Below, one piece after another: positions 1-64,000 of a stretch of 64,000 nucleotides of DNA. How positions within the stretch are numbered: position 1 is the first letter of the stretch; each line of letters starts with the position of its first letter. The DNA is from Candidatus Yanofskybacteria bacterium (GTDB taxonomy: Bacteria > Patescibacteriota > Minisyncoccia > 2-02-FULL-40-12 > IGHO2-01-FULL-4-A): NCBI GenBank assembly GCA_016185545.1, contig JACPNJ010000005.1, positions 79,013 to 143,012 of the forward strand, given 5' to 3'. A program made the translations under genes and the position numbers. Below the pieces are notes generated by a model. That model did no database searches. It had not been told where the DNA came from and saw only the letters and a program-made list of their open reading frames with translations.

Positions 1-59
1 ACAATAAGGATGCGGCACGTGGACAAATATGTATTTTTCCAGATGATTTAAGACTTTCA

Positions 60-319
60 TTGGCTTAATTGAATTTTTCTTACACTCGACCACTTCCTCA
101 ACAGCTTGGGCACAATGGAGGTTATTTTAAACCGTGCCCATAAGCATTTGCCTTCACCACAGCCATTAGTGTTGTCCCTGATGCCGAAACCCCGCGCAAA
201 ACCCTGACATTATTTTTCAACGCTTCCCTTGATATTTCCACCCAAGTATTGTTATACTGTGAATGCGCGGTTGGACACTTGAAAAAGGGAGGAAAAATGA
301 ACAAAATATGGCATTCCAA
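60..319 (-). pseudogene. alr: alanine racemase N-terminal remnant (disrupted)
   Basis: ORF 122..319 encodes ..NTWVEISREALKNNVRVLRGVSASGTTLMAVVKANAYGHGLK, the PLP-lysine motif region of alanine racemase. The frame stops right after GHGLK and continues only about 17 aa in another frame before a further stop. Confidence 0.45.
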
Positions 320-467
320 AGTATTTGAACGTGATGGGCAAGAAAGACTAACACTCTTTCTTAATCAACATGGATTGAAGCCAGACGAAGTGCAAATTGC
401 TGCGAAAAGCTTTGGTATTACAAGCATATACGTGGTCTTCTATTTTTCTGTTCATGAACTAGATTAA
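297..467 (+). CDS. small hypothetical protein (start at MNKIW with RBS aaagggagg)
   Basis: ORF 249..467; GGAGG 8 nt upstream of ATG at 297; no recognisable domain. Confidence 0.25.
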   Translation: MNKIWHSKVFERDGQERLTLFLNQHGLKPDEVQIAAKSFGITSIYVVFYFSVHELD

Positions 468-513
468 TAATGTAGCAAGAGAATTGGCAAAAGGTTGTCC
501 TTTGAGACAGACC

Positions 514-540
514 TAGCACAAGCTAGGTTTTTTTATTTAA
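514..540 (+). terminator. rho-independent terminator-like hairpin (cctagcacaagctagg + T-run)
   Basis: Stem cctagc/gctagg followed by ttttttt. Confidence 0.4.
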
Positions 541-627
541 AAACATTGGGGCGTGAAGCTCTCTCAAAAATTAGACAAGCAGAAACGCAGTGTCTTCATC
601 GTCCCAAGGAAGATGCTGCGACGAAGC

Positions 628-1893
628 CTAATTTTTAAGAGAGCGAGCAGAGATTTCTTTGACCCCTCCCATCCACTTCCTCAACACCTTAGGCACGACA
701 ACCGTGCCTTTTTTTGTTTGATAATTTTCAACGATATTGGCAAGTATGCGCGGAGTGGCAAGGGCAGTGTTGTTGAGTGAATGGGCAAAGTGCATTTTTC
801 CACTAGTATCGCGATATCTGATATTCAATCGGCGAGTCTGGAAGTCATGAAAATAAGAGGCCGAGTGAGTCTCGCGATAGCGCTCCTGCGACGGCATCCA
901 GGTTTCAATGTCATATTTTTTGACCTGCCCCAAGCCGAGATCACCGGCACAATTTACTACTACGCGATACGGCAATTTTAACGCTTGGACTATCTCTTCA
1001 GAATTGCGTGTTATTTCCTCATGCCATTTGACCGATTCTTCGTGGTCTGCTTTGCAAAGTATCACCTGCTCTAGTTTATAAAACTCATGCACACGCATAA
1101 TCCCCTTAGTATCTTTACCGTAGGAACCAGCTTCGGAACGGTAGCATGGCGAGAAAGCAATATATTTTTTGGGCAGGTCTTTTTCCTGCAAAATCTCATC
1201 GGCATGATAACCCATTACTGAGATTTCCGACGTACCGACTAAAAATTCATCATCCCCTATTTTATACATTTCGTCACGGCCTTGCGGCAACCAGCCGGTA
1301 CCGACAAAATTAGACTCGCGGGCAATGGTGGGGGCAATCAAGGGTTTATAACCCTTTTTGACGAATTTTTCTAAAACAAAATTCCACAAGGCATGGCTTA
1401 GTAAGACAGCTCCGTTCTTTAGAAAATAACCGCGAAAACCGGAAACTTTAGCTCCGCGTTCAAGGTCAAGCATATCAAGGGTTTCCATCAACGCAATATT
1501 GTCTTTGACGGGAAAATTAAATTTGGGAATCTTGCCCCATTTTCTTATCTCAACATTATCAGTATCGGTTTTGCCCTCAGGCACAGACGAGTCTGGCACT
1601 TGCGGCACCCACAGCATCAGTTCATTAAATTCTTGCTCCACGCGCCCCATTTCTTCCTCAAGCACTTTAATTTCCTCTTTTAGTTTTTTAAGTTCCTCCA
1701 ATTCGGCGGGCGCCTTCGGTCCTCCACGCGAACCGGCATTTTGTTTAGCTCTCGTGTTCTCAAGTTCCTGCAACACATGCCTTCGCCGCTCATCTACCGC
1801 CAGTAATTGGTCCACATCAAACTTAACTCCCTTCTTGCGAGCCGCCTCTTTGATTAAATTCGGATTTTCGCGAATGAATTTTATATCAAGCAT
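628..1893 (-). CDS. serS: seryl-tRNA synthetase
   Basis: 421 aa; MLDIKFIRENP...coiled-coil N-arm; class II aaRS core (GYHADEI, FSPCYRSEAGS). Confidence 0.9.
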   Translation of the reverse strand: MLDIKFIRENPNLIKEAARKKGVKFDVDQLLAVDERRRHVLQELENTRAKQNAGSRGGPKAPAELEELKKLKEEIKVLEEEMGRVEQEFNELMLWVPQVPDSSVPEGKTDTDNVEIRKWGKIPKFNFPVKDNIALMETLDMLDLERGAKVSGFRGYFLKNGAVLLSHALWNFVLEKFVKKGYKPLIAPTIARESNFVGTGWLPQGRDEMYKIGDDEFLVGTSEISVMGYHADEILQEKDLPKKYIAFSPCYRSEAGSYGKDTKGIMRVHEFYKLEQVILCKADHEESVKWHEEITRNSEEIVQALKLPYRVVVNCAGDLGLGQVKKYDIETWMPSQERYRETHSASYFHDFQTRRLNIRYRDTSGKMHFAHSLNNTALATPRILANIVENYQTKKGTVVVPKVLRKWMGGVKEISARSLKN

Positions 1894-2080
1894 GTTGCTA
1901 CTAAATTACGAAAATGATGCGAAGCGTTAAGCGAGGATTAGCGTACCCTTTGGGGCCGCTGGGGTTGCCGCCAGCATGGTTTTGTCAATGATTGAGCGAT
2001 AGCGAATATCTTGACAAATGGCGGCAATCACAACGGATGAAAAAATCTCGCTGGGATTTTTGAAGTCCCCAAGGGGTATG

Positions 2081-3571
2081 CTAATCCGAGCGTGGTTTCA
2101 TGAGTGGAAACAAAATAACCTCCCTGACCGAATGCGAATCAGTGAGTAATACCACCAGCCGGTCTATGCCAATGCCGACACCGGCGGCTGGCGGCATACC
2201 GTATTCAAGAGCTTCTATATAATCTTCGTCCAGCCGCTGGGCTTCTTCATTTCCTTTTTTAGCAACTTTTTCCTGCGCCTCAAAACGCTGACGCTGATCA
2301 GTAGGGTCGTTAAGTTCCGAAAAAGCATTTACTACTTCCATGCCGCCAACAACAAGCTGGAAGCGTGCCACATGATTGGGGTCATCATCCAGTTTTTTGG
2401 CAAGTGGCGAAATTTCAAGCGGGTGGTTAATTACAAAAGTCGGCTGTATGATATTGGGTCTGGCAACTTTTTTATATATCTCGTCGCCGAGATTGCCTTT
2501 GTTCATGCTTTTTTCAATTTTAATATCCAGCTCCTTGGCTTTTTCTTTCAAATCATTCTCGTCCGATTTGTCATAATCAAGCCCGGAATATTTTTTAAAC
2601 AAGTCGTTAAATGTAACTCTCGGGTATGGCCCGACAAAATGAATTTCTTTGCCTTGGTGCTCAATTTTGGCAGTCCCAAACTTCTTTTCCACTATATGTT
2701 TTAACATTGACTCCACAAATTCCATGGCTTTCTCATAATCCCAATAGGCCGCGTAAAATTCCAGCATCGTGAACTCCGGGTTATGTTCCCTATCCATGCC
2801 CTCATTACGGAAATTGCGCCCGATTTCAAAGACTTTCTCAAATCCCCCGACTAATAGCCGCTTAAGATAAAGCTCCGGCGCTATGCGTAAATAAAGCGGG
2901 AGGTCAAGCGTGTTGAGATGCGTTTTAAACGGCTTGGCATTGGCGCCACCATATAATGTTTGTAAAATCGGCGTCTCCACTTCAAGAAAATCGTTGCTTA
3001 TCAAGTATTGGCGCAAATGTTCAATTATATTGCTTCTCGCTTCAAACTTGGTCTTAACTTCCTGGTTAAAAATCAAATCCAAATAACGCTTGCGGTAACG
3101 TTCCTCAACGTCTTGCAAACCGTGCCATTTTTCCGGCAATGGCAATAATGATTTAGTGAGTAGTGAGTAGTGAGTAGTGAGTAGAGTTCTTTCGTCTTGT
3201 TTGGTTTTAAAAAGCGTGCCGCCGACTTCAATAAAATCCCCGATGTCAACGGTTTTTATAAAAAACTCGTATTCCTTGCCACCCAACACATCTTTTTTGA
3301 AAAATAGCTGGATTTGAACTGGAACACTCGTGGTGAGCGAAATCGAACCATCTTGCAAATCAAAAAATGCCAAGCCACCATGTTCGCGTTTTGCCATTAC
3401 CCGTCCGGCTAATATAATTTCCATCTCTTTGGCCGCCAGATTATCAAAATCGGCCAGTGCTTCGGCAATCTTATGGGTACGCGAAGACCGCGCCGGATAC
3501 GCATCTATGCCGGCTTTTTGGAGTTTTTCTAATTTTTCCAGCCGTGCTTGGCGAAGATCGTTTAAAGCCAT
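2081..3571 (-). CDS. lysS: lysyl-tRNA synthetase, class II
   Basis: 496 aa; OB-fold anticodon-binding N-domain plus class II core (FRNEGMDREHNPEFTMLEFY, GGMEVVNAFSELNDP). Carries an internal heptamer array. Confidence 0.9.
   Translation of the reverse strand: MALNDLRQARLEKLEKLQKAGIDAYPARSSRTHKIAEALADFDNLAAKEMEIILAGRVMAKREHGGLAFFDLQDGSISLTTSVPVQIQLFFKKDVLGGKEYEFFIKTVDIGDFIEVGGTLFKTKQDERTLLTTHYSLLTKSLLPLPEKWHGLQDVEERYRKRYLDLIFNQEVKTKFEARSNIIEHLRQYLISNDFLEVETPILQTLYGGANAKPFKTHLNTLDLPLYLRIAPELYLKRLLVGGFEKVFEIGRNFRNEGMDREHNPEFTMLEFYAAYWDYEKAMEFVESMLKHIVEKKFGTAKIEHQGKEIHFVGPYPRVTFNDLFKKYSGLDYDKSDENDLKEKAKELDIKIEKSMNKGNLGDEIYKKVARPNIIQPTFVINHPLEISPLAKKLDDDPNHVARFQLVVGGMEVVNAFSELNDPTDQRQRFEAQEKVAKKGNEEAQRLDEDYIEALEYGMPPAAGVGIGIDRLVVLLTDSHSVREVILFPLMKPRSD
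3154..3184. repeat. (TAGTGAG)x4 heptamer tandem array inside lysS, in frame overall (encodes LLTTHYSLLT)
   Basis: Direct reading of gtgagtagtgagtagtgagtagtgagtag; the protein shows an extra LLTTHYSLLTK before the conserved KSLLPLPEKWHG. Confidence 0.9.
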
Positions 3572-3675
3572 ACCCCGTAGTAGAAATTCGAGTATTAATA
3601 ATTAACTGCTCCGCAGTGTCTCGAATTTTCACTACGGGGCATATCTAAAAGTATATCAAATTAAATAAAATTAAA

Positions 3676-3693
3676 AAGCCCTTGCGGGGCTCA
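3676..3693 (-). terminator. hairpin agccccgcaagggct + T-run downstream of the CYTH gene
   Basis: Minus strand reads gagccccgcaagggcttttt. Confidence 0.4.
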
Positions 3694-3694
3694 T

Positions 3695-4246
3695 TTACGC
3701 CGGATTCGGTCTGCCGTGAACAGCAAGATTTTTGCCGTTGTATCTTGGGTCATTGGTGACCTCTTTGACTATCAATGGCTTGAGCCAAAGAGGAAAATCT
3801 TGTTCGCTGAATTGTTTTGCAATTTCCTCGCTTTTAAACTCTATTTCAGCGAGCACTAATCCTTTAAGATCGCCCGGCCCTTTTAGCCGTTTTATTTCTA
3901 ATTCCTTGCCAATTTGTAATAGAATCTTCCAGTATTCTTCAAGAATGTGAGATGAATTAAAAAGTTCAAAATAATAATTAAAGAACGTTTCGTTAATTAA
4001 TAGTTTTGGTGTCTCTTGCCTTGTTAAACCTCGGCCTATCTTCATTACAGCTGTAAATTTAATACGTTCCAAGAGATCTTGCCGTCTCCTAATACGAACT
4101 TCCAGTTCAGGATCAGCCAAAATGTAAACGGTTGATATATCGGCCCAATCATCATACGATATCTTTAAAGTAGTAAAATCCGGCAAACTGCTTAAAAGCC
4201 ATCTTCTTTCTATCTCTAAATACTTGCTCTGTTTAGATTTAGACAA
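3695..4246 (-). CDS. CYTH-domain (triphosphate tunnel metalloenzyme-like) protein
   Basis: 183 aa; N-terminal EIERRWLL resembles the CYTH EIERKFL signature; charged beta-barrel-like pattern. Confidence 0.5.
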   Translation of the reverse strand: MSKSKQSKYLEIERRWLLSSLPDFTTLKISYDDWADISTVYILADPELEVRIRRRQDLLERIKFTAVMKIGRGLTRQETPKLLINETFFNYYFELFNSSHILEEYWKILLQIGKELEIKRLKGPGDLKGLVLAEIEFKSEEIAKQFSEQDFPLWLKPLIVKEVTNDPRYNGKNLAVHGRPNPA

Positions 4247-4319
4247 TGTTTTTCCTCCCCGATTATTAAAAAACTACCCACATATTGCGGCTGATAATTT
4301 TTACGGTTAATCCAATCAG

Positions 4320-4781
4320 CTAACTAACCTCAAGAATTTTATACCTGACCGCGCCGCCGGGTGTTTTGACTTCCACTTCTTCGTTTTTTTTGCGCTCTAA
4401 AAACGCAGTACCCAGCGGTGACTCATTGGAAATAAAGCCGTGGGCGGGATTGGATTCCGCCGCGCCAACAATTGTGAATTTCTGTTCGCCATGTCGGTCA
4501 GATTTTACCTTGACGGTTGAGCCAACCACGACAGTTTCTAATTTTTGATGCGGCCCTATCAGCACGGCACTTTTAATCATCTCCTCAAGCTCAACTACGC
4601 GACCCTCATTAAAGCTTTGCATTTCTTTGGCCTCAATGTACTCCGCATTTTCTGAAAGATCACCTAATTCTTTGGCAGCCAAAATTTTCCGAGTTACTTC
4701 GGCCCTAACTTCTCCTCTGCGCTCTTCCAGCTCTTTCTTTAATTTTTCCAGCCCTTCAGGACTGAAATATTGCTGTGTCAT
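4320..4781 (-). CDS. greA: transcription elongation factor GreA
   Basis: MTQQYFSPEGLEKLKKELEERR... coiled-coil plus FKBP-like C-domain; probable start at the second Met of the ORF. Confidence 0.85.
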   Translation of the reverse strand: MTQQYFSPEGLEKLKKELEERRGEVRAEVTRKILAAKELGDLSENAEYIEAKEMQSFNEGRVVELEEMIKSAVLIGPHQKLETVVVGSTVKVKSDRHGEQKFTIVGAAESNPAHGFISNESPLGTAFLERKKNEEVEVKTPGGAVRYKILEVS

Positions 4782-4860
4782 TTTATTAAACAACCCCTGG
4801 CATTCCATGACTAGGATCGGCTAGCGTAATTTTTGATTATAACACAAATGAAATCACGTA

Positions 4861-6816
4861 TTATTCAGTCTGTGGATAACGAGAATGGTTAAAGTACCAC
4901 AATAGAAAATCATTTGCAACTCTTATGGCCAACCCCTGGCTTTGGTTGATATTTTCAACTAACACCGTTATTACGATTTCCGGGTCGTCATATGGCCCGA
5001 ATACCGTAAACAATGAGTTTAGTCCGCGACCGGAAACTTGTGCCGTGCCGGTTTTAGCCGCCAAAGCAACCGGCACATCCTGAAGCAATGTTGCCGTACC
5101 CGATAAAACAGCCTGCCGCATTCCCTGCCGTACAACATTTAAAACATCTTGCTCAAAGGGCATTTGACCTAAAACTTGGCTATTAAAACCTGCAATTACG
5201 CTACCATCCTGGTTTTTGATTTCTCTTACAATGCGGGGTTTCATTAAATTACCGCCGTTAGCAATGGCCCCAATATATGTATTTATCCAAATGGGTGTTA
5301 CAACTAAATCGCCTTGCCCAATAGAAATGTTATAAGTATCGCCGACATACCACGGCTCACCTTTGGTTTCTCTCTTCCACTCTTTAGATGGCACTAAACC
5401 AACTGTTTCGCCTGGTAAATCAATACCGGTAATCTTATCGGCTCCTGCGCTCTTGAGATATGCCGCAATCCTATCAATTCCAAGGCCCTCTTTAATACTA
5501 CCATGACCACCGCCCAACGAATAAAAGTAAACATCCACTGAATCGGCGATTGCCTTCTTAATATCCGACCAGCCATGCACCTTCCAATCACGAAAAGTAT
5601 AATAGACATTCGGATCAACTTCACTTTGCACGTTTATGCTGCCCCCAGCATATAATATCGTTGAAGGCGTAACTACCCTCTCTTTTAATCCAGCTAAAGC
5701 CAGAAATGGTTTAATTGTAGAGCCAGGGCTATAGCGACCGGACACTGCCCTGTTTAAAAGCGGCTTATTAGAATCATTTAAAATTCGTGATATTCTAGAA
5801 ATATTGTCGGATAAATACGCACTCTCAAAAATATTATTATCAAAAGTCGGCATGCTTACCAGTCCAAGAACGATACCGGTTTTTGGGTTCTGGATCACGG
5901 CAGTGCCACGCCCTATCCCGCCTGACGTAAAAACAGAGCTTATAGATTTGTACAACTGATTTTGTATGGAAGAATCTATATTTAAAAACAGATTATTACC
6001 TGCTTCTGCGTTCTCTAGACCTTTTTTATCAAAAATTGTACTGTCATTATTTAAAAAATCAAAACTTCTATGTTCACCCCGCAAAAATCTCTCATACTGA
6101 GCTTCTAGGCCTAGCCTTCCGACACGATCATTAATCATGAAATAACCGTCGTTTTTAAGTTCATCCGGTGTTACTTTGGCGGTATATCCCAAAATATGGG
6201 CCGCAGCCGGTCCGTCAGGATAAAATCGTTTAACATTGGCCACAGTAAACAATCCGGGCAAAGACATAGTTTCTATTTTTACCATTTCGTCTTTGGTAAG
6301 ATTGTTTTTAACAAGAAAAACCGCTTGATCCTGATTGTCATTGAAAATTTTTGTCAGATATTGGCTATTTTGATTGATTATCGGCGAAAGTCGGCTAATC
6401 ATATCCGTCAATTTGTCATCGGATTCAGGTAAAAACGTATGAACCGCCATTAAATCAAAAACTGGTAAATTCTCAGCCAATAGCTTGCCTCGTGAATCGT
6501 ATATTAAGCCGCGTAGGGGCGATAACTGATAGCGCAAAGAATTACTTTGCTCGGCTAAAATGGTAAAACGTTTACCGTTTACAATTTGCAATTGAAACGA
6601 CTCGAAAATAAAAAAAACAAAAACTACAGCCGCTACAACATAAAAAACATTAAAAACACTGCGGCTGATGGGTGTTTCCATTGTGGGATGAATACTCAAA
6701 GCATCAGCCAGAGTTTCTTCCGGTTTTAATTCATCCTGCTCAAAACGGGTTATTTTGTATTTGTCTAAGTTCATTTTGCTCGTATTATAATGAAGTCCCC
6801 ACGGAATTACGCCCAT
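4861..6816 (-). CDS. mrdA: penicillin-binding protein 2 (class B transpeptidase)
   Basis: 651 aa; N-terminal TM segment; SXXK (GSTIKP) and KTG(T) motifs; sits directly downstream of mreBCD. Confidence 0.85.
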   Translation of the reverse strand: MGVIPWGLHYNTSKMNLDKYKITRFEQDELKPEETLADALSIHPTMETPISRSVFNVFYVVAAVVFVFFIFESFQLQIVNGKRFTILAEQSNSLRYQLSPLRGLIYDSRGKLLAENLPVFDLMAVHTFLPESDDKLTDMISRLSPIINQNSQYLTKIFNDNQDQAVFLVKNNLTKDEMVKIETMSLPGLFTVANVKRFYPDGPAAAHILGYTAKVTPDELKNDGYFMINDRVGRLGLEAQYERFLRGEHRSFDFLNNDSTIFDKKGLENAEAGNNLFLNIDSSIQNQLYKSISSVFTSGGIGRGTAVIQNPKTGIVLGLVSMPTFDNNIFESAYLSDNISRISRILNDSNKPLLNRAVSGRYSPGSTIKPFLALAGLKERVVTPSTILYAGGSINVQSEVDPNVYYTFRDWKVHGWSDIKKAIADSVDVYFYSLGGGHGSIKEGLGIDRIAAYLKSAGADKITGIDLPGETVGLVPSKEWKRETKGEPWYVGDTYNISIGQGDLVVTPIWINTYIGAIANGGNLMKPRIVREIKNQDGSVIAGFNSQVLGQMPFEQDVLNVVRQGMRQAVLSGTATLLQDVPVALAAKTGTAQVSGRGLNSLFTVFGPYDDPEIVITVLVENINQSQGLAIRVANDFLLWYFNHSRYPQTE

Positions 6817-7255
6817 TACTGCGTATTAAAAAAAGGGTGGCGAAAATTACAATCGTCTCCAAAATTATAATTAATACCTGCGACAACAATATGCTCGACT
6901 CCGATCTTATGGATAGTATTATAAAATAGGTAAAAATAAAAATAATGGCATAAATTTCAAGAAAAAAAAGAAAACGTGGATTGACATTAAAACGTGTTTT
7001 GAAGAGGACAATAGCAAGCGTGACGGCCAAAATAGCAAAAGTCATAAAGCCAAAGCGGTAGCCGGAAAAAAAGTCAAAGATTAAAGCAGCAGCTGCGATA
7101 TGCAGCAAATCGTGGGCATCACTCTTACTGGTCAGCATGAAAAAAATAACAAAAACAGGAAAAATAAAAAGCGGCCAAGAAGTCAGGGTGGGTAAAACCC
7201 GCTCCAGTAGAAAAATCACGGCCGATCCTATTATGAAAAATTGTGTTCTGGACAT
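6785..7255 (-). CDS. mreD: rod shape-determining protein MreD (polytopic membrane protein)
   Basis: 156 aa, very hydrophobic, positioned between mreC and mrdA. Confidence 0.55.
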   Translation of the reverse strand: MSRTQFFIIGSAVIFLLERVLPTLTSWPLFIFPVFVIFFMLTSKSDAHDLLHIAAAALIFDFFSGYRFGFMTFAILAVTLAIVLFKTRFNVNPRFLFFLEIYAIIFIFTYFIILSIRSESSILLSQVLIIILETIVIFATLFLIRSNGRNSVGTSL

Positions 7256-7449
7256 GTTTATATGAGTCGTGGTATAATTTTCGTATGGTTATTTAATAAT
7301 TAAAATCGAGGGTAAAAATGAACGACACTGCTACTTTCACGAACCTAAACTTGCGGGGCTTTTCTATTTTTATAAACAGGCTGGGGCAAGTGGTTACCAA
7401 TTTTTATCTGTTGGCTTGAGCAGTAACAAATAAATGTTGATTTTTGAAG

Positions 7450-7592
7450 TTTTTCGCTGATAAAGAAAATTGGGACGGAGCGGAGCCCCGAGCGTAGCGA
7501 GGGGCGTAGCGTAAGGGGTACGATTTTTTTATCTAGAAAAACGAGAAAATCAACATATTATTTGTACTGCGAGGACACCTGATAAAAATTGG
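7450..7592. repeat. left copy of a perfect 143-bp inverted repeat flanking mreC-mreB
   Basis: Exact reverse complement of 9583..9725 by direct comparison; contains the GC hairpin region ggagcggagccccgagcgtagcgaggggcg. Confidence 0.9.
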
Positions 7593-7604
7593 AAACCACT
7601 TGCC

Positions 7605-8438
7605 TCATTTTAATATCACAAACAAACTGGAACCGAGGGAGGGGTCGAAGATGGGTTTAGCGGAAACGTTTTTGAAAAGGGTACTGGATGAGGATTCAAC
7701 CTTGATGATTTTGGCAACGAGCAGGGCCTCCGGCAAACCGTCAAGACCACTGGTAACAATTGTTTCGCCCTCTCTAATTTCATCGCTATTAGCCACAAGG
7801 TTAAGCACCAGATTATTTTGTAATTCGCCTTTTGTTTCAACCAGTGTTCGCGATTCCTGGACTTGTCCAGCATCAGTTTGGGACGGCTCAAACTGATGCT
7901 GGACAAGTCCGCTAATTTTAATACGTGGATCATCAATGAGCAAAATCAAAGCCGAATCATCAAAAACCTGCTCCGTGATGCCAACCAAAATATTGCCTGT
8001 CGCTATAACTGGCATCTTTTTTTCAATGCCGTTCTTTACGCCTTTGTTAATTAATGCCGTTGAGGACAAAGCGCTTCTTTGTATATTAAAAATCCGCGCC
8101 AATAATAACGGCGAATCCAGCCGTTTCGCTACCCCTAGTTCTTCTCTCAAAAAATTATTTTCGCGTTTTAAACTTTCAAGTTCCGCTAATTGCCCGCGTA
8201 AAATATTATTCTCCTTATAAAATCTGGCATTATCATCAATAATCATTTTGGTTTTTAAATATCCGGAAGAATACCTTGAAAAATTTAGCAGATTGTCCGT
8301 CAAAAAAATACCAGGTTTTTCTGTAATTTTATAGACAAAATTCTGCAGAAAATTATCCGTTAAATAATTATTAAAAAAAACAACCCCAGCGACAATTAAA
8401 ATGACGGCCAGATAGTTTTTATAAAAATTACGAGTCAC
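7605..8438 (-). CDS. mreC: rod shape-determining protein MreC
   Basis: 277 aa; N-terminal TM segment, coiled coil (LRGQLAELESLKRENNFLREEL), C-terminal beta domain; downstream of mreB. Confidence 0.75.
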   Translation of the reverse strand: MTRNFYKNYLAVILIVAGVVFFNNYLTDNFLQNFVYKITEKPGIFLTDNLLNFSRYSSGYLKTKMIIDDNARFYKENNILRGQLAELESLKRENNFLREELGVAKRLDSPLLLARIFNIQRSALSSTALINKGVKNGIEKKMPVIATGNILVGITEQVFDDSALILLIDDPRIKISGLVQHQFEPSQTDAGQVQESRTLVETKGELQNNLVLNLVANSDEIREGETIVTSGLDGLPEALLVAKIIKVESSSSTLFKNVSAKPIFDPSLGSSLFVILK

Positions 8439-8473
8439 AATTAGAGATTAGTGATTAGCAGTTGGCAATTTCG

Positions 8474-9523
8474 TCAGATATAGGCTTCTTTGGCCGTCCA
8501 TGCCAAAACATCTTTGAGTGAATCAAGATGTTCCAGAACCATGCCACAACCGCGCACAACTGCCGTCATTGGATCATCTACAATTTTTACCGGGAGTTTG
8601 GATTCGTGGCTGATTAACTCATCAAATCCGCGCAGTAAACTGCCGCCGCCGGCAAGAAAAATGCTACGATTCAGTAAATCAGCAATAAGTTCGGGCGGTG
8701 TCTCCTCAATTGTGCTTTTTATGGCTAAAACGATGCTTCTTATAGAACGATGCATTGCTTTACGCACTTCTTCCGAAGTTATAGTCAACTCCTTAGGCAA
8801 TCCCGTAAGAAGATCGCGGCCACGTACCTGAATTGTCAATTCTTCTTCAAGCGGATAGGCGGAACCGATTGCTAATTTGATATTTTCCGCAGTAGCATCG
8901 CCAATGAGTATATTATGCTCCTCTCTCATAAATTGGCTGATATCGCTGGTTAATTTATCACCGGCAATTCTTAAAGAACGTGAAGCAACAACGCCACCCA
9001 TAGAGATAACCGCAACATCAGTCGTACCCCCGCCGATATCAACAATCAGATTAGCCGCGGCATCCTGAACAGGTAATCTGGCGCCTATCGCCGCCGCCAT
9101 TGGTTCTTCAATTAGAAAAACCTTGCGCGCTCCGGCATTATAAGCTGCATCCTCCACCGCTCTTTTTTCCACTTCGGTAACACTTGCTGGCACGCCTATT
9201 ACCACGCGCGGACGCGGCATCAAAGAAAATGACTTTTCCTGTGCTCTGTCTATAAAGTATTTGAGCATCTGTTCTGTTACTTCAAAATCGGAAACTACAC
9301 CGGCTATCAGCGGTTTTGAAACCATTATGTAGCCGGGTGTGCGGCCAACCATTTTGCGGGCATCTTGGCCAATGGCAAGAATTTGTCCGGTTTTTTGATT
9401 TATCGCGACAATTGACGGCTCATTTATGATAATCCCCTTGCCGCGAATATAAACCAGGGTATTGGCAGTACCCAAATCAATGCCGATATCCTTTGACCAA
9501 AAATTAAAAAATCGTTTTAACAT
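8474..9523 (-). CDS. mreB: rod shape-determining protein MreB (actin homolog)
   Basis: 349 aa; MLKRFFNFWSKDIGIDLGTANTLVY...DIGGGTTD; actin/Hsp70 fold motifs. Confidence 0.92.
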   Translation of the reverse strand: MLKRFFNFWSKDIGIDLGTANTLVYIRGKGIIINEPSIVAINQKTGQILAIGQDARKMVGRTPGYIMVSKPLIAGVVSDFEVTEQMLKYFIDRAQEKSFSLMPRPRVVIGVPASVTEVEKRAVEDAAYNAGARKVFLIEEPMAAAIGARLPVQDAAANLIVDIGGGTTDVAVISMGGVVASRSLRIAGDKLTSDISQFMREEHNILIGDATAENIKLAIGSAYPLEEELTIQVRGRDLLTGLPKELTITSEEVRKAMHRSIRSIVLAIKSTIEETPPELIADLLNRSIFLAGGGSLLRGFDELISHESKLPVKIVDDPMTAVVRGCGMVLEHLDSLKDVLAWTAKEAYI

Positions 9524-9582
9524 GGCAACAGTTTAACATAACAAAATTATTATTAATAATCAAAAATTACAGCTCGCCATTA

Positions 9583-9725
9583 CCAATTTTTATCAGGTGT
9601 CCTCGCAGTACAAATAATATGTTGATTTTCTCGTTTTTCTAGATAAAAAAATCGTACCCCTTACGCTACGCCCCTCGCTACGCTCGGGGCTCCGCTCCGT
9701 CCCAATTTTCTTTATCAGCGAAAAA
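9583..9725. repeat. right copy of the 143-bp inverted repeat
   Basis: Exact reverse complement of 7450..7592. Confidence 0.9.
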
Positions 9726-9799
9726 GCCAATTGATAAAAATTGATAATGGCTCACTCTCATATTTTTACGGGAATATGAAGTCCCAAAAGACACTATGG

Positions 9800-10320
9800 T
9801 TCGGCTTACCTTAAAATTTTGTGACAAAACAAAAACCCCTCGAATGGCCAAACTCGAGAGGTTGGTTCAAAAACAGGTGGCTACCACGACCATTACTTTT
9901 GGCCAAGTAATGGTCAGCCCGCTCAATGGCTACAGGCTCTCCCGGCCTGCCCATCGCTTCCACATGCCCGTCATGCCTTTCTCCTTTCGTTTCGGCATGC
10001 AGTTTGTCAGCCAGTAGGATCACCTTGCGGGTGATGCTGGCTGGGGTGGAAATATTAAGAGTCAAATTGACTCTCGGAGGAACGCGAGAGTCAGGAACAC
10101 TACTGGTCCGGCAACTCCTTCATCGTTACTCCTTTCGTAACGGGTTATTGGAAACCCGAGCGGAGCCAGCCTATCATGTGATCGGCGTTCCGCTGCTCGG
10201 GAGGAGATGCCGTGATAGCAGACGTTGGCGGACACGCAGTCCGCTCTGATGACGTCTTCACGGCAAGCAGAGTCGCCTTTTCTCATTTCCTCGGCAACCC
10301 AGCAAACAGTCCCGAAAGAT
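9800..10320. other. GC-rich, hairpin-dense non-coding island; possible structured RNA of unknown class
   Basis: Local GC is clearly above flanks; only short overlapping ORFs on both strands with non-protein-like composition; many perfect local stems (gactctcg/cgagagtc, cgttac/gtaacg, gcgga/tccgc). Confidence 0.35.
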
Positions 10321-10541
10321 GTAAAGAACTAAGTCTTTTTATAATTAATTTCGGGACTTTTTGCTAGGCTCGAATCAAATTCAAGTTCAATTTAAGAAAA
10401 GTGGCTGGAGAAAGCTGTTTTTTAGCAACAGGTATGCGTCCCCCCGGCGCATCACTATTGCCAATCAACCCTCCCCAGCAAAATACCAACAAAATCAATG
10501 AATTATTGGCATTTTGCTAGGTTCAACTTATTACATATTCA

Positions 10542-11825
10542 TTATAACAAAATATCTACTATATTGTCAAGCTCTATTAGTTTGGCATCTTTCTCACCCC
10601 TCCTTTTTACTTCAACACTCTTCTTTTGTAAAGTCTTCTCACTGACGACAAATCGCAACTGACAGCCAATTAAATCGGCATCGGTAAACTTCTCACCGGC
10701 AGATTTGTCCATCCGGTCATCATACAAAACTTCTATGCCGCTATGCAAGACCTTTTCATAAATTTCATCTCCAGATTTTTCCGTTCCTTCCAATGCCAAT
10801 AGATGAACCTTAAATGGCGCTACCGCTTCCGGCCAAATAATTCCCTCATCATCATGGTGTATTTCCACCAAAGCTCCCATAACTCGCCCCAAGCCGATAC
10901 CATACGAACCCATGATCACGAGATGCGACTCCCCTTTCTCGTCAACAAATTTCAAATCAAACGCTTTTGAATATTTATCACCCAACGGAAAAGTATTGCC
11001 GACTTCAATTGATTTGCGCTCTACTATTTTGCCTTTGCATTTCGGGCACTGGCCGTTGTTCATTAATTTTGAAATCTCCTTATTCTCCGCGTATTCGCAT
11101 TTATCACAAATAAAAATCGTATCCTCGCCGATATCGGCAAGCACTTGAAACTCATGGGTGTTCTCCGCGGTAAATGTCCCGCCAGCGGCTATGGTATAAA
11201 TTGCCTTCAGCCCGCAACGGTGAAAAATCTTATGATATGCTCCTTTCACATCTTCATAATATCGCCAAAGGTCATCTTCCGAGGCGTGGAAACTATACAG
11301 GTCTTTCATCATAAACTCCCGCCCGCGCAATAAACCGGACTTGGCACGCGGTTCGTTGCGGAATTTGGTTTGTATCTGGTAAGCGGCAAAAGGCAGGTCT
11401 TTGTATGAACTGACGAAACGCGAAGCAATCGCCGTCAACACTTCTTCATGAGTCCAACCCAAAACAAAATTACTTAGAGGCTCAACCTCGTAGAGGCTCA
11501 ACCTCGTGGAGGTTGAGCCTCTACGTACTGCATGATCATTGGCTATCTTGAATCCTACCTCAACTTCCCATCTGCCAGTAGCATCAAGATATTTTTTTTC
11601 AACCAACGCCGGCATAAACATTTCTATCCCGCCGATCTTGGCCATTTCTTCTCTGATAATGCCAGCAATTTTTTGCATCACTCGCCAGCCCAACGGTAAA
11701 AAAGTGTAAATTCCCGCAGAGTTTTTGTATATGAAACCGCCACGCTCGAGCAACTGCGCATTAACGCTTGTTTCATCTTTGGGATTCTCGCGGGTTGTTT
11801 TGGTAAAAAGTTGAGATAACTTCAT
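10542..11825 (-). CDS. proS: prolyl-tRNA synthetase
   Basis: Class II aaRS motifs, zinc-binding CDKC...CPKC, C-terminal anticodon-binding domain; start at MKLSQLF; carries an in-frame palindromic insertion. Confidence 0.88.
   Translation of the reverse strand: MKLSQLFTKTTRENPKDETSVNAQLLERGGFIYKNSAGIYTFLPLGWRVMQKIAGIIREEMAKIGGIEMFMPALVEKKYLDATGRWEVEVGFKIANDHAVRRGSTSTRLSLYEVEPLSNFVLGWTHEEVLTAIASRFVSSYKDLPFAAYQIQTKFRNEPRAKSGLLRGREFMMKDLYSFHASEDDLWRYYEDVKGAYHKIFHRCGLKAIYTIAAGGTFTAENTHEFQVLADIGEDTIFICDKCEYAENKEISKLMNNGQCPKCKGKIVERKSIEVGNTFPLGDKYSKAFDLKFVDEKGESHLVIMGSYGIGLGRVMGALVEIHHDDEGIIWPEAVAPFKVHLLALEGTEKSGDEIYEKVLHSGIEVLYDDRMDKSAGEKFTDADLIGCQLRFVVSEKTLQKKSVEVKRRGEKDAKLIELDNIVDILL
11474..11525. 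repeat. palindromic element family A (GAGGCTCAACCTC x2 plus inverted copy) inserted in frame in proS
   Basis: ttagaggctcaacctcgtagaggctcaacctcgtggaggttgagcctctacg translates on the minus strand to RRGSTSTRLSLYEVEPL within ProS. Confidence 0.85.
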
Positions 11826-11995
11826 TACTTTTATGATAACAAATTCGCGGCTTGGTGAATAATGCCTCATAGCACCGTCAAAAGAGTGGATTGTAAGGTT
11901 TGCGAGCAGTATAATAGTAAAACACTGCAAGCAAAATCCACGCTTTTGACGGAACGTAGCAACCTCGCTGGGGTTGCAAGTGGTGATAGGAGGCG

Positions 11996-12277
11996 TTATT
12001 CACCAAGCCGCGATTCGGGACATTCGCTTTTACGATGAAAATAATCAATTTTCCCAATGACCAGTTTGCCTTTTTCAAGAGGGGTTAATTTTATAACCGA
12101 TGAGCCCTTTTCTATTGGCTGGCCGCATCTGGCGCAAACATGTTCAACCCTGGTTTCTCTTATAAATTCCTTTAAATTTTCACCTAGCCATCTTGCCTTT
12201 CTTTTTAGGGATTCTCGTTTGGAAGTTTTTGGGTTCTTCTTGGGTTTTATATCAAAAAGTTCAAACTGATTACTCAT
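11996..12277 (-). CDS. small hypothetical protein with putative zinc-ribbon (CxxC...C)
   Basis: 93 aa; HVCARCGQPIEKGS...; basic N-terminus. Confidence 0.3.
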   Translation of the reverse strand: MSNQFELFDIKPKKNPKTSKRESLKRKARWLGENLKEFIRETRVEHVCARCGQPIEKGSSVIKLTPLEKGKLVIGKIDYFHRKSECPESRLGE

Positions 12278-12295
12278 ACAACTTTAAGGTAGAAC

Positions 12296-12472
12296 CTTCA
12301 CGTTTGACCAAGTTCGAGGCGAGCGCGAGGAACGAACCGAGGCGTAGTAAAACTACGTCGAGGGAGTACTGGAGCGCTCAACGAAGAAATTGGGCAAACC
12401 CTTGTGGCTTGAGCCACGTTAAGCCCTAAAATTCTTGGGCTTCGTGGCTCAAGCGTGAAGGTTCTACAAAAA
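12296..12472. repeat. ~180-bp hairpin-rich element bounded by 14-bp inverted repeats (gtagaaccttcacg/cgtgaaggttctac)
   Basis: Internal 12-bp stem gcttgagccacg/cgtggctcaagc, inner aagccc/gggctt and cgtagt/actacg stems; the right arm overlaps the rseP stop codon. Confidence 0.6.
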
Positions 12473-13546
12473 TTTGATAATATCTTTAGTTGTAATATAC
12501 ACCATAAGCAAAATCAAAAGCGCAAAACCGGCGGTGTTGATGCTATTCTCAATTTTTTTGGGAATCGGTTTGCCTCTTAACTTTTCTACGCCCACAAAAA
12601 GAAGACGTCCTCCATCCAACGCCGGAAATGGAATAATATTCAATACCGCAAGATTGATGGAGATAAGCGCCACAAATTGCATCAGATAAGTGAAACCGGA
12701 TCTAGCCGCTTTGCCGGTAATAACAGCAATACCAACCGGTCCGGAAAGCTCAACACCGGTCCGTCCGGTTACAAAAATATTTTTAATAATAGTGGCATAA
12801 CCGGCAACGGTGTAACCTAGGATATTAACAGAATCGGTTACTCCATGAATTACCGATTGCGGAAAAGGATATTGTACCAAGCCGGTAGCCGCTAGCGACA
12901 CTCCAAGCGCGCCCTCATTGGGCGGCGGATCAACCCGCGGAGTTATTTTTTTTTCAATTAAATCCTTTCCGTTTCTTATCAGTATTGTAATTTCACTGCC
13001 GGCATTTTGAGCAATAAACTCCTGTACCTCGTTTACATTTGAAACGGCCATAATTTCATCGTTAACTTTGAAGCCGACTATCTCATCAAGCGCTTGCAGT
13101 CCGGCCCGTTCGGCGGGGCTTTGCGCAGTCACCTGTATTATCTGTACTTTAATATTTTGGGCCTGACGAATTGCCGCCTCATCAACTAACCCAATGCGTA
13201 AACCGACGGCATTGCCAATGGTAAGCAAAAGCACCGCAAGCAGGAAATTCATTACTACACCGGCTACTATCACGCCAAACTTAGTGCTAGTCTTGGCTGC
13301 AGCAAAGCTTCTTGGATTTTCTAGTTCCTGTCCGTCTTCACCTAAAATTTTAACGAATCCGCCGAAAGGTATCCAGTTAACGGAATAAATGGTCTCACCG
13401 CGCTTGACACCGAATGCCCGCGGCGGGAAACCAAAACCGAATTCCTCCACTTTCATCCCCGCCCGTTTGGCCATAATAAAATGCCCAAACTCATGGACAA
13501 AAACCAGCACGCTTAAAACAATTATGAAAATTATCAGGGTAATCAT
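12464..13546 (-). CDS. rseP: RIP zinc metalloprotease RseP (site-2 protease)
   Basis: 360 aa; HEFGHF zinc motif near the N-terminal TM, PDZ-like middle, C-terminal TMs. Confidence 0.85.
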   Translation of the reverse strand: MITLIIFIIVLSVLVFVHEFGHFIMAKRAGMKVEEFGFGFPPRAFGVKRGETIYSVNWIPFGGFVKILGEDGQELENPRSFAAAKTSTKFGVIVAGVVMNFLLAVLLLTIGNAVGLRIGLVDEAAIRQAQNIKVQIIQVTAQSPAERAGLQALDEIVGFKVNDEIMAVSNVNEVQEFIAQNAGSEITILIRNGKDLIEKKITPRVDPPPNEGALGVSLAATGLVQYPFPQSVIHGVTDSVNILGYTVAGYATIIKNIFVTGRTGVELSGPVGIAVITGKAARSGFTYLMQFVALISINLAVLNIIPFPALDGGRLLFVGVEKLRGKPIPKKIENSINTAGFALLILLMVYITTKDIIKFL

Positions 13547-13571
13547 TTGATAATAATATCAGAATTCGAAC

Positions 13572-13606
13572 AAGAAAACCACCTATTGAACAAAAAGAAC
13601 TCGCAT
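13572..13606. terminator. bidirectional hairpin aagaactcgc...gcgagttctt between frr and rseP
   Basis: 10-bp stem with T/A runs on both sides. Confidence 0.4.
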
Positions 13607-13653
13607 AGCCGGGCAGCGAGTTCTTTTGTATAAGTTGGTTTGTGATTTTTGAA

Positions 13654-14214
13654 CTATGCCAGTAATTCTGTTTCTTTTTTATTTTCCAGTTCCTCAATTT
13701 TTTTGTTGTAGTCGTCCACAAGTTTTTGGAGATCGTCTTTGGCTTTGAATTTATCGTCTTCGCTGATTTCATGCGCCTGTTCCATGGTTTGCACCTTGTG
13801 CCAGATTTCTTCCCGAATGCGTCGGATTTTAACCCGCGCTTCTTCGGTTTTTTGTTTAAGCAGTTTAATAAACTCCTTGCGCCGCTCCTCGGTCAAGGAC
13901 GGAATATTAAGCCGGATGCTTTGACTATCAACTACCGGATTCAGCCCCAATTCACTCTTACGTATCGCCCCCTCAATGGCCGCCATCACGCCCTTATCCC
14001 AGGGTTGTATTAATAGCGATCTCGGCTCCGGGGCCGTAATCGTCGCCAACTCTTTTATCGTCATCCTCTGCCCATATACTTCGACAGTAACATCTTCAAC
14101 CAGCGCCGGTGTCGCCCTTCCCGTCCTGATGGTCGCAATGTCGGTTTTATAAAACCCCAAAATTCCCTCAAAGTTAGACTTTTTTTGATTTATTAGGTCT
14201 TTAATATTAGTCAT
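13654..14214 (-). CDS. frr: ribosome recycling factor
   Basis: 186 aa; full-length match to the RRF family pattern. Confidence 0.92.
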   Translation of the reverse strand: MTNIKDLINQKKSNFEGILGFYKTDIATIRTGRATPALVEDVTVEVYGQRMTIKELATITAPEPRSLLIQPWDKGVMAAIEGAIRKSELGLNPVVDSQSIRLNIPSLTEERRKEFIKLLKQKTEEARVKIRRIREEIWHKVQTMEQAHEISEDDKFKAKDDLQKLVDDYNKKIEELENKKETELLA

Positions 14215-14273
14215 TGTAACCTTGCATTATAAATCCTAAAAAAATTATACCAAAATACCTATCAAAATTTAGC

Positions 14274-14302
14274 TTGACTCACATTTATTAATATGCTATA
14301 TT
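14274..14302 (+). promoter_or_regulatory. sigma-70-like promoter TTGACT-17-TATATT for the downstream + ORF
   Basis: ttgactcacatttattaatatgctatatt; RBS aaaggagtg before ATG 14342. Confidence 0.5.
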
Positions 14303-14341
14303 GAAAAATGCAGATAGAACAACAAGAAAAAGGAGTGAATT

Positions 14342-14647
14342 ATGCCAGAACAGATACTTAAAAATTTGGAAGGCTTGAAAGCGCTAGACGCCATTGTTGT
14401 AAAGAAAGCGATCCAAGACCTGCGTCAGGGTGGCCAGTTTATGATTCAGACTGCAAGATATTTCTTTTTGGACGGCCAAGGGATTGATGAGTCTGATCCC
14501 CTTACCTTTCAGGCTTTGTGTTCACGCAACAACATTGATCCCAACCGCGCCGCCAAGTTAATTTGGCGAAAATTATCCCAAAAAACACAAAATGAACTTT
14601 TGTGCTTCTTCAAGCAAGCGAGCTACGAGTTTCCTAAAACCAACTAA
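14342..14647 (+). CDS. hypothetical protein
   Basis: 101 aa with good promoter and RBS; no recognisable domain. Confidence 0.4.
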   Translation: MPEQILKNLEGLKALDAIVVKKAIQDLRQGGQFMIQTARYFFLDGQGIDESDPLTFQALCSRNNIDPNRAAKLIWRKLSQKTQNELLCFFKQASYEFPKTN

Positions 14648-14716
14648 GTGGCTGCTTATTTTTTGTATAGTCATCACCGCCATAGCATCGGCGGTTCTTT
14701 TTTTAGTATTTCAAAA

Positions 14717-15625
14717 CTAGGCTAGCGAAACGAGAAAATTTTCTAGAGCTAATCTCTGATTAAACTGCGGCTTGTTTATTACTTCGTATAAAACAAGCAG
14801 ATTTTTGAGAATCTTGTGGGTTTTGGGTTCGTTCAAGCGCATTCTTAAATAAAGCATCCAGTACAAAACTTTCTTAGGCAATTCAGCTTTGTTTTTTTCA
14901 TCGGTAAGTTTTTGGGCAATGGTTAGCCGCTCATTGATATCCGATTTAATCAAATACATCACTTCTTCAACCGATTCTTTAACTTCATCAAATGATTTTT
15001 CATCTATGATTTTTTTAATAAGCCCTATCCTACCGTTGGCAAAATCAGTCAAAAAATCAATTTTAGTTTTTGATAATTTAAAATCTGCCAAAAAAATTTT
15101 GATAACCGTTTGCGAATGTGGCTGAAACTTAATTTCCTGACAACGGGAAACTATGGTCGGCAAAAGCGACTCCGAATTAGCGGAAACAAGAATCAGGATA
15201 GACGATAAATTCGGTTCCTCTAGAACCTTCAATAGGGCATTCTGCGCTTCCACTGTCATCAAATAAGCATTATCAATAACCACAAATTTATACGGACTAG
15301 CGCTATAGGGACTTAACGAAATAAAATTTTTAATTTTGCGCACATCTTCAATGGCTATAGTCTGTCCGCTTTCGGAATTGGCCGAATTGACAAATAAAAC
15401 ATCCGGATTATTTAGAGGCTCAACCTCGTAGAGGCTCAACCTCGTAGAGGTTGAGCCTCTAAATAGACTTATTTTAAACAAATTCTGTACCAATTCCAAC
15501 GCAAATGTACGCTTACCTATCATGTCTTGGCCGGTAAAAAGATAGGCATGGCTTAATTGGCCATTTTTTATGACTGTTTCAAAAAAAAATTTATTTTTAT
15601 CAAAACCGATTGTATGCCAAGTCAT
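14717..15625 (-). CDS. holB: DNA polymerase III delta-prime-like clamp-loader subunit
   Basis: 302 aa AAA+ fold (LFTGQDMIGKRTFALELVQNL); 4-nt overlap with murG; carries family A palindromic insertion. Confidence 0.7.
   Translation of the reverse strand: MTWHTIGFDKNKFFFETVIKNGQLSHAYLFTGQDMIGKRTFALELVQNLFKISLFRGSTSTRLSLYEVEPLNNPDVLFVNSANSESGQTIAIEDVRKIKNFISLSPYSASPYKFVVIDNAYLMTVEAQNALLKVLEEPNLSSILILVSANSESLLPTIVSRCQEIKFQPHSQTVIKIFLADFKLSKTKIDFLTDFANGRIGLIKKIIDEKSFDEVKESVEEVMYLIKSDINERLTIAQKLTDEKNKAELPKKVLYWMLYLRMRLNEPKTHKILKNLLVLYEVINKPQFNQRLALENFLVSLA
15413..15464. repeat. palindromic element family A inserted in frame in holB (encodes RGSTSTRLSLYEVEPL)
   Basis: ttagaggctcaacctcgtagaggctcaacctcgtagaggttgagcctctaaa; near-identical to the proS copy. 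Confidence 0.85.
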
Positions 15626-16755
15626 GATTGTTGTATCATTCCCAAAACTTCTTCAGCGATTATTGGCGCCGCACTGGGACGAGCGAATTGCTTGATTCTT
15701 TCCGATCGCTCTACACGGCTTTCATAAGCATTTTCTATTTCATTGACCAAAATGTGCGGGGTTAGATTCTCTTCTTCTATCACAACCGCTCCGAATTTGG
15801 CAAATTCTCTGGCATTGGCAAGCTGATGATCGCTGGCCGCGCCTTTGAGCGGTATAATTATAGCCGGCTTGCCGACCGCGGCTATTTCAAAAATAGTTCC
15901 CGCACCGGAACGCCCGACAATTACATCAACGGCGGAATAAGCCAAAGCCATTTGTTTTAAATCAAAAACCGGATAAAGCCGGTAGTTATCGGCGATGGTT
16001 TTTCCATAAGTCCCCCCGCCTTCTTTTACAATGGTAAGTACACGGGTATTGGTATCATCATAATTTTGGGGGCCGCTTTGGTGGATCAACTGAAATTTTT
16101 TGATTAATTCCACCAGTGAGAGCAAAAGAACTTCGTTAATGGTTTGGGCTCCCTGGTTGGCGCCGGTAATTAAAACAGCCGGTTTTGACGGATTAAGATT
16201 AAAAGCTGCTAATGCTGCCGCTTTATCAGTAAGATTCGCAACCCCGATTCTAATTGGATTACCGACAACCTCAACAAGGTCCTGTTTGAAATAGTTTTTT
16301 GCTCCGTCAAATGCTAAAAAAATCTTTTTGGCCCATTTGCTAACCCAAAGATTCGCCTTGCCTGGCACAATATCTGATTCGTGAATCACTACCGGAATTG
16401 CCAAAATACGGGCCACGAGCGCAGGTATAAAAGAATCATAGCCGCCTTTTGAAAAAACTAAATCAGGCATAAAACGCCAGATGTAAAAAAATGCCTGTAA
16501 AAATCCGAATGGCGCTTCTAGAATATCAATGAAATTATGGTAGCTGAAATAGCGTCGCCACTTGGGACTGAAAATACTTTTTGTGGCAATACCGATTGTA
16601 GCAGCTGTTTCTCTTACAAACCCGTCAGCGCCGATGAATTGGAGTTCCAAGTTAACACCACTTTGTGCTGATTGTTTTTGCAGTTCTTCAGCTACGGCAA
16701 TAAGCGGGTAAAGATGCCCGCCCGAACCGCCACCGGTTAACAAAATGCGAAGCAT
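15622..16755 (-). CDS. murG: undecaprenyldiphospho-muramoylpentapeptide beta-N-acetylglucosaminyltransferase MurG
   Basis: 377 aa; LTGGGSGGHLYP N-terminal motif; GT28 C-terminal domain. Confidence 0.9.
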   Translation of the reverse strand: MLRILLTGGGSGGHLYPLIAVAEELQKQSAQSGVNLELQFIGADGFVRETAATIGIATKSIFSPKWRRYFSYHNFIDILEAPFGFLQAFFYIWRFMPDLVFSKGGYDSFIPALVARILAIPVVIHESDIVPGKANLWVSKWAKKIFLAFDGAKNYFKQDLVEVVGNPIRIGVANLTDKAAALAAFNLNPSKPAVLITGANQGAQTINEVLLLSLVELIKKFQLIHQSGPQNYDDTNTRVLTIVKEGGGTYGKTIADNYRLYPVFDLKQMALAYSAVDVIVGRSGAGTIFEIAAVGKPAIIIPLKGAASDHQLANAREFAKFGAVVIEEENLTPHILVNEIENAYESRVERSERIKQFARPSAAPIIAEEVLGMIQQS

Positions 16756-16763
16756 CTTGTTTG

Positions 16764-16791
16764 TTTCTAGTTTCTAGTTTCTAGTTTCTAG
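16764..16791. repeat. (TTTCTAG)x4 heptamer array immediately upstream of the murG start codon
   Basis: tttctagtttctagtttctagtttctag then T-run; 8 nt from ATG 16755. Confidence 0.9.
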
Positions 16792-16830
16792 TTTTTTTAA
16801 CCAGACGCCAGCAATAGAACTAGTGACTAA

Positions 16831-17082
16831 TTAAATCGCACCTTCTTGATGTAAAAGTTTTTGTTTTAGTTTACCACCGCGGTTATACCCGCCAATTTTA
16901 CCGTCATTTCTAATCACCCTGTGGCACGGTACATTGAGGTCATGATTTTTATTCAGCACGTTTCCCACCGCCCGATAAGCCCTTGGCCTACCAATAGCCT
17001 TCGCCACTTCCGTATAAGTCATCGTCTGTCCACGCTTGATGTTCTTAACTACATTATAAATTCTTTGTTCAAACTCGGTCAT
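16831..17082 (-). CDS. MGMT-family DNA-binding/alkyltransferase domain protein (83 aa, PCHRV motif)
   Basis: TYTEVAKAIGRPRAYRAVGNVLNKN...VPCHRVI matches the O6-alkylguanine-DNA alkyltransferase C-domain with the active-site Cys. Confidence 0.8.
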   Translation of the reverse strand: MTEFEQRIYNVVKNIKRGQTMTYTEVAKAIGRPRAYRAVGNVLNKNHDLNVPCHRVIRNDGKIGGYNRGGKLKQKLLHQEGAI

Positions 17083-17221
17083 ATTGACTTTTGTATAGAC
17101 ATTTTGTTATCATATAAACAAGGGTTGACTCACTTTCTATTATCTATCCCTTAGGCCCTTAGGCTATGCGCGGCATCTACTCTGTTGCCGCTGGGTAAAG
17201 CCCCTCCCTGGCCATTTTGGC

Positions 17222-17250
17222 CCAGGCCACGTTCCAACCCGCGTGGCTTT
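17222..17250 (+). terminator. hairpin gccacg...gcgtggc + T8
   Basis: gccacgttccaacccgcgtggcttttttta on the + strand, between minus-strand genes. Confidence 0.4.
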
Positions 17251-17252
17251 TT

Positions 17253-18965
17253 TTATTTTAATAATTTAAGCATTTCTCGCCAAACTCTTGTATTTATCAC
17301 GTCTTTTTTGCCAGACCACCCTCTGCGCGCTTGAGCTATACCTAATTCCAAAAATTTGAAGTGGCTAATATCATGAGCATCGGAATCAATCGCCAGCTTG
17401 ATTCCAGTATCAATGGCTTTGCGGATATATTCGTCTTTGAGGTCCAGACGTTCCGGCCAAGCGTTGACTTCCAGCACCGTTTTGGTCCGTTTAGCGGCTT
17501 TTATAAGCTCATCAATATTCACTTTGTACGGCTCTCTTTTTTGTATCAACCGACCCGTGGGATGGAATAATATATCGATGTTCGGATTTTCTATCGCCCT
17601 AATTATACGCTTCGTCATTTCAATTTCCGACATAGTAAAATTAGAGTGTACAGACGCTCCGACTACATCAAGTTTGGCCAACACCTCGTCATTTATATCA
17701 AGCGTGCCGTCTTTCAGTATATCCACTTCGCTACCCTTGAGAATTTTAATGCCGCTAATTTGTTTTTGAACTTTATCAATTTCAGCCATTTGCTTGGTCA
17801 GCTTTTTTTCATCCAATCCGCCGGCCATAGCAAGTCGCTTGGTGTGGTCGGTTATAACAATATATTCAAGCCCCAGTTTTTTTGCCGCTTCAGCCATTTC
17901 CTTAATTGAATGTTCGCCATCAGTCCAATCGGTCTGAACCTGTAAATCGCCACGCAGATCATCATAACCGATTAGTCTCGGTAATTCTCCCTTAAATGAT
18001 GATTTTATTTCTCCGCTATTCGTTCTAATTTCCGGCTCCATCCACTCCATGCCTAATTTTTTATAAATCTCCTCTTCTGTTTTTCCAGCGACAAGTCTTT
18101 TACTTTTAAAAAGTCCATACTCGTTCAACTTGTATCCTTTTTTAATCGCAATCTCCCGAACGGCTATATTGTGGTATTTGTCTCCGGTAAAATATTGAAG
18201 CGCCGCCCCGAATGATTCCGGCGGCAGAACGCGTACGTCGGCATTCATTCCCATTTTTAACCGCACCGAGGTTTTAGTCGGACCTTTGACCAATATTTCC
18301 TGAACTTCAGACATTTTTACAAAATAATCCATAACTTTCGCTGGCATGTCGGAAATAACCAGAATGTCTAAATCACCCACAGTTTCCTGCATCCTCCTGA
18401 TTGAACCGGCTGGTTCGGCCCGTTTGATATAAGGCAAGCCGCGCAAATCATCCAGCATTTTGCGGACAGTCGGCAAAATATGGCCCAACAAAAAACGGCC
18501 GTGTGACTGCCGCAGGAATTCTATGCCTTTTAATATTTTTTGCTCGGATTTCTCGCCAAGACCCTCAAGTCCCCGCAATTTGCCAGCTTTAGCTGCTCTT
18601 TCTAGGTCGTCTTGATTCTTGATTCTTAATTCTTGATATAATTTTTTAACCAGCTTTGGTCCAACTCCTTCAATACCCATCAGCTCCTCCACTTCAATAG
18701 GAAATTGTTTTTTTAACTTTTCGTAATCTTTAATATGACCTGTTTTGATATATTCTTCAATTCGTTCGGCAATGCCTTGGCCAACACCAGATATGTCTTC
18801 AAGCGCTTTGAGTCCGCCTTTTTTATAAATTTCACCTATGCCCTCTTCAAGAGATTGTACGGAAAATGCCGCATGCTCATACGCCCGCGGCTTAAATTCC
18901 ACTTCTTTCATATCCAAAAACGCCGCCATCTCCCCCAAAATTTTCGCCAGCCCCTGGTTAGACAT
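17253..18965 (-). CDS. polX: family X DNA polymerase with C-terminal PHP domain
   Basis: 570 aa; HhH and Pol-beta-like nucleotidyltransferase N-half; PHP histidinol-phosphatase-like C-half (HSNFTMSE...DSDAH). Confidence 0.88.
   Translation of the reverse strand: MSNQGLAKILGEMAAFLDMKEVEFKPRAYEHAAFSVQSLEEGIGEIYKKGGLKALEDISGVGQGIAERIEEYIKTGHIKDYEKLKKQFPIEVEELMGIEGVGPKLVKKLYQELRIKNQDDLERAAKAGKLRGLEGLGEKSEQKILKGIEFLRQSHGRFLLGHILPTVRKMLDDLRGLPYIKRAEPAGSIRRMQETVGDLDILVISDMPAKVMDYFVKMSEVQEILVKGPTKTSVRLKMGMNADVRVLPPESFGAALQYFTGDKYHNIAVREIAIKKGYKLNEYGLFKSKRLVAGKTEEEIYKKLGMEWMEPEIRTNSGEIKSSFKGELPRLIGYDDLRGDLQVQTDWTDGEHSIKEMAEAAKKLGLEYIVITDHTKRLAMAGGLDEKKLTKQMAEIDKVQKQISGIKILKGSEVDILKDGTLDINDEVLAKLDVVGASVHSNFTMSEIEMTKRIIRAIENPNIDILFHPTGRLIQKREPYKVNIDELIKAAKRTKTVLEVNAWPERLDLKDEYIRKAIDTGIKLAIDSDAHDISHFKFLELGIAQARRGWSGKKDVINTRVWREMLKLLK
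18611..18637. repeat. (CTTGATT/CTTAATT)x~4 heptamer array inside polX
   Basis: cttgattcttgattcttaattcttgat, coding ..ELRIKNQDD.. Confidence 0.8.
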
Positions 18966-19101
18966 ATAACTAAAATAGCAAAAAAATTGTTAAATAAAAA
19001 ACGAGTAAAAGATGACAAATTAACGTAAAACTATTGGAATCAAGCATAGAACGGGGTAAGCTACTTGCGCCATACTCGCTACGCTGCGTGCGGGCAGGTG
19101 C

Positions 19102-19761
19102 TTACTTAGTCCCGTCTAGTTTGAATGGTGCAGGAGTTTCGCGTTTGGATTGGAGAGTTTGGAAAAGTTTTTCGCGTTTGATTTGCGCTAAAGTTTTGGC
19201 TTCGTTTTTAAGAGTTGAGAGTATGGCAGTGGAAACATACCCTAATGCCGCCAAGAGAATAAAAACAATTTGAAAACCGAATTTATCGGCCAAAATAGAC
19301 CCCAGATACGCGCTTGCACCAACAGAAATACCAATTGCAATATCCTCAAGCGACCACTCAAAACCAGTCTTGCCATGGTCAAGATGATCGGTGAACAATA
19401 TGCGCCAACCGGGCACGGCCATTGAGTTAACCAATCCCAAAACTGCTTGAATGAGATAGATATGCCACGGCAAACTCACAAAAAGATAAAACAAGGGCAG
19501 CGAGGACATAATAAACGTACCCGCAATGACAAAATAAAATTCGTCACGTTCGCCATCGGTGCGGTCCATGAAACGCGACAACGGCACGGTAGTCGCGGTG
19601 CGGACAATCCAGTAACAAGCCGTTGCCAGTCCAATTACCCTCAATGACCCGCCTTCAATATTTTTTAATATAAAAACGGCAAAAATCGGCGCTAAGAGGC
19701 CGAAAGCAAAATTAATAAAGAAATCCGAGATTACAAGATGACGGATTACGCGATTGACCAA
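19102..19761 (-). CDS. membrane transporter fragment / half-size MFS-like protein
   Basis: 219 aa, about 6 TM helices; TTG start from the ORF track. Confidence 0.45.
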   Translation of the reverse strand: MVNRVIRHLVISDFFINFAFGLLAPIFAVFILKNIEGGSLRVIGLATACYWIVRTATTVPLSRFMDRTDGERDEFYFVIAGTFIMSSLPLFYLFVSLPWHIYLIQAVLGLVNSMAVPGWRILFTDHLDHGKTGFEWSLEDIAIGISVGASAYLGSILADKFGFQIVFILLAALGYVSTAILSTLKNEAKTLAQIKREKLFQTLQSKRETPAPFKLDGTK

Positions 19762-19763
19762 AA

Positions 19764-19843
19764 CTAGTTGCTAGTTGCTAGTTGCTAGTTGCTAGTTAAA
19801 GAACAATCAAACAAAACTAAAAACTAGAAACTAAAAACTAGAA
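19764..19843. repeat. (CTAGTTG)x~5 followed by (CTAAAAACTAGAAA)x2 tandem arrays, immediately upstream of the MFS-like gene start
   Basis: ctagttgctagttgctagttgctagttgctagtt ... ctaaaaactagaaactaaaaactagaaact. Confidence 0.85.
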
Positions 19844-19844
19844 A

Positions 19845-21119
19845 CTACTTAATCTGCGGCAACCCAAACCCTGATGCATTATCATCCCCAAGGGGTGATA
19901 GATCAGTTGCTAATAAGTGCAAAAAGTCACGGGTAGTCGTCATCGGGTCGGTAACTGCTGATTGCCAGTATTTAGCCGCTAATCCGGCTACAAAAGGCGA
20001 AGCCATAGAAGTCCCTGAAAGTATCACGTAACTGCCGTTATTCCATGTTGATTCAATATATTCGCCCGGTACGGCAAATTCAATATCGCGATCCTCAACA
20101 ATCCAAGAGGTGGAATCTGAGTTGGTGCCTCGTGAACTCCAGTTAGTTACGGTTATAGATTGGTCAATGGCGCCCACCGCTACAACCGAAGCATAAGCGG
20201 CTGGATAATCCACACTGTTGGGAAATGGCCCGTCATTGCCCGCGGCCGCCACAAGCAGAACTCCCTTAAACGAGGCGTAGTTGACGGCATCGCGTATTAG
20301 CGATGATTCTTGATCTGAACCGAAACTCATATTTACCACATTAGCTCCCTGGTCAGCCGCCAAACGCAGGGCTACGGCAATATCATCAGCGTAACAAGAA
20401 CCATTGGTTCCGCAAACTTTATAAGCAAAAATATTAGCTTGAGGCGCAACTCCGTAAATACCCCTGCCATCAGCACCGGCATTAGCCGCTATAATCCCGG
20501 CAACATGAGTACCGTGGCCATTTCTATCATCGCATTTACCGTCAATAATCGGAAAGCGTGAATTTGTAAAATCCTTGCATTGAACAATGCGCTCGGCTAA
20601 ATCCGGGTGTGAAACATTAACTCCCGTATCCAAGACGGCCACATTTGCATCCGCACCACCGAAAGTAGAGGTAATCAAGGAATCGTTGTATATTTTTTCG
20701 ATTCCCCATGGCGTCTGGTCAGACGGTAAATATCTGACAGTACCGCCCTTGCCTTTTGTTGCTTTTGGTACAAAAATTTTGGTTGGTGCCGGAGTTTGAA
20801 TATCTGAAACTTCGGGCGTTGGTTTAACTGATGAATCTTGGTTCGGTTGTTCGATAGCCAATGGGTCTTCAGGTAAAATTTGCAGTACGGCAACAGGTTC
20901 AATTTCTACTCCAAAAATTTTGGCCAACCGCAATTGAAAATCAGAAGCATCGGTAGTGAAACCGTTATCAAAATTATGCCTTACCCCAAGAGCATTTTTC
21001 CAAAAACCCTTGGTTGACTTAACAAAATACCTGCCATTGTCGGCAGCATGAGCGGTAGGCAAAAATACCAAAAAAAACGTTAAAAGCAAGCAAAAAACCA
21101 GTTTTTTAGTAATATTCAT
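19845..21119 (-). CDS. secreted subtilisin-like serine protease (S8)
   Basis: Signal peptide; catalytic triad motifs VLDTGV, HGTHVAG, GTSMASP. Confidence 0.88.
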   Translation of the reverse strand: MNITKKLVFCLLLTFFLVFLPTAHAADNGRYFVKSTKGFWKNALGVRHNFDNGFTTDASDFQLRLAKIFGVEIEPVAVLQILPEDPLAIEQPNQDSSVKPTPEVSDIQTPAPTKIFVPKATKGKGGTVRYLPSDQTPWGIEKIYNDSLITSTFGGADANVAVLDTGVNVSHPDLAERIVQCKDFTNSRFPIIDGKCDDRNGHGTHVAGIIAANAGADGRGIYGVAPQANIFAYKVCGTNGSCYADDIAVALRLAADQGANVVNMSFGSDQESSLIRDAVNYASFKGVLLVAAAGNDGPFPNSVDYPAAYASVVAVGAIDQSITVTNWSSRGTNSDSTSWIVEDRDIEFAVPGEYIESTWNNGSYVILSGTSMASPFVAGLAAKYWQSAVTDPMTTTRDFLHLLATDLSPLGDDNASGFGLPQIK

Positions 21120-21232
21120 GTATTACTCATAAATTGTATCACAAAAACAGACTCGCGCCAAATTCTTATCAACACCCGCTTAAACTTTTGCACAAGCGCC
21201 TATGGCGCAATCCGCGAAGCGAGTGCAAAAAC

Positions 21233-22645
21233 TTAGGCGAGCAATACCTTTCTCGTGCTAATTTTGTGGCTGTTTATGCTTATCAGCGCCAACGCCATCC
21301 AAAAAATTAAACTCCCCTGCTGAGAGGTCCAGAGAAAATGGTCAAAAATGCCAACAAGCAAAAATAAAAAACTAAAAATGAAAAATAAGAAACTGAAAAG
21401 TTTCTTAAAATCGGCGCAACGAATAAAATGCCAAAAGCTAAAAAATAAAAACAACAGGAAGACACTAAAACCAATAAATCCGGTTTCGCTCGCAATCAGT
21501 AAGTAAATATTGTGGACCGGTTGGTAGGCGGTTGCCGGCAAATGTTTATATTTAAACATGAAATCAGGCACGAATTGGCCGATACCAATGCCCAGTAATG
21601 GATGGGAAACAGCCACGGATTCGGCAATTTTATTGTAAAAAACTCTCTCGGAAAAGGCTGGATCTTGTCCCGAAATATGAATACGAGAATTAACTTGCGG
21701 CCAATAAATGAGAGAAAATACAGTCGCAGCAATAACCGATACTACAAAAATTTTAAAAATTTTTTGTTTAAGAATTAAATCCCGACGAAACTCTTTTTTA
21801 AAAAAAACGGCTAAAAATCCGGCTAATGTGCCCAAAACCCAAAGCCCGACAACCACTCGCGAAAAAGTAGAAAAGAGAGCAAAAAGCAAAATAATATAAA
21901 CAAACAGCAATAAACCATCCTTAGTTCTTTGGACTTCGGGCGGGTTCTTTTTTGTATCTCGATGTAAAAAGTAAAAACAAAGTGCAAAGATAGTTGTAAA
22001 AAGCCAAGCGGCAAGTATGTTGGGATGCGGGGTAGTCCCATAGGCGCGTAGGTATTTTTCGCCGCCGGCAAAAAATATTGCAACTCCGGTAGTATTCACC
22101 GATAGCGGACTCTCGCCAAGCAATCGCAGACTAATACTCCCCTGCTTGAGATATTGGACGATACCGATGACGGCCTGAAAAAGACCGGAAGCGATAATAA
22201 TTACCAAAACGGTGCGAAATTGAAAAACTTTGCCAAAATTAGATTTAAGGTAAAAATAAAACCCGATAAATTCCGCCAATTTGAGCAATTGGTAAAAAGA
22301 TAAGCCGACAATTCGTGAGTTAAAAATTGAAATCGCCGAAATTACGAAAAAAATTACCAGCCAGAATGTAGAAAATTTTAAAATTTGAAATTTGGGCTTT
22401 AAAAATTCATTTGAAATTTGAAATTTGAAATTTGAAATTTTCCAACTGCCCGCCATGATTCTTATTATCCAAAAAACAAATAATGTCACCAAAAGAATAT
22501 CTGTGCCATAAAGGTATGTGTTAGTCCACTGATTAAACGGCCGGGTCCACTCATATAAAATCACCCGTGCCTGCACCGGCACCGCAAAGATCAGTAGATA
22601 AAAAACGGCGGATTCAAGTTTCTTAAATAGGTATTGACTTTGCAT
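21233..22645 (-). CDS. O-antigen ligase/polymerase-like polytopic membrane protein
   Basis: 470 aa, >10 TM helices; Wzy_C-like loop; contains a heptamer array. Confidence 0.45.
   Translation of the reverse strand: MQSQYLFKKLESAVFYLLIFAVPVQARVILYEWTRPFNQWTNTYLYGTDILLVTLFVFWIIRIMAGSWKISNFKFQISNEFLKPKFQILKFSTFWLVIFFVISAISIFNSRIVGLSFYQLLKLAEFIGFYFYLKSNFGKVFQFRTVLVIIIASGLFQAVIGIVQYLKQGSISLRLLGESPLSVNTTGVAIFFAGGEKYLRAYGTTPHPNILAAWLFTTIFALCFYFLHRDTKKNPPEVQRTKDGLLLFVYIILLFALFSTFSRVVVGLWVLGTLAGFLAVFFKKEFRRDLILKQKIFKIFVVSVIAATVFSLIYWPQVNSRIHISGQDPAFSERVFYNKIAESVAVSHPLLGIGIGQFVPDFMFKYKHLPATAYQPVHNIYLLIASETGFIGFSVFLLFLFFSFWHFIRCADFKKLFSFLFFIFSFLFLLVGIFDHFLWTSQQGSLIFWMALALISINSHKISTRKVLLA
22375..22441. 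repeat. (GAAATTT)n heptamer array inside the membrane protein gene
   Basis: aaatttgaaatttg ... gaaatttgaaatttgaaatttgaaattt; encodes KFQISNFKFQ.. Confidence 0.8.
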
Positions 22646-22654
22646 GACGGGGTA

Positions 22655-23806
22655 TTATCTTATCAAAACTGTATAAACCGCTCCGGCGGCGAATAATAAC
22701 ATCATTAGATAAAGCACGGGTGTGGGAACACGAATGGAATATTCGGGGACGCGATCCCCGTTTTTTCTTGCTTTAGCGTACAAAAATATCAGAATAATCA
22801 TTTCAATGCTGACCGCCACTCCCCCGACCAATCCGATTATATCAATAAAATTCCTGATGCCGGAAATAAAAAGGACATACGGCGGTATCATCGTCAAAAG
22901 CCATGCCCAGCGACGGCTAAAATAAAAATCCTCCTGAAAGGATTCTTTCAGGGCCGTACCCAAGTTAATAAAAATGGAGAAAGAGGTCAGAAAACCGAAC
23001 AACGAGCCGATAAAAATAATTTTAGTCCCCAAAAAACCCGAGAGCCCAGAAATGGCATCTGGCGACGTGGCATCACCCGATATCCCGACCACTACAAAAG
23101 TAAAAACAAGGTAGAGAAGCGCCGGCATGACAGTCCCGAATATTAACGCTTTTCTGAATTTATCTTCGGAACCGGTTAAAACTTCTCTGACCAGCGGAAC
23201 GCCAGTTTTTGAACTCATGGCAAACATAACGATACCGAAGGGCAAAAACCAGAAATTTTTTACAGCCAAAGTATAGTTGTTTAAATTAACACTTCTGACA
23301 CCAAGTAGTCCAATAAACAAAATTATGGACGTAAAAAGAAACATCATTAAAAAATCCGTTTTGGAAATGGTTCTCAAACCGCGGAAAATAAAAACAGAGA
23401 CAATCAAAATAAATATCGTACTCCAAGAAGCCGGCGATAAACGCAAGGAAAAAGAAAAAACATTCGCCAAAAATCCGCCGCTTATTATGATTATGCCGAT
23501 TAGCGCGCCGTAAGCGCCGACCATAAAAGTAAATAAATTGATTTTTCTGGCCCAGACGCCAAGATATTTGTTTGTATAACCGACTAGCTGGTGCCGTTCA
23601 TGGGTACGCAATATCACTTCCCCATACAGAAAATTACTCAATAGAAAAAGACTGCCGATGCCGATTAAAAATAAAAAGCCGATCCCGAAACCGGCTTTTT
23701 GAAAAGCAAAAGGGATTCCATAGATCCCCACTCCGATAGTTGACCCTACGAGGGTCGCCACCGCATACCAAAATTTATTTGGTTTCGTTATTTTCAGCAT
23801 CCCCAT
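22655..23806 (-). CDS. amino-acid permease-like transporter
   Basis: About 11 TM helices; aromatic/amino-acid permease-like N-terminus (AVATLVGSTIGVGIYGIPFAF). Confidence 0.5.
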   Translation of the reverse strand: MGMLKITKPNKFWYAVATLVGSTIGVGIYGIPFAFQKAGFGIGFLFLIGIGSLFLLSNFLYGEVILRTHERHQLVGYTNKYLGVWARKINLFTFMVGAYGALIGIIIISGGFLANVFSFSLRLSPASWSTIFILIVSVFIFRGLRTISKTDFLMMFLFTSIILFIGLLGVRSVNLNNYTLAVKNFWFLPFGIVMFAMSSKTGVPLVREVLTGSEDKFRKALIFGTVMPALLYLVFTFVVVGISGDATSPDAISGLSGFLGTKIIFIGSLFGFLTSFSIFINLGTALKESFQEDFYFSRRWAWLLTMIPPYVLFISGIRNFIDIIGLVGGVAVSIEMIILIFLYAKARKNGDRVPEYSIRVPTPVLYLMMLLFAAGAVYTVLIR

Positions 23807-24281
23807 TTGATTCAAGTTCCATTCCGCCAATATGCTGATACGGCATTTTAGGGAGTAATCTTTTTTCTATCTGCCACAGCATGGTTAATACCAAATAACC
23901 AATTGCCGCACCCGCGACTGCTCCGAAAATAAAACCGATCCCGGCGGCAATGCCCACCGCCGCCACCAGCCACAGTGTTGCCGCCGTGGTCGTACCCATA
24001 ATCCGCGACCCTTGGCGTAAAATCGCTCCGCCGCCGATAAAACCGATACCGACAATAATATTGGCTATAATATGATAATCAAAACCGGCTACACCATTGA
24101 CCGATGGATATTGTTCAAAAAGATAAATTGAAATCAGAGACAAAAGCGCCGCCCCCATAGCCACCAGCGAATGCGTCCTTAAACCGGCAACTTTATGCGC
24201 CCGCTCACGTTCAAACCCAATCGCCCCGCCCAGCCCCGCGGCCAGTAGAAGCCGTAAAATTAAATCGGCATTGGTAATCAT
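23775..24281 (-). CDS. mgtC: MgtC/SapB family membrane protein
   Basis: MITNADLILRLLLAAGLGGAIGFERE signature. Confidence 0.75.
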   Translation of the reverse strand: MITNADLILRLLLAAGLGGAIGFERERAHKVAGLRTHSLVAMGAALLSLISIYLFEQYPSVNGVAGFDYHIIANIIVGIGFIGGGAILRQGSRIMGTTTAATLWLVAAVGIAAGIGFIFGAVAGAAIGYLVLTMLWQIEKRLLPKMPYQHIGGMELESNGDAENNETK

Positions 24282-24380
24282 TACTTTTATTCTAAACAAA
24301 AAGCCAAAACCACGCAACAAGACTATACACAAACTTCGCCTTCAAAAGAATATTTTTTCAATATGCTACCCGGGGTGTAT

Positions 24381-24402
24381 TCACAACATTCTCACATTCT
24401 CA
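24381..24402. promoter_or_regulatory. palindrome cattctcaagaatatgagaatg (with direct repeat cattctca x2) upstream of mgtC
   Basis: 8-bp arms; position consistent with an operator. Confidence 0.25.
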
Positions 24403-24446
24403 AGAATATGAGAATGCCATCGGTGATTGTGCATATTTGAAAAACA

Positions 24447-24470
24447 AAAACCCGGTTCGCGCCGGGTATC
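24447..24470 (-). terminator. hairpin cccggcgcgaaccggg + T-run after the secreted protein gene
   Basis: Minus strand reads gatacccggcgcgaaccgggtttttg. Confidence 0.45.
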
Positions 24471-24479
24471 AATGAGAAA

Positions 24480-24944
24480 TTATTTAAAAACCACTTTGGC
24501 TCTCTGGGGCATAAGTGTTTTTTTTATTTTAATTCTAGGGTCGCTCTCTGTTACTCCAGTTGGGGTTTTGCCCGATGGCTTAACCCCCTTTGTCCTAGCA
24601 AAAAAGATTACTATTTCATTTCCCCCCTCAAGCAAAAACCTACTTTCCATAAAAGACCACGAACCATATATGTTAATCAAATAATGCTCTGCTGGTTGCT
24701 TGAAATTTAAGTAACTCGTCCCTTTTTCTATTCCTTCGATGATCTCCCACCCGCTGTCAGTATAGAAAAAATGCTGATGAATATATCCTTGTCCTAAATG
24801 ACCAATAATTAAATGCTCAACAACCAATAATTCTTTGTATGGCTTTGAAGGCCGAGGCGGATTAACGATTTCTGGATCTTTGGCAAAACCAAGATTGATA
24901 AACAAAAACATTGCAACAAACAACAACAAACTTGCTCTTTTCAT
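24480..24944 (-). CDS. secreted hypothetical protein
   Basis: Signal peptide MKRASLLLFVAMFLFINLGFA. Confidence 0.45.
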   Translation of the reverse strand: MKRASLLLFVAMFLFINLGFAKDPEIVNPPRPSKPYKELLVVEHLIIGHLGQGYIHQHFFYTDSGWEIIEGIEKGTSYLNFKQPAEHYLINIYGSWSFMESRFLLEGGNEIVIFFARTKGVKPSGKTPTGVTESDPRIKIKKTLMPQRAKVVFK

Positions 24945-25031
24945 GGTTTTCTCCCTTAATTTTCAAATAACTCTACTGTCACCATTATAATAAATGGGGA
25001 CGCTCACTAAGTCAATAGGTGATGATTGTGG

Positions 25032-27371
25032 TTACCGGAGGGCGATTTTGAGGAGTTCATCCACATTTTTGACGAATTTAAATTTGAGGTCGCGGCGGAT
25101 TTCGCGCGGGATGTCTTCAACCACATCTTTTTTATTGTCAGCCGGCAATATCACCGTTTTAAGCCCCGCTCTGTGTGCCGCCAATACTTTTTCTTTTACC
25201 CCGCCAATCTCAAGCACCTTACCTCGTAAAGTTATCTCGCCGGTCATACCCACGTCTTTACGGGCTGGCTTCTGTGTGAAAAGGGAAATAATTGCCGTAG
25301 CCATGGCCGTGCCGGCTGACGGTCCATCTTTGGGAATGGCGCCAGACGGAACATGCAGGTGGATGTCCTCTTTGTAAAAATCGTTTTTGATTCCCAGCTT
25401 CGCCGCCTGCGAACGCGCGTAGCTTAACGCGGCATAGGCTGATTCTTTCATCACCTCACCCAAATGCCCGGTTAGCAATAATTTACCGCGCCCCGGCATT
25501 TTGGTCGCTTCGATCGACAGTACTTCCCCGCCCACCGGCGTCCACGCCAAACCAGTCGCCACACCGATTTCGTCTTTGGTCTCTGCCTGCTGATGAGTAT
25601 ATTTAATAGGTCCGAGATATGAATGAAGAGAGCCTGAGGTCACGCTAACTTTGCCCTTGGCTTTTTTCTCCACGATCTTGCGGGTAATTTTACGAATAAT
25701 CGTAGCTACTTGCCGTTCAAGATCGCGTACACCTGCTTCACGCGTATGTTTGCGGATTATATCCGCCAGGACTTGATCATTGAATATCAGCATCCCGTCT
25801 TTAATTCCGTGCTCGCTGAATAGTTTGGGCATCAGGTATTTTTTGGTTATATGAAGTTTTTCTTCCTCGGTGTAACCTGGAAATTCAATTATTTCCAAAC
25901 GATCGCGCAGAGCAGGCGGAATAGTATCCAGCACATTGGCGGTGGTTATAAATAACACATCAGACAAATCAAATGGTACTTCCAGATAGTGATCTGAAAA
26001 GGCAAAATTCTGCTCCGGATCAAGCGCTTCAAGCAAGGCCGCCGAAGGATCGCCGCGAAAATCAATGCCCACCTTGTCTATTTCGTCCAGCATGAAAACA
26101 GGATTGCGCGTACCGGCACTGTGGATTCCTTGAATAACTCGGCCAGGCAGGGCGCCGACATAAGTCCGCCTGTGGCCACGGATTTCAGCTTCATCTCGCA
26201 AACCACCAAGCGACATGCGTACAAACTTGCGTCCCAGCTCGCGGGCGATTGATCTGCCAATTGATGTCTTGCCCACGCCGGGCGGTCCGACAAAACAAAG
26301 TATCGGACCCTTGATTTTACCGACTTGTTTTTGGACGGCCAGATATTCAATTATTCTTTCCTTGGCTTTTTTGAGGCCGTAGTGGTCATCGTTGAGTATT
26401 TTTTCTGCATTTTTCAGTTCTAATTTACCGCCGTTGCCGGGTGATTTTTTAGACCACGGCAATTCCACCAGCCAGTCAAGATAAGTGCGCAAATATGAAA
26501 TTTCAGGGCTGAACGACGGCATCCTTTCCAGCCGGTCAAGTTCCTTAAGAGCTTTGGTTTCAGTCTCCTTGGTCATTCCTGCCTCTTTTATTTTGGCGCG
26601 AATGGTTTCAATTTCGCCCTTTTCGCTATCAATTCCCAGCTCCTTTTCAATGCTTTTCATCTGTTCGCGTAAAAACACCTCTTTTTGCATTTTGCCAAGT
26701 TGTTTTTTGGTTTCCTTAAAAACTTTTTTTTCGGCGTCAATTATTTCAATTTCGCGTGAAATATAAAAATTGATCTTCTTCAGCGCTTCCACCGAATCGG
26801 TGGTTTCTAAAATATCCTGCTGGTCTTTGAGTTCCAGATTAAGATTGATGGCTATTAAATCCACAACCTGCTCGGGATCCCTGACCTGGTTGAGCGCTTC
26901 CACCAAGTCATGTATAACAGCCGGCATCTGGCGCACTTCCAGAAGTTTTTTAAACTGGTCAACCGTCGCGCGCGTCAGGGCCTCGGCTTCAACGTTTCGC
27001 GGCACAGTCATTTTAACCGGCTCAATTTTAACTTTGAAAAACGGGTCAATTTGGGAAAAATCCTTTATTCTTACTCGGGCAATGCCCTCAACGTTAATTT
27101 TGGAAGAACCATCGGGAAGTTTATGCACTTCAAAAACACGGCCGACCGTGCCAATACGGAAGAGATCTTTTTGATCCACATCGTCGTAAATATTTTTTTG
27201 CGCCACAAAAACCACCAATCTGTCCTGCGACATAGCCAAATCCAAACTGCCGGCCGATTTTGGCCTCTGCACCAAAAGCGGAATTGCCACCCGCGGAAAA
27301 AGCACTACGTTTTTCAACGGTATCAACGGCAATTCATCTTCTATTGTGATACTATTGGAAACGAAAGACAT
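25032..27371 (-). CDS. lon: ATP-dependent Lon protease
   Basis: 779 aa; LON N-domain, AAA+ Walker A GPPGVGKTS, S16 protease with PKDGPSAG. Confidence 0.93.
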   Translation of the reverse strand: MSFVSNSITIEDELPLIPLKNVVLFPRVAIPLLVQRPKSAGSLDLAMSQDRLVVFVAQKNIYDDVDQKDLFRIGTVGRVFEVHKLPDGSSKINVEGIARVRIKDFSQIDPFFKVKIEPVKMTVPRNVEAEALTRATVDQFKKLLEVRQMPAVIHDLVEALNQVRDPEQVVDLIAINLNLELKDQQDILETTDSVEALKKINFYISREIEIIDAEKKVFKETKKQLGKMQKEVFLREQMKSIEKELGIDSEKGEIETIRAKIKEAGMTKETETKALKELDRLERMPSFSPEISYLRTYLDWLVELPWSKKSPGNGGKLELKNAEKILNDDHYGLKKAKERIIEYLAVQKQVGKIKGPILCFVGPPGVGKTSIGRSIARELGRKFVRMSLGGLRDEAEIRGHRRTYVGALPGRVIQGIHSAGTRNPVFMLDEIDKVGIDFRGDPSAALLEALDPEQNFAFSDHYLEVPFDLSDVLFITTANVLDTIPPALRDRLEIIEFPGYTEEEKLHITKKYLMPKLFSEHGIKDGMLIFNDQVLADIIRKHTREAGVRDLERQVATIIRKITRKIVEKKAKGKVSVTSGSLHSYLGPIKYTHQQAETKDEIGVATGLAWTPVGGEVLSIEATKMPGRGKLLLTGHLGEVMKESAYAALSYARSQAAKLGIKNDFYKEDIHLHVPSGAIPKDGPSAGTAMATAIISLFTQKPARKDVGMTGEITLRGKVLEIGGVKEKVLAAHRAGLKTVILPADNKKDVVEDIPREIRRDLKFKFVKNVDELLKIALR

Positions 27372-27473
27372 GTGGAATAGTAAGTAGAAAGTATAAACTA
27401 TTAAAAGTTAAAAGTAAAGAAAAAAAACCTAAAAAGGTTTGCCTAAAAGGAAGAAAATTATAGAGGCTGGCGT

Positions 27474-28073
27474 TTATTCCCTGCCTTGCGCGAACTCACT
27501 TTCTTCTTTTGATGCCGTCCTCTTCTCAACTCCCTTGTATTCCTTGCCTATAAGCTCAATCAATTTCTCAACCAGTCTTTTGGGGTCGGAGTCATAAATA
27601 ATTTTGCCCTTGCCACGATGACCGACATCTATAATATGCTTGATCTCATCGGCCGTTCCCCCACTACCCTCCAACACTCCGATTGGCTTATTGTCTTCAA
27701 AGGCAATCGTAAACTCATTAAGCGTCCCGATGCGCCCGCAACAGACTATTACGGCATCGGATGAACGGGTAAGCAAAAGGTTGCGGCCGGAATAATCAAA
27801 TCCTGTGTAAATTATAAAATCATAATACTCTGTAGGAAGCTTGTAGCTTTTGACATGCGCGGCGTAACTGGCCGCCGGCGAAATGCCGATTGAAATACCG
27901 CCAGCTTCTTTAGCGCCCTTAGCGGCAAAATTCGGGATGCCGCTGGTTGCGCCGGTAATTAAAATTCCGTTATGTTTAACAATTTCCTGGCCAAGCTCAT
28001 ATGCCTTTTTGTCGGCACCAACCGCGCAATGCCCAATTTCCGCCGCACCGGAGATAACAAATTTATATTTCAT
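27474..28073 (-). CDS. SLOG/TIGR00725-family Rossmann-like nucleotide-binding protein
   Basis: ILITGATSGIPNFAAKGAKEAGG...VCCGRIGTLNEF pattern of LOG/DprA-like SLOG proteins. Confidence 0.55.
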   Translation of the reverse strand: MKYKFVISGAAEIGHCAVGADKKAYELGQEIVKHNGILITGATSGIPNFAAKGAKEAGGISIGISPAASYAAHVKSYKLPTEYYDFIIYTGFDYSGRNLLLTRSSDAVIVCCGRIGTLNEFTIAFEDNKPIGVLEGSGGTADEIKHIIDVGHRGKGKIIYDSDPKRLVEKLIELIGKEYKGVEKRTASKEESEFAQGRE

Positions 28074-28312
28074 CCCGTACAAGACAGGAAATGATTTATT
28101 CATGTAAATCATTTCCGTGCCTATCAATAAGTTACTTTATTAATCCCATTTAGATAGCCACTGCAACCCTTCATCGTTATTAGCAAAGGCTGTCTCGTTC
28201 GGGATTCATCTCATAATCATAACAAATTTTTTAATTGCAAACAACAATATTTGATTTTTTGATTAAACTCATGTGTGTTATGCTTTTTAAAGAAAAAAGG
28301 TGAAGAAAGAGG

Positions 28313-28876
28313 ATGAGAATACGGAAGGACGCGATGAACTTTAAAAAAATATGGAATTTTTTGGATAAACCCTGGCCGCATAGAACTTTTTGGATAACAA
28401 TTTTTGTAATATTACCATCGCTTTATTTATTTTCCGGGATGTCATTGGTAAGCCGGCCTTCTTTTTTGCTCTACCAGAATTATCAGCTTGAATATCACGT
28501 CAAAAACATTATGAAACTTGAAAGCCTGCCCAGAGAACCATATCCTCGCGTTTATATTTTGCCGCGCGCAGTCAGGACTTTTTTCTTCTTGCCTTATTCT
28601 TTTACGCACAGACGCATCGGAAGAAACCGTTATTTCAATCAAGTATATCAGAGTTATCCTGTTATTGAAGATGACTCAATCGTAATGCAGGAGGAAGAAG
28701 CCGCAAATCTAGAAATTCTCGCGCACGAAATCGGACACTTTATTGATTATTACTCCGACCCCGAAGTTTTTTTCAAAAAAGATTTTGAAGCGGCAGAAAA
28801 TTTTTCTCTCCGTTTCCAATTTGCCGTAGCTAGAAAGTTGGAAAAATGCGAAGAGAAACCTAAAGTGCTCCATTGA
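28313..28876 (+). CDS. hypothetical membrane-anchored protein with HExxH metallopeptidase-like motif
   Basis: N-terminal TM; LAHEIGHFIDYY. Confidence 0.35.
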   Translation: MRIRKDAMNFKKIWNFLDKPWPHRTFWITIFVILPSLYLFSGMSLVSRPSFLLYQNYQLEYHVKNIMKLESLPREPYPRVYILPRAVRTFFFLPYSFTHRRIGRNRYFNQVYQSYPVIEDDSIVMQEEEAANLEILAHEIGHFIDYYSDPEVFFKKDFEAAENFSLRFQFAVARKLEKCEEKPKVLH

Positions 28877-28894
28877 GCGCTTTTTTAATAAAAA

Positions 28895-30316
28895 CTATAA
28901 TTCGAATGATTCGCCCTCAACTGGCGCTACGGCTTCAATGCCATATTTTTCGTGAATTAGATTAGCGAGGGTGCGGGCGGATTCGTCTTCGCCTTGAACG
29001 ACAAAGACTTTTTTTAGATTGCCCGCACCGCCGCCTTGAACTGTTGAACCGCCAACCCACTTGATGAGACTTAGCTGATCGGCATGGGCGGAATAAGCTG
29101 ACAGGTTTTCTATATGGCACTTGACTGGCACCGTTTGGCCCATGATTCTGACTTCTTTTTCGCCCCTTTGAATGCGCCGGCCCAAACTGCCGTCAACTTG
29201 GTAACCGACAAAAAGTATCGTGCTGTTTGTATCCGGTAAATAACGCATTTCGTGATGCAAAATCCTGCCACCTTGGCTCATGCCTGAACCGGCAATTATA
29301 ATCTTAGGCGCCGGCACGTTATTTATCGCTTTTGATTCTTCGACGGCGGTTGTGAGTTTTAAACCCGGGAAATTAAATACGTCGTCACCGGAACCGATCA
29401 AATACGCCGTCTCTTTATTAAAATATTCGCGGTGTTTTTGGTATACAGCGGTCATTTTATTGGCGAGGGGGCTGTCAACAAACACCGGTACCCGTGGAAT
29501 TTTATTTTCATTGAAAAGCCCGTTTAATTCATGCAGAAGCTCTTGCGTGCGCTCAACGGCAAATGAGGGTATCATCAGCACCCCGCTTCGCTTGATTGTG
29601 TCCTCAATTACCGAAATCAGCTTACTTCTTCTCTCCTTTCTGCCCTCATGCACTCGATCACCATAAGCCGATTCAATAACAATATAGTCGGCATTTTTAA
29701 TTTTTTCGGTCGGTCGCAGAAGCGGCGTCGGCGGATTGCCGAGGTCGCCAGAGAAGAAAATCTTTCTGGTACCAGAAAGATTTTCTTCTCTGGCTTGGTA
29801 ATTGGTAATTGGTAATTGGTAATTGGTTCGCCATTGTATTTCTACAATTGCCGAACCCAGTATATGACCTGCGTCATGGAAAATTGCAGTAATCCCCTCC
29901 AGTTCAATCGGTTCATCATAAAAAACCCCCTCCACAAGCGACATCAGCCCGTCCAGATCCTCCTGTATAAATAATGGCTCATGTCCCATCTCTTTAGCTT
30001 CATCCAAAATCTTATTCAAATTATCAGGAAGTGCGACGGCCATCAGGTCGCGGGTGGCAGTGGTCGTGTAAACTTTGCCGCGGAAACCGTCTTTGTAAAG
30101 TTTCGGCAAACGCCCGATGTGGTCAATATGGCTGTGGGTAATAAAAACATATTTAATCTCTGCGGGATTATATTTGAATTGACCATAATTCAATTCTTCG
30201 GCATATCTTGTGCCTTGATTCAAGCCGCAATCTACGAGTATTTTGGTATGGCCGTGTTCGAGTAGATAATTAGCTCCGGTAACGGTACGAGCACCACCAT
30301 AAAAAGTTATTTTCAT
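28895..30316 (-). CDS. RNase J-like beta-CASP metallo-beta-lactamase ribonuclease
   Basis: HSHIDHIG motif; MBL plus beta-CASP plus RNA-specificity-like C-terminus; contains a heptamer array. Confidence 0.8.
   Translation of the reverse strand: MKITFYGGARTVTGANYLLEHGHTKILVDCGLNQGTRYAEELNYGQFKYNPAEIKYVFITHSHIDHIGRLPKLYKDGFRGKVYTTTATRDLMAVALPDNLNKILDEAKEMGHEPLFIQEDLDGLMSLVEGVFYDEPIELEGITAIFHDAGHILGSAIVEIQWRTNYQLPITNYQAREENLSGTRKIFFSGDLGNPPTPLLRPTEKIKNADYIVIESAYGDRVHEGRKERRSKLISVIEDTIKRSGVLMIPSFAVERTQELLHELNGLFNENKIPRVPVFVDSPLANKMTAVYQKHREYFNKETAYLIGSGDDVFNFPGLKLTTAVEESKAINNVPAPKIIIAGSGMSQGGRILHHEMRYLPDTNSTILFVGYQVDGSLGRRIQRGEKEVRIMGQTVPVKCHIENLSAYSAHADQLSLIKWVGGSTVQGGGAGNLKKVFVVQGEDESARTLANLIHEKYGIEAVAPVEGESFEL
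29797..29827. repeat. (GGTAATT)x4 heptamer array inside the RNase J-like gene
   Basis: ggtaattggtaattggtaattggtaattgg encoding ..NYQLPITNYQ.. Confidence 0.85.
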
Positions 30317-30368
30317 TTTACAATGCTTGATAATGTTTTTGTATTATTTTCCGTGACACCTTTGCTTT

Positions 30369-30400
30369 TTCAATAACCAACCGCAGGCCTGCCCGCCGAA
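30369..30400 (-). promoter_or_regulatory. 5' leader hairpin cccgcc-TGCGCCGAGGCTTC-ggcggg upstream of the RNase J-like gene
   Basis: Same loop and opposing stem arms as the uvrB copy at 42553. Confidence 0.4.
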
Positions 30401-30564
30401 GCCTCGGCGCAGGCGGGAATTTTCTTTGTTTTAAGCTATTTTCCGTGCTGTGCATCCGTCAATTTGGTCAGATTATAGAAAATGTCATGTGGACAAAAAT
30501 TTGACAAATTATTACATGCATGCTAACCTTACGACAGAATCAACCAGTTTCTAAGGAGGTGGCT

Positions 30565-30762
30565 ATGCCCTACGATATCGTGGAAGATAAGGACTATACA
30601 GGAGTTCGGTGCAGTGATTGCGGTAAAGTTATAGCTGCAGAATTTTCGCCCTATCACGCGGGAATCGACATTACCCAAAAGATATTCTATGACATTCAGG
30701 ATCATTCCCGAACTTGCCCCAAGACCTCTCGGTCGTCAGATCAAGCCACGGCTCGTGCCTAG
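30565..30762 (+). CDS. small hypothetical protein (possible CxxC ribbon)
   Basis: RBS ctaaggaggtg before ATG; 65 aa. Confidence 0.3.
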   Translation: MPYDIVEDKDYTGVRCSDCGKVIAAEFSPYHAGIDITQKIFYDIQDHSRTCPKTSRSSDQATARA

Positions 30763-30922
30763 CACGGGCTTTTTCTATCCCTATGACCCATGACACTTTT
30801 TACACTTTTAATACTGTCATACAAGGATTTTCTTTATTTCCCGCCCGAGGCGGGTCCGCCTCCGGCGGATAAGCCATTTCCCCACCTATGATATGGGCGG
30901 AATTGCCAAAATATAGAAAATA

Positions 30923-31558
30923 TCATGCAGTTTTTTTGCTTATTGGTTTCATTTCAAAACTGATATACCTCTCACCGAAAACTTCTTTTAACCTTTCTCC
31001 TAATCTCTTATCGCCTTCAGGATATTTACCTTCCTTAGCATGATTAGCCCCAACAATCAGTAAGTATTTTCCCGGCGTCTGTTCATAGCGTCGCTGAAAA
31101 TTGATAAACATATCTTCGTCTCGGGATTCTCCTCTTAGAAAATATCTTTCATTTTTGCGTTTTGATGTTTCTTGATACTCCCCTTCTTTCGTTTTTGACG
31201 AATCGAAACTGATAACTCCTTTTCCGATCTCCTTTACTTTATCGAAGATTTTTAGTAAATCTCTTATACTTTTACCTTCCTTCTCTGCTCCAGCGAAGAA
31301 ATCTTCCAATGTTTTATCCACCTCGCCACTGGCAAGATATTTATCAATCGCTTCTTGATAATCAACCGGCAACTCAACAAATATCTGATTTATCTGGGAA
31401 CCAAACCTATCCAGAAAATTCAAAATCGTTTCGCCGTGCTTACCATGAAATGTCTCTCCTAAAACAACTACATCTCGCCTCTCAAACAAATTTTCGGGAA
31501 ATTGTTCGGCGTTTTCGAGATTAAATTGTTCTCTTTTTATTCTCTCCATGTTTTTCAT
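30923..31558 (-). CDS. hypothetical protein
   Basis: 211 aa; no recognisable domain; preceded by the conserved leader element. Confidence 0.5.
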   Translation of the reverse strand: MKNMERIKREQFNLENAEQFPENLFERRDVVVLGETFHGKHGETILNFLDRFGSQINQIFVELPVDYQEAIDKYLASGEVDKTLEDFFAGAEKEGKSIRDLLKIFDKVKEIGKGVISFDSSKTKEGEYQETSKRKNERYFLRGESRDEDMFINFQRRYEQTPGKYLLIVGANHAKEGKYPEGDKRLGERLKEVFGERYISFEMKPISKKTA

Positions 31559-31567
31559 ATTTCACGC

Positions 31568-31676
31568 CCCATGACACTTCTTATCCTCCTTCGCTACCTC
31601 CTTCGCCAAGGCTTCGGAAGGTCAAAGAAAGCTACGGAAGGATTGCGAGATGTCACTTACCGTGACATCTCTTATA
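31568..31676 (-). promoter_or_regulatory. ~110-nt conserved 5' leader element (copy 1), with 10-bp hairpin gagatgtcac/gtgacatctc and GCCAAGGCTTCG-loop hairpin
   Basis: About 95% identical to 60697..60805 in the same orientation; both abut start codons of minus-strand genes. Confidence 0.6.
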
Positions 31677-31706
31677 TTTCTTACACATTGTGCTTGGCTC
31701 TTAGGA

Positions 31707-32540
31707 TTATAAAAAACTTGCGACCAAATACCCGACTATACTCATCAACGCTATCGGCGGTAAGGCCGCCATGGGACGGCGGGTTGCTTGATTAGTAAAT
31801 ATTAGGTGCATCAAAAGCAGTCCGAGAATTGAAAATAAAGCAACCGTAACCGCAGACAATAGGGAAATCCTGACTAATGACGCGGAAAGCAAAAGCGGAA
31901 AAATTACATCGCCGGAACCAAGAATCATAAAACCCCCACCGGGAATAACACTAGCAATTTTGTGCCTGACGGTATGGCCCAATTCTGGGATAACAAATCC
32001 GAATATCGCCCTCGACTCTATCATGGCCTGGGCAAGTTTGATCATATGGCCTGTCTTATAAACAGAGATAATGTCATAAAAAGAAAATAAAACAAGGATA
32101 TAAATGACTGTCATCGGCAAAAGTGAAATGCCTAAAACGGCCCCGATGCCGGCAATTGTCAAAATCATTGCTGAGTTTTGGGTTATTATATTTTGAAATA
32201 GCCAAAAAACGGTTACAATCGCTATCGCCACAAAGATGGATGCCAATGAATTTAACCAAATCCCCAAAATTGCTTGGGTTCCGGAAAAAATTAAAAAAGA
32301 AAGGAAAAATTTAAAAAACCATGAGCCGACGCGCTTAAATTTGGCCACAACCAGAAAAAATACAACGAGAATAACCGCGAGAATTAAAAAGCCGCTGACA
32401 GAATAATCGCCCCAGCCCACCGACTCTGCCAAAATCGTTTCCGGCAAAAATTTATAAGCCGCGTAAATCCCCAGCACTTGCGTCAACCCAAAAGGCACCA
32501 GTACTCTCAAAAAATTGTTGAATTTAAACTTGATGGACAT
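31707..32540 (-). CDS. presenilin / signal-peptide-peptidase-like intramembrane aspartyl protease (A22-like)
   Basis: About 8 TM helices; FYDIISVY (YD), LGSGD (GxGD) and AALPP (PAL-like) in the expected order. Confidence 0.5.
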   Translation of the reverse strand: MSIKFKFNNFLRVLVPFGLTQVLGIYAAYKFLPETILAESVGWGDYSVSGFLILAVILVVFFLVVAKFKRVGSWFFKFFLSFLIFSGTQAILGIWLNSLASIFVAIAIVTVFWLFQNIITQNSAMILTIAGIGAVLGISLLPMTVIYILVLFSFYDIISVYKTGHMIKLAQAMIESRAIFGFVIPELGHTVRHKIASVIPGGGFMILGSGDVIFPLLLSASLVRISLLSAVTVALFSILGLLLMHLIFTNQATRRPMAALPPIALMSIVGYLVASFL

Positions 32541-32653
32541 TTACAAAATCATTGCTCTAATGTAAATCTCAAAATGTAAAATGACAGTTAAAAATTTGAA
32601 ATTTTACGCTTTAATTTTGCATTTTGATTTTTAAATTTTGAATTTAGTTCGCC

Positions 32654-33091
32654 TTATGGGCGAACGATTACCGTCCCCTCTTCATTCAGATTGCGCGCGC
32701 TATGATAACCGAAAATTCCCGTTTGGCTGAAAGTATATGTAAAAACACTCTTGGGCGGGATTTCGCCGACACTGTCAAAACCAGCCAAATCAAGGACACC
32801 ATTGGTTAAATCAGAAATTATTCGCATCGAGGTGCTGCCGTCGTTTTGAAATCTCACACTATCACCGACGTGAATTCTTATATTTGTCGGGCTAAAAACC
32901 CCCAAACCGTAGAAAACGGTGTAGGTTCTGGGCTGTCTAGTATTTGTTTGGCGACCGGAAAAAGCCTGGCCATTATTGGCCAGTGATGGATTATTGCGAC
33001 TAAAATACAAAACCGCCCAAGCAAAACCGGTCAATACTAAAATAATAAAAAGCCACATGACACCCTTGGGTTTGAAGTCTGAGTCCGACAT
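32654..33091 (-). CDS. membrane-anchored hypothetical protein (beta-sandwich/cupredoxin-like C-domain?)
   Basis: Single N-terminal TM segment; 145 aa. Confidence 0.4.
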   Translation of the reverse strand: MSDSDFKPKGVMWLFIILVLTGFAWAVLYFSRNNPSLANNGQAFSGRQTNTRQPRTYTVFYGLGVFSPTNIRIHVGDSVRFQNDGSTSMRIISDLTNGVLDLAGFDSVGEIPPKSVFTYTFSQTGIFGYHSARNLNEEGTVIVRP

Positions 33092-33140
33092 ATTTGTATT
33101 CTAACATAAAACCGACTGTTTGTGCCAATAAAAAGCCTCT

Positions 33141-33638
33141 CTAAGAGGCTAATTTTGATTCCCAAAATTTATTTATTTTTTCTATCGCACAATGAAGATT
33201 ATGACAGCGATTTGTTCCATAATTTTTACTAGATATCTCAAGAACAAAAATTATGTTCTCCCCATCAGAAACTGAATCTTCATAAAAATCTAGTTTAAAT
33301 TTATTTATATTGGTCCTTTCTGCTTTTTTATACGCTACAGGAGCATCATTTTCTAAAAAATCCTCATCTTTAGTAACTAAAACAAAAAATGGTTTCTTGG
33401 TAACATTATTCCAGCGTTTATTTTTGCGAATGTATTGAAAAAAATATTGTAATACCTGAAAATCATCTAATCGAAAGAGCGCATTCCCTGGATGAAATGC
33501 CTCAGCCTTAAAGAAAAATCGGTGAACGCAAAAGACCAATTCTTTGTCGCTGCAATTACTGCTGCATGTTTCCATCTTGGGCATATTCGCATCAAAGAAA
33601 ACCACTACGTCAACCGGATCACTTATTTCGTCGCCCAA
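33141..33638 (-). CDS. hypothetical protein
   Basis: 165 aa, Cys/His-rich (CSSNCS..CVHRF..CHNLHC). Confidence 0.35.
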   Translation of the reverse strand: MGDEISDPVDVVVFFDANMPKMETCSSNCSDKELVFCVHRFFFKAEAFHPGNALFRLDDFQVLQYFFQYIRKNKRWNNVTKKPFFVLVTKDEDFLENDAPVAYKKAERTNINKFKLDFYEDSVSDGENIIFVLEISSKNYGTNRCHNLHCAIEKINKFWESKLAS

Positions 33639-33732
33639 ATGATTCTCCCCATATTTGTAAAAAAACTTAATATAATTCTATTTTTAGAATAATCCCCTGA
33701 TAAATAAAAATCAAGGGTTGACCTTACGCACT

Positions 33733-35007
33733 TTATGAAAGCAATTCCAAAACTATTTCTTTATCTGACCATGAAATCTTTTTCCCTCCAGCCACAGCCA
33801 TTAAATTCTCGGACCCCTTGCCGGTTATTACGACTATATCATCAACTTGAGCTAGAACTAAGGCTTTTCTGATTGCCTCTTTGCGGTCTAGAATTTTGGT
33901 ATAGTTTTCAGTTTGCGAGAACCCCGAAGCAATTTGTTCCAAAATTGCCTCGGGGTTCTCGTCATAAGGGTCCTCGTTCGTCAAAATCACCTCATTGCAA
34001 TATTTGGCCGCGATCTTGCCAAACTCAGGCCGCTTCCATTTGTCCCGACCGCCGCCGGCTGCCCCCAATACACAGATGAGTTTATTACGAGGTTCAACCT
34101 CAACAGAAATATGGGGTTGGTTTCTTAGGGTTTTGTAAACCAGTTCCAATGAATCCGGCGTGTGAGCATAATCAATAATTACATTAAAACCTTTCGGCGC
34201 ATGAATGATTTCCATTCTGCCTGGTATTGATTTGATTGAATTTAGCGACGCTACCGCTTTATTCATATCAAGATTATAAGCATGCGCTACGGCCAATGCC
34301 GCCAAGGCGTTATATTCGTTAAAATCCCCCAGCAATTTTAAGTTAAGTTTTTCATTTTTCGTTTTTAGCTTTTCACTTGTTATCATCCCCCATTTTTTGC
34401 CATATGTTACTTTGTGTTGCGCCGTAAAATTGGCAAATTTTTCAAAATACGGATCGTCAATGTTAAGTACGTGGATATTGCCAGTTTTCAGAAAAAGTTT
34501 CTGCTTGGCGGCCATATAATTTTCAAATGAGCCATGGCTTTCCAAATGTTCACGGTGCAAATTGGTAAAAACGGCACAATCAATTTTGACACCAGCCAGA
34601 CGATTTTGGACAATACCCTCTGAAGTGGCTTCGAGCACCACGTATCGACAACCGGCTTTTTTTGCCTGATATAAAAATTTCTGCAACTTGAGTCGCCCCG
34701 GCAAAGTCATTTTTAGCGTATTGGGCCATGTCCGTTCTTTTATCTTAAACCCGAGCGACCCCACTGCCGCCACCGACAGCCCCTGCTCCTCAAAAATCTT
34801 GCTTATCATATAAACCGTCGTTGATTTGCCCTTAGTCCCGGTAACTGCTATCACCCTCATCGCCTGCGACGGAAAACCATAAATCGCTGCCCCCAGCATT
34901 ACCAGCCCCCAATGATAAACCGGCTGTGCCAATTTAAAAATCCGCCGCGGTAACACGGCGCGCCCCAAACCTAGCAATTTGTTTAGTAATCGGTTCTCTT
35001 GAAACAC
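33733..35007 (-). CDS. Mur ligase family protein (MurE/MurF-like)
   Basis: VIAVTGTKGKSTT P-loop; Mur ligase middle and C-terminal domains. Confidence 0.6.
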   Translation of the reverse strand: MFQENRLLNKLLGLGRAVLPRRIFKLAQPVYHWGLVMLGAAIYGFPSQAMRVIAVTGTKGKSTTVYMISKIFEEQGLSVAAVGSLGFKIKERTWPNTLKMTLPGRLKLQKFLYQAKKAGCRYVVLEATSEGIVQNRLAGVKIDCAVFTNLHREHLESHGSFENYMAAKQKLFLKTGNIHVLNIDDPYFEKFANFTAQHKVTYGKKWGMITSEKLKTKNEKLNLKLLGDFNEYNALAALAVAHAYNLDMNKAVASLNSIKSIPGRMEIIHAPKGFNVIIDYAHTPDSLELVYKTLRNQPHISVEVEPRNKLICVLGAAGGGRDKWKRPEFGKIAAKYCNEVILTNEDPYDENPEAILEQIASGFSQTENYTKILDRKEAIRKALVLAQVDDIVVITGKGSENLMAVAGGKKISWSDKEIVLELLS

Positions 35008-35100
35008 AAAAATACTTTACCACAAATTCTTTATTGACGGAATTTTAAGACATGCTAAACTCAATAAAACGGTTAAGTACCTTAAAAATGAGGTGGTAAA

Positions 35101-37233
35101 ATGAATCCGGATCAAAAAGTATTCACCCTGGAAGAGTTGGAATCGGGTCAATATGATTCAAGGCTTTATCAGGAAATGGATTTCGGCGAACTGCTTAAAT
35201 TCGCTCAGGCAAATCCACATGTTTCTTACTCGGCTTATCAGAAGATGTTGCAAACAATTTTAAGCTATGGCTTTGAGAAATATAAATTTACCAGGCGCGA
35301 TTTTATCCATTATCCGTTTTTCGACGACCCGTTTAATAACGGACGGGATGCCGTATTCGGTCTTGATAAACAAATGATGAGATTGGCAGAGGTATTTAAA
35401 GCGGGTGCGGCCCGTTTGGGCCAAGAAAGGCGTATTATATTGCTTCATGGCCCAGTCGGATCTTCCAAAACAACTATTGCAAGACTCCTGCGGAATGGAC
35501 TTCAAAAATTCACCCAAACCAATGAAGGGCAGCTGTTTACTTATTCATGGGTCCCACGCGACGACGAAGATAAAGAAATTATGGGCTTGGCTAAAAGTTC
35601 TCTCAAAGAATTGCGCTGCCCGGTGCATGAAGATCCGCTGTTGCTTTTACCGGAAGACACGCGAATAAAAATTATGTCGGCTATGAATAATACTTCCATC
35701 TACGACCGCAAAGAATCCAAAGAGCGTCCTCGACGGCCTGAAGAACTGGTATTTTTGGAAGGTGAAATATGCCCCCTATGCCGGTTGGTTTATAAAGAGC
35801 TGCTGCGCAAACAAAAAGGTGACTGGAAAAAAGTTGTAAGCGATTACTTGAAGGTGCGCCGGCTTATTTTTTCAGAAGTTGACCGCATTGGTATCGGCTC
35901 GTTCAGACCAAAAGACGAGAAAAACCAGGATTCCACTGAACTTTCTGGCGATATCAACTATCGTAAAATCGCCGAATTCGGTTCCGAATCGGATCCGCGG
36001 GCATTTAATTTTGACGGGGAATTCCAAGTTTCCAATCGCGGCTTCTTCTATGTGGAAGAGGCATTCAAACTGGATAAGGCGTTTCTTTATGATTTCCTTG
36101 GCGCTACCCAGGAGCACAGGATTAAGCCCAAGCGCTTTCCTGAAATGTATGTTGATTGCGTCTATATGGGCGGCACCAATAATCCGGAATATGAAAAGCT
36201 ACGCGACGATGAAACAATGGAGGCGTTCCGGGACCGCACTACCAGAATTGATGTGCCTTATGTTCTAAAACTCGCCCAAGAAGAACGGATTTATAAAAAG
36301 GTGTATAAAGAAGTTCCCGGGCAAAAACATATCGCGCCGCATACGATAGAAATGGCATCTCTCTGGGCTCTGCTTACAAGGGTGAAAAAATCTAATAAAC
36401 CGCAAACGCAGGGCATTTCCCTGCGCAATAAAATCAGATTGTATGACGGCAAAACAGTTTCAGGCTTTACCGAGGAACATATTCACGACCTGATGTTTGA
36501 AAATCCCGACGAGGGAATGCAGGGAATCTCGCCGCGCTATATTCAAGACCAGATAGGCAATGCAATTGTTGAGGATACGGATGTGCACTGCATTTCCTGG
36601 TTCACGGTTAAAAAAGAACTGGAGGAAGGGCTTAATTCCCACTCCCTGTTAAAGGGCAGCCAACGGCTTCAGGATTATAAAAATCTACTGGCGGAAGTGG
36701 AAGAAGAATTTACCGAAACGGTTAAGGGCGAAGTTCAGGAAGCGGTTGCCGGTGACGAAAAAGATGTTGATATTTTATTCAATAAATATATTGAGAATGT
36801 AATTGCTTATATAAACAAGGAAAAAATTGAGGATCACCGAGGCGAACTCGTAGAGCCGGATGAGCAATTGATGAGCGAGATTGAAGAGAAAGCCGGCGTA
36901 TCCGCAAGCGGAAAAGACGAATACCGGGCAAGGCTGGTCCAGTCAATGGGAACTTTTGCCAGACGCAAAAGATCGTTTGACTACAAGTCCGACGAGCAAC
37001 TCTGCCGCGGCTTGAAATTAAAACTTTTTGAAGACAGAAAAGACACCATCAACTTGTCCACTTTGCATACGCGGGTGATAGACCCGGAAGAGCAGGAAAA
37101 AATTGAAGTGATAAAGAAGAGGATGGTTGAACGGTTTGGTTATTGCCAGATTTGCGCAACCTTGGTAATGAACCACGTGGCTTCCATCTGGGCCAGCGGA
37201 ACCAAAGCCAAACAGCTGGCTCTCAATTCATAA
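35101..37233 (+). CDS. prkA: PrkA-family serine protein kinase (AAA+ plus kinase-like)
   Basis: 710 aa; LLHGPVGSSKTTIARLL Walker A; colinear with YeaG/PrkA. Confidence 0.88.
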   Translation: MNPDQKVFTLEELESGQYDSRLYQEMDFGELLKFAQANPHVSYSAYQKMLQTILSYGFEKYKFTRRDFIHYPFFDDPFNNGRDAVFGLDKQMMRLAEVFKAGAARLGQERRIILLHGPVGSSKTTIARLLRNGLQKFTQTNEGQLFTYSWVPRDDEDKEIMGLAKSSLKELRCPVHEDPLLLLPEDTRIKIMSAMNNTSIYDRKESKERPRRPEELVFLEGEICPLCRLVYKELLRKQKGDWKKVVSDYLKVRRLIFSEVDRIGIGSFRPKDEKNQDSTELSGDINYRKIAEFGSESDPRAFNFDGEFQVSNRGFFYVEEAFKLDKAFLYDFLGATQEHRIKPKRFPEMYVDCVYMGGTNNPEYEKLRDDETMEAFRDRTTRIDVPYVLKLAQEERIYKKVYKEVPGQKHIAPHTIEMASLWALLTRVKKSNKPQTQGISLRNKIRLYDGKTVSGFTEEHIHDLMFENPDEGMQGISPRYIQDQIGNAIVEDTDVHCISWFTVKKELEEGLNSHSLLKGSQRLQDYKNLLAEVEEEFTETVKGEVQEAVAGDEKDVDILFNKYIENVIAYINKEKIEDHRGELVEPDEQLMSEIEEKAGVSASGKDEYRARLVQSMGTFARRKRSFDYKSDEQLCRGLKLKLFEDRKDTINLSTLHTRVIDPEEQEKIEVIKKRMVERFGYCQICATLVMNHVASIWASGTKAKQLALNS

Positions 37234-37319
37234 GCGGTTACCGCCGCTTTTTTTATTTGATTTTTCTCTATCTTGAGTTATTATTCCAAAGAAGCACTTT
37301 GACAATAAAAGGAGCGGCT

Positions 37320-38576
37320 ATGGCTGGCAGAATAAACCAAGATGAAAAAGAGTTTCTGGATATTATAAGAGGCAAACTTCGCAAAGACCTCTTGAAATTC
37401 ATACAAAAGGGCCAGATTACTATTGTGGGACCAGGACACGGAATTGCCATACCTCTGGAAACCATTCAAATTCCACGCATACACTTCGCTCCCATTCCTC
37501 CAGATGCCGAGATAAAAGAGGGCGAAAATGGGAACAGCGAAGATATCGGTTCTGATATCGGCGTGGGCAAGGGACCGGGAAAGCCGGGAACAGATTTAGG
37601 ACCGGTTGAACCGGATGAAGACGATGAAAATGGCGAAGGTAAAGAAGGTGGTGAAAGGCAGGCCGGATTGGGCCGCGGTCCTGAAATTGTTGAAATTGAA
37701 ATTCCGTCGGAAGAGTTTTATGAACTTTTTAAAGAGGTCCTTGAACTGCCCAATATTAAACCCAAGGGCGAAAGACAAATAAAAACCGAATCCTGGAAAT
37801 ATACGGATATCAGATCGGCGGGTCCGGAATCGCTCCGCCACAAAAAACGCACCTACAAGCAGGCATTAAAAAGGACGATATCCGAAGGCCAATACAATCC
37901 GGATGAGCCGGTGATAATTCCAATCAGCCAAGACAAACGTTACCGCGTCCCAGAACTAGTAACCAAACCGAAGAACAACGCCGTGGTCTTTAACATGATG
38001 GATGTTTCTGGATCAATGTCCAGGGACGACAGAGAGTTGGTCAGATATTTCTGCGCTTTGTGCGAATTTTGGCTTTCGTGCAACTATGACGGCGTTGAGA
38101 TTGTCTGGATAATCCATGACGGCGAAGCGGATAGAGTAACCAGAGAAGCATTTTTATCTACCCAGCGTGGCGGCGGCACGGTTATTTCAACCGCCCATAA
38201 AAAAATGCTTGAGATTATGGAAGAAGAATATCCGCCGGAACAGTGGAATGTTTACCCATTTTATTTTTCAGATGGTTTCAATTTCGGTAATTTTGACGGC
38301 ATAGACGACAATGAAATCTGCGCTCATCTTATTGGTGATAGAATCATCCCTTTTGTCAATCAATACTCTTATTGTGAGGTAAGCGCTCACAGATATTGGT
38401 GGCCTTCCAATGGCAAGGGCGAGCGCGACCCGAGCCAGAAATTCCATCCTGCCGGCAGTTTCGGACTTATGCTCTTGGAAAAATTCGAGGGCGAACTGCT
38501 GGTCGTATGCACCAATCTGCAGGAAATGGAAAAAGTGCCGAACACCATTAAAGATGTTTTTAAACAAGGCCGATAA
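37320..38576 (+). CDS. yhbH: YeaH/YhbH-like DUF444 protein (vWA-like)
   Basis: RBS aaaggagcggct before ATG; VVFNMMDVSGSM vWA MIDAS-like motif; classic prkA partner. Confidence 0.8.
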   Translation: MAGRINQDEKEFLDIIRGKLRKDLLKFIQKGQITIVGPGHGIAIPLETIQIPRIHFAPIPPDAEIKEGENGNSEDIGSDIGVGKGPGKPGTDLGPVEPDEDDENGEGKEGGERQAGLGRGPEIVEIEIPSEEFYELFKEVLELPNIKPKGERQIKTESWKYTDIRSAGPESLRHKKRTYKQALKRTISEGQYNPDEPVIIPISQDKRYRVPELVTKPKNNAVVFNMMDVSGSMSRDDRELVRYFCALCEFWLSCNYDGVEIVWIIHDGEADRVTREAFLSTQRGGGTVISTAHKKMLEIMEEEYPPEQWNVYPFYFSDGFNFGNFDGIDDNEICAHLIGDRIIPFVNQYSYCEVSAHRYWWPSNGKGERDPSQKFHPAGSFGLMLLEKFEGELLVVCTNLQEMEKVPNTIKDVFKQGR

Positions 38577-38585
38577 GGAGGGCTT

Positions 38586-40793
38586 ATGAGCAAAGCGATA
38601 GAACCTAGACCAAAACTACCAGCCAGTTTGAAACTCTGGAAATACGAAATAGAACGGATCGGTAAAAAATACGGCTTGGATTTTTATCCGAATATAATTG
38701 TCATGGCCGACCATGAAGAAATATCGGAGTTGGCCGCTTATTCCGGCTATCCGGTTCGTTACCACCATTGGTTTTTCGGCCAGGAAAGTATCAAACTCAA
38801 AAAGTCATACCGCTGGGGATTGCACATTATCTATGAAATGGTCATACCCACCATTCCCTGCTACTCGTATTTTTTGGATGCCAATCCTGAAGTTACGCAA
38901 AAAGCTGTTATTGCCCACGCCTGCATCGGCCATAACGACTTTTTCAAAAATAACGCCTGGTTTCGCGATATTCCAAGAAATCTCCATCACCGTTTCGGCG
39001 ACAATGCCGAGCACATAGAGACCCTGCGTCTGGAAATTGGAACGGAAAAAGTAAATAAGTTTCTAGAGGCCTGCATGTCTCTGGATAATTTATTCAATCT
39101 CCTGGGGCCGATTATCATTCAAGAACACAAAACCGTTAAAACCAAAACAGAGAAAAGGTTTCCAAAACGTATTAAACCGCGGGATGAATTGCCTTTTTTC
39201 ATGGACCCATATATCAATCCTCCGGAATATCTGGAAAGGGAGCGTAAAAAAATAGAACAGGAAGAAAAACGGGAAGCCGATATTGAACGCAAATTGATTA
39301 CACCGCCGGAACCGGTCCGCGACATCTTGTATTTTCTTATGAATAACGCGCCACTGGAAAAGTGGCAACGTGAAGTTATACGGATAGTGCGCGAGGAATC
39401 GCTGTGCCTGGCTAAAGGCGGCCAGACGAAAATCATGAATGAGGGCTGGGCGGCATTCTGGGAAGCTAAAATTATGGCCGGAGAAGGCGTCGCCGTCGAT
39501 TCGGAGGTTTGCTCATTTGCCAAAACATTTGCGGGAGTCCAGCACAGCGGTCGTTTTAAAATAAACCCTTACTGTCTCGGTAAACAACTCTGGGACGACA
39601 TCAAGTTCCGTTGGGATACCGGCCGCCTTGGTGAAATCTGGAATAAATGCAAAGACGGGATTATAAAAGACAACTGGGAAGAATTTATTGTTTTCAAATC
39701 TCTTTATGATGAATTCGGCGGTATGACCGAAGAAGCAACCAGGTTGTGGAATGAATTCTCTACGCTTGTCCACGAAACTAGAGAAAACAAGGGTTGGATT
39801 AAAAAAGCATTCTTCTTGCCGGAAGATTGGATTTCGGAATGGTTGAAATACCGCGAGGCAGAAACAAAATTACCCGCGTTGGAAGAAGCTCTGGAATATA
39901 TAAAAAAACTTGAAGAAAAATACCGTTCAGAACGAAATGATTCGCTGGCACCACTGGCTACAAGACACAAAATCATGCTCAATTCATTATCTCCTTTCGC
40001 CTTTTGGGGTTCTGATGAATTAGGTCAGGAAATTGCCGGATACAGATTTTATCTGAATCTGCGCACTAAACTGGCAAACGGCGAAGTGCCAATTCATAAT
40101 GTTGAAATACCAGAACAATGGATTGGGTGGGCTGGTAAATATCAATTTTTGGGACGTTTGGGCCAAGGATACGAAAAAATATTTGAAGTTCGTGCGGTTT
40201 ATAATGATGTAAATTTCATTCAGGACTTCTTTAATCAGGATTTCTGTGATAAATACAGCTATTATACTTTTGGAATCGGCAAATCACCGCCGGGGTCGTT
40301 CTGGGGCGAAGATCGTCTTTTAATCAAATCCAGAAATTTTATAAGGGTTAGGAAATTGCTTATTGAAATGTGCCTAAACCTAGGCCAGCCGAAAATTGTT
40401 CTGCTTGACGCTAACTTCAACAACAATTCCGAGTTGCGGTTTGTGCATCTGTACGACGGCCGCGACACCTGCTATAACGGCTGCGCCGATTGTGGCAGGG
40501 CCGGATTGGGTATAAAAGAAGTGTTGGAACGGCTTTATCTTGTTTGGAATAAAGACAAACCGGTTCATTTGGAAACCGTAAAAACAGCTTGGCCGAAGAA
40601 AAAACCGCCTTGGTTTTATTGGTTTCCGACAGGATATACGCCTTCGAAATCAGGGATTGAAAAACCAACCAGAAGATGGGTCAGATACACTTACAACGGA
40701 AAAAATCATATAGAAGCGGTGGTTGGTAAGGCTGATATACACAACTGGGAAGCCATAAAAAAACTTCTACCCGTAGAACCAGAATTAACTTGA
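38586..40793 (+). CDS. spoVR: SpoVR/YcgB-family protein, unusually long (735 aa)
   Basis: N-terminal LKLWKYEIERIGKKYGLDFYPNIIVMADHEE... matches SpoVR; 9-nt gap after yhbH. Confidence 0.85.
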   Translation: MSKAIEPRPKLPASLKLWKYEIERIGKKYGLDFYPNIIVMADHEEISELAAYSGYPVRYHHWFFGQESIKLKKSYRWGLHIIYEMVIPTIPCYSYFLDANPEVTQKAVIAHACIGHNDFFKNNAWFRDIPRNLHHRFGDNAEHIETLRLEIGTEKVNKFLEACMSLDNLFNLLGPIIIQEHKTVKTKTEKRFPKRIKPRDELPFFMDPYINPPEYLERERKKIEQEEKREADIERKLITPPEPVRDILYFLMNNAPLEKWQREVIRIVREESLCLAKGGQTKIMNEGWAAFWEAKIMAGEGVAVDSEVCSFAKTFAGVQHSGRFKINPYCLGKQLWDDIKFRWDTGRLGEIWNKCKDGIIKDNWEEFIVFKSLYDEFGGMTEEATRLWNEFSTLVHETRENKGWIKKAFFLPEDWISEWLKYREAETKLPALEEALEYIKKLEEKYRSERNDSLAPLATRHKIMLNSLSPFAFWGSDELGQEIAGYRFYLNLRTKLANGEVPIHNVEIPEQWIGWAGKYQFLGRLGQGYEKIFEVRAVYNDVNFIQDFFNQDFCDKYSYYTFGIGKSPPGSFWGEDRLLIKSRNFIRVRKLLIEMCLNLGQPKIVLLDANFNNNSELRFVHLYDGRDTCYNGCADCGRAGLGIKEVLERLYLVWNKDKPVHLETVKTAWPKKKPPWFYWFPTGYTPSKSGIEKPTRRWVRYTYNGKNHIEAVVGKADIHNWEAIKKLLPVEPELT

Positions 40794-40833
40794 GATTGCT
40801 TATTAGCGCGACACCTTCGCGCTTTTTTATTGG

Positions 40834-41862
40834 TTAAAAAATTTTCCTGGCTAACCGGTAAACCAAATACCAAAATTTTGAAATCGGCAGGTCAAATGAG
40901 CCGGGGTATTCAATGGTATTGCCGCCCCAGCCGAGTTTGAAACGGGTAACGCCGGGCCATTTGCGCGGGTCAATACCCCAAAAATCATATCGTTTTAGAC
41001 CTTCCGCTTTTAATTGCTTCATTATGTGCCAGTGCAAGGCATAAGGAGCCATAAGTGCTCTGTTTTCGTAATCAGAAGCACCGTGTAAATAGTAACCAGC
41101 ATCGCCGTAAGTAAGAATTAAGGCCGTGGCGATCGGTTTGTCATGAGTTTTGTCGAAGGGTTTGTTGTTATGCTTGGCAAAATATAATTTGGTTTGAAGT
41201 CCGTTATAATCCAACAATTTTCTGTAATAGTCATCCGGGTGCGGATTAAATCTATCCCGTTTGGCGGTTTTTTTAAGCAATTTTAAGAAAGTTTCAACTT
41301 TTGCACGATATTCTGCACGACATGCGATGTCGTGCTTCTGCACGACATCGCATGTCGTGCAAGTTACCTCTTCGCCCACGATTATGCCACGTTTATCGGC
41401 AACACCGATATTGTAGCGGGTCTTGTGATGCATAGCCGCGAGTAATTCGTTTTCGCTTTTTGTTAAATCAACAACAACCGTCTTCGACGGTTGGATTTCT
41501 TTTTTTGATTTTTTAAAACCTGCCTCAACCAGCGCTTGGGCAATGCTATCAATAAGCGGTTCGGTTTTTATAAAAATTGACTTGCGTTTTTTGCTTTCTT
41601 CGCGCAACCACCTTACGAAATTCGCCACTGGATTCTTAAATCCGCCTATCATCTGATTGAAGTCAATCTCCGGCCCATGCGGTATATAAAGATAGCTTTT
41701 CCCAAACGGTAAATTGTGTTTAATTATTTTGGCGCTTATTACAGGAGGTTGAGCCTCTTTACTTAGAGGCTCAACCTCTAAGTTTTCCGGGTATTCCAAA
41801 ACCTCCCGCCCCAGCGATTTCTGAAATTTCGTCCATTCTCTTGACTGAAGAAATGAGGTCAT
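40834..41862 (-). CDS. FemAB-family peptidoglycan bridge-forming aminoacyltransferase
   Basis: LQSREWTKFQ N-terminus; YALHWHIMKQLKAEGLKRYDFWGI...FKLGWGG C-terminus; carries two different palindromic insertions. Confidence 0.7.
   Translation of the reverse strand: MTSFLQSREWTKFQKSLGREVLEYPENLEVEPLSKEAQPPVISAKIIKHNLPFGKSYLYIPHGPEIDFNQMIGGFKNPVANFVRWLREESKKRKSIFIKTEPLIDSIAQALVEAGFKKSKKEIQPSKTVVVDLTKSENELLAAMHHKTRYNIGVADKRGIIVGEEVTCTTCDVVQKHDIACRAEYRAKVETFLKLLKKTAKRDRFNPHPDDYYRKLLDYNGLQTKLYFAKHNNKPFDKTHDKPIATALILTYGDAGYYLHGASDYENRALMAPYALHWHIMKQLKAEGLKRYDFWGIDPRKWPGVTRFKLGWGGNTIEYPGSFDLPISKFWYLVYRLARKIF
41311..41360. repeat. palindromic element family C: 25-bp unit ttctgcacgacatgcgatgtcgtgc followed by its inverted-core copy, in frame in the FemAB-like gene
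   Basis: gcacgacatgcgatgtcgtgc is self-complementary except the centre; encodes TCTTCDVVQKHDIACRAE. Confidence 0.8.
41745..41783. repeat. family A palindromic element (GAGGTTGAGCCTC-N8-GAGGCTCAACCTC) in frame in the FemAB-like gene
   Basis: Encodes ..NLEVEPLSKEAQPP.. Confidence 0.8.
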
Positions 41863-42452
41863 TATTTTTTACTGCCTAGAATTTTGAGTGCTTCCTTTAT
41901 TTTTTCTTCCGAAGTTTTGGCGGTTTTGGCGACTTGTTTTAATACATCACGCGCTTGATATTGCGAATACCCAAGCGTCATAAGGGCATCAATCGCGTCA
42001 GAGTCGGTACCTACATCAGAGTCAGCCACAGCACCGATATCCGCAGTCATAATTTTATTTTTAAGTTCAAGCACTAGCCGGTGTGCGGTTTTTTCGCCTA
42101 TGCCGGAAACCTTATGCAAATAATCACCGTCGCCGCGTATTATGCCGATTTGGAGCGTCTGTAAATCAGCCGAAGCCAAAATCGCCTGCGCTGACTTTGG
42201 CCCGATACCCGACACAGTGGTAAGCAGTTCAAAGAAGTTTAATTCTTCCGGCGTGGTAAAACCGTATAACTCCACCGAGCCGTCTCTGGGACTGGTTTGA
42301 TAGTGCGTAAAAAGCTTGACCTGTGAGCCAATTTTTGCTATACTATTCAGATTCTTTGCCGGCATGGTAACGCGATAACCCACGCCATGGACATCAACAA
42401 TAGCGTATTTGCCCGAAATTGCCTGAATTGTGCCGTTTATGTAACCAATCAA
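41862..42452 (-). CDS. ruvA: Holliday junction DNA helicase RuvA
   Basis: 196 aa; OB domain plus HhH pairs plus C-terminal domain; TTG start. Confidence 0.88.
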   Translation of the reverse strand: MIGYINGTIQAISGKYAIVDVHGVGYRVTMPAKNLNSIAKIGSQVKLFTHYQTSPRDGSVELYGFTTPEELNFFELLTTVSGIGPKSAQAILASADLQTLQIGIIRGDGDYLHKVSGIGEKTAHRLVLELKNKIMTADIGAVADSDVGTDSDAIDALMTLGYSQYQARDVLKQVAKTAKTSEEKIKEALKILGSKK

Positions 42453-42457
42453 GGAAA

Positions 42458-42488
42458 GAATCTAGAATCTAGAATCTAGAAACTAGAA
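42458..42488. repeat. (GAATCTA)x3 + GAAACTA heptamer array abutting the ruvA start
   Basis: gaatctagaatctagaatctagaaactagaatt. Confidence 0.85.
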
Positions 42489-42552
42489 TTAAGAGTTAAT
42501 TTAATCATAAGACGACTGGCTGTTTTTTGCAAAAGAATGTTTAAGTTATCCT

Positions 42553-42580
42553 CAAAATTCCCGCCTACGCCAAGGCTTCG
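42553..42580 (+). promoter_or_regulatory. 5' leader hairpin cccgcc-TACGCCAAGGCTTC-ggcggg 25 nt upstream of uvrB
   Basis: Same loop as 30369 and as the leader elements at 31596 and 60729. Confidence 0.4.
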
Positions 42581-42604
42581 GCGGGCAAGCAAACCATAAC
42601 ATAA

Positions 42605-44611
42605 ATGTTCAAGCTAAGTTCTAAATTTAGCCCTACTGGAGACCAGCCCAATGCCATAGCGAAATTAACTCGCGGGCTTGAGCGCGGAACAAAACATCAA
42701 ACGCTGGTTGGAGTAACCGGCTCTGGCAAAACATACACAATTGCTAATGTAATCGCCAATATCAAAAAACCGACACTGATTATTTCTCATAACAAAACAC
42801 TTGCCGCCCAGCTTTATCAGGAGTTCCGGGAATTTTTCCCGCACAATTCGGTACATTATTTCGTCAGTTACTACGACTATTACCAGCCCGAGGCTTATAT
42901 CCCACACACCGACACCTACATAGAAAAAGATGCGCGCATCAATGAGGAGATTGACCGCCTGCGCCACGCGGCAACACAAGCGGTTATGACGCGCGATGAC
43001 ATCATTGTAGTTGCTTCGGTTTCCTGTATCTATAATCTCGGCTCGCCGGACGATTATCAAAAATTGTCGTTCCGACTTTTTGAAGGACAAAAAATAAACC
43101 CTCGCGAGTTAGTTTTATCGCTTCTAAAACTTCAGTATGCCCAAGACATAGAGCTCAAACGCGGAACATTCCGTAAATCTGTTAACGAAATAGAAATAGT
43201 TTCAGCCACCGGCGACAAGATAACTAAAATAAAAGTCCACGGAAATAAGATTGAACGGGTAACCGTTGCTGAAGGCGTGGATTTAGATTCACTTATTTAC
43301 AACGACCCGACTTATGAAAGAATCGTGGAAACCCAAATTTATCCGGCAAAATATTGGATAGCAACCGATGATAAAGTTGATATAGCCATACAAAATATCA
43401 AAGCAGAGCTACAACAGCATCTCAAAAAATTGGAGCGCGAAGGATTGGCCCTGGAAGCGGCTAGATTAAAAGAGCGCACCGAACGCGACATCCAAATGAT
43501 AAAACAAACCGGCTATTGCCACGGCATTGAAAATTATTCGCGCCACCTTGATTTTCGCGCTCCCGGCGCGCCGCCTTTTACAATGCTGGATTTCTTTAAG
43601 ACGAAAGGTGAGTTTTTGACGGTTTTGGACGAATCCCATCTGACAATTCCACAATTAAACGGCATGCACTCCGGAGATTATTCACGCAAAATGACTTTGG
43701 TTGAATACGGCTTTCGCCTGCCATCGGCACTTGACAATCGTCCGCTTCGGTTTGATGAATTTAAGAAAAATATCGGCCAAACAATTTATATGTCAGCTAC
43801 ACCAAAAGAGTACGAGCTTAAAAAATCAGGTAAAAGCGGGGTGGCAGAACAGCTTGTCAGACCCACGGGACTGCTTGATCCGACAATTGAAATCAGGCCG
43901 ACTAAAAATCAGATAAAACACTTGCTCGGTGAAATAAAAAAACGCATAACCAACGGCCAGAGGGTTTTGGTTACAACTCTCACCAAAAGAATGGCTGAGG
44001 ATTTGTCAGAACATTTGGCCGACAACGGCATCAAAGTCAACTACATACATTCGGAAATAAAAACTCTCCAACGGCTTGAAATTATACACGACCTGCGGCT
44101 CGGCAATTATGATGCAATCGTGGGCGTTAATTTGCTGCGTGAAGGATTGGACCTGCCGGAAGTTTCACTTATAGCAATTTTGGATGCCGATAAAGAGGGA
44201 TTCCTTCGCAACACCACAACATTGATTCAGACCATGGGACGCGCAGCACGGCACGTTGATGGCCACGTTATTATGTATGCTGACAAAGTTACGCGCTCAA
44301 TGGCTAATGCCATCAAGGAGACCGAACGCCGGCGTAAAATACAGGAGGAATTTAATCTCAAGCATGGCATCACCCCCACAACAATCATAAAAGCAGTCAA
44401 GCGTTCCGATTTGCCGTCAGCAAAAAAGGCACGCATCAGCAAGTGGTACAGTTATGATCCGACCGACAAAGAAACAGAAATTGAGCATCTTACGCCTACA
44501 GCGCAAATGGAACGCCTGCAAAAAGAAATGGAACGGGCAGTCAAAGAACTCAAATTTGAAAAAGCAATGTATCTGCGAGAGCAGATGCTAAAATTACGCA
44601 AACAGCTTTAG
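42605..44611 (+). CDS. uvrB: excinuclease ABC subunit B
   Basis: 668 aa; full UvrB architecture including C-terminal UVR domain. Confidence 0.95.
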   Translation: MFKLSSKFSPTGDQPNAIAKLTRGLERGTKHQTLVGVTGSGKTYTIANVIANIKKPTLIISHNKTLAAQLYQEFREFFPHNSVHYFVSYYDYYQPEAYIPHTDTYIEKDARINEEIDRLRHAATQAVMTRDDIIVVASVSCIYNLGSPDDYQKLSFRLFEGQKINPRELVLSLLKLQYAQDIELKRGTFRKSVNEIEIVSATGDKITKIKVHGNKIERVTVAEGVDLDSLIYNDPTYERIVETQIYPAKYWIATDDKVDIAIQNIKAELQQHLKKLEREGLALEAARLKERTERDIQMIKQTGYCHGIENYSRHLDFRAPGAPPFTMLDFFKTKGEFLTVLDESHLTIPQLNGMHSGDYSRKMTLVEYGFRLPSALDNRPLRFDEFKKNIGQTIYMSATPKEYELKKSGKSGVAEQLVRPTGLLDPTIEIRPTKNQIKHLLGEIKKRITNGQRVLVTTLTKRMAEDLSEHLADNGIKVNYIHSEIKTLQRLEIIHDLRLGNYDAIVGVNLLREGLDLPEVSLIAILDADKEGFLRNTTTLIQTMGRAARHVDGHVIMYADKVTRSMANAIKETERRRKIQEEFNLKHGITPTTIIKAVKRSDLPSAKKARISKWYSYDPTDKETEIEHLTPTAQMERLQKEMERAVKELKFEKAMYLREQMLKLRKQL

Positions 44612-44753
44612 ATTCCTAAAAAATTACAAACTTTATTAGTAGAAAGATTGATCCACCGGCTACGCGCACGTGTTTTGCTGGCCCTTCGGGACAGGCGCAA
44701 AACGCGCGCGCCTCCGCCGGTAGAAACATCCTTTTCTTAGTAATTAACAAAGT

Positions 44754-44820
44754 GATAAAAATCACCCCCGACTCCGCCTGCAGGCGGAGTCGGGGGTTTC
44801 CGGTTTGTAATTTTTGATAA
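44754..44820 (+). repeat. small repetitive extragenic module: GATAAAAATCACCCCC - 14-bp GC hairpin - GGTTTGTAATTTTTGAT; the hairpin doubles as a terminator
   Basis: Hairpin cccccgactccgcc tgca ggcggagtcggggg at 44765..44796; same end motifs as 47928, 48240 and 55633. Confidence 0.6.
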
Positions 44821-45005
44821 ATCACCAAAAGTTATTTAAAACTTACATACCCAAAACGCACACTCTCTTGACACACGATAGGCATATATGCTAACCTATT
44901 CATGATGCTGGCTGATTATAAAAAGCCAAGCAGAACAACTACTGGAGAGCCACAAAAGCCCCGGCAGGTATGATCTTTTTCAATTGAATAAGGAGGAAGA
45001 AAAAA

Positions 45006-46366
45006 TGCAAGAATTTACATTTTTGTCAGTACTTGGGGTTTCCCTTGCTGTTATTGTGACAATGACTGTTGTCGTTTCCATTATGTTCCGACGAGTGGTT
45101 AGCACCAACACTGTACACATTGTGCAGAGTAGGCGCAAAACAACTCCATATGGTACAACATTGAGCTTCGGCAACGTCTATTACCGTTGGCCATCGTGGC
45201 TTCCTTATTTTGGTGTAACGGTCATTGAGTTGCCAGTAAGCAACTTTGACCTTTCATTGAAAGATTATGAGGCCTATGACAAGGATCGTGTACCTTTCAA
45301 GGTCGATGTTACATCATTTTTCCGCATCAAAGATACGGCTCTTGCCGCACAGCGCGTGGCCAGTATTAGAGAACTTGAAGAACAACTTTCACTTATTGTA
45401 CAGGGTGCCGTCCGTAAGGTTCTTGCCTCGGATGTTATTGATTCAATCATGCTTGAGCGTTCCAAATTCGGCGAGCAATTCACCAGTGAGGTGAGTGAGC
45501 AATTGAAGGAGTGGGGCGTCGAGTCGGTCAAGTCCATGGAACTCATGGATATTCGTGATAGTCACGAAAGTAAGGTCATCTCCAATATTATGGCTAAAAA
45601 GACCTCGCACATTGAAATGCAAAGTCGGGTGGAAGTTGCAAATAACCTGAAAACTGCCAAAGCAGCAGAGATTGAGGCCAAGCAGATAGTTGACGTTCGC
45701 CAACAAGAAGCCGATGAAGCAGTTGGCAAGCGTACAGCCGAAAAAGACAAACAGGTCGGCATCGCCCAGCAGCAATCTCGCCAGGAAGTTTTGACGCAGG
45801 AGAAGCAAACACAGGAACGCAGCATGGACGTGAAACGTGTTGAGCAAGTTCGACTGGCAGAAATTACTAAGGAAAAGGAAGTTGTGACTGCCGAGCAGAA
45901 CAAACAGACCACCATCATCAAAGCCGATGGTACTCTAGAAGCTCAGCGCAAAGAAGCCGCAGGAATTGAAGCCATTGGTCTCGCGAGGGCCGAAGCCGAA
46001 AAAGCTATGCAACTGGCACCCGTCACAGCGCAAATTACTCTTGCCAAGGAAATCGGTGAAAATGCCGGATATCAGCAGTATCTCGCTATGATTGAGTCTA
46101 TCAAGGCGTACTTAGAAGTTGGCGGTAAGCAGGCTGAAGCTCTACAGAGGGCCGACGTCAAAATTATTGCTAACACTGGCAATCCAACCACAGGCATGAA
46201 AAATGTTATGGACCTTTTCACGTCTAAGGGCGGGACGGAATTGTCTGCCATGATTGAAGCGTTTGCGCAAACACCGCTTGGCAAAGCAGTGCTTACCACC
46301 CTTGGCATCAAAACCGAATCCACAACAATCGGCACGCCAACTGGTAAAGAGACAACGGAAAACTAA
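45006..46366 (+). CDS. flotillin / SPFH (band 7) domain protein
   Basis: N-terminal TM; SPFH domain; long EA-rich coiled coil; GC visibly higher than flanks. Confidence 0.7.
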
Positions 46367-46486
46367 CTAGCTATCATGGGGAGACATTCTCCCTTTTTAA
46401 TTTGAAAAAGAGTTGTTGTAAAAAAATCACGATTTAAAGATGCATTTTATTGAGCAAATATATTTTTTATGTTAAAATATTAATTA

Positions 46487-46559
46487 CCGCCCCTAGCTCA
46501 ATTGGCAGAGCAGCTCCCTTTTAAGGAGAAGGTTCCGCGTTCGATTCGCGGGGGGCGGA
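46487..46559 (+). tRNA. tRNA-Lys (anticodon UUU)
   Basis: Hand-folded cloverleaf: acceptor ccgcccc/ggggcgg, D-arm gctc..gagc, anticodon loop cTTTTaa, T-arm ccgcg-ttcgatt-cgcgg; no encoded CCA. Confidence 0.85.
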
Positions 46560-46563
46560 CAAA

Positions 46564-46610
46564 TCTTATCAATTATAAAATCCGCCTCAAGCGGATTTTA
46601 TAATTGATAA
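46564..46610. terminator. perfect 20-bp hairpin ttatcaattataaaatccgc-ctcaa-gcggattttataattgataa between tRNA-Lys and the convergent HD gene
   Basis: Direct reading; overlaps the HD gene stop codon. Confidence 0.6.
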
Positions 46611-47882
46611 CCGACATATTCAGAGACTAGATCAAAGACTTCTTTCCATTTGGAATAGAGCGCTTCGCGATGTTCGGGAACCACACAAACCCTGACACAT
46701 AGATATTTATCCAATTCTCTTTCCAAGAGTTCAAAATAGCTCGGGTCTTGTTGTTTAAGGGAGTAAATACGCGGACCATCAAAAAGCGTAATATCCTCAG
46801 GAATAAAACGGTTTTTTTCCACTATGTGGCTTACCGCTACCTTCCAACCTTCAACGCCTAGCAATTTAGCAATAGAGGTTTCTATTCTTTCCAGATCTGC
46901 TGCGCTGGATTTTATAAAAAACCTGTCAAAAAAATCCTTGCCGACCTCAATTACCTTAATCTGTTTACCGGCATGCCGCTCCAGCCACATATAGCCGGTC
47001 AACCGTATGGAAAGCGCGGTTTTGGGAAAATGGCGCACACCGCTATCAAAAATCGCTATGCCGTTTTTTACTGTTTCGTCTTTACATTTTTTCAAAGCGT
47101 GAATCAGGTCGCCGTCGACCATTTCCCATAATTCATCTTCTGTAATTCCTCCTAATTTTTTTGGGGTATGCAATAACCGGTACATCAATTTTTGCATGAA
47201 GCGCTGGATGATATAGGCGCTTTTTTCCAGATGAACGTTACGGTAAAAATAAATATAGGCTCGCTGTATCTCAATGGCCGCATCCAGCGTTTTAAGATCA
47301 ACGAGGAGCTTGCCGTTTCGGTATTCCAGATGGTTAAAGACGCTCTCCACGCAACGGCGGATGTTCGGGCCGAATTCAGTCGCTTCCTGGTCGCGGACAA
47401 GGTAATCCATTTTTTCCATGCCGAAGTTCTTGTCACTGACTATCTGCCAGGCAGGGTTATTCCTTTTCATGTAACTTCTTATCAATTTAATGTCACCGCC
47501 GCATTTCTTAATATCACCGGCCATCCGATCTACAATTTTTAAACCGTATTCTTTGTGGTTTATTTTAGTAAAGGGCTCAATGATGTGGGAAAAAGGACCG
47601 TGTCCGATATCATGCAGAAGAGCGTAAAGGCCAAGATTGTGTGCTTCTTTTTTGGTTAAAAAACCGCGCTCAACCATCCGCACGGTAAATTCGCAAGTTT
47701 TGACATACGCACCCATCGAGTGCTGACGCCGGTCATGGGTCGCCCCCGGAAATACCAGATAGCTGAAAGCAAGCTGGCGTTTATCGCTTAAACGGCGAAA
47801 AAAATGATTGTCCACGATCGGAGAGATGCTCCCCTTATCCACCTGTCCAATCCCCGGCCAAGGAATCCATTTGTGACTACTC
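46598..47882 (-). CDS. HD-domain phosphohydrolase, dGTPase-like
   Basis: HSMGAY...LLHDIGHGPFSH HD motif; length of about 430 aa fits the dGTP triphosphohydrolase-like family. Confidence 0.7.
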
Positions 47883-47927
47883 ATCTTTTGATTAAATATC
47901 AAAAAACACAAAAAATCAAATTGCTAC

Positions 47928-47966
47928 ATCAAAAATTACAAACCCCGCTCCACCCCCTAATTTTTC
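47928..47966 (-). repeat. repetitive module copy (ATCAAAAATTACAAACC ... CCCCCTAATTTTT), left TIR of a ~357-bp MITE-like unit
   Basis: 17-bp perfect inverted match with 48268..48284. Confidence 0.6.
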
Positions 47967-47998
47967 TTCCTGTATCATGCCTTCATTACAAATTGCGG

Positions 47999-48203
47999 TC
48001 ACTGGCTAAATTGTCGGACACAGACCAGGACCGAATTTCTTAACGACTTGCCGTGCATAAATGCACAAGGCAAGTCTAAAATTCGGGATTGAAATGAAGC
48101 AGTTCATTTCAATCGTCCGTTTGCCGCTTGAAAACTTCGCCTATTGGCTCGTTTTCTGCGCGTTTTCCGACTAGTCCTAGTGTTACCCGACAATTCTTAA
48201 CGC
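47999..48203 (-). ncRNA. structured element copy L (about 205 bp; candidate ncRNA, RNA sense probably on the minus strand)
   Basis: Inverted homolog of 55912..56026 (about 90% over shared parts) with a 9-bp closing helix aattgtcgg/ccgacaatt, a compensatory hairpin difference (gcc-aata-ggc vs agct-tt-agct) and a ~95-bp nested insertion of two perfect hairpins. Confidence 0.5.
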
Positions 48204-48239
48204 CAGTTCCCTTATTTGTATAATCGGCAGATAATGTCA

Positions 48240-48284
48240 GAAAAATTAGGGGGTTGCGCTTGATACGGTTTGTAATTTTTGATA
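48240..48284 (+). repeat. repetitive module copy (GAAAAATTAGGGGG...GGTTTGTAATTTTTGATA), right TIR of the MITE-like unit
   Basis: Inverted partner of 47928..47944. Confidence 0.6.
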
Positions 48285-48294
48285 GGGTAAGCGG

Positions 48295-49890
48295 CTATTT
48301 TTCATCAGAGCCAAGGGATTCCTCCAATATCTTTCGCAATCCGCCGACGTCAATGTTAACTTTGGGTTTTGGCGGCTTGGACTCTATTTTGCGCCCCCTG
48401 AAATCAACCGGGCCTTGTTTGAGAGCTTCGGAAAAAGAAGTAGGTTTGACCGAAGGTTTTGGCGGAACAGCCAGTTTGAATGGCGCGGGTCTTGGTATGA
48501 TTGGCGCAGTGCTCGGCACGGGATTTCGCGGAAAAACCTGCGGTTTTCCCGCACCAAAACGAGGCTGACGCTCATCACTAAATCTTCCAATATCCGCCGT
48601 TACCGGTGCGTGCCATTCGGCAATTTTTTTCTCCACATCTTCACGACGGGCTGAGTAATGTTCTCTGGAGTATTCAATAATCCTTTGGCGATTGCTGACC
48701 GGCAAACGTTTTATCGTTTCCATCGTCATCGCCGAAAATGCCCGTGAAGCCACACCGTCAATCATCAATTTCAGATAAATTTGGCGTTTACCAAGATTTA
48801 CTATATCTGTAGCCATGAATTCCGGCGCCAGCTCTTTTTCTAAAAGTTCAGCATCTTCAGCGCCCACTCGAAAAGAAACAATAGTTCCGACATTGCCGAA
48901 AACTGCGTCTCTGACGCCCTCATCCATTTGAGCAACGTATTGATGGGCGATCATCAAACTCAAGTGATATTTCCGCGCCTCTGATAAGATATTGGCAAAA
49001 GAAGCCGTAGCAAAGTTTTGAAATTCATCAACAACCAATACAAAATCTTTGCGCTCGCGTTCTGGTATGTCAACGCGTGACATCGCGGCAAGCTGGATTT
49101 TTGTAATAATCAGCGCGCCAAGCAATCGTGAGGCGTCTTCGCCTATTCTGCCTTTTGAAATATTGACCAGCAAAATCTTACCTTCATCCATAATACGCCG
49201 CATATCAAGCGTACTTTTAGGCTGGCCGATTATATTTCTGATAAGCGTGGAGGATACAAACTGGCCAACTTTGTTTTGAATTGCCGCCGTTGCCTCTGAA
49301 GCAAACCTGTCGGCATATTTAGCGAATTCTTCGGTCCAAAATGCTTTAACCACCGGATCAGTCAACTGCCTAACGACGTTGGCACGATAATCTTTTTCGG
49401 CAAGCATTCGGTTAATTCCAAGAAGTGTAGAATCTGGGACTTCCAATAATGCTAAAATAGTATTATTAAGTATATACTCCATGCGCGGCGACCAAACATC
49501 AACCCATATTTTCTTGAAAACACCCATCACACCGTCAGCAACAAGATGGCGCTTATCCGGGTCAACCTGTTCCATAACATTGAAAGCAATCGGATATTCC
49601 AAATCAGCCGGATTGATATAGATTACATCTTTAATTCTGTCTTCTGGAATATAATCAAAAAGGTCTTCAACGGGATCGCCGTGCGGGTCAACAAAAGCAA
49701 GTCCCCTACTATCTTGTATGTCCTGAATGGCGATATTTTTAAGCAACTCGGATTTACCCATGCCAGTCTTGCCGATGACATACATATGACGCCGGCGGTC
49801 GTCCATCTTAACGCCAAAAGTCACCTTCTTGTTACGAAAGTTTGTTTCTCCGAATAGAACTACAGGGTTTTGATTCGCTTCGCTCATCAA
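48295..49890 (-). CDS. TraG/TraD/VirD4-like (FtsK-HerA superfamily) P-loop ATPase with disordered Pro-rich C-terminus
   Basis: Walker A GKTGMGKS, Walker B VLVVDEFQN; 531 aa. Confidence 0.55.
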   Translation of the reverse strand: MMSEANQNPVVLFGETNFRNKKVTFGVKMDDRRRHMYVIGKTGMGKSELLKNIAIQDIQDSRGLAFVDPHGDPVEDLFDYIPEDRIKDVIYINPADLEYPIAFNVMEQVDPDKRHLVADGVMGVFKKIWVDVWSPRMEYILNNTILALLEVPDSTLLGINRMLAEKDYRANVVRQLTDPVVKAFWTEEFAKYADRFASEATAAIQNKVGQFVSSTLIRNIIGQPKSTLDMRRIMDEGKILLVNISKGRIGEDASRLLGALIITKIQLAAMSRVDIPERERKDFVLVVDEFQNFATASFANILSEARKYHLSLMIAHQYVAQMDEGVRDAVFGNVGTIVSFRVGAEDAELLEKELAPEFMATDIVNLGKRQIYLKLMIDGVASRAFSAMTMETIKRLPVSNRQRIIEYSREHYSARREDVEKKIAEWHAPVTADIGRFSDERQPRFGAGKPQVFPRNPVPSTAPIIPRPAPFKLAVPPKPSVKPTSFSEALKQGPVDFRGRKIESKPPKPKVNIDVGGLRKILEESLGSDEK

Positions 49891-50020
49891 ATAAATTCAA
49901 AACTCAAATTACAAATTTTAATTGAAGCTCAAAATCTAAATTTTAAAACAGTTTTAGACTTTGAATTTTAGATTTCATTTAAAATTTGGATTTGAAAATT
50001 TGAATTTCTGCCGAATTTGT

Positions 50021-51298
50021 TTATCTGGTCGGTAAACCGGCTGGCGGTTGTCCTTTCTTTGCCTCCACGCGCGGAAACGCTGGCGCTTTTACACCGATAC
50101 CTGGCAAATGGAACAATGTTGCCAGTTCTTCAGTATTTAAAATTATAAACTGGCCAACAAAAGCTCTCTCTCGGTATTTTTGGTAAAGATGCCATTTGCG
50201 CCTGTACTCGCGCTCACGATAAAAAAACCCTTTATCCGATGGGAAAAGCCACGAAAACCATCCTTTATCTTTAGTAATCGTTTTTTTGTTAGGCTTGAAA
50301 CTGTTAAGATTATTGAGATAAAACTGCTTGAGCATACCCATTACCGCAGATATATGCGAGCCATGAAAACGATCTTTGCGGGCAATGTAAAAAAATCTAT
50401 AACCGGATTTGAAACCAAGTTTTGAAATTTTATTTTCAACTTGGTCAAGAGTAAATTTTTGACCAGGCGTAAGCTTTTGCAACGAAAATTCATCTTTTTT
50501 CTTTTCTTCATGCACCGGCGTTCCGCCGGGTAAAAGTAGATCAATAAAATCCACTACCTTGCCCAAAGAGCCACGCTCAACTTTGGGCTCTTTGCCAATA
50601 ATTTTATCTACTTCAGTCTTGGCTTCTTTTACCCAAGCATCACCCGTAGCTCTAATCGTAAGCTGCAGCCATATATGCTCACCCGATTCCAGCGCGCTCA
50701 TGATTTCGGCCAACGGCGCTAGAGGATCAGTCCGTTTGAATTCATCCTTGCCTGATTCTTCTTCAAAAAAGGGATAGGTTTTAATCGGATAGGCATCAGG
50801 TCTTGTAAAAACCAATTCTGTACCAAAAAGATCATATTCATCATTAGGAAGATACTCTGGCAACTGTGTGATATAGTCATCAGCTATTTTAATTTCAGCA
50901 TCCGGATATTGGGCAAAAATCTGCGCTTCAATCAAATTGCGCAGATCTTCTGGGGTTCTTATATAAAAATTGGTTTCGCCGCCATTGCCGACTATTTCAA
51001 ACGAAAGCCAGGGTTGAACCTTGCCTTTGAAAAATTCATCTTTCCAGCTTACGGAACCAGTGTAAAGCGCATGAAGGCCAGCAAAAATGTTTTCAGCTAT
51101 CTTCGGGCTTTTTTGGACATCGGGTGGAGGTTTAATTTCAAGTAAGACCCACTTTATGGAAAGAAGGTATTGTTTTCTTACATAAAAAAGCCAGCCGTCA
51201 AGCGCGCCGAAAAATAACAAAAACGGGGTGAATGTCCACCAGTAGTGTGCTAACAAGTAAAAAGATGTTTTTAGTGGACTAAGAACGTCGAGAAACAA
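50021..51298 (-). CDS. hypothetical membrane protein (2 N-terminal TM helices plus large cytoplasmic domain)
   Basis: 425 aa; 130 nt downstream of the ATPase gene on the same strand; TTG start. Confidence 0.45.
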   Translation of the reverse strand: MFLDVLSPLKTSFYLLAHYWWTFTPFLLFFGALDGWLFYVRKQYLLSIKWVLLEIKPPPDVQKSPKIAENIFAGLHALYTGSVSWKDEFFKGKVQPWLSFEIVGNGGETNFYIRTPEDLRNLIEAQIFAQYPDAEIKIADDYITQLPEYLPNDEYDLFGTELVFTRPDAYPIKTYPFFEEESGKDEFKRTDPLAPLAEIMSALESGEHIWLQLTIRATGDAWVKEAKTEVDKIIGKEPKVERGSLGKVVDFIDLLLPGGTPVHEEKKKDEFSLQKLTPGQKFTLDQVENKISKLGFKSGYRFFYIARKDRFHGSHISAVMGMLKQFYLNNLNSFKPNKKTITKDKGWFSWLFPSDKGFFYREREYRRKWHLYQKYRERAFVGQFIILNTEELATLFHLPGIGVKAPAFPRVEAKKGQPPAGLPTR

Positions 51299-51303
51299 AA
51301 ATC

Positions 51304-51402
51304 AGGTGTCAGGTGTCAGGTGTCAGGTGTCAGGTGTCAAAGTTTAGAAGTTATTTTATCTTATACTCTGTAACCTGTAACCTGTAACCTGTAACCTGTA
51401 AC
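51304..51402. repeat. (CAGGTGT)x5 and (CTGTAAC)x5 heptamer arrays filling the 100-bp intergenic region
   Basis: caggtgtcaggtgtcaggtgtcaggtgtcaggtgt ... ctgtaacctgtaacctgtaacctgtaacctgtaac; the first abuts the start at 51298, the second abuts the stop at 51402. Confidence 0.9.
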
Positions 51403-52517
51403 TAGGCCTCCTTGAGGGCATAAATCCCGTTGCCTTTTTTATCAAAAGTTTTAGAATCCTGCAGATTTAAAAGTATGGTGTTTTCTTTGACCATGCGGTG
51501 AGATAATACTTGCGACACTATTTCTTTTTTGTGCATCGGCTGACCGGCTGAATGCAGAAGATCAGTAATTACATCCTTGACGGTACCGGCTTTATAACCC
51601 CAATCGGCCAAACCATATAAACCACGACCAACCAGAACAAATCTTTTATCTTTAATCAATTCATTATGGACTGTCTGGACATTAGCTCTGCGGTTATCAA
51701 AACCGGATACATTGATGAGTCGGGTAATCTCGCGAAAATGCTTGGGCTTGCCATCGCGCTTCAATACTAAGAAGGCCTTGTCTCTGACACCTCTGGGTTT
51801 AATATCCGACCAATTGGCCAAACCAATTTGGCCGAAATTATTCTTGGCTATATTTTGTGAAATTGAAAGATAAGAAGCGACTATTGCCGGGGTTACGTCT
51901 TTAAGCGAGGCACCTGATTTTTTATAAAAATCCACGACGGCCGATTCTGCAATAGGGGCATTTTCCTTCTCTAAAACATTCATAAAAATAGAAAGTGATT
52001 TTTTAAAATATTCGGCGTGCTGGTCAGATAAAGCCCAGTATGCATGGAGGTCGTCAGTTTCTGCAAACTTCTTAAGTCGTTCATCAAGAAACAGAAAAAA
52101 AACTAAAGCGGCATTAGCCGGGTTCTCTTTAGCAACTCCGGAAAATTTAGCAAAGAGATTATCTTCCCTGCTAACTCCACCGGCCTGTTCAAGAATATTT
52201 TCGGCAAGACTGACAAACGGCTTAACCTTGGCGGCTATTCCGTCATTCAAGTTTCCCCTGATTTGTTTCAGTGAAACTTCCTCAATCTGTCTGACTCTTT
52301 CACGGGTTATGCCATAGCTTTTACCTATGGATTCAAGAGTTTCTTTCTTACCTGTTTTCAAGCCAAAACGACGTGAAATCACATCTTTATTCCTGGTACT
52401 TAAAACCGCAAGTACCTGTCCGACCACCCCCCTGATTGTAGCAGTTAAATTGGGCATACAAGCTTGTCCAAGAGCAAGGAGCGAAGCAACAAAGCGATTG
52501 GGTAACAAGGTTAGCAC
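51402..52517 (-). CDS. sigma-70 region-4 HTH domain protein with ~270-aa C-terminal domain of unknown function
   Basis: ISRRFGLKTGKKETLESIGKSYGITRERVRQIEEVSLKQIR is a canonical sigma-70 r4.2; no regions 2/3. Confidence 0.5.
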   Translation of the reverse strand: MLTLLPNRFVASLLALGQACMPNLTATIRGVVGQVLAVLSTRNKDVISRRFGLKTGKKETLESIGKSYGITRERVRQIEEVSLKQIRGNLNDGIAAKVKPFVSLAENILEQAGGVSREDNLFAKFSGVAKENPANAALVFFLFLDERLKKFAETDDLHAYWALSDQHAEYFKKSLSIFMNVLEKENAPIAESAVVDFYKKSGASLKDVTPAIVASYLSISQNIAKNNFGQIGLANWSDIKPRGVRDKAFLVLKRDGKPKHFREITRLINVSGFDNRRANVQTVHNELIKDKRFVLVGRGLYGLADWGYKAGTVKDVITDLLHSAGQPMHKKEIVSQVLSHRMVKENTILLNLQDSKTFDKKGNGIYALKEA

Positions 52518-52775
52518 CCCGCCCTCTATGCACTTTAATAGCTTAGAAGGTGGGGTAAATAACTACTACCATGCTCGCTACACTACGCTTGCTGCGCGTG
52601 GGCATTTATTTAAAGATACCATATAGTTTCTAACGGGTCAATCACTTAACATATCAACATATAACTATGGAGTATGACGTGTCAACCCCGTACGAGGCAG
52701 AGGCACGCTGCGTGCCCTCGCGGCCTCGTTCGGGGTCAACCCCGAAATGAACTTTCTGGAAAATCTACTATGGGG

Positions 52776-53663
52776 TCAGCCACTTCTTTTTCCACTTAAC
52801 CATACAAGGATCGGAGAAGCGACAAAGATTGACGAATAGGCTCCGGAAAAAATACCGATAATCAAAGCCAGAGCGAAATATTTGATTGATTCTCCGCCAA
52901 AAAAGAATATGGCAATAAGCGCGAGCAAGGTGGTAAACGTCGTATTCAGTGAACGTACCAATGTTTGCATTATGCTCTTGTGGACCAGCTCTCCAAAACC
53001 CTGACTGGAACCCAGTCGCAAAACATTTTCCCTGATCCTATCAAACACCACCACGGAATCAGATAGTGAATAACCGAGTATGGTCAGCGCCGCCGCCACA
53101 AAAATTGCGGTAATTTCAATACCAAAATAATAGCCCAGCAGCGCGAAAACACCGACGGGTATGACAATATCATGAATCAAGGCAATAATAGCGGCTAAAC
53201 CCATAGCCCATGGCGATAATGCGCGCGATATTTTCCTAAAAACAAATGCGACATACGCAATGATTGCGGCAAGCATTATTATTATCGCGGTGACGCTTTT
53301 GCTTCTTAACTCCTTGCCTATGGTGGGACCGATGGAATCAAAACGGCTTTCATTTATCTCGCCGAATTTATCGGAAATTTTGTCTAAAATATTTTGATGG
53401 GTTTGTTCGTCAATACTGTTCAAACGAATCAGTATTCCCCGCTCTCCGACCGGACTGATATTTATGTCTTTGGCGCCTGAAATCGCACCAATGACACCGC
53501 TAAGTTCGGCAGTTGGCGGACGGTTTTCCTTAAAAACAATTTCCATTACCGCTCCGCCCCTGAAATCAACGCCAAACCGCAAGCCGAAAACAGCTGTTAC
53601 AATAATCGCAGTGACGGTCAGCGCCATAGAAATGAAAAACATGATTTTATATACAGGTTTCAT
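52776..53663 (-). CDS. secF: protein translocase subunit SecF
   Basis: 295 aa, 6 TM helices, SecDF P1-head-like periplasmic part. Confidence 0.88.
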   Translation of the reverse strand: MKPVYKIMFFISMALTVTAIIVTAVFGLRFGVDFRGGAVMEIVFKENRPPTAELSGVIGAISGAKDINISPVGERGILIRLNSIDEQTHQNILDKISDKFGEINESRFDSIGPTIGKELRSKSVTAIIIMLAAIIAYVAFVFRKISRALSPWAMGLAAIIALIHDIVIPVGVFALLGYYFGIEITAIFVAAALTILGYSLSDSVVVFDRIRENVLRLGSSQGFGELVHKSIMQTLVRSLNTTFTTLLALIAIFFFGGESIKYFALALIIGIFSGAYSSIFVASPILVWLSGKRSG

Positions 53664-53705
53664 AAAATATCAATTGGATTTTGGATTTTGACATTGGAAT
53701 TTATT

Positions 53706-55055
53706 TCAGAATAGCCATCTCCTCTTTTCTAGCTTTTGCCCTATAAATAATCTCAAAAATGATTTAGTCACGACTATTGAGCTGAATAAACTCATTAATA
53801 CTCCAATGCCCAGTGTTAAAGCAAAACCTTTGACTACCGAGATTGAAAAAATATACAAAATAATGGCACCCAGTATAGTCGTCACGTGACTGTCGCGTAT
53901 TGAATACCAGGCCCGATGGAAACCTTCGTTAAATGACTGCGGCAATGATTTACCTGCCTTAAATTCCTCGCGAAAACGGGCAAAAATTAAAACATTGGCA
54001 TCAACGGCCATGCCCAGAGATAGTATGAATCCGGCAATACCAGCCAGGGTCAGCGTGACTGGTACCAGTTTATAAATAGCCAGAACGATAATGGTATAAA
54101 TCAAAAGCGCCAGAACTGAAACCACGCCGGGAAGACGATAAAAAAGTATCATGAAAATTGCTACCAGCAATAAGCCATAAAGACCGGCCCGGAGAGATCT
54201 TTGGAGTGATTCCTGCCCCAATGATGGACCGATTGTCTGCTGTGAAATGAGCGTTATTGGAACCGGCAAAGCGCCAGCATTAAGATTATTGGCAAGATCC
54301 CTCGCTTCTTTTATCGTAAATCCACCGCTGATAACGGCGCGACCGCCCTGTATTTCGCTTTGGACTGTTGGCGCGCTTATGACCAAACCGTCAATATATA
54401 TGGCGACTCGTTTACCGAGATTGCGTCTGGTGATTTCAGCGAATAACTTAGCACCATCATCGTTCAGTTCCAGTGATATTTGCGGCTGTGATGTGGTTTG
54501 ATCAAAGGCAAGCTGGGAACGTTTGAGATGCTTGCCGGTCAGACCGGTTGATTGAAAATACGGGTCTTCGCCAAGCTGTTGGCCTTTTTGCTGGGCATCA
54601 AGGATTTTTTGTGATTCTTCCTGTGTTCGTTCTTCCTTGAATTCTAGAAACGGCGTTTGGCCTATCATTTGGATTGCTTGGTTAACATCGCTGATACCGG
54701 CCAGCTCCACAACCAATCTGTCTCTGCCCTCTATCTGAACTAACGGTTCGGCTACACCAAAAAGATTGACTCTGCGCTCTATTACATCGCGCACACCGGC
54801 CATGGCATCACCAGCATCCTGTCCGCTACTGTCGGAAAGATCGGCTTGATAAACCAAATGGGTACCACCAAGAAGGTCTAAACCGAGACGAAATGACGGA
54901 ACTTTAAACATATGCGGAACTTTGAACTTTGAACTTTGAACTTTGAGTTTAGCGTTAACGATGTCCGCCCCCTTGTCCCATCCTTGCGGATACACAAAAA
55001 CCGCCAAAAACAGTGCGGCGGCCAAAATTATCAGCGGTGTAAATTTACGAAGCAT
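53706..55055 (-). CDS. secD: protein translocase subunit SecD
   Basis: 449 aa; SecD architecture (LLGGTHLVY... and C-terminal TMs). Confidence 0.88.
   Translation of the reverse strand: MLRKFTPLIILAAALFLAVFVYPQGWDKGADIVNAKLKVQSSKFKVPHMFKVPSFRLGLDLLGGTHLVYQADLSDSSGQDAGDAMAGVRDVIERRVNLFGVAEPLVQIEGRDRLVVELAGISDVNQAIQMIGQTPFLEFKEERTQEESQKILDAQQKGQQLGEDPYFQSTGLTGKHLKRSQLAFDQTTSQPQISLELNDDGAKLFAEITRRNLGKRVAIYIDGLVISAPTVQSEIQGGRAVISGGFTIKEARDLANNLNAGALPVPITLISQQTIGPSLGQESLQRSLRAGLYGLLLVAIFMILFYRLPGVVSVLALLIYTIIVLAIYKLVPVTLTLAGIAGFILSLGMAVDANVLIFARFREEFKAGKSLPQSFNEGFHRAWYSIRDSHVTTILGAIILYIFSISVVKGFALTLGIGVLMSLFSSIVVTKSFLRLFIGQKLEKRRWLF
54917..54950. repeat. (GAACTTT)x4 heptamer array in the SecD N-terminal region
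   Basis: Encodes KFKVPHMFKVPSF. Confidence 0.85.
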
Positions 55056-55154
55056 TGTTTGATAATAAAATATTTATACCTCAAAATCAAGACCGTGAGA
55101 CCTCGTCAAAAACAAAAGCCAAGTTTCCTTGGCTAATCAGCGGCTACAAACCCT

Positions 55155-55526
55155 TTAGTTTAATGCATCATTTGACTGGTCTTGAACTAAACTGGAAATC
55201 CTATTTGGATATTTGTGAATAGTGGCTCCAGGAAATTTTTTATTAATATATGCTACTGCCATTTCAGGGGTCTCGAAATACAATTCATGTTCTTGTGAGG
55301 CGTAATCTCCATCACCAGTGTTATATGAAATTATACCAGAACTAACCTTGGTCCAAAAACCAATCGGATACCAACCCATAAATCTTTGTATGTAAAATTC
55401 TTTTCTAATTGGCTCGCCCCACCCTTTCGTTTTTCCGTAGCTTTCCCATGCTTTTAACGTTGCCTCGTCATATTTATTTATCCGTTCTTTTCTTATACGA
55501 AATAACATTGGCTCCTCCTTATTCAA
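55155..55526 (-). CDS. hypothetical protein
   Basis: 123 aa, Trp/Tyr-rich; no recognisable domain. Confidence 0.4.
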   Translation of the reverse strand: MNKEEPMLFRIRKERINKYDEATLKAWESYGKTKGWGEPIRKEFYIQRFMGWYPIGFWTKVSSGIISYNTGDGDYASQEHELYFETPEMAVAYINKKFPGATIHKYPNRISSLVQDQSNDALN

Positions 55527-55632
55527 TTGAAAAAGATCATACCTGCTGGAAATAAGGCAATTTTAGGCCACTTCCAACATCGATATCATCTTAACATGTA
55601 TAGTGCTAGATTGTCAACATTTCGTTGGCTCA

Positions 55633-55687
55633 ATCAAAAATTACAAACCGGGAACCCACGATGTAATCATCGGGGGTGATTTTTATC
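55633..55687 (-). repeat. repetitive module copy (ATCAAAAATTACAAACC - hairpin cccacgatg/catcggggg - GGGGGTGATTTTTATC)
   Basis: Inverted homolog of 44754..44820; the hairpin sequence differs but the pairing is preserved. Confidence 0.6.
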
Positions 55688-55911
55688 GTTAGCAAATTGC
55701 TAAAACCAAAAACATTAGAGCGCACCCCGTCAAAAATTATTCAGAGCAAACCATATTGCCTTTTGGGACTTCTGGGATTGTCCCAATTTAGACTAGAGCG
55801 ACATCCTTTGATTTTAAAACATTTGTACCGAGTGACTGATTTATATAACGACTAGAGCGAGCCCCTTAGTTTTTCGTCATTCATCTGTCAACTAACAAAT
55901 TAGCAAAGCGA

Positions 55912-56026
55912 GCGTTAAAAATTGTCGGGTAACGCCAAGACTAGTCGGAAAACGCGCAGAAAACGAAGCTTTAGCTGAAGTTTTCAAGCGGCAAACGGAG
56001 AACTGGTCTGTGTCCGATAATTTAGC
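55912..56026 (+). ncRNA. structured element copy R (about 115 bp; candidate ncRNA)
   Basis: See copy L; closing helix aaattgtcggg/tccgataattt tolerates G-T on the + strand only. Confidence 0.5.
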
Positions 56027-56085
56027 GAGCTTTGCGTATATTTGTAGGCAGACATGATGTTGTAAGAAAAATTAAGGGGCCCGCG

Positions 56086-57540
56086 TCACTCTTCTGGTAA
56101 TTTTTCACGCGACACTCTCGGCTTCTGTTTTTCCAACCACTCCTTGAGGAATAGCGTTGCTTTTACATCGTCTTCGTTGTATTTGATGATTTTGTCCATG
56201 ATTTTTTGGTCTTTGGTTTTGAGCCAGTCATTGTACCAAACCACTGACTCGGCACCGCCGGCGTCTTCGGCCTGCCATTTGAAACCAAGGTACTTGGCTA
56301 CATCTTTCAAGCTGTAAAAATAAATCGGTAAAACCGCCGCCTCTATAAACGACCAATGCAAATCAATAGTATTATTCTTAAACTTATCTTCTAGCGCCAG
56401 TGAAATACCGTATTTATTACCCAAACGCTTGAAAACTTCGCGCTCATAGTATGAATAGTGGTAAATCACAAAATCCTCCAATGATTCCAAAAAATCAAGA
56501 AATTCACGCCAAGCCCTTTCCTCGTCTTTTTTATCCTGTGCCAAAAAGTATTTGTATGTTGGCTCTTTCTTGCCACTTTCTATAAGCATGCCCAAAAGAT
56601 AATCAATGCCTTCGGTGGGGTCCGATTCTATATCAAAGTAAATCTCATTTTCCACTTGCGGAAATTCGCTTTTTTTGAGAATTCTAGGTTCGTTTGAAAT
56701 CAAAACCTGGGCCTGATTATAAAAACGCAGGATTTTATCAAACGGCCAGTCTTCAAGACGGGAACGCAAAAAATCCAAATCAGCCGAAGCCAAGTCATTT
56801 ACAGTATGAATACCGAGCTCATAAAGTCGCCGCTGATCGTTCTGGCTCAATTTATAAATTAACGAAACGTCATCGCAACCCTTCGTTTCTTCAACGCATA
56901 AAGAATACCAAGGCGATTGCTTACAACCGCTTTTTAGAAACGGGGGGGGTTTTTCGCCGGCAAGCACCCGCTCTATCCTTTCTCGTGTCAGATGAAAATA
57001 ATCTAAAAAATCATCAACCATGAATGACCGCTCCTCGCCATCGGAATTGATGATGTGGGCATCGCGGGGCAAAACACCCTGCAATCTTTCTAAAATTAAA
57101 CTGTAAAAAACAAGCTGGAACTTGTACTCATCGCGTATTTCTTTGCCGCTTTTAATGTCATAGACAACATAATAATGATCGCCAAGATTTGATTTCATCC
57201 CCTTTTCTACGGGACGGGCTTCAAGCAAATCAGGTATCCCGACCCAATTTTCATCCATCAATACACCATGATAAATATTTTTGCCCTGTTTCATCAGTTC
57301 AAGAGTCGCCAAAAATGCCTCATCAAGATCGTGGAAAAATTCCGGTTTTATTTCTTCAAAATTCCGGCCCTTGATCATTTCCAGCTCATGCTTCAATCCG
57401 CCGCGGTGAATCATTTCAATCAGCGGCGGGATTTCACCCTTCTTCGCCTGCTCGCCGTAAATGTCATACCAAATCCAGTGGGGACATTGGAAAAATTTAT
57501 AAAAATGCTCCCCGGTCAATTTTGGCTTTTTATCAGTCAT
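56086..57540 (-). CDS. TM0106-family RecB-like nuclease (Cas4-like PD-(D/E)XK plus RNase H-like domain)
   Basis: FFQCPHWIW, IPDLL...VYDIKSG, C-x-C-x-C cluster (SGCKQSPWYSLCVEETKGC), then YFDIESDP exonuclease-like motif. Confidence 0.6.
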   Translation of the reverse strand: MTDKKPKLTGEHFYKFFQCPHWIWYDIYGEQAKKGEIPPLIEMIHRGGLKHELEMIKGRNFEEIKPEFFHDLDEAFLATLELMKQGKNIYHGVLMDENWVGIPDLLEARPVEKGMKSNLGDHYYVVYDIKSGKEIRDEYKFQLVFYSLILERLQGVLPRDAHIINSDGEERSFMVDDFLDYFHLTRERIERVLAGEKPPPFLKSGCKQSPWYSLCVEETKGCDDVSLIYKLSQNDQRRLYELGIHTVNDLASADLDFLRSRLEDWPFDKILRFYNQAQVLISNEPRILKKSEFPQVENEIYFDIESDPTEGIDYLLGMLIESGKKEPTYKYFLAQDKKDEERAWREFLDFLESLEDFVIYHYSYYEREVFKRLGNKYGISLALEDKFKNNTIDLHWSFIEAAVLPIYFYSLKDVAKYLGFKWQAEDAGGAESVVWYNDWLKTKDQKIMDKIIKYNEDDVKATLFLKEWLEKQKPRVSREKLPEE

Positions 57541-57551
57541 TTTATCGGGAT

Positions 57552-58274
57552 TTATTCGTTTATGTGTTTATGATTCTCCGCCCAAAGACAATACTGACAT
57601 TCCGAGTGAGATTGCGGTGGAACGTCGGAGCGTGCAAGTTTTACCGCGTCAGCGAAAATATCATAGATATAACTCGGGTCTGCGGTTACCTCACGAATTT
57701 CACCGCGAAATGGCAAACGGCCGCGGAAACCGTCAGTTTTGTCCACTTGGAAGAATACGAAATAGGCTTTGCGAGCGGTTTTGAGACCCAACTGTTCAAG
57801 TATGTAAGTATATGTATCCATTTGCATTTGATAATCATCATAGACAGAAATTTCTTTGGCGCCGGAAGATTTATAGTCTATAACGGCCAGCGAGCCGTCT
57901 GGAAATTTAAGCATGTCGTCAACGGCGCCGAAAAGCGTGGCATCAAGACTCTCATCGTGATATTTCAGCCCTTCAAAATTATTGCGCCATTTTTGGAGCT
58001 GCGCTTGATCGGGGTAGAGTTTCGCATCGGACAAACCGTTATGACCCAGCAAAACTGGATGCATCTCTCCCTTTTCTCGATATTCGTCAAACTCATGCTT
58101 AAGTAATTGGTCTACGGCTATTGAAAGCGTATAAGGATAACCCTGCGGACGCCTTATGTCTTTGTGTTTATACAACCAAAAACACCGCGGACATTCTTTC
58201 ATCAGCTGAAGATTAGCGCGGGATATTTTGAGGAGTTTGGATGTTTTGATAAACGTCATAAATCCAAATATCAA
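57552..58274 (-). CDS. standalone Cas4-like PD-(D/E)XK nuclease (4-Cys)
   Basis: ECPRCFW N-terminal Cys pair, VIDYKSSG catalytic motif, SECQYCLW C-terminal Cys pair. Confidence 0.6.
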   Translation of the reverse strand: MIFGFMTFIKTSKLLKISRANLQLMKECPRCFWLYKHKDIRRPQGYPYTLSIAVDQLLKHEFDEYREKGEMHPVLLGHNGLSDAKLYPDQAQLQKWRNNFEGLKYHDESLDATLFGAVDDMLKFPDGSLAVIDYKSSGAKEISVYDDYQMQMDTYTYILEQLGLKTARKAYFVFFQVDKTDGFRGRLPFRGEIREVTADPSYIYDIFADAVKLARSDVPPQSHSECQYCLWAENHKHINE

Positions 58275-58339
58275 AATCCAAATGACAAATCAATGACTAA
58301 AATCCAAAACCCAAATTTAATTTAGTCATTTGAGCTTTG

Positions 58340-59026
58340 TCATTTGACGTTAATTTTTACGATAATATCTCCTTGTTTAATCTTCAATACCACATCCATA
58401 CCCTTAATCACCTTGCCGAAAACCGTGTGTTTGCCGTAGAGATGCTGTTGCGGTTTGGTTGTAACAATGAAAAACTGGCTGCCGTTGGTGTTGGGTCCGG
58501 CATTGGCCATGGCAATATAACCCGGGTCAACAGGCAAGGATTGCAAGGTATCATTATATATATAGCCCTGTTCTTCGTATTGAGCAATTAATTCATCAGG
58601 GGCGCCAAGAGATTTTAAATTAATCTCATCTTCAAAAGGATAACCCAGGCCAGTTGGTCCGCCAGTACCGACTTTCGGGTCATCCGTTCTAGACAGCGGG
58701 TCACCGCCCTGTATCATAAAGTCATCAATAACCCTATGAAATTTGGTTCCATTGTAAAATCCTGACTTTGCCAATTTCACAAAATTAGTCACGGTCTTGG
58801 GAGCAACTTTAGGATAAAGCTCTAGCTCAATATTGCCGCGGGTAGTTACCATTGTAGCCTTAACTGTCTCCGGTAATGACTCAACGGTCGGGCTCGCTTG
58901 AACTGTTGGCGTAGGCGATGGTTCCTGGCTTGCACTCGGATTGACATTGCCCCGCTTTTTTAAAGCAAAATAACCGCCAAGGGCAACTATAATGGCAACA
59001 AAAACTAGAAGAAAGACTTTATTCAT
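58340..59026 (-). CDS. cyclophilin-type peptidyl-prolyl isomerase, membrane-anchored/secreted
   Basis: [15 protein letters not shown] core. Confidence 0.88.
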
Positions 59027-59147
59027 AAATTTAATCTAGCAGATTATTAAATTCTTGTGAAGCGAAGCCGAGTCAGACTCGGCGAAGCGGAATCCGCCAA
59101 AGCACAAACAAAAAAAGTCAACCTTATTTAAAAAGTTAGCCTTTATG

Positions 59148-59672
59148 CTAGTCTGATTCTTCGCCACACATTTCAGCGACGGCGGACAAAATTTCCTCGG
59201 GTATCGGAATCTTTTTACCAACCGGACTGACCCCGGGATACCGCCATGCGGATATTATCCGCATTTTTGGTTGCTGGTGGTTGGTTTCTAGTTTCTGGTA
59301 ATTTTTAAATTTTGCATTGCCATTTAAATTGATTCGCATGCGCTTTTCGTTAAGCGTATCCGCATCGTTTTGATTTTTGCCTGCCCCGCCGTTGGCGTAC
59401 GGCCTGGGTAATTTTGCTTGCCCCGTAGGGTCGCGAAGCGACTCCTTCGGGGAATTTTGAATTTCTTGAAACATCACCCATATCTCCTGTTTCTTGCTTG
59501 ATGTCGGCTGCATAACGGCTATAGTTTTGGGCGCAACTCCGTCTTCTCTCCTTTTGGGAAACCTGACGATCCTTTTTATCAAACTCTCTGATATCCCATA
59601 ATAAAGCATCTTGTCTTTGACATGATTAGTCCATTGGTATTTATCATTATCTTTCGGGAGGTTAAATCGCAT
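59148..59672 (-). CDS. DUF4258-like small protein split in frame by a ~75-aa repeat-derived insertion
   Basis: N-terminal YQWTNHVKDKMLYYGISESLIKRIV and C-terminal KMRIISAWRYP match DUF4258 ends; the middle carries element B peptide NSPKESLRDPTGQAK. Confidence 0.4.
   Translation of the reverse strand: MRFNLPKDNDKYQWTNHVKDKMLYYGISESLIKRIVRFPKRREDGVAPKTIAVMQPTSSKKQEIWVMFQEIQNSPKESLRDPTGQAKLPRPYANGGAGKNQNDADTLNEKRMRINLNGNAKFKNYQKLETNHQQPKMRIISAWRYPGVSPVGKKIPIPEEILSAVAEMCGEESD
59378..59470. repeat. palindromic element family B (ccccgtagggtcgcgaagcgactccttcgggg) plus partial duplicate
   Basis: Same 32-nt hairpin as in secA at 62633. Confidence 0.8.
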
Positions 59673-59696
59673 AGAGCTTTCACGCCTATTACATTA

Positions 59697-60251
59697 TTAA
59701 TCGTCAGAATAAATTATTTTTCCGGCTTCAAAGATGTGGAATGCGCCGGTTTCTTCGGAAACCGTGTACACAGTTGTATTTTGAAAAATATACGATGAGA
59801 CAATGGCAAAGAGATGCCTGGAGTGGACTTTTTGTCGGAATCCAAATTGTTCGGATAAGTCTTTGAAACGGCCAGGATTGATTTTATCGGCAACCGTGCG
59901 CGGCCTTAAGCCTTCAAGGATTATGCCGGAATGCGCGAACTTGCCAGTCGCATCTATTAAGATCGCGCCATCAAAACCAACTGTGGATTCGACTTCACGA
60001 TACCATTCAGCGTGGTTTTCAATATCATTGATATTTATGCGGTATGCGACAAAAATATCCTGCGTGGCATCGGAAATGTCTGTATATTCTTGCCACTTAT
60101 CTTGCCAGCCAAGTATTATAAAAAGACCAAAATTTTTCTGATGGGCCATTAAATTCAAAACTAGCTCAGCTGTTTTCATTTTCAAGGAAATCGGCAAGAC
60201 AATTTCCGATTTCTTGAAAATCTCGATTAATTCAAAAATCTTTTTTTCCAT
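59697..60251 (-). CDS. DAC (diadenylate cyclase) domain protein, soluble, divergent (RHR to RHL)
   Basis: GFDGAILID (DGA motif), HSRHLFA (RHR region), VSEETGAFHIF (SEETG) in canonical order; no TM helices. Confidence 0.55.
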   Translation of the reverse strand: MEKKIFELIEIFKKSEIVLPISLKMKTAELVLNLMAHQKNFGLFIILGWQDKWQEYTDISDATQDIFVAYRININDIENHAEWYREVESTVGFDGAILIDATGKFAHSGIILEGLRPRTVADKINPGRFKDLSEQFGFRQKVHSRHLFAIVSSYIFQNTTVYTVSEETGAFHIFEAGKIIYSDD

Positions 60252-60699
60252 TATTTATTTTTTTAGAACGGTCGGAAACTAACCAGGAGCTTGATTGTAT
60301 CTTGCCACCACGGCCAATGTTGAAAATTATTTTGCAGCCAAGTTTGTTACAAACAGCAGCTTCTGGAATATCATTTGCGGTTCTATCTCCCCCATTGGCA
60401 AAAATGTGGGGTCGGATTTTTTTAAGTTCGGCGCATACGCTCATATCCGCCGGCTCCGCCGGATGACTGGTCAAAATTACCTGATCAACTCCCCTTATTG
60501 TTTCCAGTATTTCCTTGCGTTCTTTTTCAGACATAAACACATAACCCTTTTTCTTTCTGAGCCAGTTATCGTTATTCAAAATAACAACCAATTTGTCGCC
60601 AAGTTTCCGGGCTTCCTGAAAAAGCCGGACATGGCCGACATGAATTGGGTCCCACCCGCCACTTACCGCTACTATTATTTTTTTCTTTTTATTTCCCAT
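60232..60699 (-). CDS. cytidylyl/adenylyltransferase-family (HIGH motif) nucleotidyltransferase
   Basis: VAVSGGWDPIHVGHVRL; 155 aa; 20-nt overlap with the DAC gene. Confidence 0.75.
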   Translation of the reverse strand: MGNKKKKIIVAVSGGWDPIHVGHVRLFQEARKLGDKLVVILNNDNWLRKKKGYVFMSEKERKEILETIRGVDQVILTSHPAEPADMSVCAELKKIRPHIFANGGDRTANDIPEAAVCNKLGCKIIFNIGRGGKIQSSSWLVSDRSKKINNGKKDF

Positions 60700-60805
60700 G
60701 ACACTTTTTATCCTCCTTCGCTACCTCCTTCGCCAAGGCTTCGGAAGGTCAAAGAAAGCTACGGAAGGATTGCGAGATGTCACTTCCCGTGACACTTCTA
60801 CTTTT
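60697..60805 (-). promoter_or_regulatory. conserved 5' leader element (copy 2); supplies SD aggagga and the ATG of the nucleotidyltransferase gene
   Basis: About 95% identical to 31568..31676. Confidence 0.6.
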
Positions 60806-60973
60806 TCAATAACCAGCCGCAAGAGTTTTTCTTTATTTTGAGCTGTTTTTAAAACCGCGTACCCACTGAAATAGCCATAAAATAGAAAATGTCATGCGGG
60901 CTGCCTATTGATTCTTTTCTGTTATTTTGCCATTATACTACCAGGTCGTTAAATCTTTACAGGAGGCGAAACA

Positions 60974-61450
60974 ATGCGACATTCGACTTACCAGCAATTG
61001 ACTGATTTGCAGCGCAAGGCGCTCGATTCAGCGGAAGAAGCTCTCCAAAATTCGTACAATCCGTATTCCAACTTCTTTGTCGGCGCAGCTCTTTTTGCTG
61101 AAGATGGCACGCTTGTCTCTGGAACGAATTTCGAAAATGCGGCGTACGGTTCAACAATCTGTGCGGAACGGTCGGCAACTTTTCGGGCCAATGCTATGGG
61201 TTTACGGCGTTTTTCTGGCATTGCAATCATCGCCCGTGGTTCTAATTTTGACACGACAGAAGTTACTGGACCCTGCGGTAGTTGCCGCCAAGTGCTCTAC
61301 GAGCTCGCTCAGTTATCTGGCACCGAATTCGAAGTCGTTCTTTCAACAACCAAGAAGGACAAACTTATCATCGCTTCCATCAAAGAACTTTTGCCGCTTG
61401 GTTTCGGTCCGCTGGACCTCGGAATTGATATCGCAAAATATCAGAAGTAG
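60974..61450 (+). CDS. cdd: cytidine deaminase
   Basis: CAER and PCGSCRQ zinc motifs; RBS aggaggcg. Confidence 0.9.
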   Translation: MRHSTYQQLTDLQRKALDSAEEALQNSYNPYSNFFVGAALFAEDGTLVSGTNFENAAYGSTICAERSATFRANAMGLRRFSGIAIIARGSNFDTTEVTGPCGSCRQVLYELAQLSGTEFEVVLSTTKKDKLIIASIKELLPLGFGPLDLGIDIAKYQK

Positions 61451-61492
61451 CCTTCTTCTCGGAGTCACAAAGTGGCTCCTTTTTTTATCATT

Positions 61493-64000
61493 TTATCTCC
61501 CATGACATCTTTTATATTTTTTACCTGACCCACAAAAACATGGGGCATTCCTTCCTATTCTCGCATGGTCGAGAATGTTTGATGGCCGACTTGATTCTTG
61601 CTCCATTTGTTTTGAGACAGCTGACCGACTAACTGCCAAATCCTCACGTTTTTCTTCAATTGCAACAGTTTTTGGCTGTTGGACAAATCCAACCTTAAAA
61701 ATTAAACCCGCCACTTGCGCTCCAATGGCCTCCTGCAGTTGAGTGAACATTTTTTGGCCTTCTATTTTATATTCAACTAACGGATCGCGCTGGCCGTAAG
61801 CACGCAGGCGCACCGAGTCGCGAAGATACTCCATCTGTTCAAGATGATCAACCCACAGCTCGTCTATCACGCGTAGTAAAACCATTTTCTCAATATGTCT
61901 CATTGATTCCACGCCTGTTTGCTGTTCACGCTGAATATAAACTTCATCAATCAAACCATGCAGAAATTCGGATAATTTGCCTGGCCCATTCGATGAGTTC
62001 AGGTCAAGCTCTTGTGGTTTTGCGATTTCGTTTAATTTAGCGTGCAAATCGCCAACCATCGGCATCAGAGTTTTAACACTCTCGGCTATTTCTTCGGTAT
62101 TATATCCCCCCGTTTCGCTTAAAGCGTGGAATTGCATAATTTTATCAATATGTTCGTGAATATAATTATTTATTTTGTCCTTGACGCCTTCTCCCCCCAG
62201 TATTTCCTTGCGCAAACTGTAAATCGCGGTTCTGTGGCGATTCATTACATCGTCATATTCTAGGACGTATTTTCGGATATCAAAGTTGTTGCCTTCAATT
62301 TTGGATTGGGCTTGCTCTATGGCGCGGGAAACGAAACGGTTTTCAATAACATCGTCTTCGCTTACGCCAAGCCGATCCATCAAGTTTTTAAGACGATCGC
62401 CGCCGAATATGCGTACCAGCTCATCTTCGGTGGATACAAAAAACTGCGAAGAGCCCGTGTCGCCCTGCCGGCCGGAACGTCCACGCAATTGATTATCTAT
62501 GCGCCTTGCTTCGTGCCTCTCCGTCCCAATCACATGTAAACCTCCTAATTCCTTTACTCTTTTATTTTCTTCCTCCCAATTTTTATATTCTTCATTTAAA
62601 AGTTTATCTTCTTCAATTTTAAATTTTGCCTGCCCCGTAGGGTCGCGAAGCGACTCCTTCGGGGAATTTTGAATTTTGAATTTGCTAGGCGCATGCCCGC
62701 CGAGCATGATATCAACACCCCTGCCGGCCATATTGGTTGCCACCGTAACAGCGCCGAGCCGACCGGCTTGAGCAATAATTTCACCCTCTTGTTCGTGGTT
62801 TTTGGCATTTAAAACTTTGTGCGGTATACCTTCACGGTTGAGATGCACCGATAAAAGTTCATTTTTAATAATCGCCGCCGTACCAACAAGTACCGGTTGA
62901 CCTTTAAGATGCCGCCCCTTGATTTCGGCAACAATTGCTCTGAATTTACCCGCTTCTGTTTTATATATACGATCGGGTAAATCAGCACGTATCATTTGTT
63001 TGTTGGTGGGAATAGTAACGACATCCAGTTTGTAAACCTTGTGAAACTCTTCAGCTGATGTCTGCGCCGTGCCGGTCATACCGGTAAGTTTTTTATACAA
63101 GCGAAAATAATTTTGGAAAGTAATCGTGGCATAAGTTCGGGATTCTTTCTGGACATATACCCCCTCTTTGGCTTCAATCGCTTGATGCAATCCCTCCGAC
63201 CATCGCCGCCCCGGCATTAAACGGCCGGTAAATTCATCTACTATGATTACTTCACCGTCTTTTACAACGTAATCCTTGTCGCGGTGGAAAAGAATTTGCG
63301 CTTTCAACGCCTGTTCAAGATGGTGAACATAACGAGTACCGCCTTCCTCGTAGATGTTTTTGAGATTCAGCACGCTTTCAACTTTTTCAATGCCTTTTTC
63401 GGTAATTGACACGGCTTTCAATTTTTCATCAACATTATAGTCTTCGTTTTCGTGGAGACGTGGAACAATTTTGGCAAAAGTTTCGTAAAGCTTAGTTGAA
63501 TCAGAATCCGGTGCAGAAATAATTAGCGGGGTTCTGGCTTCATCTATTAAAATGGAGTCAATTTCGTCAACAATGGCATAATTATGCCCTCGGGTCTGCG
63601 CAACTTGCCCCAATTCATATGCCATGTTGTCCCGTAAATAATCAAAACCGAATTCGTTATTGGTCCCATAAGTAATGTCGGCTTCGTATGCTTCTCGCCT
63701 AGTAACCGGACGCAGAAATTCATGAACAACCCTGAATGCCCCTGTTTCATCGCGTATTTCGTCTAATTTTCGTGATTTATCATTTTCTTTTTCACTTTTG
63801 AATTTGAAATTATCATTTTGAATTTTGAATTTTGAATTTTGAATTTCGCTATGCAGTGGATCATAAACGTAACTCATTTCATGGTTCAAACATCCGACAT
63901 TCATTCCGAGAAGATGGTATATCTGCCCCATCCATGCCGCATCGCGCCTTGAGAGATAATCGTTCACGGTAACTATGTGGACCCCATTAGAAGTAGCCGC
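61493..64000 (-). CDS. secA: preprotein translocase ATPase SecA (N-terminus beyond window edge)
   Basis: DEAD motor, GGLHVIGTERHE, C-terminal zinc finger CFCGSGKKYKRCHG; ORF open to position 64000. Confidence 0.92.
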   Translation of the reverse strand, partial: AATSNGVHIVTVNDYLSRRDAAWMGQIYHLLGMNVGCLNHEMSYVYDPLHSEIQNSKFKIQNDNFKFKSEKENDKSRKLDEIRDETGAFRVVHEFLRPVTRREAYEADITYGTNNEFGFDYLRDNMAYELGQVAQTRGHNYAIVDEIDSILIDEARTPLIISAPDSDSTKLYETFAKIVPRLHENEDYNVDEKLKAVSITEKGIEKVESVLNLKNIYEEGGTRYVHHLEQALKAQILFHRDKDYVVKDGEVIIVDEFTGRLMPGRRWSEGLHQAIEAKEGVYVQKESRTYATITFQNYFRLYKKLTGMTGTAQTSAEEFHKVYKLDVVTIPTNKQMIRADLPDRIYKTEAGKFRAIVAEIKGRHLKGQPVLVGTAAIIKNELLSVHLNREGIPHKVLNAKNHEQEGEIIAQAGRLGAVTVATNMAGRGVDIMLGGHAPSKFKIQNSPKESLRDPTGQAKFKIEEDKLLNEEYKNWEEENKRVKELGGLHVIGTERHEARRIDNQLRGRSGRQGDTGSSQFFVSTEDELVRIFGGDRLKNLMDRLGVSEDDVIENRFVSRAIEQAQSKIEGNNFDIRKYVLEYDDVMNRHRTAIYSLRKEILGGEGVKDKINNYIHEHIDKIMQFHALSETGGYNTEEIAESVKTLMPMVGDLHAKLNEIAKPQELDLNSSNGPGKLSEFLHGLIDEVYIQREQQTGVESMRHIEKMVLLRVIDELWVDHLEQMEYLRDSVRLRAYGQRDPLVEYKIEGQKMFTQLQEAIGAQVAGLIFKVGFVQQPKTVAIEEKREDLAVSRSAVSKQMEQESSRPSNILDHARIGRNAPCFCGSGKKYKRCHGR
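62624..62690. repeat. family B palindromic element inserted in frame in the secA variable linker (encodes NSPKESLRDPTGQAK)
   Basis: Direct sequence identity to 59420..59452. Confidence 0.8.
63815..63847. repeat. (ATTTTGA)x4 heptamer array in the secA C-terminal linker
   Basis: Encodes KFKIQNSKFKIQN. Confidence 0.8.

Follow-up and report, generated by a model that had tools for sequence, protein, structure and literature searches.

Palindromic elements inserted in frame in housekeeping genes of a Candidatus Yanofskybacteria genome resemble REP/RAYT-type selfish DNA

REPINs and RAYTs are usually regarded as long-term inhabitants of genomes, mainly proteobacterial ones, with an extragenic location. 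The REP/REPIN-RAYT systems of E. coli and Pseudomonas (PDB 4ER8; PMC3116915, PMC3337134, PMC5581495) comprise short imperfect palindromes, often arranged as inverted pairs within one long hairpin, together with a Y1/HUH transposase gene carrying the same palindrome on both sides; they persist mostly by vertical inheritance and are homogenised within genomes. Accepted REP families also include intragenic copies (PMC3733652). Di Nocera et al. 2013 described GTAG- and CGTC-tagged REPs in O. terrae, in R. conorii (RPE-4/6) and in others, monomers and dimers of which lie in frame in known genes (replication/repair, tRNA synthetases) and encode short peptides; the GTAG repeats reported there belong to Proteobacteria, Cyanobacteria, Chloroflexi and the PVC group, and CPR bacteria are not among their hosts (PMC3733652). 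Rickettsia palindromic elements (RPEs) are likewise selfish palindromes tolerated as in-frame peptides in essential proteins of a reduced genome; RPE-1 measures 100-150 bp and is without a known transposase. Elements of the IS200/IS605 group (IS608, ISDra2) and their palindrome-associated miniature derivatives rely on a Y1/HUH fold that acts on single-stranded DNA hairpins and leave no target-site duplication.

For the window, that is the whole 64-kb stretch of DNA analysed here, a CPR-like origin had been considered, and its HolB protein is indeed 100% identical to that of a Candidatus Yanofskybacteria MAG. The original prediction, that a palindromic module recurs in frame in unrelated housekeeping genes of this window, is borne out by eight exact matches to GAGGCTCAACCTC or its reverse complement (0.03 expected from shuffles; the count was reached in 0 of 100). 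The matches start at 11477, 11493, 11509(-), 15415, 15431, 15447(-), 41745(-) and 41766 and thus cluster at three sites, in proS, a holB-like gene and a FemAB-like gene, where every copy is intragenic and in frame within a long minus-strand ORF (Table 1). The copies in proS and the holB-like gene had been described as near-identical and as encoding the same peptide; they share 96% identity over 55 nt, and RGSTSTRLSLYEVEPL is encoded in both ORFs. Each is made up of 16-nt units, two in direct and one in inverted orientation, with GTAG/CTAC at the unit borders. On the plus strand the proS copy reads TTA-GAGGCTCAACCTC-GTA-GAGGCTCAACCTC-GTG-GAGGTTGAGCCTC-TACG, and its translation on the gene strand is RRGSTSTRLSLYEVEPLS. 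The FemAB copy has a different layout, in which a full 21-nt palindromic arm is followed by TAAA and a partial arm (CTTAGAGGTTGAGCCTCTAAG-TAAA-GAGGCTCAACCTCC on the gene strand; peptide LEVEPLSKEAQPP). As to position, the proS copy lies where it had been placed, while the borders of the holB copy had to be shifted to those given in Table 1. Including its members in other genomes, the family is a short nested palindrome around the core GAGGYTSARCCTC; this core is usually part of a 21-nt arm such as CTTAGAGGYTSARCCTCTAAG, and one-, two- and three-arm forms occur. At Rfam gathering thresholds the window holds one tRNA and no match at the elements. MITEs, which span 70-300 bp, share their terminal inverted repeats with a parent IS and come with a target-site duplication, were rejected as a category: the elements measure 21-52 nt, and neither the proS nor the holB copy is visibly bordered by a direct duplication.

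Table 1. Palindromic elements of the window and the genes that contain them; as open reading frames, the hosts have the coordinates listed, except that the proS frame covers 10542..11930.
Feature	Coordinates	Strand	Basis or remark
proS (prolyl-tRNA synthetase)	10542..11825	-	insert between conserved GRW and LGWTHEE motifs
holB-like clamp-loader subunit (DNA pol III delta-prime)	14717..15625	-	insert between Walker-A helix and NPD(V/I)L motif
FemAB-family peptidyltransferase	40834..41862	-	insert N-terminal, after LGREVLEYPE
Three-unit palindromic element in proS	11474..11525	-	13-mer count, repeat alignment; without counterpart in 411-aa ProS
Three-unit palindromic element in holB-like gene	15412..15462	-	96% identity to proS copy
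Rearranged copy in FemAB-like gene	41744..41782	-	13-mer matches, ORF translation
Lone GAGGTTCAACCTC in Mur-ligase-like ORF	34089..34101	-	13-mer scan; translated EVEP(R)

The inserted peptides, expected to prove lineage-specific, are missing from more distant orthologs but are not private to this genome. The typical ProS ortholog is a protein of 411 aa without the insert (alignment A1), and the FemAB insert of about 13 aa is missing in 17 of 17 aligned orthologs (alignment A2). In HolB the insert is patchy (alignment A4): the site is empty in P0397, P0407, P0410, P0424 and P0465 as well as in the syntenic relative L118, while (R/S/G)GSxxKYLxxEPLS is present in P0392-P0396, P0398, P0399, P0401, P0405 and P0409. 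Close Yanofskybacteria relatives (64-82% protein identity), by contrast, bear variant copies where the window has its proS, holB and FemAB elements, and a FemAB ortholog from a metagenome (L144) shows the layout of the window copy at the same site. The elements at these shared sites show mostly vertical inheritance, so that present-day mobility is only presumed. One reading of this pattern is that the insertions are old, vertically inherited and immobile, their similarity being kept by gene conversion or by template switching at hairpins, not by transposition. The occupied sites in relatives fit such a reading, and so does the derived three-unit interior common to the proS and holB copies of the window, which is missing from the orthologous copies in relatives and is the expected product of conversion; gene conversion alone could account for homogenisation within a genome. 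This reading is nevertheless unlikely, as elements are found in dozens of unrelated genes across loci, HolB orthologs that are equally distant differ in having the insert, and the association with a transposase described below would need a separate explanation. It also overlaps with the explanation preferred here, since conversion could itself be driven by a RAYT. Occurrence of the same element at the same gene sites in independent NCBI, ENA, Logan and JGI assemblies makes an assembly or sequencing artefact extremely unlikely. As regards the protein, the AF2 model of ProS has pLDDT values below 50 at residues 75-122, which span the insert region; because confidence is low across these residues, the model does no more than suggest that the insert is exposed at the surface.

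Strong hairpins are predicted at all three sites, with free energies of -16 to -23 kcal/mol as DNA and -27 to -39 kcal/mol as mRNA, z-scores of -6.7 to -10.5, stems of 13-20 bp and loops of 3-8 nt. The proS element reaches -21 (DNA) and -37 (RNA) kcal/mol and the holB element -23 and -39 kcal/mol; the FemAB copy forms a 14-bp stem. Inverted arm pairs yield one long hairpin of the REPIN type, to which the proS and holB copies add a third, direct arm. Pairing is kept by co-variation of the arms: in L120, GAGGCTCAGCCTC is matched by GAGGCTGAGCCTC, and in L118 GTGG is matched by CCAC. Taken by themselves, the great stability of the mRNA hairpins, the co-variation and the reading-frame bias documented below would also suit a module that serves the host and is kept by selection rather than just tolerated, either through a hairpin in the mRNA by which translation of essential genes is slowed or regulated or as a shared peptide tag that some factor recognises. 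Frame bias and co-variation are, however, equally expected of a selfish hairpin under purifying selection, many orthologs function without the insert, and copies of the sequence also lie between genes and within many unrelated proteins; a host function is therefore quite improbable.

The core GAGGYTSARCCTC was found at more than 160 public loci (at least 117 in genomes and 46 in metagenomes), mostly from CPR bacteria (Patescibacteria), whereas the first search pattern would yield about 0.2 matches by chance according to an arithmetic estimate; the metagenome counts refer to the 21-nt arm, not to the three-unit form with 16-nt spacing. Related MAGs have several copies per contig, two-arm forms dominate in other genomes, and intergenic copies occur besides those within genes. 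A metagenome scan with the exact window hairpin, including its 3-nt loop, gave 0 matches. Likewise, 0 matches were obtained among 2.9 million viral contigs, and there is thus no evidence for phage carriage. At the public loci, stop-free ORFs of 200 aa or more contain 126 of 268 13-mers (47%), as compared with 76% of random positions. Within genes, single arms use the GSxS frame in 42 cases versus 21 for ExQP and 12 for RxxL (p = 8e-5) and ExEP in 39 cases versus 12 for RLxL (p = 2e-4), counts that come from loci chosen via the search pattern itself and in which the two arms of one element are non-independent. Where two-arm elements have two open frames, the GSxS/ExEP frame is used in 27 cases and the alternative in 6. 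Intragenic copies are thus preferentially placed, as their conceptual translations indicate, to encode G-S-T-S / E-V-E-P over the other open frame. A simpler spacing rule, by which the spacing of intragenic arms would equal 2 modulo 3, was discarded: pooled counts are 19/19/11 for residues 2/1/0, and intergenic copies are richer in residue 2. The required residue depends on arm order, which makes the comparison of the used frame with the other open frame (27 versus 6) the correct test.

Intragenic placement with frame bias and, often, an arrangement in inverted pairs are also known for DNA uptake sequences in other bacteria, and CPR bacteria rely on natural competence. Known uptake sequences are, however, non-palindromic 9-12-mers present at about one copy per kb, whereas the present unit is a palindrome with a variable number of arms that occupies three sites only in 64 kb and flanks a transposase gene. 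A role as an uptake signal is accordingly very improbable.

Clustering of all ORFs in 163 loci revealed a Y1/HUH transposase as the most recurrent neighbour of the palindrome (15 loci). The palindrome abuts both ends of the transposase gene, within tens of bases, at L056, L098, L146, L156, L160/L161 and L169, the last being another Yanofskybacteria MAG. Neither the HUH motif nor the YINLN tyrosine varies in this protein family, which scores 33-44 bits against Pfam Y1_Tnp (cut-off 23) and whose sole NCBIfam match is NF047646 (REP-associated tyrosine transposase, RAYT) at 27-44 bits, below the equivalog cut-off of 80. Members are labelled 'REP element-mobilizing transposase RayT' at JGI and have homologs in Yanofskybacteria. 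The top fold match in the PDB is 4ER8, a RAYT bound to a REP hairpin, at TM 0.36-0.45 for a model of mean pLDDT 68, with IS608 nearly equal; as modelled, the fold does not appear to separate RAYT from the TnpA of IS200/IS605. PDB sequence searches with a single RAYT-like sequence and with a profile gave no meaningful match. The enzyme is probably best placed as a clade divergent from known RAYTs. RAYT-like ORFs themselves contain in-frame copies of the palindrome, and the proS insert of L118 has GTGG...CCAC in all four half-arms, the very variant that flanks the RAYT-like gene of L169.

Because the same palindrome directly flanks a RAYT-type Y1/HUH gene in related genomes, the family is assigned to the REP/REPIN-RAYT class, which on present sequence comparisons it resembles with several departures. 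The location of the window copies differs from the extragenic one by which REPs are recognised, and about half of the copies lie in frame inside long ORFs. Each arm is nearly self-complementary and hence a nested palindrome, and it is exactly 7 codons long; the GTAG tag is not general in the family; the transposase falls under the NCBIfam RAYT cut-off; and the host is a CPR bacterium. Di Nocera et al. report neither a core common to several phyla nor an analysis of frame bias, nor REP copies within the RAYT ORF (PMC3733652). The IS200/IS605 pattern differs in that the RAYT-like gene has the repeat itself on both sides in place of distinct left and right ends, no tnpB was seen beside it, and the repeats are far shorter than miniature IS derivatives.

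The elements had initially been matched to RPEs. This match stands for behaviour, namely an in-frame peptide that is presumably tolerated, and not for family. A selfish palindrome of the RPE type that lacks a dedicated enzyme and spreads by host recombination or in some unknown manner, with the RAYT-like gene merely a favoured landing site, would show identical in-frame behaviour; the RAYT-like ORFs, carrying in-frame copies, are targets too, and the window is without a RAYT. It remains improbable, since palindromes at both ends of the transposase ORF in at least seven independent loci reproduce REP-RAYT geometry rather than random landing and since the transposase is the most recurrent neighbour among the 163 loci. 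In addition, elements of 21-52 nt linked to a RAYT-like gene do not share the length of RPE-1 and seem unlike it in sequence, and CGTC, the tag of RPE-4/6 (PMC3733652), is not among the frequent flanking tetranucleotides. A relationship to the RPE sequence families thus seems to be lacking, the distinction being drawn by length and tag.

The explanation favoured here, with a probability of roughly 0.7, is that REP/REPIN-like copies are made and homogenised in trans by a RAYT-like transposase and are kept in genes when in frame. The family would be generated, and its copies kept homogeneous, by a RAYT-like Y1/HUH tyrosine transposase with a single-copy gene that lies elsewhere in the genome; tblastn of the 64-kb window and of 21 kb of L118 for such a gene gave noise only. 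By analogy with E. coli RAYT and IS608 TnpA, the enzyme would recognise and cut the folded hairpin in single-stranded DNA. Since compact CPR genomes offer little intergenic space, copies would come to lie in coding sequence, where survival would require a length divisible by three (21 nt for 7 codons; 48 nt for 16 codons) and a frame whose peptide (R/G-G-S-T-S ... E-V-E-P-L/P) is hydrophilic, is compatible with a loop and falls in a variable part of the protein. As the second arm reverse-complements the first, one phase would give the same peptide whichever way the element is oriented. The model predicts a RAYT-like gene flanked by GTAGAGGCTCAACCTC units in the source genome. A further-reaching scenario, more speculative and rather doubtful, holds that one ancient, horizontally shared REPIN-RAYT lineage exists in CPR bacteria (and perhaps in some Elusimicrobia, Bdellovibrionota and Nitrospirota), whose palindrome evolved to be translatable, with a 7-codon, orientation-independent arm encoding G-S-T-S / E-V-E-P, and so could inhabit essential genes where intergenic DNA is scarce. 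Copies at conserved positions in the RAYT gene might then serve autoregulation or self-recognition, and loops of essential proteins might be continuously remodelled rather than filled with inert junk.

The elements are thus probably selfish DNA of a kind known from bacteria, in a version that invades coding sequences. As had been surmised, no earlier account of such elements in CPR bacteria was found in full-text searches, in-frame intragenic REPs being known from outside this group (PMC3733652); queries with the 13-mers or with the peptides GGSTS and EVEPP led to unrelated papers only. What is added is a probable REP-type system in ultra-small CPR genomes with about half of its copies intragenic, including those in a tRNA synthetase, a clamp-loader subunit and a cell-wall enzyme. 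Should the RAYT explanation be true, a hairpin-cutting Y1 transposase becomes a mechanistic candidate for the spread of RPE-like in-frame selfish DNA, part of the odd lineage-specific insertions in CPR proteins is explained, and 7- to 16-residue GSTS/EVEP segments are repeat-derived, which calls for caution among annotators and structure predictors. As a natural experiment, the family also bears on the question of which loops in essential proteins can accept inserts.

Across 359 13-mers, the most frequent flanking tags are TTAG (19%, a share inflated by the metagenome search pattern), TTGG (10%) and ATGG (10%), with GTAG outside the top 14. The lone 13-mer in the Mur-ligase-like ORF may represent a single arm left as a relic, or may match by chance.

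The elements in proS, the holB-like gene and the FemAB-like gene are best read as REP/REPIN-like repeats (short palindromes and inverted pairs of them) belonging to a system of the RAYT type, i.e., one with a REP-associated tyrosine (Y1/HUH) transposase. The 64-kb window contains eight exact matches to the 13-mer GAGGCTCAACCTC or its reverse complement, against 0.03 expected from dinucleotide-preserving shuffles. The copies fall into three clusters, each within a long minus-strand ORF (see table), in the three genes named by the original prediction; only its coordinates for the holB copy were shifted, by one to two bases. The proS and holB clusters, likewise correctly predicted to be near base-identical and to share a peptide, comprise three 16-nt units apiece, one of them inverted relative to the two direct ones. 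Over 55 nt they share 96% identity, and both translate on the gene strand to RGSTSTRLSLYEVEPL. The FemAB cluster differs in layout, with a full 21-nt palindromic arm CTTAGAGGTTGAGCCTCTAAG, TAAA, and a partial arm, and encodes LEVEPLSKEAQPP. Strong hairpins are predicted at all three sites (−16 to −23 kcal/mol as DNA and −27 to −39 kcal/mol as mRNA; z-scores −6.7 to −10.5), and no target-site duplication is visible at the borders of the proS or holB copies. Separately, a Mur-ligase-like ORF contains a single GAGGTTCAACCTC, read EVEPR, directly ahead of the LICVLGAAGGGRD segment, which is conserved; this copy could be the remnant of one arm or have arisen by chance.

Positions of palindromic elements and associated features in the window and in two related loci
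Feature	Sequence	Position	Strand	Remark
Exact copies of 13-mer GAGGCTCAACCTC	window	11477, 11493, 11509(-), 15415, 15431, 15447(-), 41745(-), 41766		
proS ORF	window	10542..11930	-	holds 13-mer cluster
holB-like clamp-loader ORF	window	14717..15625	-	holds 13-mer cluster
FemAB-family ORF	window	40834..41862	-	holds 13-mer cluster
Mur-ligase-like ORF	window	33733..35007	-	
Single GAGGTTCAACCTC	window	34089-34101	-	in Mur-ligase-like ORF
Second nested palindrome	window	41314-41361	-	in FemAB-like gene
~200-nt hairpin element	window	7381-7608 and 9562-9765		inverted copies
Arms of hairpin element	window	7450-7595 and 9580-9725		
mreB-proS interval	window	9725-10541		
GCCTGCCCGCCGAAGCCTCGGCGCAGGCGGG and TGCCCCGTAGGGTCGCGAAGCGACTCCTTCGGGG	window	30387-30423, 42554-42590, 59410-59464, 62622-62676		intergenic
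HolB	L118	7203-8084		
RAYT-like gene	L169	336-1001		
CTTAGTGGTTSAACCACTAAG	L169	196-221 and 290-316		upstream of RAYT-like gene
CTTAGTGGTTSAACCACTAAG	L169	987-1013		overlaps stop codon of RAYT-like gene
In-frame copies	L169	511-541, 789-815		in RAYT-like ORF

The HolB of the window is 100% identical to HYX20_02590 from a Candidatus Yanofskybacteria MAG, the closest ProS matches come from Yanofskybacteria and other Parcubacteria, and another Yanofskybacteria MAG (JACOZV010000001, locus L118) has the window's gene order over 21 kb. In the stretch separating the conserved motifs GRW and LGWTHEE, ProS orthologs, typically 411 aa long, read e.g. GFEAKGKEEKKAGFVLGW; extra residues occur here only in the window ProS and its nearest relatives (~80% identity), and the alignment with P. 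aeruginosa ProRS (5ucm) has a gap at the same place. Approximately 13 residues at the FemAB site are missing from all 17 aligned orthologs. For HolB the insert is patchy: it is lacking in the database proteins P0397, P0407, P0410, P0424 (the protein of L118), and P0465, and an insert of the form (R/S/G)GSxxKYLxxEPLS is present at the exact site in P0392-P0396, P0398, P0399, P0401, P0405, and P0409. The Walker-A helix precedes this site and the NPD(V/I)L motif follows it; at the aligned position, E. coli tau has a cysteine-rich segment. Since pLDDT is below 50 across residues 75-122 of the ProS AF2 model, insert included, surface exposure of the insert is suggested. The HolB of L118 is alone among the aligned orthologs in having PSAGFAG inserted between AQKLAD and EKNKTEL, perhaps the product of a further short, GC-rich palindrome.

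Searching 185,579 species-representative genomes with the pattern GAGGYTSARCCTC-N(1-10)-GAGGYTSARCCTC yielded at least 117 loci, with a chance expectation, by our own arithmetic, of ~0.2. Among the matches listed, Patescibacteria are the majority (Moranbacteria, Saccharibacteria, and Parcubacteria groups including Yanofskybacteria), and some loci belong to Elusimicrobia, Bdellovibrionales, and Thermodesulfovibrionia. Four direct-repeat matches (L012, L019, L033, L081) proved to be ordinary proline-rich protein repeats. Metagenomes scanned with the 21-nt arm gave 46 loci, with double arms and single arms (21 nt equalling seven codons, read LRGSxSK or LExxPLS) in many different ORFs, and a scan of viral contigs for the palindrome found nothing. 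On five metagenome contigs (L124, L139, L147, L148, L152), a conserved ~40-nt segment (ttaggttgtaaaataaggagattttgaggtt...) follows the arm; the two may be parts of a larger composite intergenic element centred on the arm.

Among the matches listed, 126 of 268 13-mers at genome loci lie within stop-free frames 200 aa or longer, as compared to 76% of random positions in the same loci; repeat copies are therefore depleted in genes, yet far from excluded. Within long ORFs, arms with a central C read G-S-T/A-S in 42, E-x-Q-P in 21, and R-x-x-L in 12 cases (chi-square p = 8e-5), and those with a central G read E-x-E-P in 39 and R-L-x-L in 12 (p = 2e-4). Two-arm elements with two open frames use the GSxS/ExEP frame 27 times and the alternative six times (two-sided binomial ~3e-4, own arithmetic), although in all these counts arms belonging to a single element are non-independent and the loci were picked by the search pattern itself. 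A two-arm element, its arms being reverse complements of each other, is the same on both strands, and it follows directly from the sequence that it specifies the same peptide in one phase whichever its orientation. The preferred frame speaks for translation of the segments and their filtering by selection, rather than for splicing out or bypass.

When all ORFs 90 aa or longer at 163 loci were clustered, the top recurrent family, found at 15 of the 163, was a ~210-aa protein with the motifs YHIYNRG, CLNPNH(F/Y)H, LFQGR(F/Y)K, and SAYINLN. It matches the Pfam IS200-like transposase model Y1_Tnp at 33-44 bits (cut-off 23). In NCBIfam it matches a single model, that of the REP-associated tyrosine transposase, with scores of 27-44 bits that fall under the equivalog cut-off of 80. 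The HUH histidines and the YINLN tyrosine are invariant across 13 aligned members. Its 2,408 database relatives (E <= 1e-5) include proteins that JGI labels 'REP element-mobilizing transposase RayT', and others annotated in Candidatus Yanofskybacteria, Moranbacteria, and Sungbacteria. The AF2 model (mean pLDDT 68) finds as best PDB match 4ER8, the complex of E. coli RAYT with a REP hairpin, with the IS608 and ISDra2 transposases close behind; at TM scores of just 0.36-0.45, the predicted fold supports the class and does not separate the sub-family. No RAYT-like gene is present in the window or in the 21 kb of L118. At pattern-selected loci it is found in ~9% of cases, which, if two to four copies flank one gene, implies tens of copies per genome; this figure, an estimate rather than a count, fits the window density of three sites per 64 kb.

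What defines the REP-RAYT arrangement is that a palindromic repeat of the same genome flanks the transposase gene (PMC3733652, PMC3116915). At locus L056, two-arm hairpins bracket the RAYT-like gene 24 nt upstream and 19 nt downstream, and single arms adjoin both gene ends at L098, L146, L156, and L160/L161. On L169, a Yanofskybacteria contig that shares its source study with L118, CTTAGTGGTTSAACCACTAAG lies upstream of the gene and across its stop codon, and two copies are in frame within the ORF; this is the GTGG variant seen in the L118 proS insert. RAYT-like proteins of CPR (alignment A3, P0121-P0215) carry LRGSTSK, LGGSTSK, LSGSTTKL, and similar peptides at two conserved ORF positions, reflecting either ancient entry of the repeat and its retention or a role of the repeat there.

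The DNA at the proS site differs from genome to genome, reading CTTAGAGGCTCAGCCTCTAAG-TTAGA-CTTAGAGGCTGAGCCTCTAAG in L120 and CTTAGTGGTTCAACCACTAAG-TCTGA-CTTAGTGGTTGAACCACTAAG in L118, with versions in partial decay in L121 and L122 and the three-unit form in the window. Every one of the four half-arms in L118 shows GTGG for GAGG or CCAC for CCTC; in L120, both arms are changed with pairing kept. Because such coordinated changes are unexpected under independent point mutation, they point to replacement or conversion by each genome's current repeat variant. The derived three-unit interior common to the window proS and holB copies is missing from orthologous holB copies with one arm (L145) or two (L157), and the FemAB ortholog of L144 has the window's unusual layout at the identical site. 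Sites being shared with relatives, inheritance is largely vertical, and ongoing mobility is only a possibility.

Recognition of a folded hairpin in single-stranded DNA and cutting at its foot are established biochemistry for the E. coli RAYT and IS608 TnpA. By analogy, the enzyme would act likewise here, and cutting could lead to copying or conversion of repeat units without target-site duplication; genic copies would persist only where length is a multiple of three, the peptide frame benign, and the site a variable loop. The GTAG tag typical of classical REPs is borne by the window's units but is not general in the family. The original prediction likened the elements to Rickettsia palindromic elements (RPEs), which describes their behaviour correctly but does not serve as a family assignment: RPE-1 measures 100-150 bp and has no known enzyme, whereas the present elements measure 21-52 nt and are linked to a RAYT-like gene in related genomes, and RPE-4/6 carry a CGTC tag (PMC3733652). 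Intragenic in-frame REPs are on record from several proteobacteria as well as O. terrae and R. conorii, with tRNA synthetase and replication/repair genes among those that carry them (PMC3733652). In agreement with the presumed novelty for CPR, a full-text literature search found neither elements of this kind nor REP-RAYT systems described for CPR/Patescibacteria, phyla that a phylogenomic survey of this transposase superfamily leaves unmentioned. The nested palindrome with its seven-codon arm, the high intragenic fraction with marked frame preference, the core conserved across several phyla, and the repeat-derived peptides at two conserved positions within the transposase look new.

Other palindromes were seen in the window. 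The FemAB-like gene contains an unrelated second nested palindrome, TGCACGACATGCGATGTCGTGCA-GAAG-CACGACATCGCATGTCGTGCA, with a 22-bp stem (DNA, −33 kcal/mol), which occurs once in the window, is in frame as TCTTCDVVQKHDIACRAE, and is missing from all aligned FemAB orthologs; as its style resembles the palindrome adjoining the RAYT-like gene of L079, it may represent a second REP family. A ~200-nt hairpin element in two inverted copies around mreC-mreB, with arms 99% complementary, looks like a MITE; that a plant miRNA-precursor model matches one of the copies is due simply to the length of the hairpin. The ~0.8-kb mreB-proS interval holds just short overlapping ORFs and has no Rfam match at E <= 0.1, and L118 has a similar ~0.8-kb gap. 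Two GC-rich intergenic palindromes are repeated in the window (see table). In other Parcubacteria, ProS orthologs (alignment A1) carry the in-frame peptides LARRSLGEGG, LPSEASSEG, GLPAKASLREASAG, and GEGLSAQAG; these resemble translated GC-rich palindromes, so gene invasion in this group may extend to further palindrome families.

Follow-up and report, generated by a model that had tools for sequence, protein, structure and literature searches.

Two nearly identical sequences of about 100 nt, each lying at the start of a minus-strand gene, raise the question of whether this locus carries a regulatory leader shared by two genes or a repeat that came to lie there by another route. To address this question, we analysed the surrounding 64,000 nt (the window) together with related loci in other genomes.

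Two copies of one unit and their folds

The preliminary description had put the pair at about 95% identity, which was borne out: the copies are 98% identical across 100 nt (blastn E 1e-45), and a wider alignment covers 130 nt at 89% identity. The copies and their hairpins are as follows.

31568..31667, minus strand: unit copy A, 98% identical to copy B
60695..60794, minus strand: unit copy B, 98% identical to copy A
31647..31671, minus strand: hairpin 1 of copy A, GAGATGTCAC-GGTAA-GTGACATCTC, perfect 10-bp stem, -15.6 kcal/mol
60774..60798, minus strand: hairpin 1 of copy B, GAAGTGTCAC-GGGAA-GTGACATCTC, imperfect stem, left arm …KCHGK-stop
31583..31643, minus strand: hairpin 2 of copy A, 61 nt, a nested pair of REP-like palindromes
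60710..60770, minus strand: hairpin 2 of copy B, same sequence as hairpin 2 of copy A
31597..31621, minus strand: inner palindrome of copy A, contains the core 22-mer, covariance model 40.7 bits
60724..60748, minus strand: inner palindrome of copy B, covariance model match

The identity starts and ends abruptly, exactly within TGTCAYGG cores, beyond which the two flanks show no more than distant relatedness; on these grounds a simple segmental duplication of a promoter region was rejected. The unit ends, GTGACATCTC and GAAGTGTCAT, form weak 10-nt inverted repeats (7/10 match), and target-site duplication is inconsistent, with GGGAA on both sides of the possible element in copy B and GGTAA versus GGGGC in copy A. 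Units A and B are direct repeats with 29 kb between them (31.7-60.7 kb), a segment whose content is housekeeping (uvrB, ruvA, secDF, a tRNA). The full unit is known in these two copies only, which are too similar for a structure test on the whole unit, and the unit architecture pattern had no match in JGI metagenomes.

Copy A sits between a signal-peptide-peptidase gene (31707..32540), whose stop is 30 nt away, and a downstream 211-aa ORF (30923..31558). The orthologue-conserved start of this ORF, MERIKREQ, is 19 nt past the copy (NCBI call, 208 aa); an exact-protein look-up of the 211-aa and 208-aa products returned no record. Copy B overlaps the start of a cytidylyltransferase-like gene (60232..60699; Pfam PF01467; the nucleotidyltransferase gene below), whose ATG at 60697-60699 falls within the unit. 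The earlier statement that the element abuts both start codons therefore holds for copy B, which contains the annotated ATG, but not for copy A, which ends 10 nt short of the first ATG. Two independent Logan contigs with the nucleotidyltransferase gene break off within the unit, at distances of 24 and 38 nt before the ATG. TATAAT-like boxes are present upstream (31707-31712; module M).

On the mRNA strand, the minimum-energy fold is the 61-nt hairpin 2 (-23.4 kcal/mol) rather than the 5-bp second hairpin first described. The latter had been quoted from the plus strand; the minus-strand mRNA reads ccuuc[cgaagccuuggc]gaagg, and its loop is therefore complementary to the loops of the uvrB and RNase J-like leaders. 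Hairpin 2 pairs two CCUUCC-like tracts with two GAAGGAGG tracts, both GGAGG tracts being paired, and in copy A it consists of an outer palindrome (ATCCTTCCGTAGC…GCGAAGGAGGAT) with an inner one (CCTTCCGAAGCCTTGGCGAAGGAGG) placed in its apex. Homologous nested pairs occur at L111, L113 and L123 with compensatory changes in the outer stem, including those that separate hairpin 2 from L113. Simpler, un-nested homologues of the unit are found at L094 and L127; the L127 homologue is co-oriented with its downstream gene and also provides an ATG, and the L094 homologue has no co-oriented gene downstream. Hairpin 2 of copy A is more stable in the mRNA sense than in antisense (-15.8 kcal/mol), and the sense folds outperformed shuffles with z of -4.7 (A) and -2.4 (B), compared to -2.75 and -0.96 for antisense; the sense fold of the unit depends on G-U pairs.

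The perfect 10-bp stem reported for hairpin 1 is present in copy A, but copy B forms only a 7-bp core (-9.5 kcal/mol) because its left arm lies partly beyond the repeat; at L094, hairpin 1 is conserved with another spacer. On the plus strand, a T-rich tail comes after hairpin 1, which received a terminator-like call in both copies, and the unit has two CCTCC tracts on this strand. Neither hairpin has a T run behind it on the gene strand, and the terminator scan called no sense-strand terminator. The promoter and terminator scans revealed no enrichment compared to shuffles and no plus-strand promoter-like site upstream of the unit. Rfam gave no match to the element at gathering score (best E-values 1.1-7.9, searched up to E 10); its single match in the window was a tRNA outside the unit.

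Sites resembling the secA terminus

Both unit ends are copies, as degenerate direct repeats, of the last secA codons, which specify the SEC-C motif (AARTGYCAYGG…stop; …KKCHGx-stop). The motif ARRTGTCAYGG occurs seven times in the window, each time on the minus strand, versus 0.2 expected. The relevant sites and modules are listed here.

61493..61524, minus strand: real secA 3' end, …GSGKKYKRCHGR-stop, SEC-C zinc-finger motif
31569..31579, minus strand: site at the 3' end of copy A, AAG AAG TGT CAT GGG GCG TGA = KKCHGA-stop
60696..60706, minus strand: site at the 3' end of copy B, AAA AAG TGT CAT GGG AAA TAA = KKCHGK-stop
30351..30361, minus strand: site ending module M1, with the beta-CASP RNase gene about 30 nt downstream
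30788..30798, minus strand: site in module M3, KCKKCHGS-stop, just downstream of the 211-aa ORF
30348-30492: module M1, holds a family hairpin (filled)
60784..60899, minus strand: module M2, CATGACATTTTCTAT … TGCGGCTGGTTATTGAAAAAGTAGAAGTGTCACGG, directly upstream of copy B, without a family hairpin
30787-30928: module M3, paralogous to M2

The secA end at 61493..61524 is the apparent source of the repeated site. In hairpin 1 of copy A, the left arm and loop (AGA TGT CAC GGT AAG TGA) read as secA-like terminal codons (…KKYKRCHGK-stop), the right arm is the left arm copied in inverse, and agreement with the real secA end (61500-61524) reaches 22 of 25 nt. The 3' site of copy A matches the real secA end in L097/L098, where …KKFKKCHGA-stop is followed by 10 nt and the ATG of the orthologue; at the 3' site of copy B, the nucleotidyltransferase ATG sits within TGTCATGG. 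M2 is paralogous to M1 as well as to M3 (M2 versus M1, 67% over 73 nt and 87% over 38 nt), and the 87% identity over 38 nt links the M1 site region to 60784-60821. Since such sites lie on either side of it, the 211-aa ORF is bracketed by secA-terminus-like sites, and its orthologue in L145-L147 is likewise bracketed. A peptide function of the mini-ORFs (MCKKYKRCHGK, MGREI) was rejected, as they are too short and the ORFs are not conserved. Sequence and synteny suggest that the sites are relics of secA ends; the end of a mobile element merely resembling SEC-C codons would look alike.

The two downstream genes had been called unrelated, yet they share a history, each lying directly after secA in some related Patescibacteria. 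The nucleotidyltransferase orthologue follows secA in L089 and L092, and in L090 and L091 its ATG is overlapped by the real secA end, AAAAAGTGCCATGGAAAATAA; for the 211-aa orthologue, the distance from secA to the start is 10 nt in L097/L098 and about 1 kb in L094. The unit is missing upstream of the nucleotidyltransferase orthologues (L089-L092) and of the 211-aa orthologues (L094, L096, L097, L145-L147), and the orthologous position in L145-L147 holds a different 190-nt insert between two sites. At 38 loci with a SecA relative, the first 3 kb downstream contained the motif 17 times on the secA strand and never on the other strand, and 84 kb upstream at these loci contained none. Displaced secA ends are a common feature of the region behind secA in this lineage. 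The inserts between secA-end copies comprise a cytidine deaminase gene (here), small ORFs and about 100-190 nt of non-coding DNA, and some of those between real and displaced ends are a nested hairpin pair homologous to hairpin 2.

A palindrome family inside and outside the unit

The covariance model detected four strong family members in the 64-kb window, namely the inner palindromes of both units and the following two hairpins.

42558..42587, minus strand: family hairpin in the ruvA-uvrB divergent spacer, stem CCCGCC/GGCGGG, covariance model 43.7 bits
30390..30419, plus strand: family hairpin inside M1, stem CCCGCC/GGCGGG, 38.6 bits

The family hairpin carries a conserved 14-nt apex, G(A/T)AGC(C/T)TT(G/A)GCG(A/T/G)A, on a covarying stem of 5-7 bp, giving a unit of about 33 nt. 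The 12-mer GCCAAGGCTTCG is exact on the plus strand at 31605, 42569 and 60732, with about 0.008 exact matches expected by chance, and recurs with one mismatch on the minus strand at 30397-30408. The loop had been thought the same before uvrB and the RNase J-like gene; these hairpins do belong to one family, but the loops there are complementary and oppositely oriented relative to the gene. The apex at 42558..42587 is GAAGCCTTGGCGTA on the minus strand, antisense to uvrB, and that at 30390..30419 is GAAGCCTCGGCGCA on the plus strand, antisense to the RNase gene, so that the motif in two of the four window sites is antisense relative to the other two. M1 and M2 form an internal filled-versus-empty pair for the family hairpin.

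The conserved loop on a covarying stem, already remarked on in the preliminary description, was confirmed. The 18 distinct members have 26 double-sided changes and pairing in 96.9% of cells, and their covariation score is 0.561 compared to 0.205 when shuffled (0/500 reach it) and 0.09-0.15 when slid. Of the 17 extra members found by a loop-only search, 16 have a stem. As the covariation does not depend on orientation, it is no proof of an RNA role.

The core 22-mer was found at 86 exact sites in other genomes, with unrelated flanks and up to four copies per genome. Among the 80 loci with listed titles, the hosts represent at least nine phyla, including Patescibacteria, Elusimicrobiota, Proteobacteria, Omnitrophota, Verrucomicrobiota, Bacteroidota, Planctomycetota and Hydrogenedentota. 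The flank consensus is cTTGY…AGGRy, position -1 pairs with +4 in 76 of the 86 copies, and G(T/A)AG is seen only at the stem-apex junction. While 59 of the 86 copies lie outside long ORFs, 27 lie inside them (12 sense, 15 antisense), and the intergenic copies include 17 co-oriented with both neighbours versus 10 anti-oriented. The motif is thus present both inside genes and antisense, the pattern that the preliminary description had itself set against a leader.

The in-gene copies have preferred reading frames, PSEALAKE and SFAKASEG. Compared to solved homologues, the in-frame inserts amount to 12 aa in MAP and 25 aa in UvrB, and family copies also lie inside IleRS, MetRS, DnaG, PheT and PBP2. 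A sister hairpin is inserted in the SecA and a 174-aa ORF of the window and is missing from their orthologues. There is one head-to-head doublet (DnaG, L072); otherwise, pairs are nested in the same orientation. Searches with the 33-mer or 22-mer core gave only chance-level partial matches in plasmids and phages, and no match in IMG/VR or in E. coli genomes; a fragment of a universal RNA is disfavoured because of the latter result. The literature on the loop sequence consisted of PCR primers only.

Origin of the unit and comparison with known systems

Taken together, the evidence tips towards the unit being a non-coding composite mini-cassette at secA-terminus-like sites and not a dedicated riboregulator, which is close to the repeated cassette that the preliminary description had offered as its alternative. 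A short element would have been inserted or recombined at a secA-terminus-like site with duplication of that site, members of the palindrome family would later have entered the apical loop of the element, and a cassette of about 90 nt would recently have been copied between two such sites, now direct repeats around 29 kb. The palindromes are probably mobile as single-stranded DNA hairpins, with the apex recognised by a putative trans-acting enzyme; no transposase, integrase or RAYT was found among the 30 window ORFs scanned with Pfam. Incidentally, the unit would form the 5' untranslated region of two genes and add GGAGG tracts, with copy B retaining the ancestral ATG, and weaker translation initiation or altered mRNA stability would be the expected effect of its stable hairpins. 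The unit may even have a selected role in expression, as the stronger sense fold and the co-orientation of both copies and the L127 homologue with the gene would allow.

A cis-regulatory 5' leader, in which hairpin 2 sequesters the Shine-Dalgarno sequence and a loop-binding protein or small RNA co-regulates the two genes with uvrB and the RNase, would account for the stable, G-U-reliant sense fold that exceeds both shuffles and antisense, for the paired GGAGG tracts, for the TATAAT-like boxes upstream and for the covarying stem. We nevertheless consider it improbable: the uvrB and RNase transcripts carry a complementary, non-identical loop, the hairpin has no orientation bias and lies in coding regions in 27/86 cases, orthologues have no unit upstream, no co-oriented gene follows the L094 homologue, and no Rfam family matched. 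Identity of 98% with abrupt edges is typical of a recent copy, and paralogous riboregulators are usually much more diverged than that. The protein-binding leader for a DNA-repair and RNA-turnover regulon, as originally proposed, conflicts with the copies in ORFs, their two orientations and the orthologues that have no unit. Read on the plus strand, the unit could be an antisense small RNA gene whose transcript is ended by hairpin 1 and presents a CCUCC-rich anti-Shine-Dalgarno mimic, as the terminator-like T-rich tail in both copies and the two CCTCC tracts would suggest; this is very hard to credit, with no promoter-like site upstream on that strand, a tail that is the complement of Lys-rich secA-like codons, and a weak antisense fold.

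Site-specific recombination is an unlikely, though not far-fetched, source of the unit. It would have a recombinase bind the TGTCAY half-sites, which are inverted in hairpin 1 and in direct orientation at the 3' end; the units would then be either attL/attR-like direct repeats, left by translocation or integration of the segment from 31.7 to 60.7 kb, or the boundaries of an integron-like cassette array at the secA terminus. The high identity bounded exactly by TGTCAYGG cores in direct repeats that bracket 29 kb fits this explanation, as do a hairpin 1 shaped like a core site (8-10-bp inverted arms, 5-nt spacer) and conserved in L094 with another spacer, the different cassettes between duplicated sites in several genomes, and the strong strand-specific site excess downstream of secA. 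However, no recombinase gene was found in a non-exhaustive scan of 30 window ORFs, the 29-kb segment holds housekeeping genes and not island functions, the integron attC core consensus is absent by inspection, and staggered-cut insertion could also yield repeated cores of 9-23 nt. An assembly artefact, with a repeat collapsed or chimerically joined, might be suspected in a metagenome-assembled genome, the more so as short-read contigs end inside the unit, but it is barely conceivable: the unit-gene junction is identical in two independent runs, homologous units or hairpins occur in many independent assemblies, including that of the isolate Bradyrhizobium australiense, and there are in-frame copies inside conserved proteins.

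The composite mini-cassette thus calls for caution in annotation, as a near-identical, well-folding sequence before two genes can be a repeat scar and not a regulator. The exact palindrome core in distant phyla, tolerated in MAP, UvrB, IleRS, MetRS, DnaG and SecA, points to horizontal spread of a hairpin-mobilising activity or to very strong shared constraint. In Patescibacteria, insertions seem to recur at the secA terminus, which could give a handle on the acquisition and shuffling of small genes in small genomes; if the hairpins set translation or mRNA stability, they would offer cheap expression variation in reduced genomes. As a more speculative proposal, which we hold as a possibility on the doubtful side, the 14-nt apex on its covarying stem could be the recognition module of a hairpin-DNA mobilisation system and, jointly, the SEC-C codons of secA could be a dedicated attachment site. 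If so, the mobilisation system would have carried a single, identical element of about 33 nt into at least nine phyla, routinely in-frame in essential genes, and small cassettes (the unit, whole small genes) would integrate at the secA end of Patescibacteria with secA regenerated, an integron-like platform without a known integrase.

We found no publication linking REP, RPE or MITE elements with Patescibacteria, and the unit resembles several known systems in part. Shine-Dalgarno-sequestering leaders (ROSE and fourU thermometers, translational operators) likewise have a 5' UTR hairpin that pairs GGAGG with CCUUCC-like tracts near the start codon, but the unit is not conserved upstream of orthologues, matches no family, and owes its pairing to a palindromic repeat found in any context. 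The GTAG- and CGTC-tagged palindromic repeats are REP/REPIN-type elements (Di Nocera et al. 2013, PMC3733652). The family shares with these an imperfect palindrome, about 30 nt long and flanked by an asymmetric tag, copies in some genes, including repair genes such as uvrB, and stems that differ by sub-family, and it may also resemble them in a dispersed, mostly intergenic distribution and in its dimers and clusters. It differs in its tag (cTTGY…AGGRy, not GTAG/CGTC), in a conserved part that is the 14-nt apex and not the stem, and in one identical 22-mer across at least nine phyla; REPIN-RAYT systems are described in a preprint (bioRxiv 10.1101/2022.05.22.493013) as mostly inherited vertically. 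It also differs in that no RAYT gene occurs among the 30 scanned window ORFs and that family copies nest in each other's apex.

RPE-1 of Rickettsia is about 100-150 nt long and is not known outside that genus. Like the Rickettsia palindromic elements (PMC3733652), the family comprises palindromes in-frame in protein genes, tolerated as extra peptide loops; its inserts, however, are about 33-36 nt (11-12 codons) and cross phylum boundaries. With MITEs, the unit has in common that it is non-coding, about 90 nt long and present in two near-identical copies, and that it gives the neighbouring gene outward-facing expression signals; its terminal inverted repeats are weak, and it has no consistent target-site duplication, is bounded by direct repeats of a gene terminus and has no known parent insertion sequence. 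In integrons, attC cores are RYYYAAC and GTTRRRY, with an intI integrase nearby. Compared to these, to dif-module arrays and to islands that target gene 3' ends (tRNA/tmRNA-type), the target here is the SEC-C codons of secA, the inserts range from about 60 nt to about 1 kb, no integrase appeared in the scanned ORFs, and the repeated core is AARTGYCAYGG, with no evident attC/dif consensus. The locus nevertheless shares with them short site copies that bracket unrelated small inserts, a target end that is regenerated while the old end is displaced downstream, and a strand-specific excess of sites.

Layout and folding of the repeated unit

Comparison of the window with itself (blastn) confirmed that the two stretches are a true repeat, with copy A (31568-31667, upstream of a 211-aa ORF) and copy B (60695-60794, at a nucleotidyltransferase gene) sharing 98% identity over 100 nt (E 1e-45). 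Under a more permissive alignment, the similarity reached 130 nt at 89%. The identity begins and ends exactly within TGTCAYGG cores. The minus strand is the sense strand for both downstream genes.

Order of the unit on the minus strand
Part 1: hairpin 1, GAGATGTCAC-GGTAA-GTGACATCTC
Part 2: GCA
Part 3: ATCCTTCCGTAGCTTTCTTTGA-CCTTCCGAAGCCTTGGCGAAGGAGG-TAGCGAAGGAGGAT
Part 4 (last): AAGAAGTGTCATGGG

Hairpin 1, previously described as perfect, is so in copy A (-15.6 kcal/mol) but imperfect in copy B (-9.5 kcal/mol), because the repeat starts within the hairpin's left arm. The unit supplies a gene start only in copy B, where the ATG of a cytidylyltransferase-like gene (PF01467) falls inside the repeat. 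In copy A, the repeat stops 10 nt short of the 211-aa ORF's first ATG and 19 nt short of the start kept in orthologues. An Rfam search of the unit gave no match, and the window's unit in its own form was not found in JGI metagenomes.

A 12-mer showed exact matches at 31605, 42569 and 60732 (about 0.008 expected by chance) and a match with one mismatch at 30397. The preliminary description had proposed a loop shared with the uvrB and RNase leaders; however, it quoted the second hairpin as read on the plus strand, not the mRNA strand. The loop on the unit mRNA is CGAAGCCUUGGC, and the other two transcripts carry its complement.

Transcript hairpins carrying the complement of the unit mRNA loop
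42560-42585: uvrB transcript
30392-30417: beta-CASP RNase transcript

Copies of the secA end

ARRTGTCAYGG occurs seven times in the window, all on the minus strand, versus 0.2 expected.

ARRTGTCAYGG sites in the window
True secA 3' end (...GSGKKYKRCHGR-stop), minus strand: SEC-C zinc-finger motif
Both ends of both unit copies, minus strand: four sites
600-nt spacer between the 211-aa ORF and the RNase gene, minus strand: two sites

In frame, the secA-like sites read MCKKYKRCHGK-stop, KKCHGA-stop, KCHGK-stop, KKCHGK-stop, KCKKCHGS-stop and CGWLLKKQRCHGK-stop. At the left end of copy A, 22/25 nt agree with the real secA end, and, judged from sequence, the unit ends appear to be copies of the secA terminus. 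Their presence is explained by synteny, since both genes are secA neighbours in relatives. The nucleotidyltransferase gene comes after secA in L089 and L092, and in L090/L091 (nucleotidyltransferase 87% identical) the end of secA reads ...KKFKKCHGK-stop, with TGCCATGG containing the transferase ATG. The 211-aa gene orthologue begins 10 nt past a secA ending ...KKFKKCHGA-stop in L097/L098 and lies ~1 kb past secA in L094. Therefore, the two genes, formerly regarded as unrelated, share a trait: each neighbours secA on its downstream side in some member of the clade, with a secA-end piece retained in front.

We fetched 46 SecA-relative loci and based counts on the 38 that include the secA stop codon. 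In the 3 kb downstream of secA (77.8 kb searched), the secA strand carried 17 matches to A[AG][AG]TG[TC]CA[TC]GG, and there were no matches on the opposite strand or in 84 kb upstream of secA in these 38 loci. The DNA separating the functional from the displaced old secA end differs among loci, and this pattern of sites points to the secA end as a recurrent insertion point.

Insert between the secA ends
L110, L111, L113, L115, L123: hairpin-rich DNA, about 60-100 nt
L089: 59-aa ORF
L094: 81-aa ORF and several more relics
Window: cytidine deaminase gene

In the closest relative (L145-L147, 88% protein identity), two secA-like sites at the position orthologous to copy A flank a different 190-nt insert, and, as in the window, the gene is followed by another site. 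Versions of the unit are present at other loci in L094 and L127, sharing the hairpin 1 arms, the TYGCAATCCT...AGGATAAAAA frame and the terminal site, with only a small 5-bp hairpin in place of the window's 61-nt hairpin 2; the L127 copy also provides an ATG, here to another gene. The SEC-C motif of SecA itself is remodelled in several relatives (L094 2880-2980; secA ends of L110, L111, L113, L115 and L123) to CPCG-AKDAEGHPI-KYKRCHGR or ...DGRPVKYKHCHGKNL, and there the canonical old end (GSGKKYKKCHGx-stop) is shifted 60-100 nt downstream.

A palindrome family with a conserved apex

The proposal of a conserved loop on a covarying stem was borne out. A loop-only search of all fetched DNA revealed 17 more family members with other stems, versus an estimated ~0.16 expected; 16/17 had a stem, and the inner pair switched in step from C:G to T:A in 15/17. 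Over 18 distinct members, 96.9% of cells paired, with 26 double-sided changes, and the covariation score was 0.561 compared to 0.205 in shuffles (0/500 reached it) and 0.09-0.15 when the partners were slid. These results define the family by a conserved 14-nt apex, G(A/T)AGC(C/T)TT(G/A)GCG(A/T/G)A, above a 5-7-bp stem that covaries freely; the uvrB and RNase hairpins (stem CCCGCC/GGCGGG) belong to it. A covariance model detected only four strong window sites (two units, uvrB, RNase) and one weak site (55957-55987).

Other palindromes insert into the apex. In window hairpin 2, an outer CCTTCCGTAGC...GCGAAGGAGG encloses a copy with the 22-mer CCTTCCGAAGCCTTGGCGAAGG; L111 and L113 carry a homologous nested pair with a compensatorily changed outer stem (CCGTCC...GGCGGA), and in L038 that apex position is occupied by a 63-nt insert. 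The RNase-upstream repeat module M1 (30348-30492) holds a family hairpin, which its paralogue M2 (60784-60899) lacks at that place. A 45-codon minus-strand upstream ORF (30317-30455, MHSTENSLKQRKFPPAPRLRRAGLRLVIEKAKVSRKIIQKHYQAL), which may be spurious, traverses this hairpin and ends 1 nt before the RNase ATG.

The 22-mer has 86 exact sites in a species-representative genome collection, versus an estimated ~0.07 expected.

Hosts of the 22-mer among the 80 loci with record titles listed, from 86 sites
Patescibacteria: 38
Gammaproteobacteria MAGs: 14
Elusimicrobiota: 12
Alphaproteobacteria, including the isolate Bradyrhizobium australiense: 4
Omnitrophota: 2
Verrucomicrobiota: 2
Bacteroidota: 2
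Planctomycetota: 1
Hydrogenedentota: 1
Unclassified: 4

These copies have only ~33 nt in common (cTTGY-core-AGGRy), with unrelated flanks, and the first flanking position on each side pairs in 76/86. Long ORFs contain 27/86 copies (12 sense, 15 antisense), mostly reading PSEALAKE or SFAKASEG, and intergenic copies favoured neither orientation (17 ran with both neighbours, 10 were anti-oriented). The host ORFs are real housekeeping genes (MAP, UvrB, IleRS, MetRS, DnaG, PheT, PBP2), and comparison with solved structures places at the hairpin region a clean insert of 12 residues in MAP and an insert of 25 residues in UvrB. In a Saccharibacteria DnaG (L072 4700-4760), two family hairpins lie head-to-head as a REPIN-like doublet, translated ...PSEALAKEGKPSSAEATDGQA... 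between conserved primase motifs.

Further palindromes and repeats were observed in the window. SecA and a 174-aa ORF each carry an inserted sister hairpin (TCCCCGAAGGAGTCGCTTCGCGACCCTACGGGGCAAGC), which both orthologues lack in L089 and L092. A 55-nt repeat (59410-59464 / 62622-62676, 98% identical) is in-frame in the same two genes (...NSPKESLRDPTGQA...) and absent from orthologues; its inner stem-loop, GTCGC-GAA-GCGAC, includes GCGAAGC, which as DNA folds into a very stable mini-hairpin. A/T-phased tandem repeats (TTTTGAA)n in the secA coding region (63796-63846, 62664-62683) read as KFKIQNSKFKIQN, and comparable tracts border hairpin inserts as well as many intergenic regions (22383, 32595, 49958). 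A perfect 48-nt palindrome (29747-29794; 24-nt arms, no spacer), in-frame in the beta-CASP RNase gene and encoding ...AREENLSGTRKIFFSG..., is one more palindromic insert in coding DNA.

Arms of 146 nt (7450-7595 / 9580-9725, 99% complementary) holding GC-rich hairpins (CCCCGAGCGTAGCGAGGGGCGTAGCG) flank the mreB-mreC pair (8474..9523, 7605..8438), and the segment 7450-9725 around these cell-shape genes could be invertible or mobile. Inverted repeats of 138 nt (48116-48253 / 55862-55999, 77% complementary; also 44961-44997 / 55513-55549) enclose 7.6 kb with a TrwB/TraG-like ATPase, a sigma-like protein and secDF; each 138-nt arm has a hairpin with stem GAAAAC/GTTTTC, one with a family-like apex (GAAGCTTTAGCTGA) and the other with GAGCCAATAGGCGA. 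A separate palindromic family (TAGAGGCTCAACCTCGT...GGAGGTTGAGCCTCTA) has tandem and inverted intergenic copies at 11453-11539, 15407-15477, 34082-34101 and 41759-41778. The nearly all-minus-strand window contains a plus-strand gene block (35101-46559: prkA, DUF444, spoVR, uvrB, SPFH protein, tRNA), which also holds minus-strand femAB-like and ruvA genes (40.8-42.5 kb), and a perfect 34-nt palindrome follows uvrB (44764-44797).

Origin of the unit and related elements

The unit combines duplicates of the secA terminus with nested REP-like palindromes; these parts are also found separately, in either orientation and within genes, and the unit is not conserved before orthologous genes. We infer that a short element entered secA-terminus-like sites, duplicating the site, and that palindromes next nested within it. 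A ~90-nt cassette would recently have been copied between two such sites; the copies now stand as direct repeats around a 29-kb segment (31.7-60.7 kb), which holds ordinary genes (uvrB, ruvA, secDF, the prkA operon, tRNA). Reasoning from REP elements and their transposases (PMC3733652), we consider it most likely that the palindromes move as apex-recognised single-stranded DNA hairpins; no apex-recognising or mobilising enzyme was found among 30 window ORFs scanned. As a consequence of the nested-palindrome unit upstream, the 5' region of both genes has two GGAGG tracts locked in a hairpin of -23.4 kcal/mol, which by this predicted fold would be expected to lower or modulate translation.

The regulon leader originally suggested was not supported, failing tests of orientation, orthology and family match. 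There is nonetheless a small chance that the unit is a genuine regulatory leader for these two genes, as its sense-strand fold is the stronger and its copies are co-oriented with them, although the same three failures count against this. An att-like recombination site would also fit the cassette pattern, the inverted half-sites in hairpin 1 and the direct repeats flanking the 29-kb segment, but no recombinase was found among the 30 window ORFs scanned. It is unlikely that the unit is an antisense small RNA, and an assembly artefact is likewise improbable.

The palindrome family and its nested unit come closest to two known kinds, REP/REPIN elements and Rickettsia palindromic elements, each of which has some copies lying in-frame within genes (PMC3733652). 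Compared to these, the present family has a different tag (cTTGY), conserves its apex and not its stem, nests one copy within another and keeps an identical core across phyla, and its unit is associated with duplicated secA termini.

Follow-up and report, generated by a model that had tools for sequence, protein, structure and literature searches.

The window analysed here, a 64-kb stretch of DNA in which all positions below are counted, carries on its minus strand an intact gene for a FemX/FemAB-type aminoacyl-tRNA-dependent peptidoglycan bridge transferase, which is interrupted by translated, hairpin-forming DNA (Table 1). The open reading frame (ORF) matched the Pfam FemAB family (PF02388) at E = 9e-43 and 147 bits, against a cut-off of 24, and the encoded protein matches NCBI MBI2670026.1, which comes from a Candidatus Yanofskybacteria MAG, at 100% identity. 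AlphaFold, run with 120 homologs, gave a model with a mean pLDDT of 90 and, in Foldseek, the best fold matches of this model were the FemX structures 6snr (E = 4e-21) and 1ne9 (E = 2e-19), in keeping with a tandem GNAT-like fold whose second GNAT domain (PF13480) starts at residue 183. Of the 90 alignment columns with a conservation of 90% or more, the protein retained the consensus residue in all 90, the top score among 120 sequences, which identifies the host gene as one under normal purifying selection and refuting a suggestion in the initial annotation that selection on it had been relaxed. Nucleotide identity between positions 40600 and 46400 and the corresponding region of another Yanofskybacteria genome, L019 (GCA_016181055.1), was mosaic, with values of 93–98% in Band_7, 83–91% in RuvA, 77–89% in UvrB and 69–78% in FemX, the most diverged gene of the block, suggesting that this cell-wall gene has either recombined or evolved fast.

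A palindromic doublet within the FemX gene

The doublet comprises two 25-nt units, each with a 9-bp stem and a 3-nt loop; the 5-nt core of one is TGCGA, and that of the other is its reverse complement, TCGCA. The initial annotation had described a 25-bp unit followed directly by a copy with its 5-nt core inverted, the two together forming a palindrome; the plus-strand letters of the region bear out the first part, and an inverted-repeat scan of the window bears out the second, returning perfect 22-nt arms around a 4-nt spacer. The doublet is read in frame on the minus strand and encodes the peptide TCTTCDVVQKHDIACRAE. Together with a partial third copy that shares 12 of 14 bases with the unit tail ATGTCGTGCAGAAG, the two hairpin units make up a 63-nt insert relative to orthologs. 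The heptamer TGCACGA occurs in the window only at positions 41302, 41314 and 41339, and the 21-mer of the unit matched nothing in the 64 kb except its own locus, with no match of any kind in 100 shuffles. Folded as RNA, the coding strand forms a 23-bp stem of −48 kcal/mol (z = −8.4); as DNA, the palindrome folds at about −31 kcal/mol on either strand (z = −11 to −12), and one unit as single-stranded DNA at −10 kcal/mol.

Table 1 Positions of the FemX gene, its inserts and other features of the window.
Feature	Position	Strand	Sequence or remark
FemX/FemAB-type transferase gene	40834–41862	minus	342 aa, intact
In-frame insert relative to orthologs, 63 nt	41299–41361	minus	codons 168–188, CTTCDVVQKHDIACRAEYRAK; from protein and codon alignments
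Doublet, first unit as read on plus strand	41311–41335	plus	ttctGCACGACATgcgATGTCGTGC
Doublet, second unit as read on plus strand	41336–41360	plus	ttctGCACGACATcgcATGTCGTGC
Perfect 48-nt palindrome	41314–41361		arms 41314–41335 and 41340–41361, spacer TTCT at 41336–41339
Hairpin unit 1 (first in mRNA)	41340–41360	minus	GCACGACAT-GCG-ATGTCGTGC
Hairpin unit 2	41315–41335	minus	GCACGACAT-CGC-ATGTCGTGC; exact reverse complement of unit 1
Partial third copy	41299–41313	minus	GAATATCGTGCAAAA (EYRAK)
Family A doublet in FemX	41745–41778	minus	GAGGTTGAGCCTC..GAGGCTCAACCTC (LEVEPLSKEAQPP); hairpin insert unrelated to the doublet at 41311–41360
Other family A loci	11471–11527, 15409–15465, 34089–34101		
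Third extra FemX segment	41140–41163	minus	KPFDKTHD, non-hairpin
Direct repeats GGTTTGT	41135–41141, 41159–41165		7 nt, 24-nt period
Palindrome in conserved FemX codons	41475–41493		CAACCGTC-gaa-GACGGTTG, 8-bp stem
Mur ligase inverted repeat	33916–33961	minus	20-nt arms; gene 33733–35007
RNase J-like gene palindrome	29747–29794		perfect, 48 nt, no spacer, in frame; gene 28895–30316
MreC gene inverted repeat	7859–7910		perfect 22-nt arms, 8-nt spacer, in frame, encodes GLVQHQFEPSQTDAGQVQ; gene 7605–8438
Palindrome after UvrB	44764–44797		perfect, intergenic, 17-nt arms
Palindrome between two convergent genes	46566–46610		perfect, intergenic, 20-nt arms
PolX-type polymerase with PHP domain	17253–18965		
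Two adjacent PD-(D/E)XK/Cas4-like nucleases	56086–58274		

The insertion site in orthologs

Comparison of ortholog lengths confirmed that the doublet belongs to an insertion, as the initial annotation had proposed. The segment from RYNI to FLKLLKK measures exactly 29 residues in 109 of 120 homologs and 50 in the window protein, where the canonical sequence G-E-x-x-x-V-D/E-x-F is split into GEEVT and VETF by 21 amino acids. Inserts at this site were present in 11 of the 120 orthologs, the window protein included, and absent from the other 109. Four of the ten other inserted homologs were read at the DNA level, and all four inserts proved to be hairpins, that of P0003, described below, being a diverged form of the window doublet. 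That of P0120 is CTGCC-ggcga-GGCAG, that of P0083 is GCAAGGT-cca-ACCTTGC, and in that of P0062 two inner hairpins sit within an 11-bp outer stem (CCCTGTTAAAT / ATTTAACAGGG); these three are unrelated to the window hairpin and to each other, and inserts at the site vary in sequence, length and stability. More widely, among eight orthologs for which DNA was available, 7 of 14 lineage-specific FemX inserts of at least five residues folded with z < −2.5, compared with 11 of 171 control coding segments.

In the structural model the insert lies between a strand at residues 160–165 and a helix at residues 178–203, with pLDDT falling to 65–74 over residues 161–180. Because other orthologs carry unrelated hairpins at the same position, the site is a permissive loop, at the surface and close to where the two GNAT-like lobes meet, which supports the permissive region that had been postulated for this gene.

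A relative of the insert was found in a single ortholog, P0003, a 350-aa protein from an unrelated run and sample, where it occupies the same site in the same frame; a homolog search seeded with P0003 recovered no third carrier among FemX homologs. The two genes share 76.5% nucleotide identity overall and 59% at third codon positions. The units of P0003 read TGTACGACAT-tcg-ATGACGTACA and GCACGACAT-tcg-ATGTCGTGC, are separated by 12 nt and fold as two separate hairpins. Stem bases are identical to those of the window at 33 of 36 positions, including all 18 of unit 2, whereas in unit 1 one C:G pair has become T:A by a compensatory change and one further substitution disrupts a pair. In P0003 the two loops each read TCG and are thus direct, whereas those of the window are inverted. 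Common descent of the two inserts would be the parsimonious explanation but not a proven one, because the gene tree (neighbour-joining, 42 orthologs) was star-like and united the window protein and P0003 as sisters with a bootstrap value of only 13%. A recent horizontal transfer that brought in insert and flanks together was considered and rejected, since the flanks of the two genes are no more alike than the rest of the gene.

The Cys-rich peptide encoded by the doublet, for which the initial annotation had raised the prospect of a conserved, metal-binding loop, is not conserved: its only related insert is that of P0003, in which the CxxC of the window protein is replaced by CTTF, and 109 of 120 orthologs have no insert at all. 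A metal-binding loop was rejected on these grounds, an outcome that favours the insertion proposed at the outset. The three cysteines are there because the stem reads TGCACG / CGTGCA, and the 21 extra residues are tolerated passengers, with the cysteines as by-products of the stem sequence.

Further hairpins in the gene and the window

The FemX gene also bears a hairpin insert of a second kind, as had been noted at the outset, in the form of a doublet of the repeat termed family A. The family A unit is a 13-nt hairpin (GAGGCTCAACCTC), often preceded by GTAG or TTAG, which occurs in one to three units, in both orientations and always within coding genes (class II aminoacyl-tRNA synthetase, holB-like, Mur ligase and FemX). 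The synthetase and holB-like genes hold near-identical 57-nt copies in the same reading frame, the Mur ligase gene a single unit and FemX a doublet; family A is a real dispersed repeat. Its arms in FemX co-vary, reading TTGAG/CTCAA in the window and TTGAA/TTCAA in P0003, and in P0002 the small hairpin of one arm has been perfected instead.

A third extra segment of FemX, KPFDKTHD, forms no hairpin and is bounded by direct repeats; at its site orthologs carry other inserts, among them a 16-bp perfect hairpin in P0002. A short palindrome lies in the conserved codons for KEIQPSKTV; it arises from a use of synonymous codons particular to the source genome and could be due to chance.

Across the window we counted 14 perfect inverted repeats with arms of at least 10 nt, compared with about one in shuffled sequence, and such repeats lie inside several essential genes (RNase J-like, MreC, Mur ligase and FemX). 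The repeat in the Mur ligase gene is no insertion: the alignment is free of gaps, the length is that of the orthologs, and the sequence encodes a conserved C-terminal motif, EDPYDExPExI..I.SG.S. The same motif is encoded by a long hairpin of different sequence in two other Yanofskybacteria genomes, with one mismatch in L019 (gene 12540–13799) and with perfect 20-nt arms in L014 (5031–5080). Over four sequences, 8 of 22 pairs had changed on both sides, a number reached in none of 500 shuffles and set against 1–4 in slid controls. These compensated pair changes point to coding hairpins of the clade that have been kept over long divergence with their arms co-evolving, and the Mur ligase palindrome appears to be maintained with its amino acids dragged along.

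Other features of the window are recorded here for completeness. On the coding strand, four AATTACC repeats in tandem lead straight into the palindrome of the RNase J-like gene, each arm of which is itself a near-palindrome; the sequence of the MreC inverted repeat is unique within the window. The two intergenic palindromes are probably terminators, and the region of the one that follows UvrB is poorly conserved in L019. The PolX-type polymerase and the two Cas4-like nucleases are possible candidates for players in hairpin or break processing.

Origin of the doublet and its relation to known elements

On balance, and with moderate confidence, we favour the explanation that the doublet is the core of a lineage-specific, translated hairpin insert whose arms were made identical by templated correction of one arm from the other. 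An older insert would have held two neighbouring hairpin units, a state still seen in P0003. In the window lineage, one templated event, either a template switch within the molecule or gene conversion in a fold-back, would then have copied arm from arm or flipped one loop, and a single change of three adjacent bases, GCG to CGC, would suffice to yield perfect 22-nt arms, converting two small hairpins into one perfect 22-bp palindrome in which the 3-nt core of one unit is flipped. Template switching at a quasipalindrome (the Ripley model) can alter several adjacent bases in one event, turning an imperfect inverted repeat into a perfect one or flipping its loop, and minute hairpin-loop inversions occur in plastid DNA. 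The GCG to CGC change in the doublet matches such a switch and bears its signature. Ripley-type switching is a mutational mechanism rather than an element, and accounts for why the arms are perfect but not for how the insert arose; the first hairpin may have come in as a small mobile element or been made on the spot by duplication, and the partial third copy would fit local duplication or slippage. We infer templated correction of the doublet from the comparison with P0003, seen against the co-varying arms of family A and of the Mur ligase palindrome; as there are only two carriers, covariation within the doublet itself comes down to one compensatory pair and the loop flip. A similar process appears to maintain other coding palindromes of the clade. 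Two observations sit less easily with correction of a local hairpin. An identity of 33 of 36 stem bases in genes that are 76.5% identical is not predicted by unbiased conversion alone and could instead reflect sequence-specific constraint or a conserved mobile element, and short hairpin repeats do spread within the source genome, as family A demonstrates.

A parallel to templated correction of coding arms comes from the mitochondria of Nematomorpha, whose genes contain perfect, unique inverted repeats that have both arms translated and are gained and lost between species, with arm conversion or template switching proposed by the authors as their upkeep (PMC6649704). The doublet shares with them a perfect and unique inverted repeat in a coding sequence and the translation of both arms. 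It differs in that the hairworm palindromes reach 284 bp in conserved regions of mitochondrial genes, with arms that encode conserved protein, whereas the doublet occupies a non-conserved, inserted loop of a bacterial gene that most orthologs lack. Within the window, the Mur ligase palindrome, with its clear arm co-evolution, is the better match. In the mitochondria of fungi and sponges, double-hairpin and repetitive hairpin-forming elements are likewise short and are occasionally found in coding regions at length-variable sites (PMC2800124); they differ from the doublet in being organellar, mostly intergenic and repeated many times per genome.

A rather unlikely alternative is that the doublet is one copy of a multi-copy selfish palindromic element, akin to those of Rickettsia or to REPINs, that transposed into FemX and survived in frame in a permissive loop. 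The variety of in-frame hairpin inserts across the FemX gene family would suit such an element, as would the true dispersal of family A, with its 57-nt copies in two other genes and two further loci, and the stem bases held in common with P0003. Rickettsia palindromic elements (RPEs) are hairpin DNA carried in frame by housekeeping genes; they are translated, and are tolerated where the fold of the protein can accommodate them (review PMC10969869). The doublet insert is likewise in-frame, hairpin-forming DNA in a protein gene, but its 63 nt fall short of the ~100–150 bp of RPEs, and it is known from one locus and one ortholog, at the same site, whereas RPEs are dispersed in many copies with conserved peptides. 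In build, the doublet is REPIN-like: two short imperfect palindromes, inverted with respect to each other, form one long hairpin, and the unit falls within the 20–40 nt expected. Doublets of REPs (REPINs or BIMEs) are mobilised by RAYT transposases, and among the ~50 ORFs of the window we found no transposase, RAYT (Y1 transposase) included. REPs are described as lying outside genes, numbering tens to hundreds of copies and bearing GTAG or CGTC tags (PMC3733652); the doublet, in contrast, is intragenic, occupies a single locus in the window and is flanked by TTCT and AAGT. Family A resembles GTAG-tagged REPs and fits their description better than the doublet does, yet is also intragenic. Nor does the doublet have the terminal inverted repeats, target-site duplication and multiple copies of a MITE: the whole of it is one inverted repeat, its flanks GTAACT and GAAACT are only weakly alike, giving no clear target duplication, and no other copies were found.

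The search for such copies spoke against a selfish element. No second copy was present in the 64-kb window or in the Yanofskybacteria loci fetched for comparison. Scans for the exact hairpin pattern, its loop left free, in collections that do not include the source genome, returned two matches in 185,579 GTDB species genomes, nine in 241 million JGI metagenome records and one in IMG/VR, all of them single hairpins in unrelated contexts with a G+C content of 45–72%, and no doublets. A HMMER search of the 30-aa insert region against 1.84 billion representatives gave no matches, which is weak evidence given the short query and representatives without the insert. The initial annotation had presented the doublet as one of a family of selfish insertions; because no other copy was found in the data searched and the window holds no transposase, both 'family' and 'selfish' are unproven.

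It is improbable, in our judgement, that the insert is adaptive, whether as a Cys/His-rich metal-binding loop or, in the mRNA, as a hairpin that makes ribosomes pause or the transcript more stable where the two lobes of the enzyme meet. The great stability of the RNA hairpin, its position near the start of the second GNAT domain, the recurrence of hairpins at this exact site in other lineages and the retention of the Mur ligase hairpin through compensatory changes would all be in keeping with a function. Against this stand the great majority of orthologs that do without any insert, the loss of the CxxC in P0003 and the variability of what the site contains; moreover, no T-run follows the hairpin, a terminator scan made no call on it, and Rfam returned only generic hairpins (microRNA precursors) far below threshold. 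An assembly or amplification artefact such as a fold-back chimera can be dismissed for practical purposes: chimeric reads can yield perfect palindromes, but the doublet is real because the DNA of the gene is identical in three independent run assemblies, as it is in the NCBI contig, the reading frame is intact, and an unrelated sample holds a diverged, homologous insert in P0003.

Returning to templated correction, the FemX doublet looks like a local case of a wider habit of this lineage, that of carrying hairpins in essential genes. Hairpins in coding sequence are normally at odds with protein function, and here the essential cell-wall enzyme of an uncultivated, ultra-small bacterium with a minimal genome holds two of them, with more in neighbouring housekeeping genes; in the literature searched we found no account, for Patescibacteria, of coding palindromes or of hairpins inserted in frame. 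More tentatively, and with rather less confidence than we place in the account of the doublet itself, we propose that in Yanofskybacteria, and perhaps in Patescibacteria broadly, a DNA-level process makes palindromes in essential genes and keeps them perfect by templated conversion between arms. If so, conversion would act with enough force to carry the encoded amino acids along, the Mur ligase motif being an example, and would populate permissive loops with hairpins of unique sequence; the FemX doublet would be one product of a bacterial counterpart to the coding palindromes of hairworm mitochondria. As a single locus the doublet is of moderate interest; the wider pattern, and above all the compensated Mur ligase palindrome, merits dedicated study. 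In practice, hairpin inserts make proteins appear longer, interrupt contigs and can lead the alignment and annotation of these genomes astray. If they are maintained by active conversion or arrive as tiny hairpin elements, they would be a source, so far undescribed, from which proteins of the Candidate Phyla Radiation gain variation in length and changes in sequence.

Follow-up and report, generated by a model that had tools for sequence, protein, structure and literature searches.

Small hairpin-forming non-coding repeats with shared inverted arms in Yanofskybacteria-like genomes, a possibly mobile family

RESULTS

A modular set of structured repeats

Yanofskybacteria-like bacteria with tiny genomes carry a family of small non-coding repeats that has not been described before. 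These repeats are modular and form hairpins, and the 17-mer ATCAAAAATTACAAACC is their outermost inverted-repeat stem. The same arm and spacer flank three different cargoes, X, L, and Y. L and a second element, R, belong to a multi-copy family (the L family) of ~220 to 335 nt, of which Patescibacteria genomes and metagenomes yielded about 20 distinct copies. These copies are dispersed, fold into a covarying structure with a strand asymmetry, and occupy polymorphic sites. We give a probability of about 0.5 to the view that the L family consists of structured repeats of a MITE/REPIN-like kind, non-autonomous DNA that is or recently was mobile.

We looked at these repeats in a stretch of 64,000 nt (the window) from a Yanofskybacteria-like member of the Patescibacteria (candidate phyla radiation, CPR). 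The exact 17-mer occurs four times in it, at 44802-44818 (-), 47928-47944 (+), 48267-48283 (-), and 55633-55649 (+). The original prediction had reported this fourfold recurrence, which is real, with strand labels that were reversed relative to the motif as written. With up to three mismatches, there were nine matches in the window against 0.88 expected, and none of 100 shuffles got to nine. Two other motifs recur exactly as well: GGGGGTGATTTTTATC at 44754-44769 (-) and 55672-55687 (+), and GAAAAATTAGGGGG at 47953-47966 (-) and 48240-48253 (+), the latter with a 1-mismatch copy at 56066-56079 (+) and a 2-mismatch copy at 55862-55875 (-). Units of the form A5-TTA...TAA-T5 numbered 18 in the window versus 0.37 in shuffles. 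Two further units of the window are as follows.

9559..9595 (+): arm-and-spacer module bordering Y, a third structured element; ATCAAAAATTACA-GCTCGCCA-TTACCAATTTTTATC
566..636 (unstranded): small unit AAAAATTAG...CTAATTTTT, directly 3' of the SerRS stop codon

Element L and its family

The 357-bp unit at 47928-48284, with perfect inverted 17-bp copies at both ends, was confirmed and is a full copy of the element. Its parts are listed here.

47928..47969 (+): module B; outer arm 47928-47944, spacer CCGCTCCA, inner arm CCCCCTAATTTTTC 47953-47966; no central hairpin
47953..48253 (-): element L proper, a full L-family member whose ends are the inner repeats; the minus strand folds better
48029..48115 (-): optional insert in L; 87 nt, two hairpins, at the core junction; absent from R
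48240..48284 (-): module C; inner arm GAAAAATTAGGGGG 48240-48253, spacer TTGCGCTTGATAC, outer arm 48267-48283

Four modules had originally been read as one family, in which a variable hairpin always lies between conserved ends. The copies at 44754 and 55633 do have such a hairpin, but the centers of those at 47928 (CCGCTCCA) and 48240 (TTGCGCTTGATAC) do not pair, and modules B and C lack the GC hairpin plus T-run of an intrinsic terminator. B and C instead represent the two ends of element L, each with an outer arm, a spacer, and an inner arm. The layout of module B is also found in L014, L022, L033, and L037, and the module C spacer TTyCGCTTGAT- is kept in L021, L033, and L036, with TTTCGCTTAC in L022. 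The whole unit, bounded by the 17-bp inverted repeats and made up of arm, spacer, inner arm, and L, recurs at L014, L021, L022, L033, L036, and L037.

Across the family, the full element starts with the outer arm ATCAAAAATTACAAACC, a spacer yCGCTCA, an inner arm CCyCCTAATTTTTC, and covarying peripheral stems; a nearly invariant three-way junction forms the core, which carries one hairpin that varies and, optionally, an insert of two hairpins, and the far half repeats inner arm, spacer, and outer arm as a mirror image. Nearly every copy has the inner repeat TAATTTTTC/GAAAAATTA, and 7 of about 20 also have the outer 17-mer arms. The remaining two-thirds or so end at the inner repeat. L is not the cargo of a transposable unit, as first proposed, but itself the conserved multi-copy element.

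L-family copies were retrieved by exact core-word matches, so the conservation of the core is overstated. Two different core 20-mers recovered 7 and 13 true copies, all of them in Patescibacteria genomes or unlabelled metagenome contigs. At least four copies are carried by JACOZZ01 (Yanofskybacteria; L009, L013, L014, and L037), at least three by CAYHQI01, and two by the window. The adjoining genes vary (rpoC, CysRS, SerRS, and TraG-like), at least nine copies lie at contig ends, and the same organism's short-read contigs are broken within L. No reading frame is kept among the copies, all frames being interrupted by the variable hairpin and the 87-nt insert. In size (220 to 335 nt, below the ~600 bp typical of MITEs), in their lack of coding capacity, and in having terminal inverted repeats common to family members, the copies agree with what is expected of MITEs. 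Some are mosaics, such as L033, where the left half does not match the right half.

Structure, covariation, and strand preference

Next, we considered the fold of the family on the strand called fam- (minus in L, plus in R). In the L-family alignment, 97.6% of cells pair, and both sides have changed in 21 of 59 pairs; none of 500 shuffles attained any of the measures, and slid controls paired at 35 to 43%. The family therefore has a conserved secondary structure with covariation, as expected of a structured RNA. The core is nearly invariant and the peripheral stems covary strongly. Within the core helix, copy 2 of L008 has three double compensatory changes, and the 87-nt insert is also present in L012 and L028 with compensatory changes (e.g., TTGAAATGAA/TTCATTTCAA versus TCAAACTGAA/TTCAGTTTGA).

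The structure has a defined strand. The fam- strand folds better by 10 to 27 kcal/mol in 13 of 13 copies, and the fold z-scores of element L are -13.5 on the plus strand and -15.0 on the minus strand. G-U pairs number 65 on fam- versus 45 on the other strand, 1x1 A-C mismatches 5 versus 25, and pairing alignment cells 802 versus 754 of 822. Searches of L, R, and X against 4,227 Rfam families returned none above the gathering score and none credible at E-values up to 10.

Element R and its surroundings

The second L-family copy in the window lies at 55862-56079. With its degenerate arms, R is the older copy.

55862..56079 (+): element R, ~82% identical to L, without the 87-nt insert; the plus strand folds best
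55688..55861 (+): leader between module D and R, with a degenerate arm GTCAAAAATTATTCAGAGCAAACC at 55729-55752, two GACTAGAGCGA repeats, and the motif TTTGTACCGAGTG
56096..56108 (unstranded): degenerate outer arm E, GGTAATTTTTCAC, within the Cas4/RNase-H-like gene 56086-57540 (-)

A degenerate right end had been placed after R and is present there, at 56067-56105. Arm E lies at the end of the Cas4/RNase-H-like gene and overlaps its six C-terminal codons (EKLPEE), immediately before the stop codon at 56086-56088; the L006 orthologue of this gene has a different end, followed by a plain terminator. A leader resembling that between D and R also lies 5' of the L009 copy and is present in L004.

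The X unit and its terminator tail

Modules A and D, at 44754 and 55633, consist of an A-tract, a GC hairpin, and a T-tract and form the terminator tail of a different cargo, X, which has the same arms.

44616..44632 (+): degenerate left arm of the X unit, CTAAAAAATTACAAACT, complementary to 44802-44818
44656..44731 (unstranded): X core, a conserved long hairpin (CCGGCTACGCGCACGTGTTTTGC...GCCGG) followed by a conserved tail GTAGAAACATCC
44754..44818 (unstranded): module A; A-tract GATAAAAATCA, 15-bp GC hairpin 44764-44797, T-rich tail with the exact 17-mer 44802-44818
44961..44997 (+): 5'UTR/ribosome-binding segment of the SPFH/Band7 gene, 97% identical to 55513-55549 (-)
55513..55549 (-): second 37-nt 5'UTR/ribosome-binding segment, before a 117- to 123-aa ORF upstream of secD
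55633..55687 (unstranded): module D; exact 17-mer, GC hairpin CCCACGATG/CATCGGGGG, then TGATTTTTATC

Because a fifth, degenerate arm was found at 44616-44632, the segment 44616-44818 is an inverted-repeat-bounded unit too, and its left arm pairs with the right arm both in the predicted fold and in a three-genome alignment. X is a small and conserved element, intact at 44616-44818 and present as a remnant at 55633, where module D together with 55688-55705 matches the 3' end of the X unit and the X core is absent. The core is kept in L006, L007, and L004, there downstream of the TraG-like gene. In the alignment of the whole X unit (arms, core, and 3' hairpins), both sides have changed in 11 of 54 predicted pairs, and the minus strand gave the slightly better fold in three of three homologues.

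Module A is the top-scoring terminator-like site within 44400-56300 and, read on the minus strand, has the form of an intrinsic terminator, with 15 pairs and GATTTTTATC. Placed at the end of X, this terminator-like structure could act in both directions, and its layout recurs in L006 and L004 with another hairpin sequence. Module D is absent from the terminator-scan list; by eye, its 8-pair stem contains one mismatch and runs into TGATTTTTATC. The plain terminators at empty sites, when compared with A and D, also point to the terminator character of these modules. A promoter-like TTGACA-18-TAAGAT lies at 55617-55588, and the segment 44961-44997 belongs to a duplicated block of terminator, promoter, and leader. 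The genes between the outermost copies do not form a composite element: in L006, a relative, they keep their order and orientation although those copies are absent.

Site variation and recent copying

What lies between the TraG-like and HD genes differs among relatives: L016, L017, and L018 have a plain terminator, L006 and L004 have the X unit, the window has L, and L037 has a reversed L. The identical arrangement in relatives that the original prediction had named as evidence against mobility was thus not found. Likewise, the SerRS site has a full L copy in L008 versus the 71-bp unit in the window. The family therefore has dispersed copies with presence/absence polymorphism (TraG-HD and SerRS loci), as MITEs do.

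Closely similar copies occur at different places. Identity is 96.8% between L009 and L013, which lie at unlinked loci of a single genome, and 100% over 257 nt between L023 and L034, which have different flanks; the window's L is 98.6% identical to L014, although the TraG-like genes of those organisms are only 86% identical at the DNA level. Some copies also reach into coding sequence: stop codons lie within the element in L008 and L013, and arm E forms the last six codons of the gene 56086-57540.

DISCUSSION

Possibly mobile structured repeats

The reading that we prefer is that the elements are, or were until recently, non-autonomous mobile DNA. They would be moved or copied in trans by a function encoded outside the window and would insert, facing either way and leaving no target duplication, into the short spacers at the 3' ends of genes, sometimes giving the neighboring gene its stop codon or last codons. 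Selection would act on the folded single-stranded fam- form, either as DNA during mobilization or as RNA. Once inserted, the long hairpins would probably act as terminators or insulators.

The earlier reading of 47928-48284 as a non-autonomous transposable element stands insofar as the unit of arm, spacer, inner arm, and L recurs elsewhere, is non-coding, and occupies a polymorphic site; neither a target-site duplication, the proposed check around the unit, nor an autonomous partner was found. No target-site duplication was seen at any copy with both flanks, and there was no direct repeat outside the outer or inner arms in the window's L, L022, or L033. The CGCT-like direct motif beside the inner arms hardly changes from copy to copy and therefore behaves like element sequence, not like a duplicated target. 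There was no autonomous element with the same ends in the window or the fetched loci, and no transposase, integrase, or reverse transcriptase in Pfam scans of the window's long ORFs other than 60232-60699, 60974-61450, and 61493-63967.

Several features fit such mobility less well. An invariant core with varying, covarying termini is the reverse of a typical MITE and looks more like a functional RNA, and the strand-specific G-U pattern is unexpected for a cut-and-paste transposon moving as double-stranded DNA. GC skew on fam- was negative at seven distinct loci and positive at seven, and this lack of orientation bias disfavors a lagging-strand mechanism of the IS200/IS605 type. Moreover, the right arm is continuous with the conserved HD-gene leader in L006, the window, and L038, so the arms at the HD site were possibly resident rather than imported.

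Possible functional RNA genes

The main rival is that L and R (and, separately, X and Y) are functional non-coding RNA gene families whose copies arose by ordinary duplication or recombination, which we regard as rather unlikely. Several observations speak for it: the nearly invariant core, as against the covariation seen in the peripheral stems, in the optional insert, and in a hairpin that varies in length but not in position; G-U pairs that keep to one strand irrespective of the direction of the flanking genes; conservation of the L element above that of the neighboring protein gene; and covariation of the X arms, from AAAAATTACA/TGTAATTTTT to AAAAATTGCA/TGCAATTTTT in L004. As such an RNA, the junction core would do the work, whether as a ribozyme, a guide-like RNA, or a scaffold that binds protein, and the arms would be closing or processing stems. 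However, no conserved promoter-like site was found upstream on fam- among the copies, and a terminator lies directly upstream in L008a, L008b, and L013. Copies are randomly oriented relative to the adjoining genes, overlap stop codons, and replace C-termini; mosaics such as L033 have non-matching halves, contigs break within the element, and no Rfam family matches.

More speculatively, the L family could be a new Patescibacteria-specific large structured nucleic acid whose core works on one strand, with X and Y as sister cargoes; we hold this to be doubtful. If so, the L core might be, for example, a ribozyme or the RNA or single-stranded DNA part of a novel route of spreading, one with no target duplication and with interchangeable closing stems.

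Plain terminators, inversion, and attC sites as unlikely readings

It is improbable that there is no special element and that the motifs are the A- and T-tracts of two-way intrinsic terminators, copied by local segmental duplication. Modules A and D do have terminator anatomy, and similarly built terminators (AAAAATTGC-hairpin-GCAGTTTTT) occupy the empty sites of relatives; A and D also have the adjoining promoter and 37-nt leader in common, so this block was duplicated whole. Yet ~20 copies of 220 to 335 nt in many genomes, with covariation, are unexplained for L and R, as are the hairpin-less modules B and C and the identical arms around unrelated cargo at unlinked loci elsewhere. For L, R, B, and C, such a reading is refuted.

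Still less credible is an inverton, in which the 17-bp inverted repeats are switch sites and 47945-48266 flips, altering transcription between the TraG-like and HD genes. The segment is flanked by perfect inverted repeats, its right arm is next to the conserved HD-gene leader, and at the orthologous JACOZZ01 site (L037), L is reversed relative to the TraG-like gene, asymmetric spacers included. But the JACOZZ01 copy is another L subtype, differing in peripheral stems and apical hairpin, and so is not simply the same DNA flipped; the opposite orientation was seen only between genomes, with that different subtype. The single short-read contig of the same organism is oriented as in the window, no invertase or recombinase gene was seen in the window, and most family members lack the arms.

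Integron attC sites were rejected: the adjoining genes are conserved housekeeping genes in fixed synteny, and the ends lack the RYYYAAC/GTTRRRY core.

Comparison with known systems

In its size class and invariant junction core, the L family resembles the large Rfam RNAs of unknown function (e.g., raiA, ROOL, GOLLD, and HEARO), which likewise have variable covarying stems and sometimes several copies or an association with mobile DNA. Unlike them, it has no sequence or structure match to the 4,227 Rfam families.

PATEs, which derive from IS200/IS605, have two subterminal hairpins, no overall inverted repeat, insertion next to a fixed tetranucleotide, and a strong replication bias. The L family is like them in lacking a terminal duplication and in its presumed reliance on the structure of one DNA strand. 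In contrast to PATEs, it forms one whole hairpin, with an orientation relative to GC skew of about 50:50.

Like the Correia elements (CREE) of Neisseria, ERIC/IRU of enterobacteria, and BOX and RUP of Streptococcus pneumoniae, L-family copies are small, non-coding, and multi-copy, lie in intergenic regions near gene ends, and have terminal inverted repeats and long hairpins; like BOX, with its A-B(n)-C modules, they are modular and mosaic. Bacterial MITEs and structured intergenic repeats can serve as terminators or RNA-processing sites. Correia elements duplicate TA, whereas the L family has no target-site duplication. It also differs from bacterial MITEs in having no known cognate insertion sequence, in having its core as the most conserved part and termini that vary yet stay complementary, and in its strand-specific G-U signature and confinement to Patescibacteria.

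REPINs are hairpin-forming pairs of REP sequences mobilized by RAYT Y1-transposases; they are ~70 to 110 nt long and made of two short REP palindromes. Unlike them, L-family elements are 220 to 335 nt long and form one large hairpin with a three-way-junction core, and no RAYT gene was seen within the window. As in REPINs, L is a long hairpin at gene ends that leaves no target duplication, and the L family shares with them a non-autonomous, long-persisting character and a presumed action as single-stranded hairpins on one strand.

Terminal repeats and modules

The original prediction described four copies of a module with conserved ends and a variable hairpin, at 44754, 47928, 48240 and 55633 (modules A, B, C and D), and took the unit at 47928-48284 to be MITE-like. 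The motifs recur as described: the 17-mer is found exactly four times in the window, and each of the two second-end motifs is found exactly twice. The ends of the unit form a perfect 17-bp inverted repeat (the outer arm), inside which lies a second perfect inverted repeat of 14 bp, CCCCCTAATTTTTC / GAAAAATTAGGGGG (the inner arm). The intervening hairpin held for A and D, which are laid out as A-tract, GC hairpin and T-tract, but not for B and C, which are hairpin-free, with a short spacer joining the outer arm to the inner arm. The window has about 50 times as many A5TTA...TAAT5 units as shuffles do.

Features of the window
44616-44818: X unit, 203 bp, closed by module A; core of the conserved hairpin X at 44656-44731
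47953-48253, minus strand: L, structured repeat
55862-56079, plus strand: R, second window copy of the same family
56096-56108: E, degenerate arm
7382-7607 and 9559-9770: Y, third structured element
48295-49890, minus strand: TraG/TrwB-like ATPase gene

Module A is the top terminator-like site of the region, and the 17-mer recurs in degenerate form as the left arm of the X unit. The X unit was also present between the TraG-like and HD genes (the TraG-HD site) of the related loci L006, L007 and L004, in the order arm, X, motif AGTGATAAA, a hairpin of differing sequence, and arm. Across the unit, 11 pairs were altered on both sides in a comparison based on three independent sequences, and in L004 both arms had switched together, from AAAAATTACA/TGTAATTTTT to AAAAATTGCA/TGCAATTTTT. 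Downstream of X, at 11860-11975 and 12040-12200, L004 has a further GC-rich structured stretch ending in a terminator, and also a CATTGTACCGAGTGAATG...GAAGCGAG leader ahead of a long AT/GC hairpin; this leader motif likewise lies 5' of R (window 55830-55861) and of the family copy on L009.

Module D resembles just the 3' part of the X unit. The promoter-proximal block that comes after it is shared with A and includes a 37-nt leader 97% identical between the two, indicating that terminator, arm, promoter and leader were duplicated as one piece. The two leader/ribosome-binding segments (44961-44997 and 55513-55549) have similar TTGACA-N18-TAAnnT promoters and precede unrelated genes, an SPFH/Band7 gene and a 117- to 123-aa ORF upstream of secDF. 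Leader and promoter together look like a portable regulatory block.

A dispersed family with a conserved core

The cores of L and R are ~82% identical when aligned, and L has an extra 87 nt forming two hairpins. A core 20-mer recovered seven true copies from genome assemblies, including three in the Yanofskybacteria genome JACOZZ01 and two in another, CAYHQI01, plus one chance match in a coding region; a second, different core 20-mer recovered 13 true copies from metagenome contigs. A profile search of the fetched loci and the window added one diverged copy, on L008, and none in the window beyond L and R. JACOZZ01 has a fourth copy, downstream of its TraG-like gene. Many copies lie at contig ends; for the organism of the window itself, short-read contigs end within L and within the 37-nt repeat.

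The family core is almost invariant (GCTAAATTGTCGGACACAGACCAG ... TCCGTTTGCCGCTTGAAAAC, a variable hairpin, then GTTTTCTGCGCGTTTTCCGACTAGTCTTAGTGTTACCCGACAATTCTTAACGC), an invariance that is overstated because the copies were gathered via exact core words. The two-hairpin insert is optional (window L, L012 and L028), and the peripheral stems fall into at least three subtypes, with mosaic copies such as L033 taking their left and right halves from different ones. The inner inverted repeat lies outside the peripheral stems; the conserved spacer and a 17-mer-type outer arm are present as well in 7 of ~20 copies.

Fold and favored strand

When 14 copies were aligned, pairing held in 97.6% of cells, and both sides were altered in 21 of 59 pairs. 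None of 500 shuffles reached any of these measures, and slid controls paired at 35 to 43%. Furthermore, the diverged L008 copy has three double compensatory changes in an otherwise invariant core helix. All 13 copies tested fold better, by 10 to 27 kcal/mol, on the strand opposite to L as written (fam-), which has a larger number of G-U pairs and a smaller number of A-C mismatches; 802 of 822 alignment cells pair on this strand, versus 754 for its complement. Within the window, the minus strand is thus favored for L and the plus strand for R. Nothing conserved that resembled a promoter was found upstream of fam-, and the copies compared share no conserved reading frame in L or X.

Copy sites and gene neighborhood

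A gene's stop codon borders seven of nine genome copies, and it falls within the inner arm in L008 and L013. Window arm E codes for the last six codons of a Cas4-like gene; the opposite flank is often the terminator of a convergent gene. We found no target-site duplication at the copies with both flanks available and no bias of copy orientation with GC skew (replication strand) or local gene direction. Synteny with relatives, a check proposed along with the MITE idea, showed that the TraG-HD site is polymorphic in content.

Content of the TraG-HD site
L016, L017, L018: 80-bp spacer, plain terminator only
L006, L004: X
Window: L
JACOZZ01: L of another subtype, opposite orientation
L019, L038: Y

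Similarly, the site after SerRS holds L in L008 versus a 71-bp unit, AAAAATTAG...CTAATTTTT, in the window. Copies at unlinked loci of one genome are 97 to 100% identical. Window L and one JACOZZ01 copy are 98.6% identical, whereas the TraG-like genes of these organisms reach only 86% at the DNA level.

The TraG/TrwB-like ATPase has thousands of CPR homologues, the closest named ones from Candidatus Yanofskybacteria. Its gene, a DUF8128 gene and a sigma-70 region 4/HARE-HTH gene (48295-52517) are syntenic in every relative fetched, indicating that in these CPR bacteria the trio is a conserved module of the chromosome and not a conjugative element. In L006 (GCA_016181175.1) order and orientation are those of the window: Cas4-like, SecD, SecF, sigma/HARE-HTH, DUF8128, TraG-like, HD, tRNA, SPFH, UvrB and RuvA. 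The Cas4-like/SecD spacer of L006 (4630-4760) contains an unrelated palindrome, TCCCGTTAGAAGTCGC...GCGACTTCTAACGGGA; the same spacer in the window contains D and R. A Pfam scan of almost every long ORF of the window matched housekeeping genes (SerRS, LysRS, GreA, PBP2, MreBC, Lon, UvrB, RuvA, SecDF and others), left about a dozen without any match, and detected no transposase, integrase, reverse transcriptase or recombinase.

Other repeats in the window

Small intergenic repeats are unusually abundant for a genome of this size. An inverted repeat of 146 nt (7450-7595 and 9580-9725, 99% identical) flanks mreC and mreB, each copy lying within a Y element that ends in TTACCAATTTTTATC / GATAAAAATTGG; in L019 and L038, elements similar to Y follow the TraG-like gene. 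Insertion sequence ends were rejected as an identity for this repeat, since it encloses mreB and mreC. With near-identical inverted copies around these two essential genes, the segment could invert. A small family, TTACTTAGAGGCTCAACCTCGTAGAGGCTCAACCTC, combines 16-nt units in tandem with a palindromic end (11469-11523, 15407-15461, 34082-34101 and 41759-41778). Of the pairs listed below, those of 55 nt and 37 nt at least contain GC-rich hairpins flanked by AATTTT.

Further repeat pairs
59410-59464 and 62622-62676: 55 nt, 98%
31551-31680 and 60678-60807: 130 nt, 88%
30387-30423 and 42554-42590: inverted, 37 nt, 92%

Mobile DNA or RNA

Repetition, dispersal, near-identical unlinked copies, polymorphic sites and remodeled gene ends point to the L family being a non-autonomous mobile or copy-prone element, as does the fact that X, L and Y, three unrelated cargoes, share their arms. 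No partner enzyme was found for the family. The L unit had no match in phage and plasmid collections, and its core was absent from IMG/VR viral contigs. A single IMG/VR match to the X pattern had no X sequence around the motif and was taken as chance; the 17-mer gave 31 single matches there, none with a partner arm, many being one recurring, apparently protein-coding phage sequence.

The folded strand could equally be RNA, either as a gene family or as the means of spreading; Rfam searches of the window, of the elements and of eight relatives' loci matched only tRNAs, whether run at the gathering score or with E-values as high as 10. An inversion switch at the 17-bp repeats is a further reading, but it depends on one between-genome comparison, with different L subtypes. 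A composite transposon spanning the 10.8-kb block from 44802 to 55633 was rejected, as L006 keeps the synteny but has no module at either end. A tRNA interrupted by a group I intron (considered in view of PMC13011429) was rejected too: tRNA halves are absent and no intron model matched.

Patescibacteria have tiny, streamlined genomes in which repeat elements are little described, and our searches found no paper describing such elements. A multi-copy family more conserved than housekeeping genes, with a strand-specific structural signature, is a cost to a small genome, which suggests that the family either serves the cell as a useful RNA or is an effective parasite of the genome that moves in an unusual manner. 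Moreover, the family breaks short-read assemblies and reshapes gene 3' ends, and so bears on the quality and annotation of metagenome-assembled genomes of this phylum.

The MITE idea is partly right: it holds for the putative non-autonomous, mobile or copy-prone character and not for the classical features. Unlike a classical MITE, the L family is without target duplication and conserves its core, not its termini, which vary yet stay complementary; moreover, one strand is clearly favored. These differences are consistent with an element that acts as a folded single strand, which, if DNA, could do so as in REPINs.
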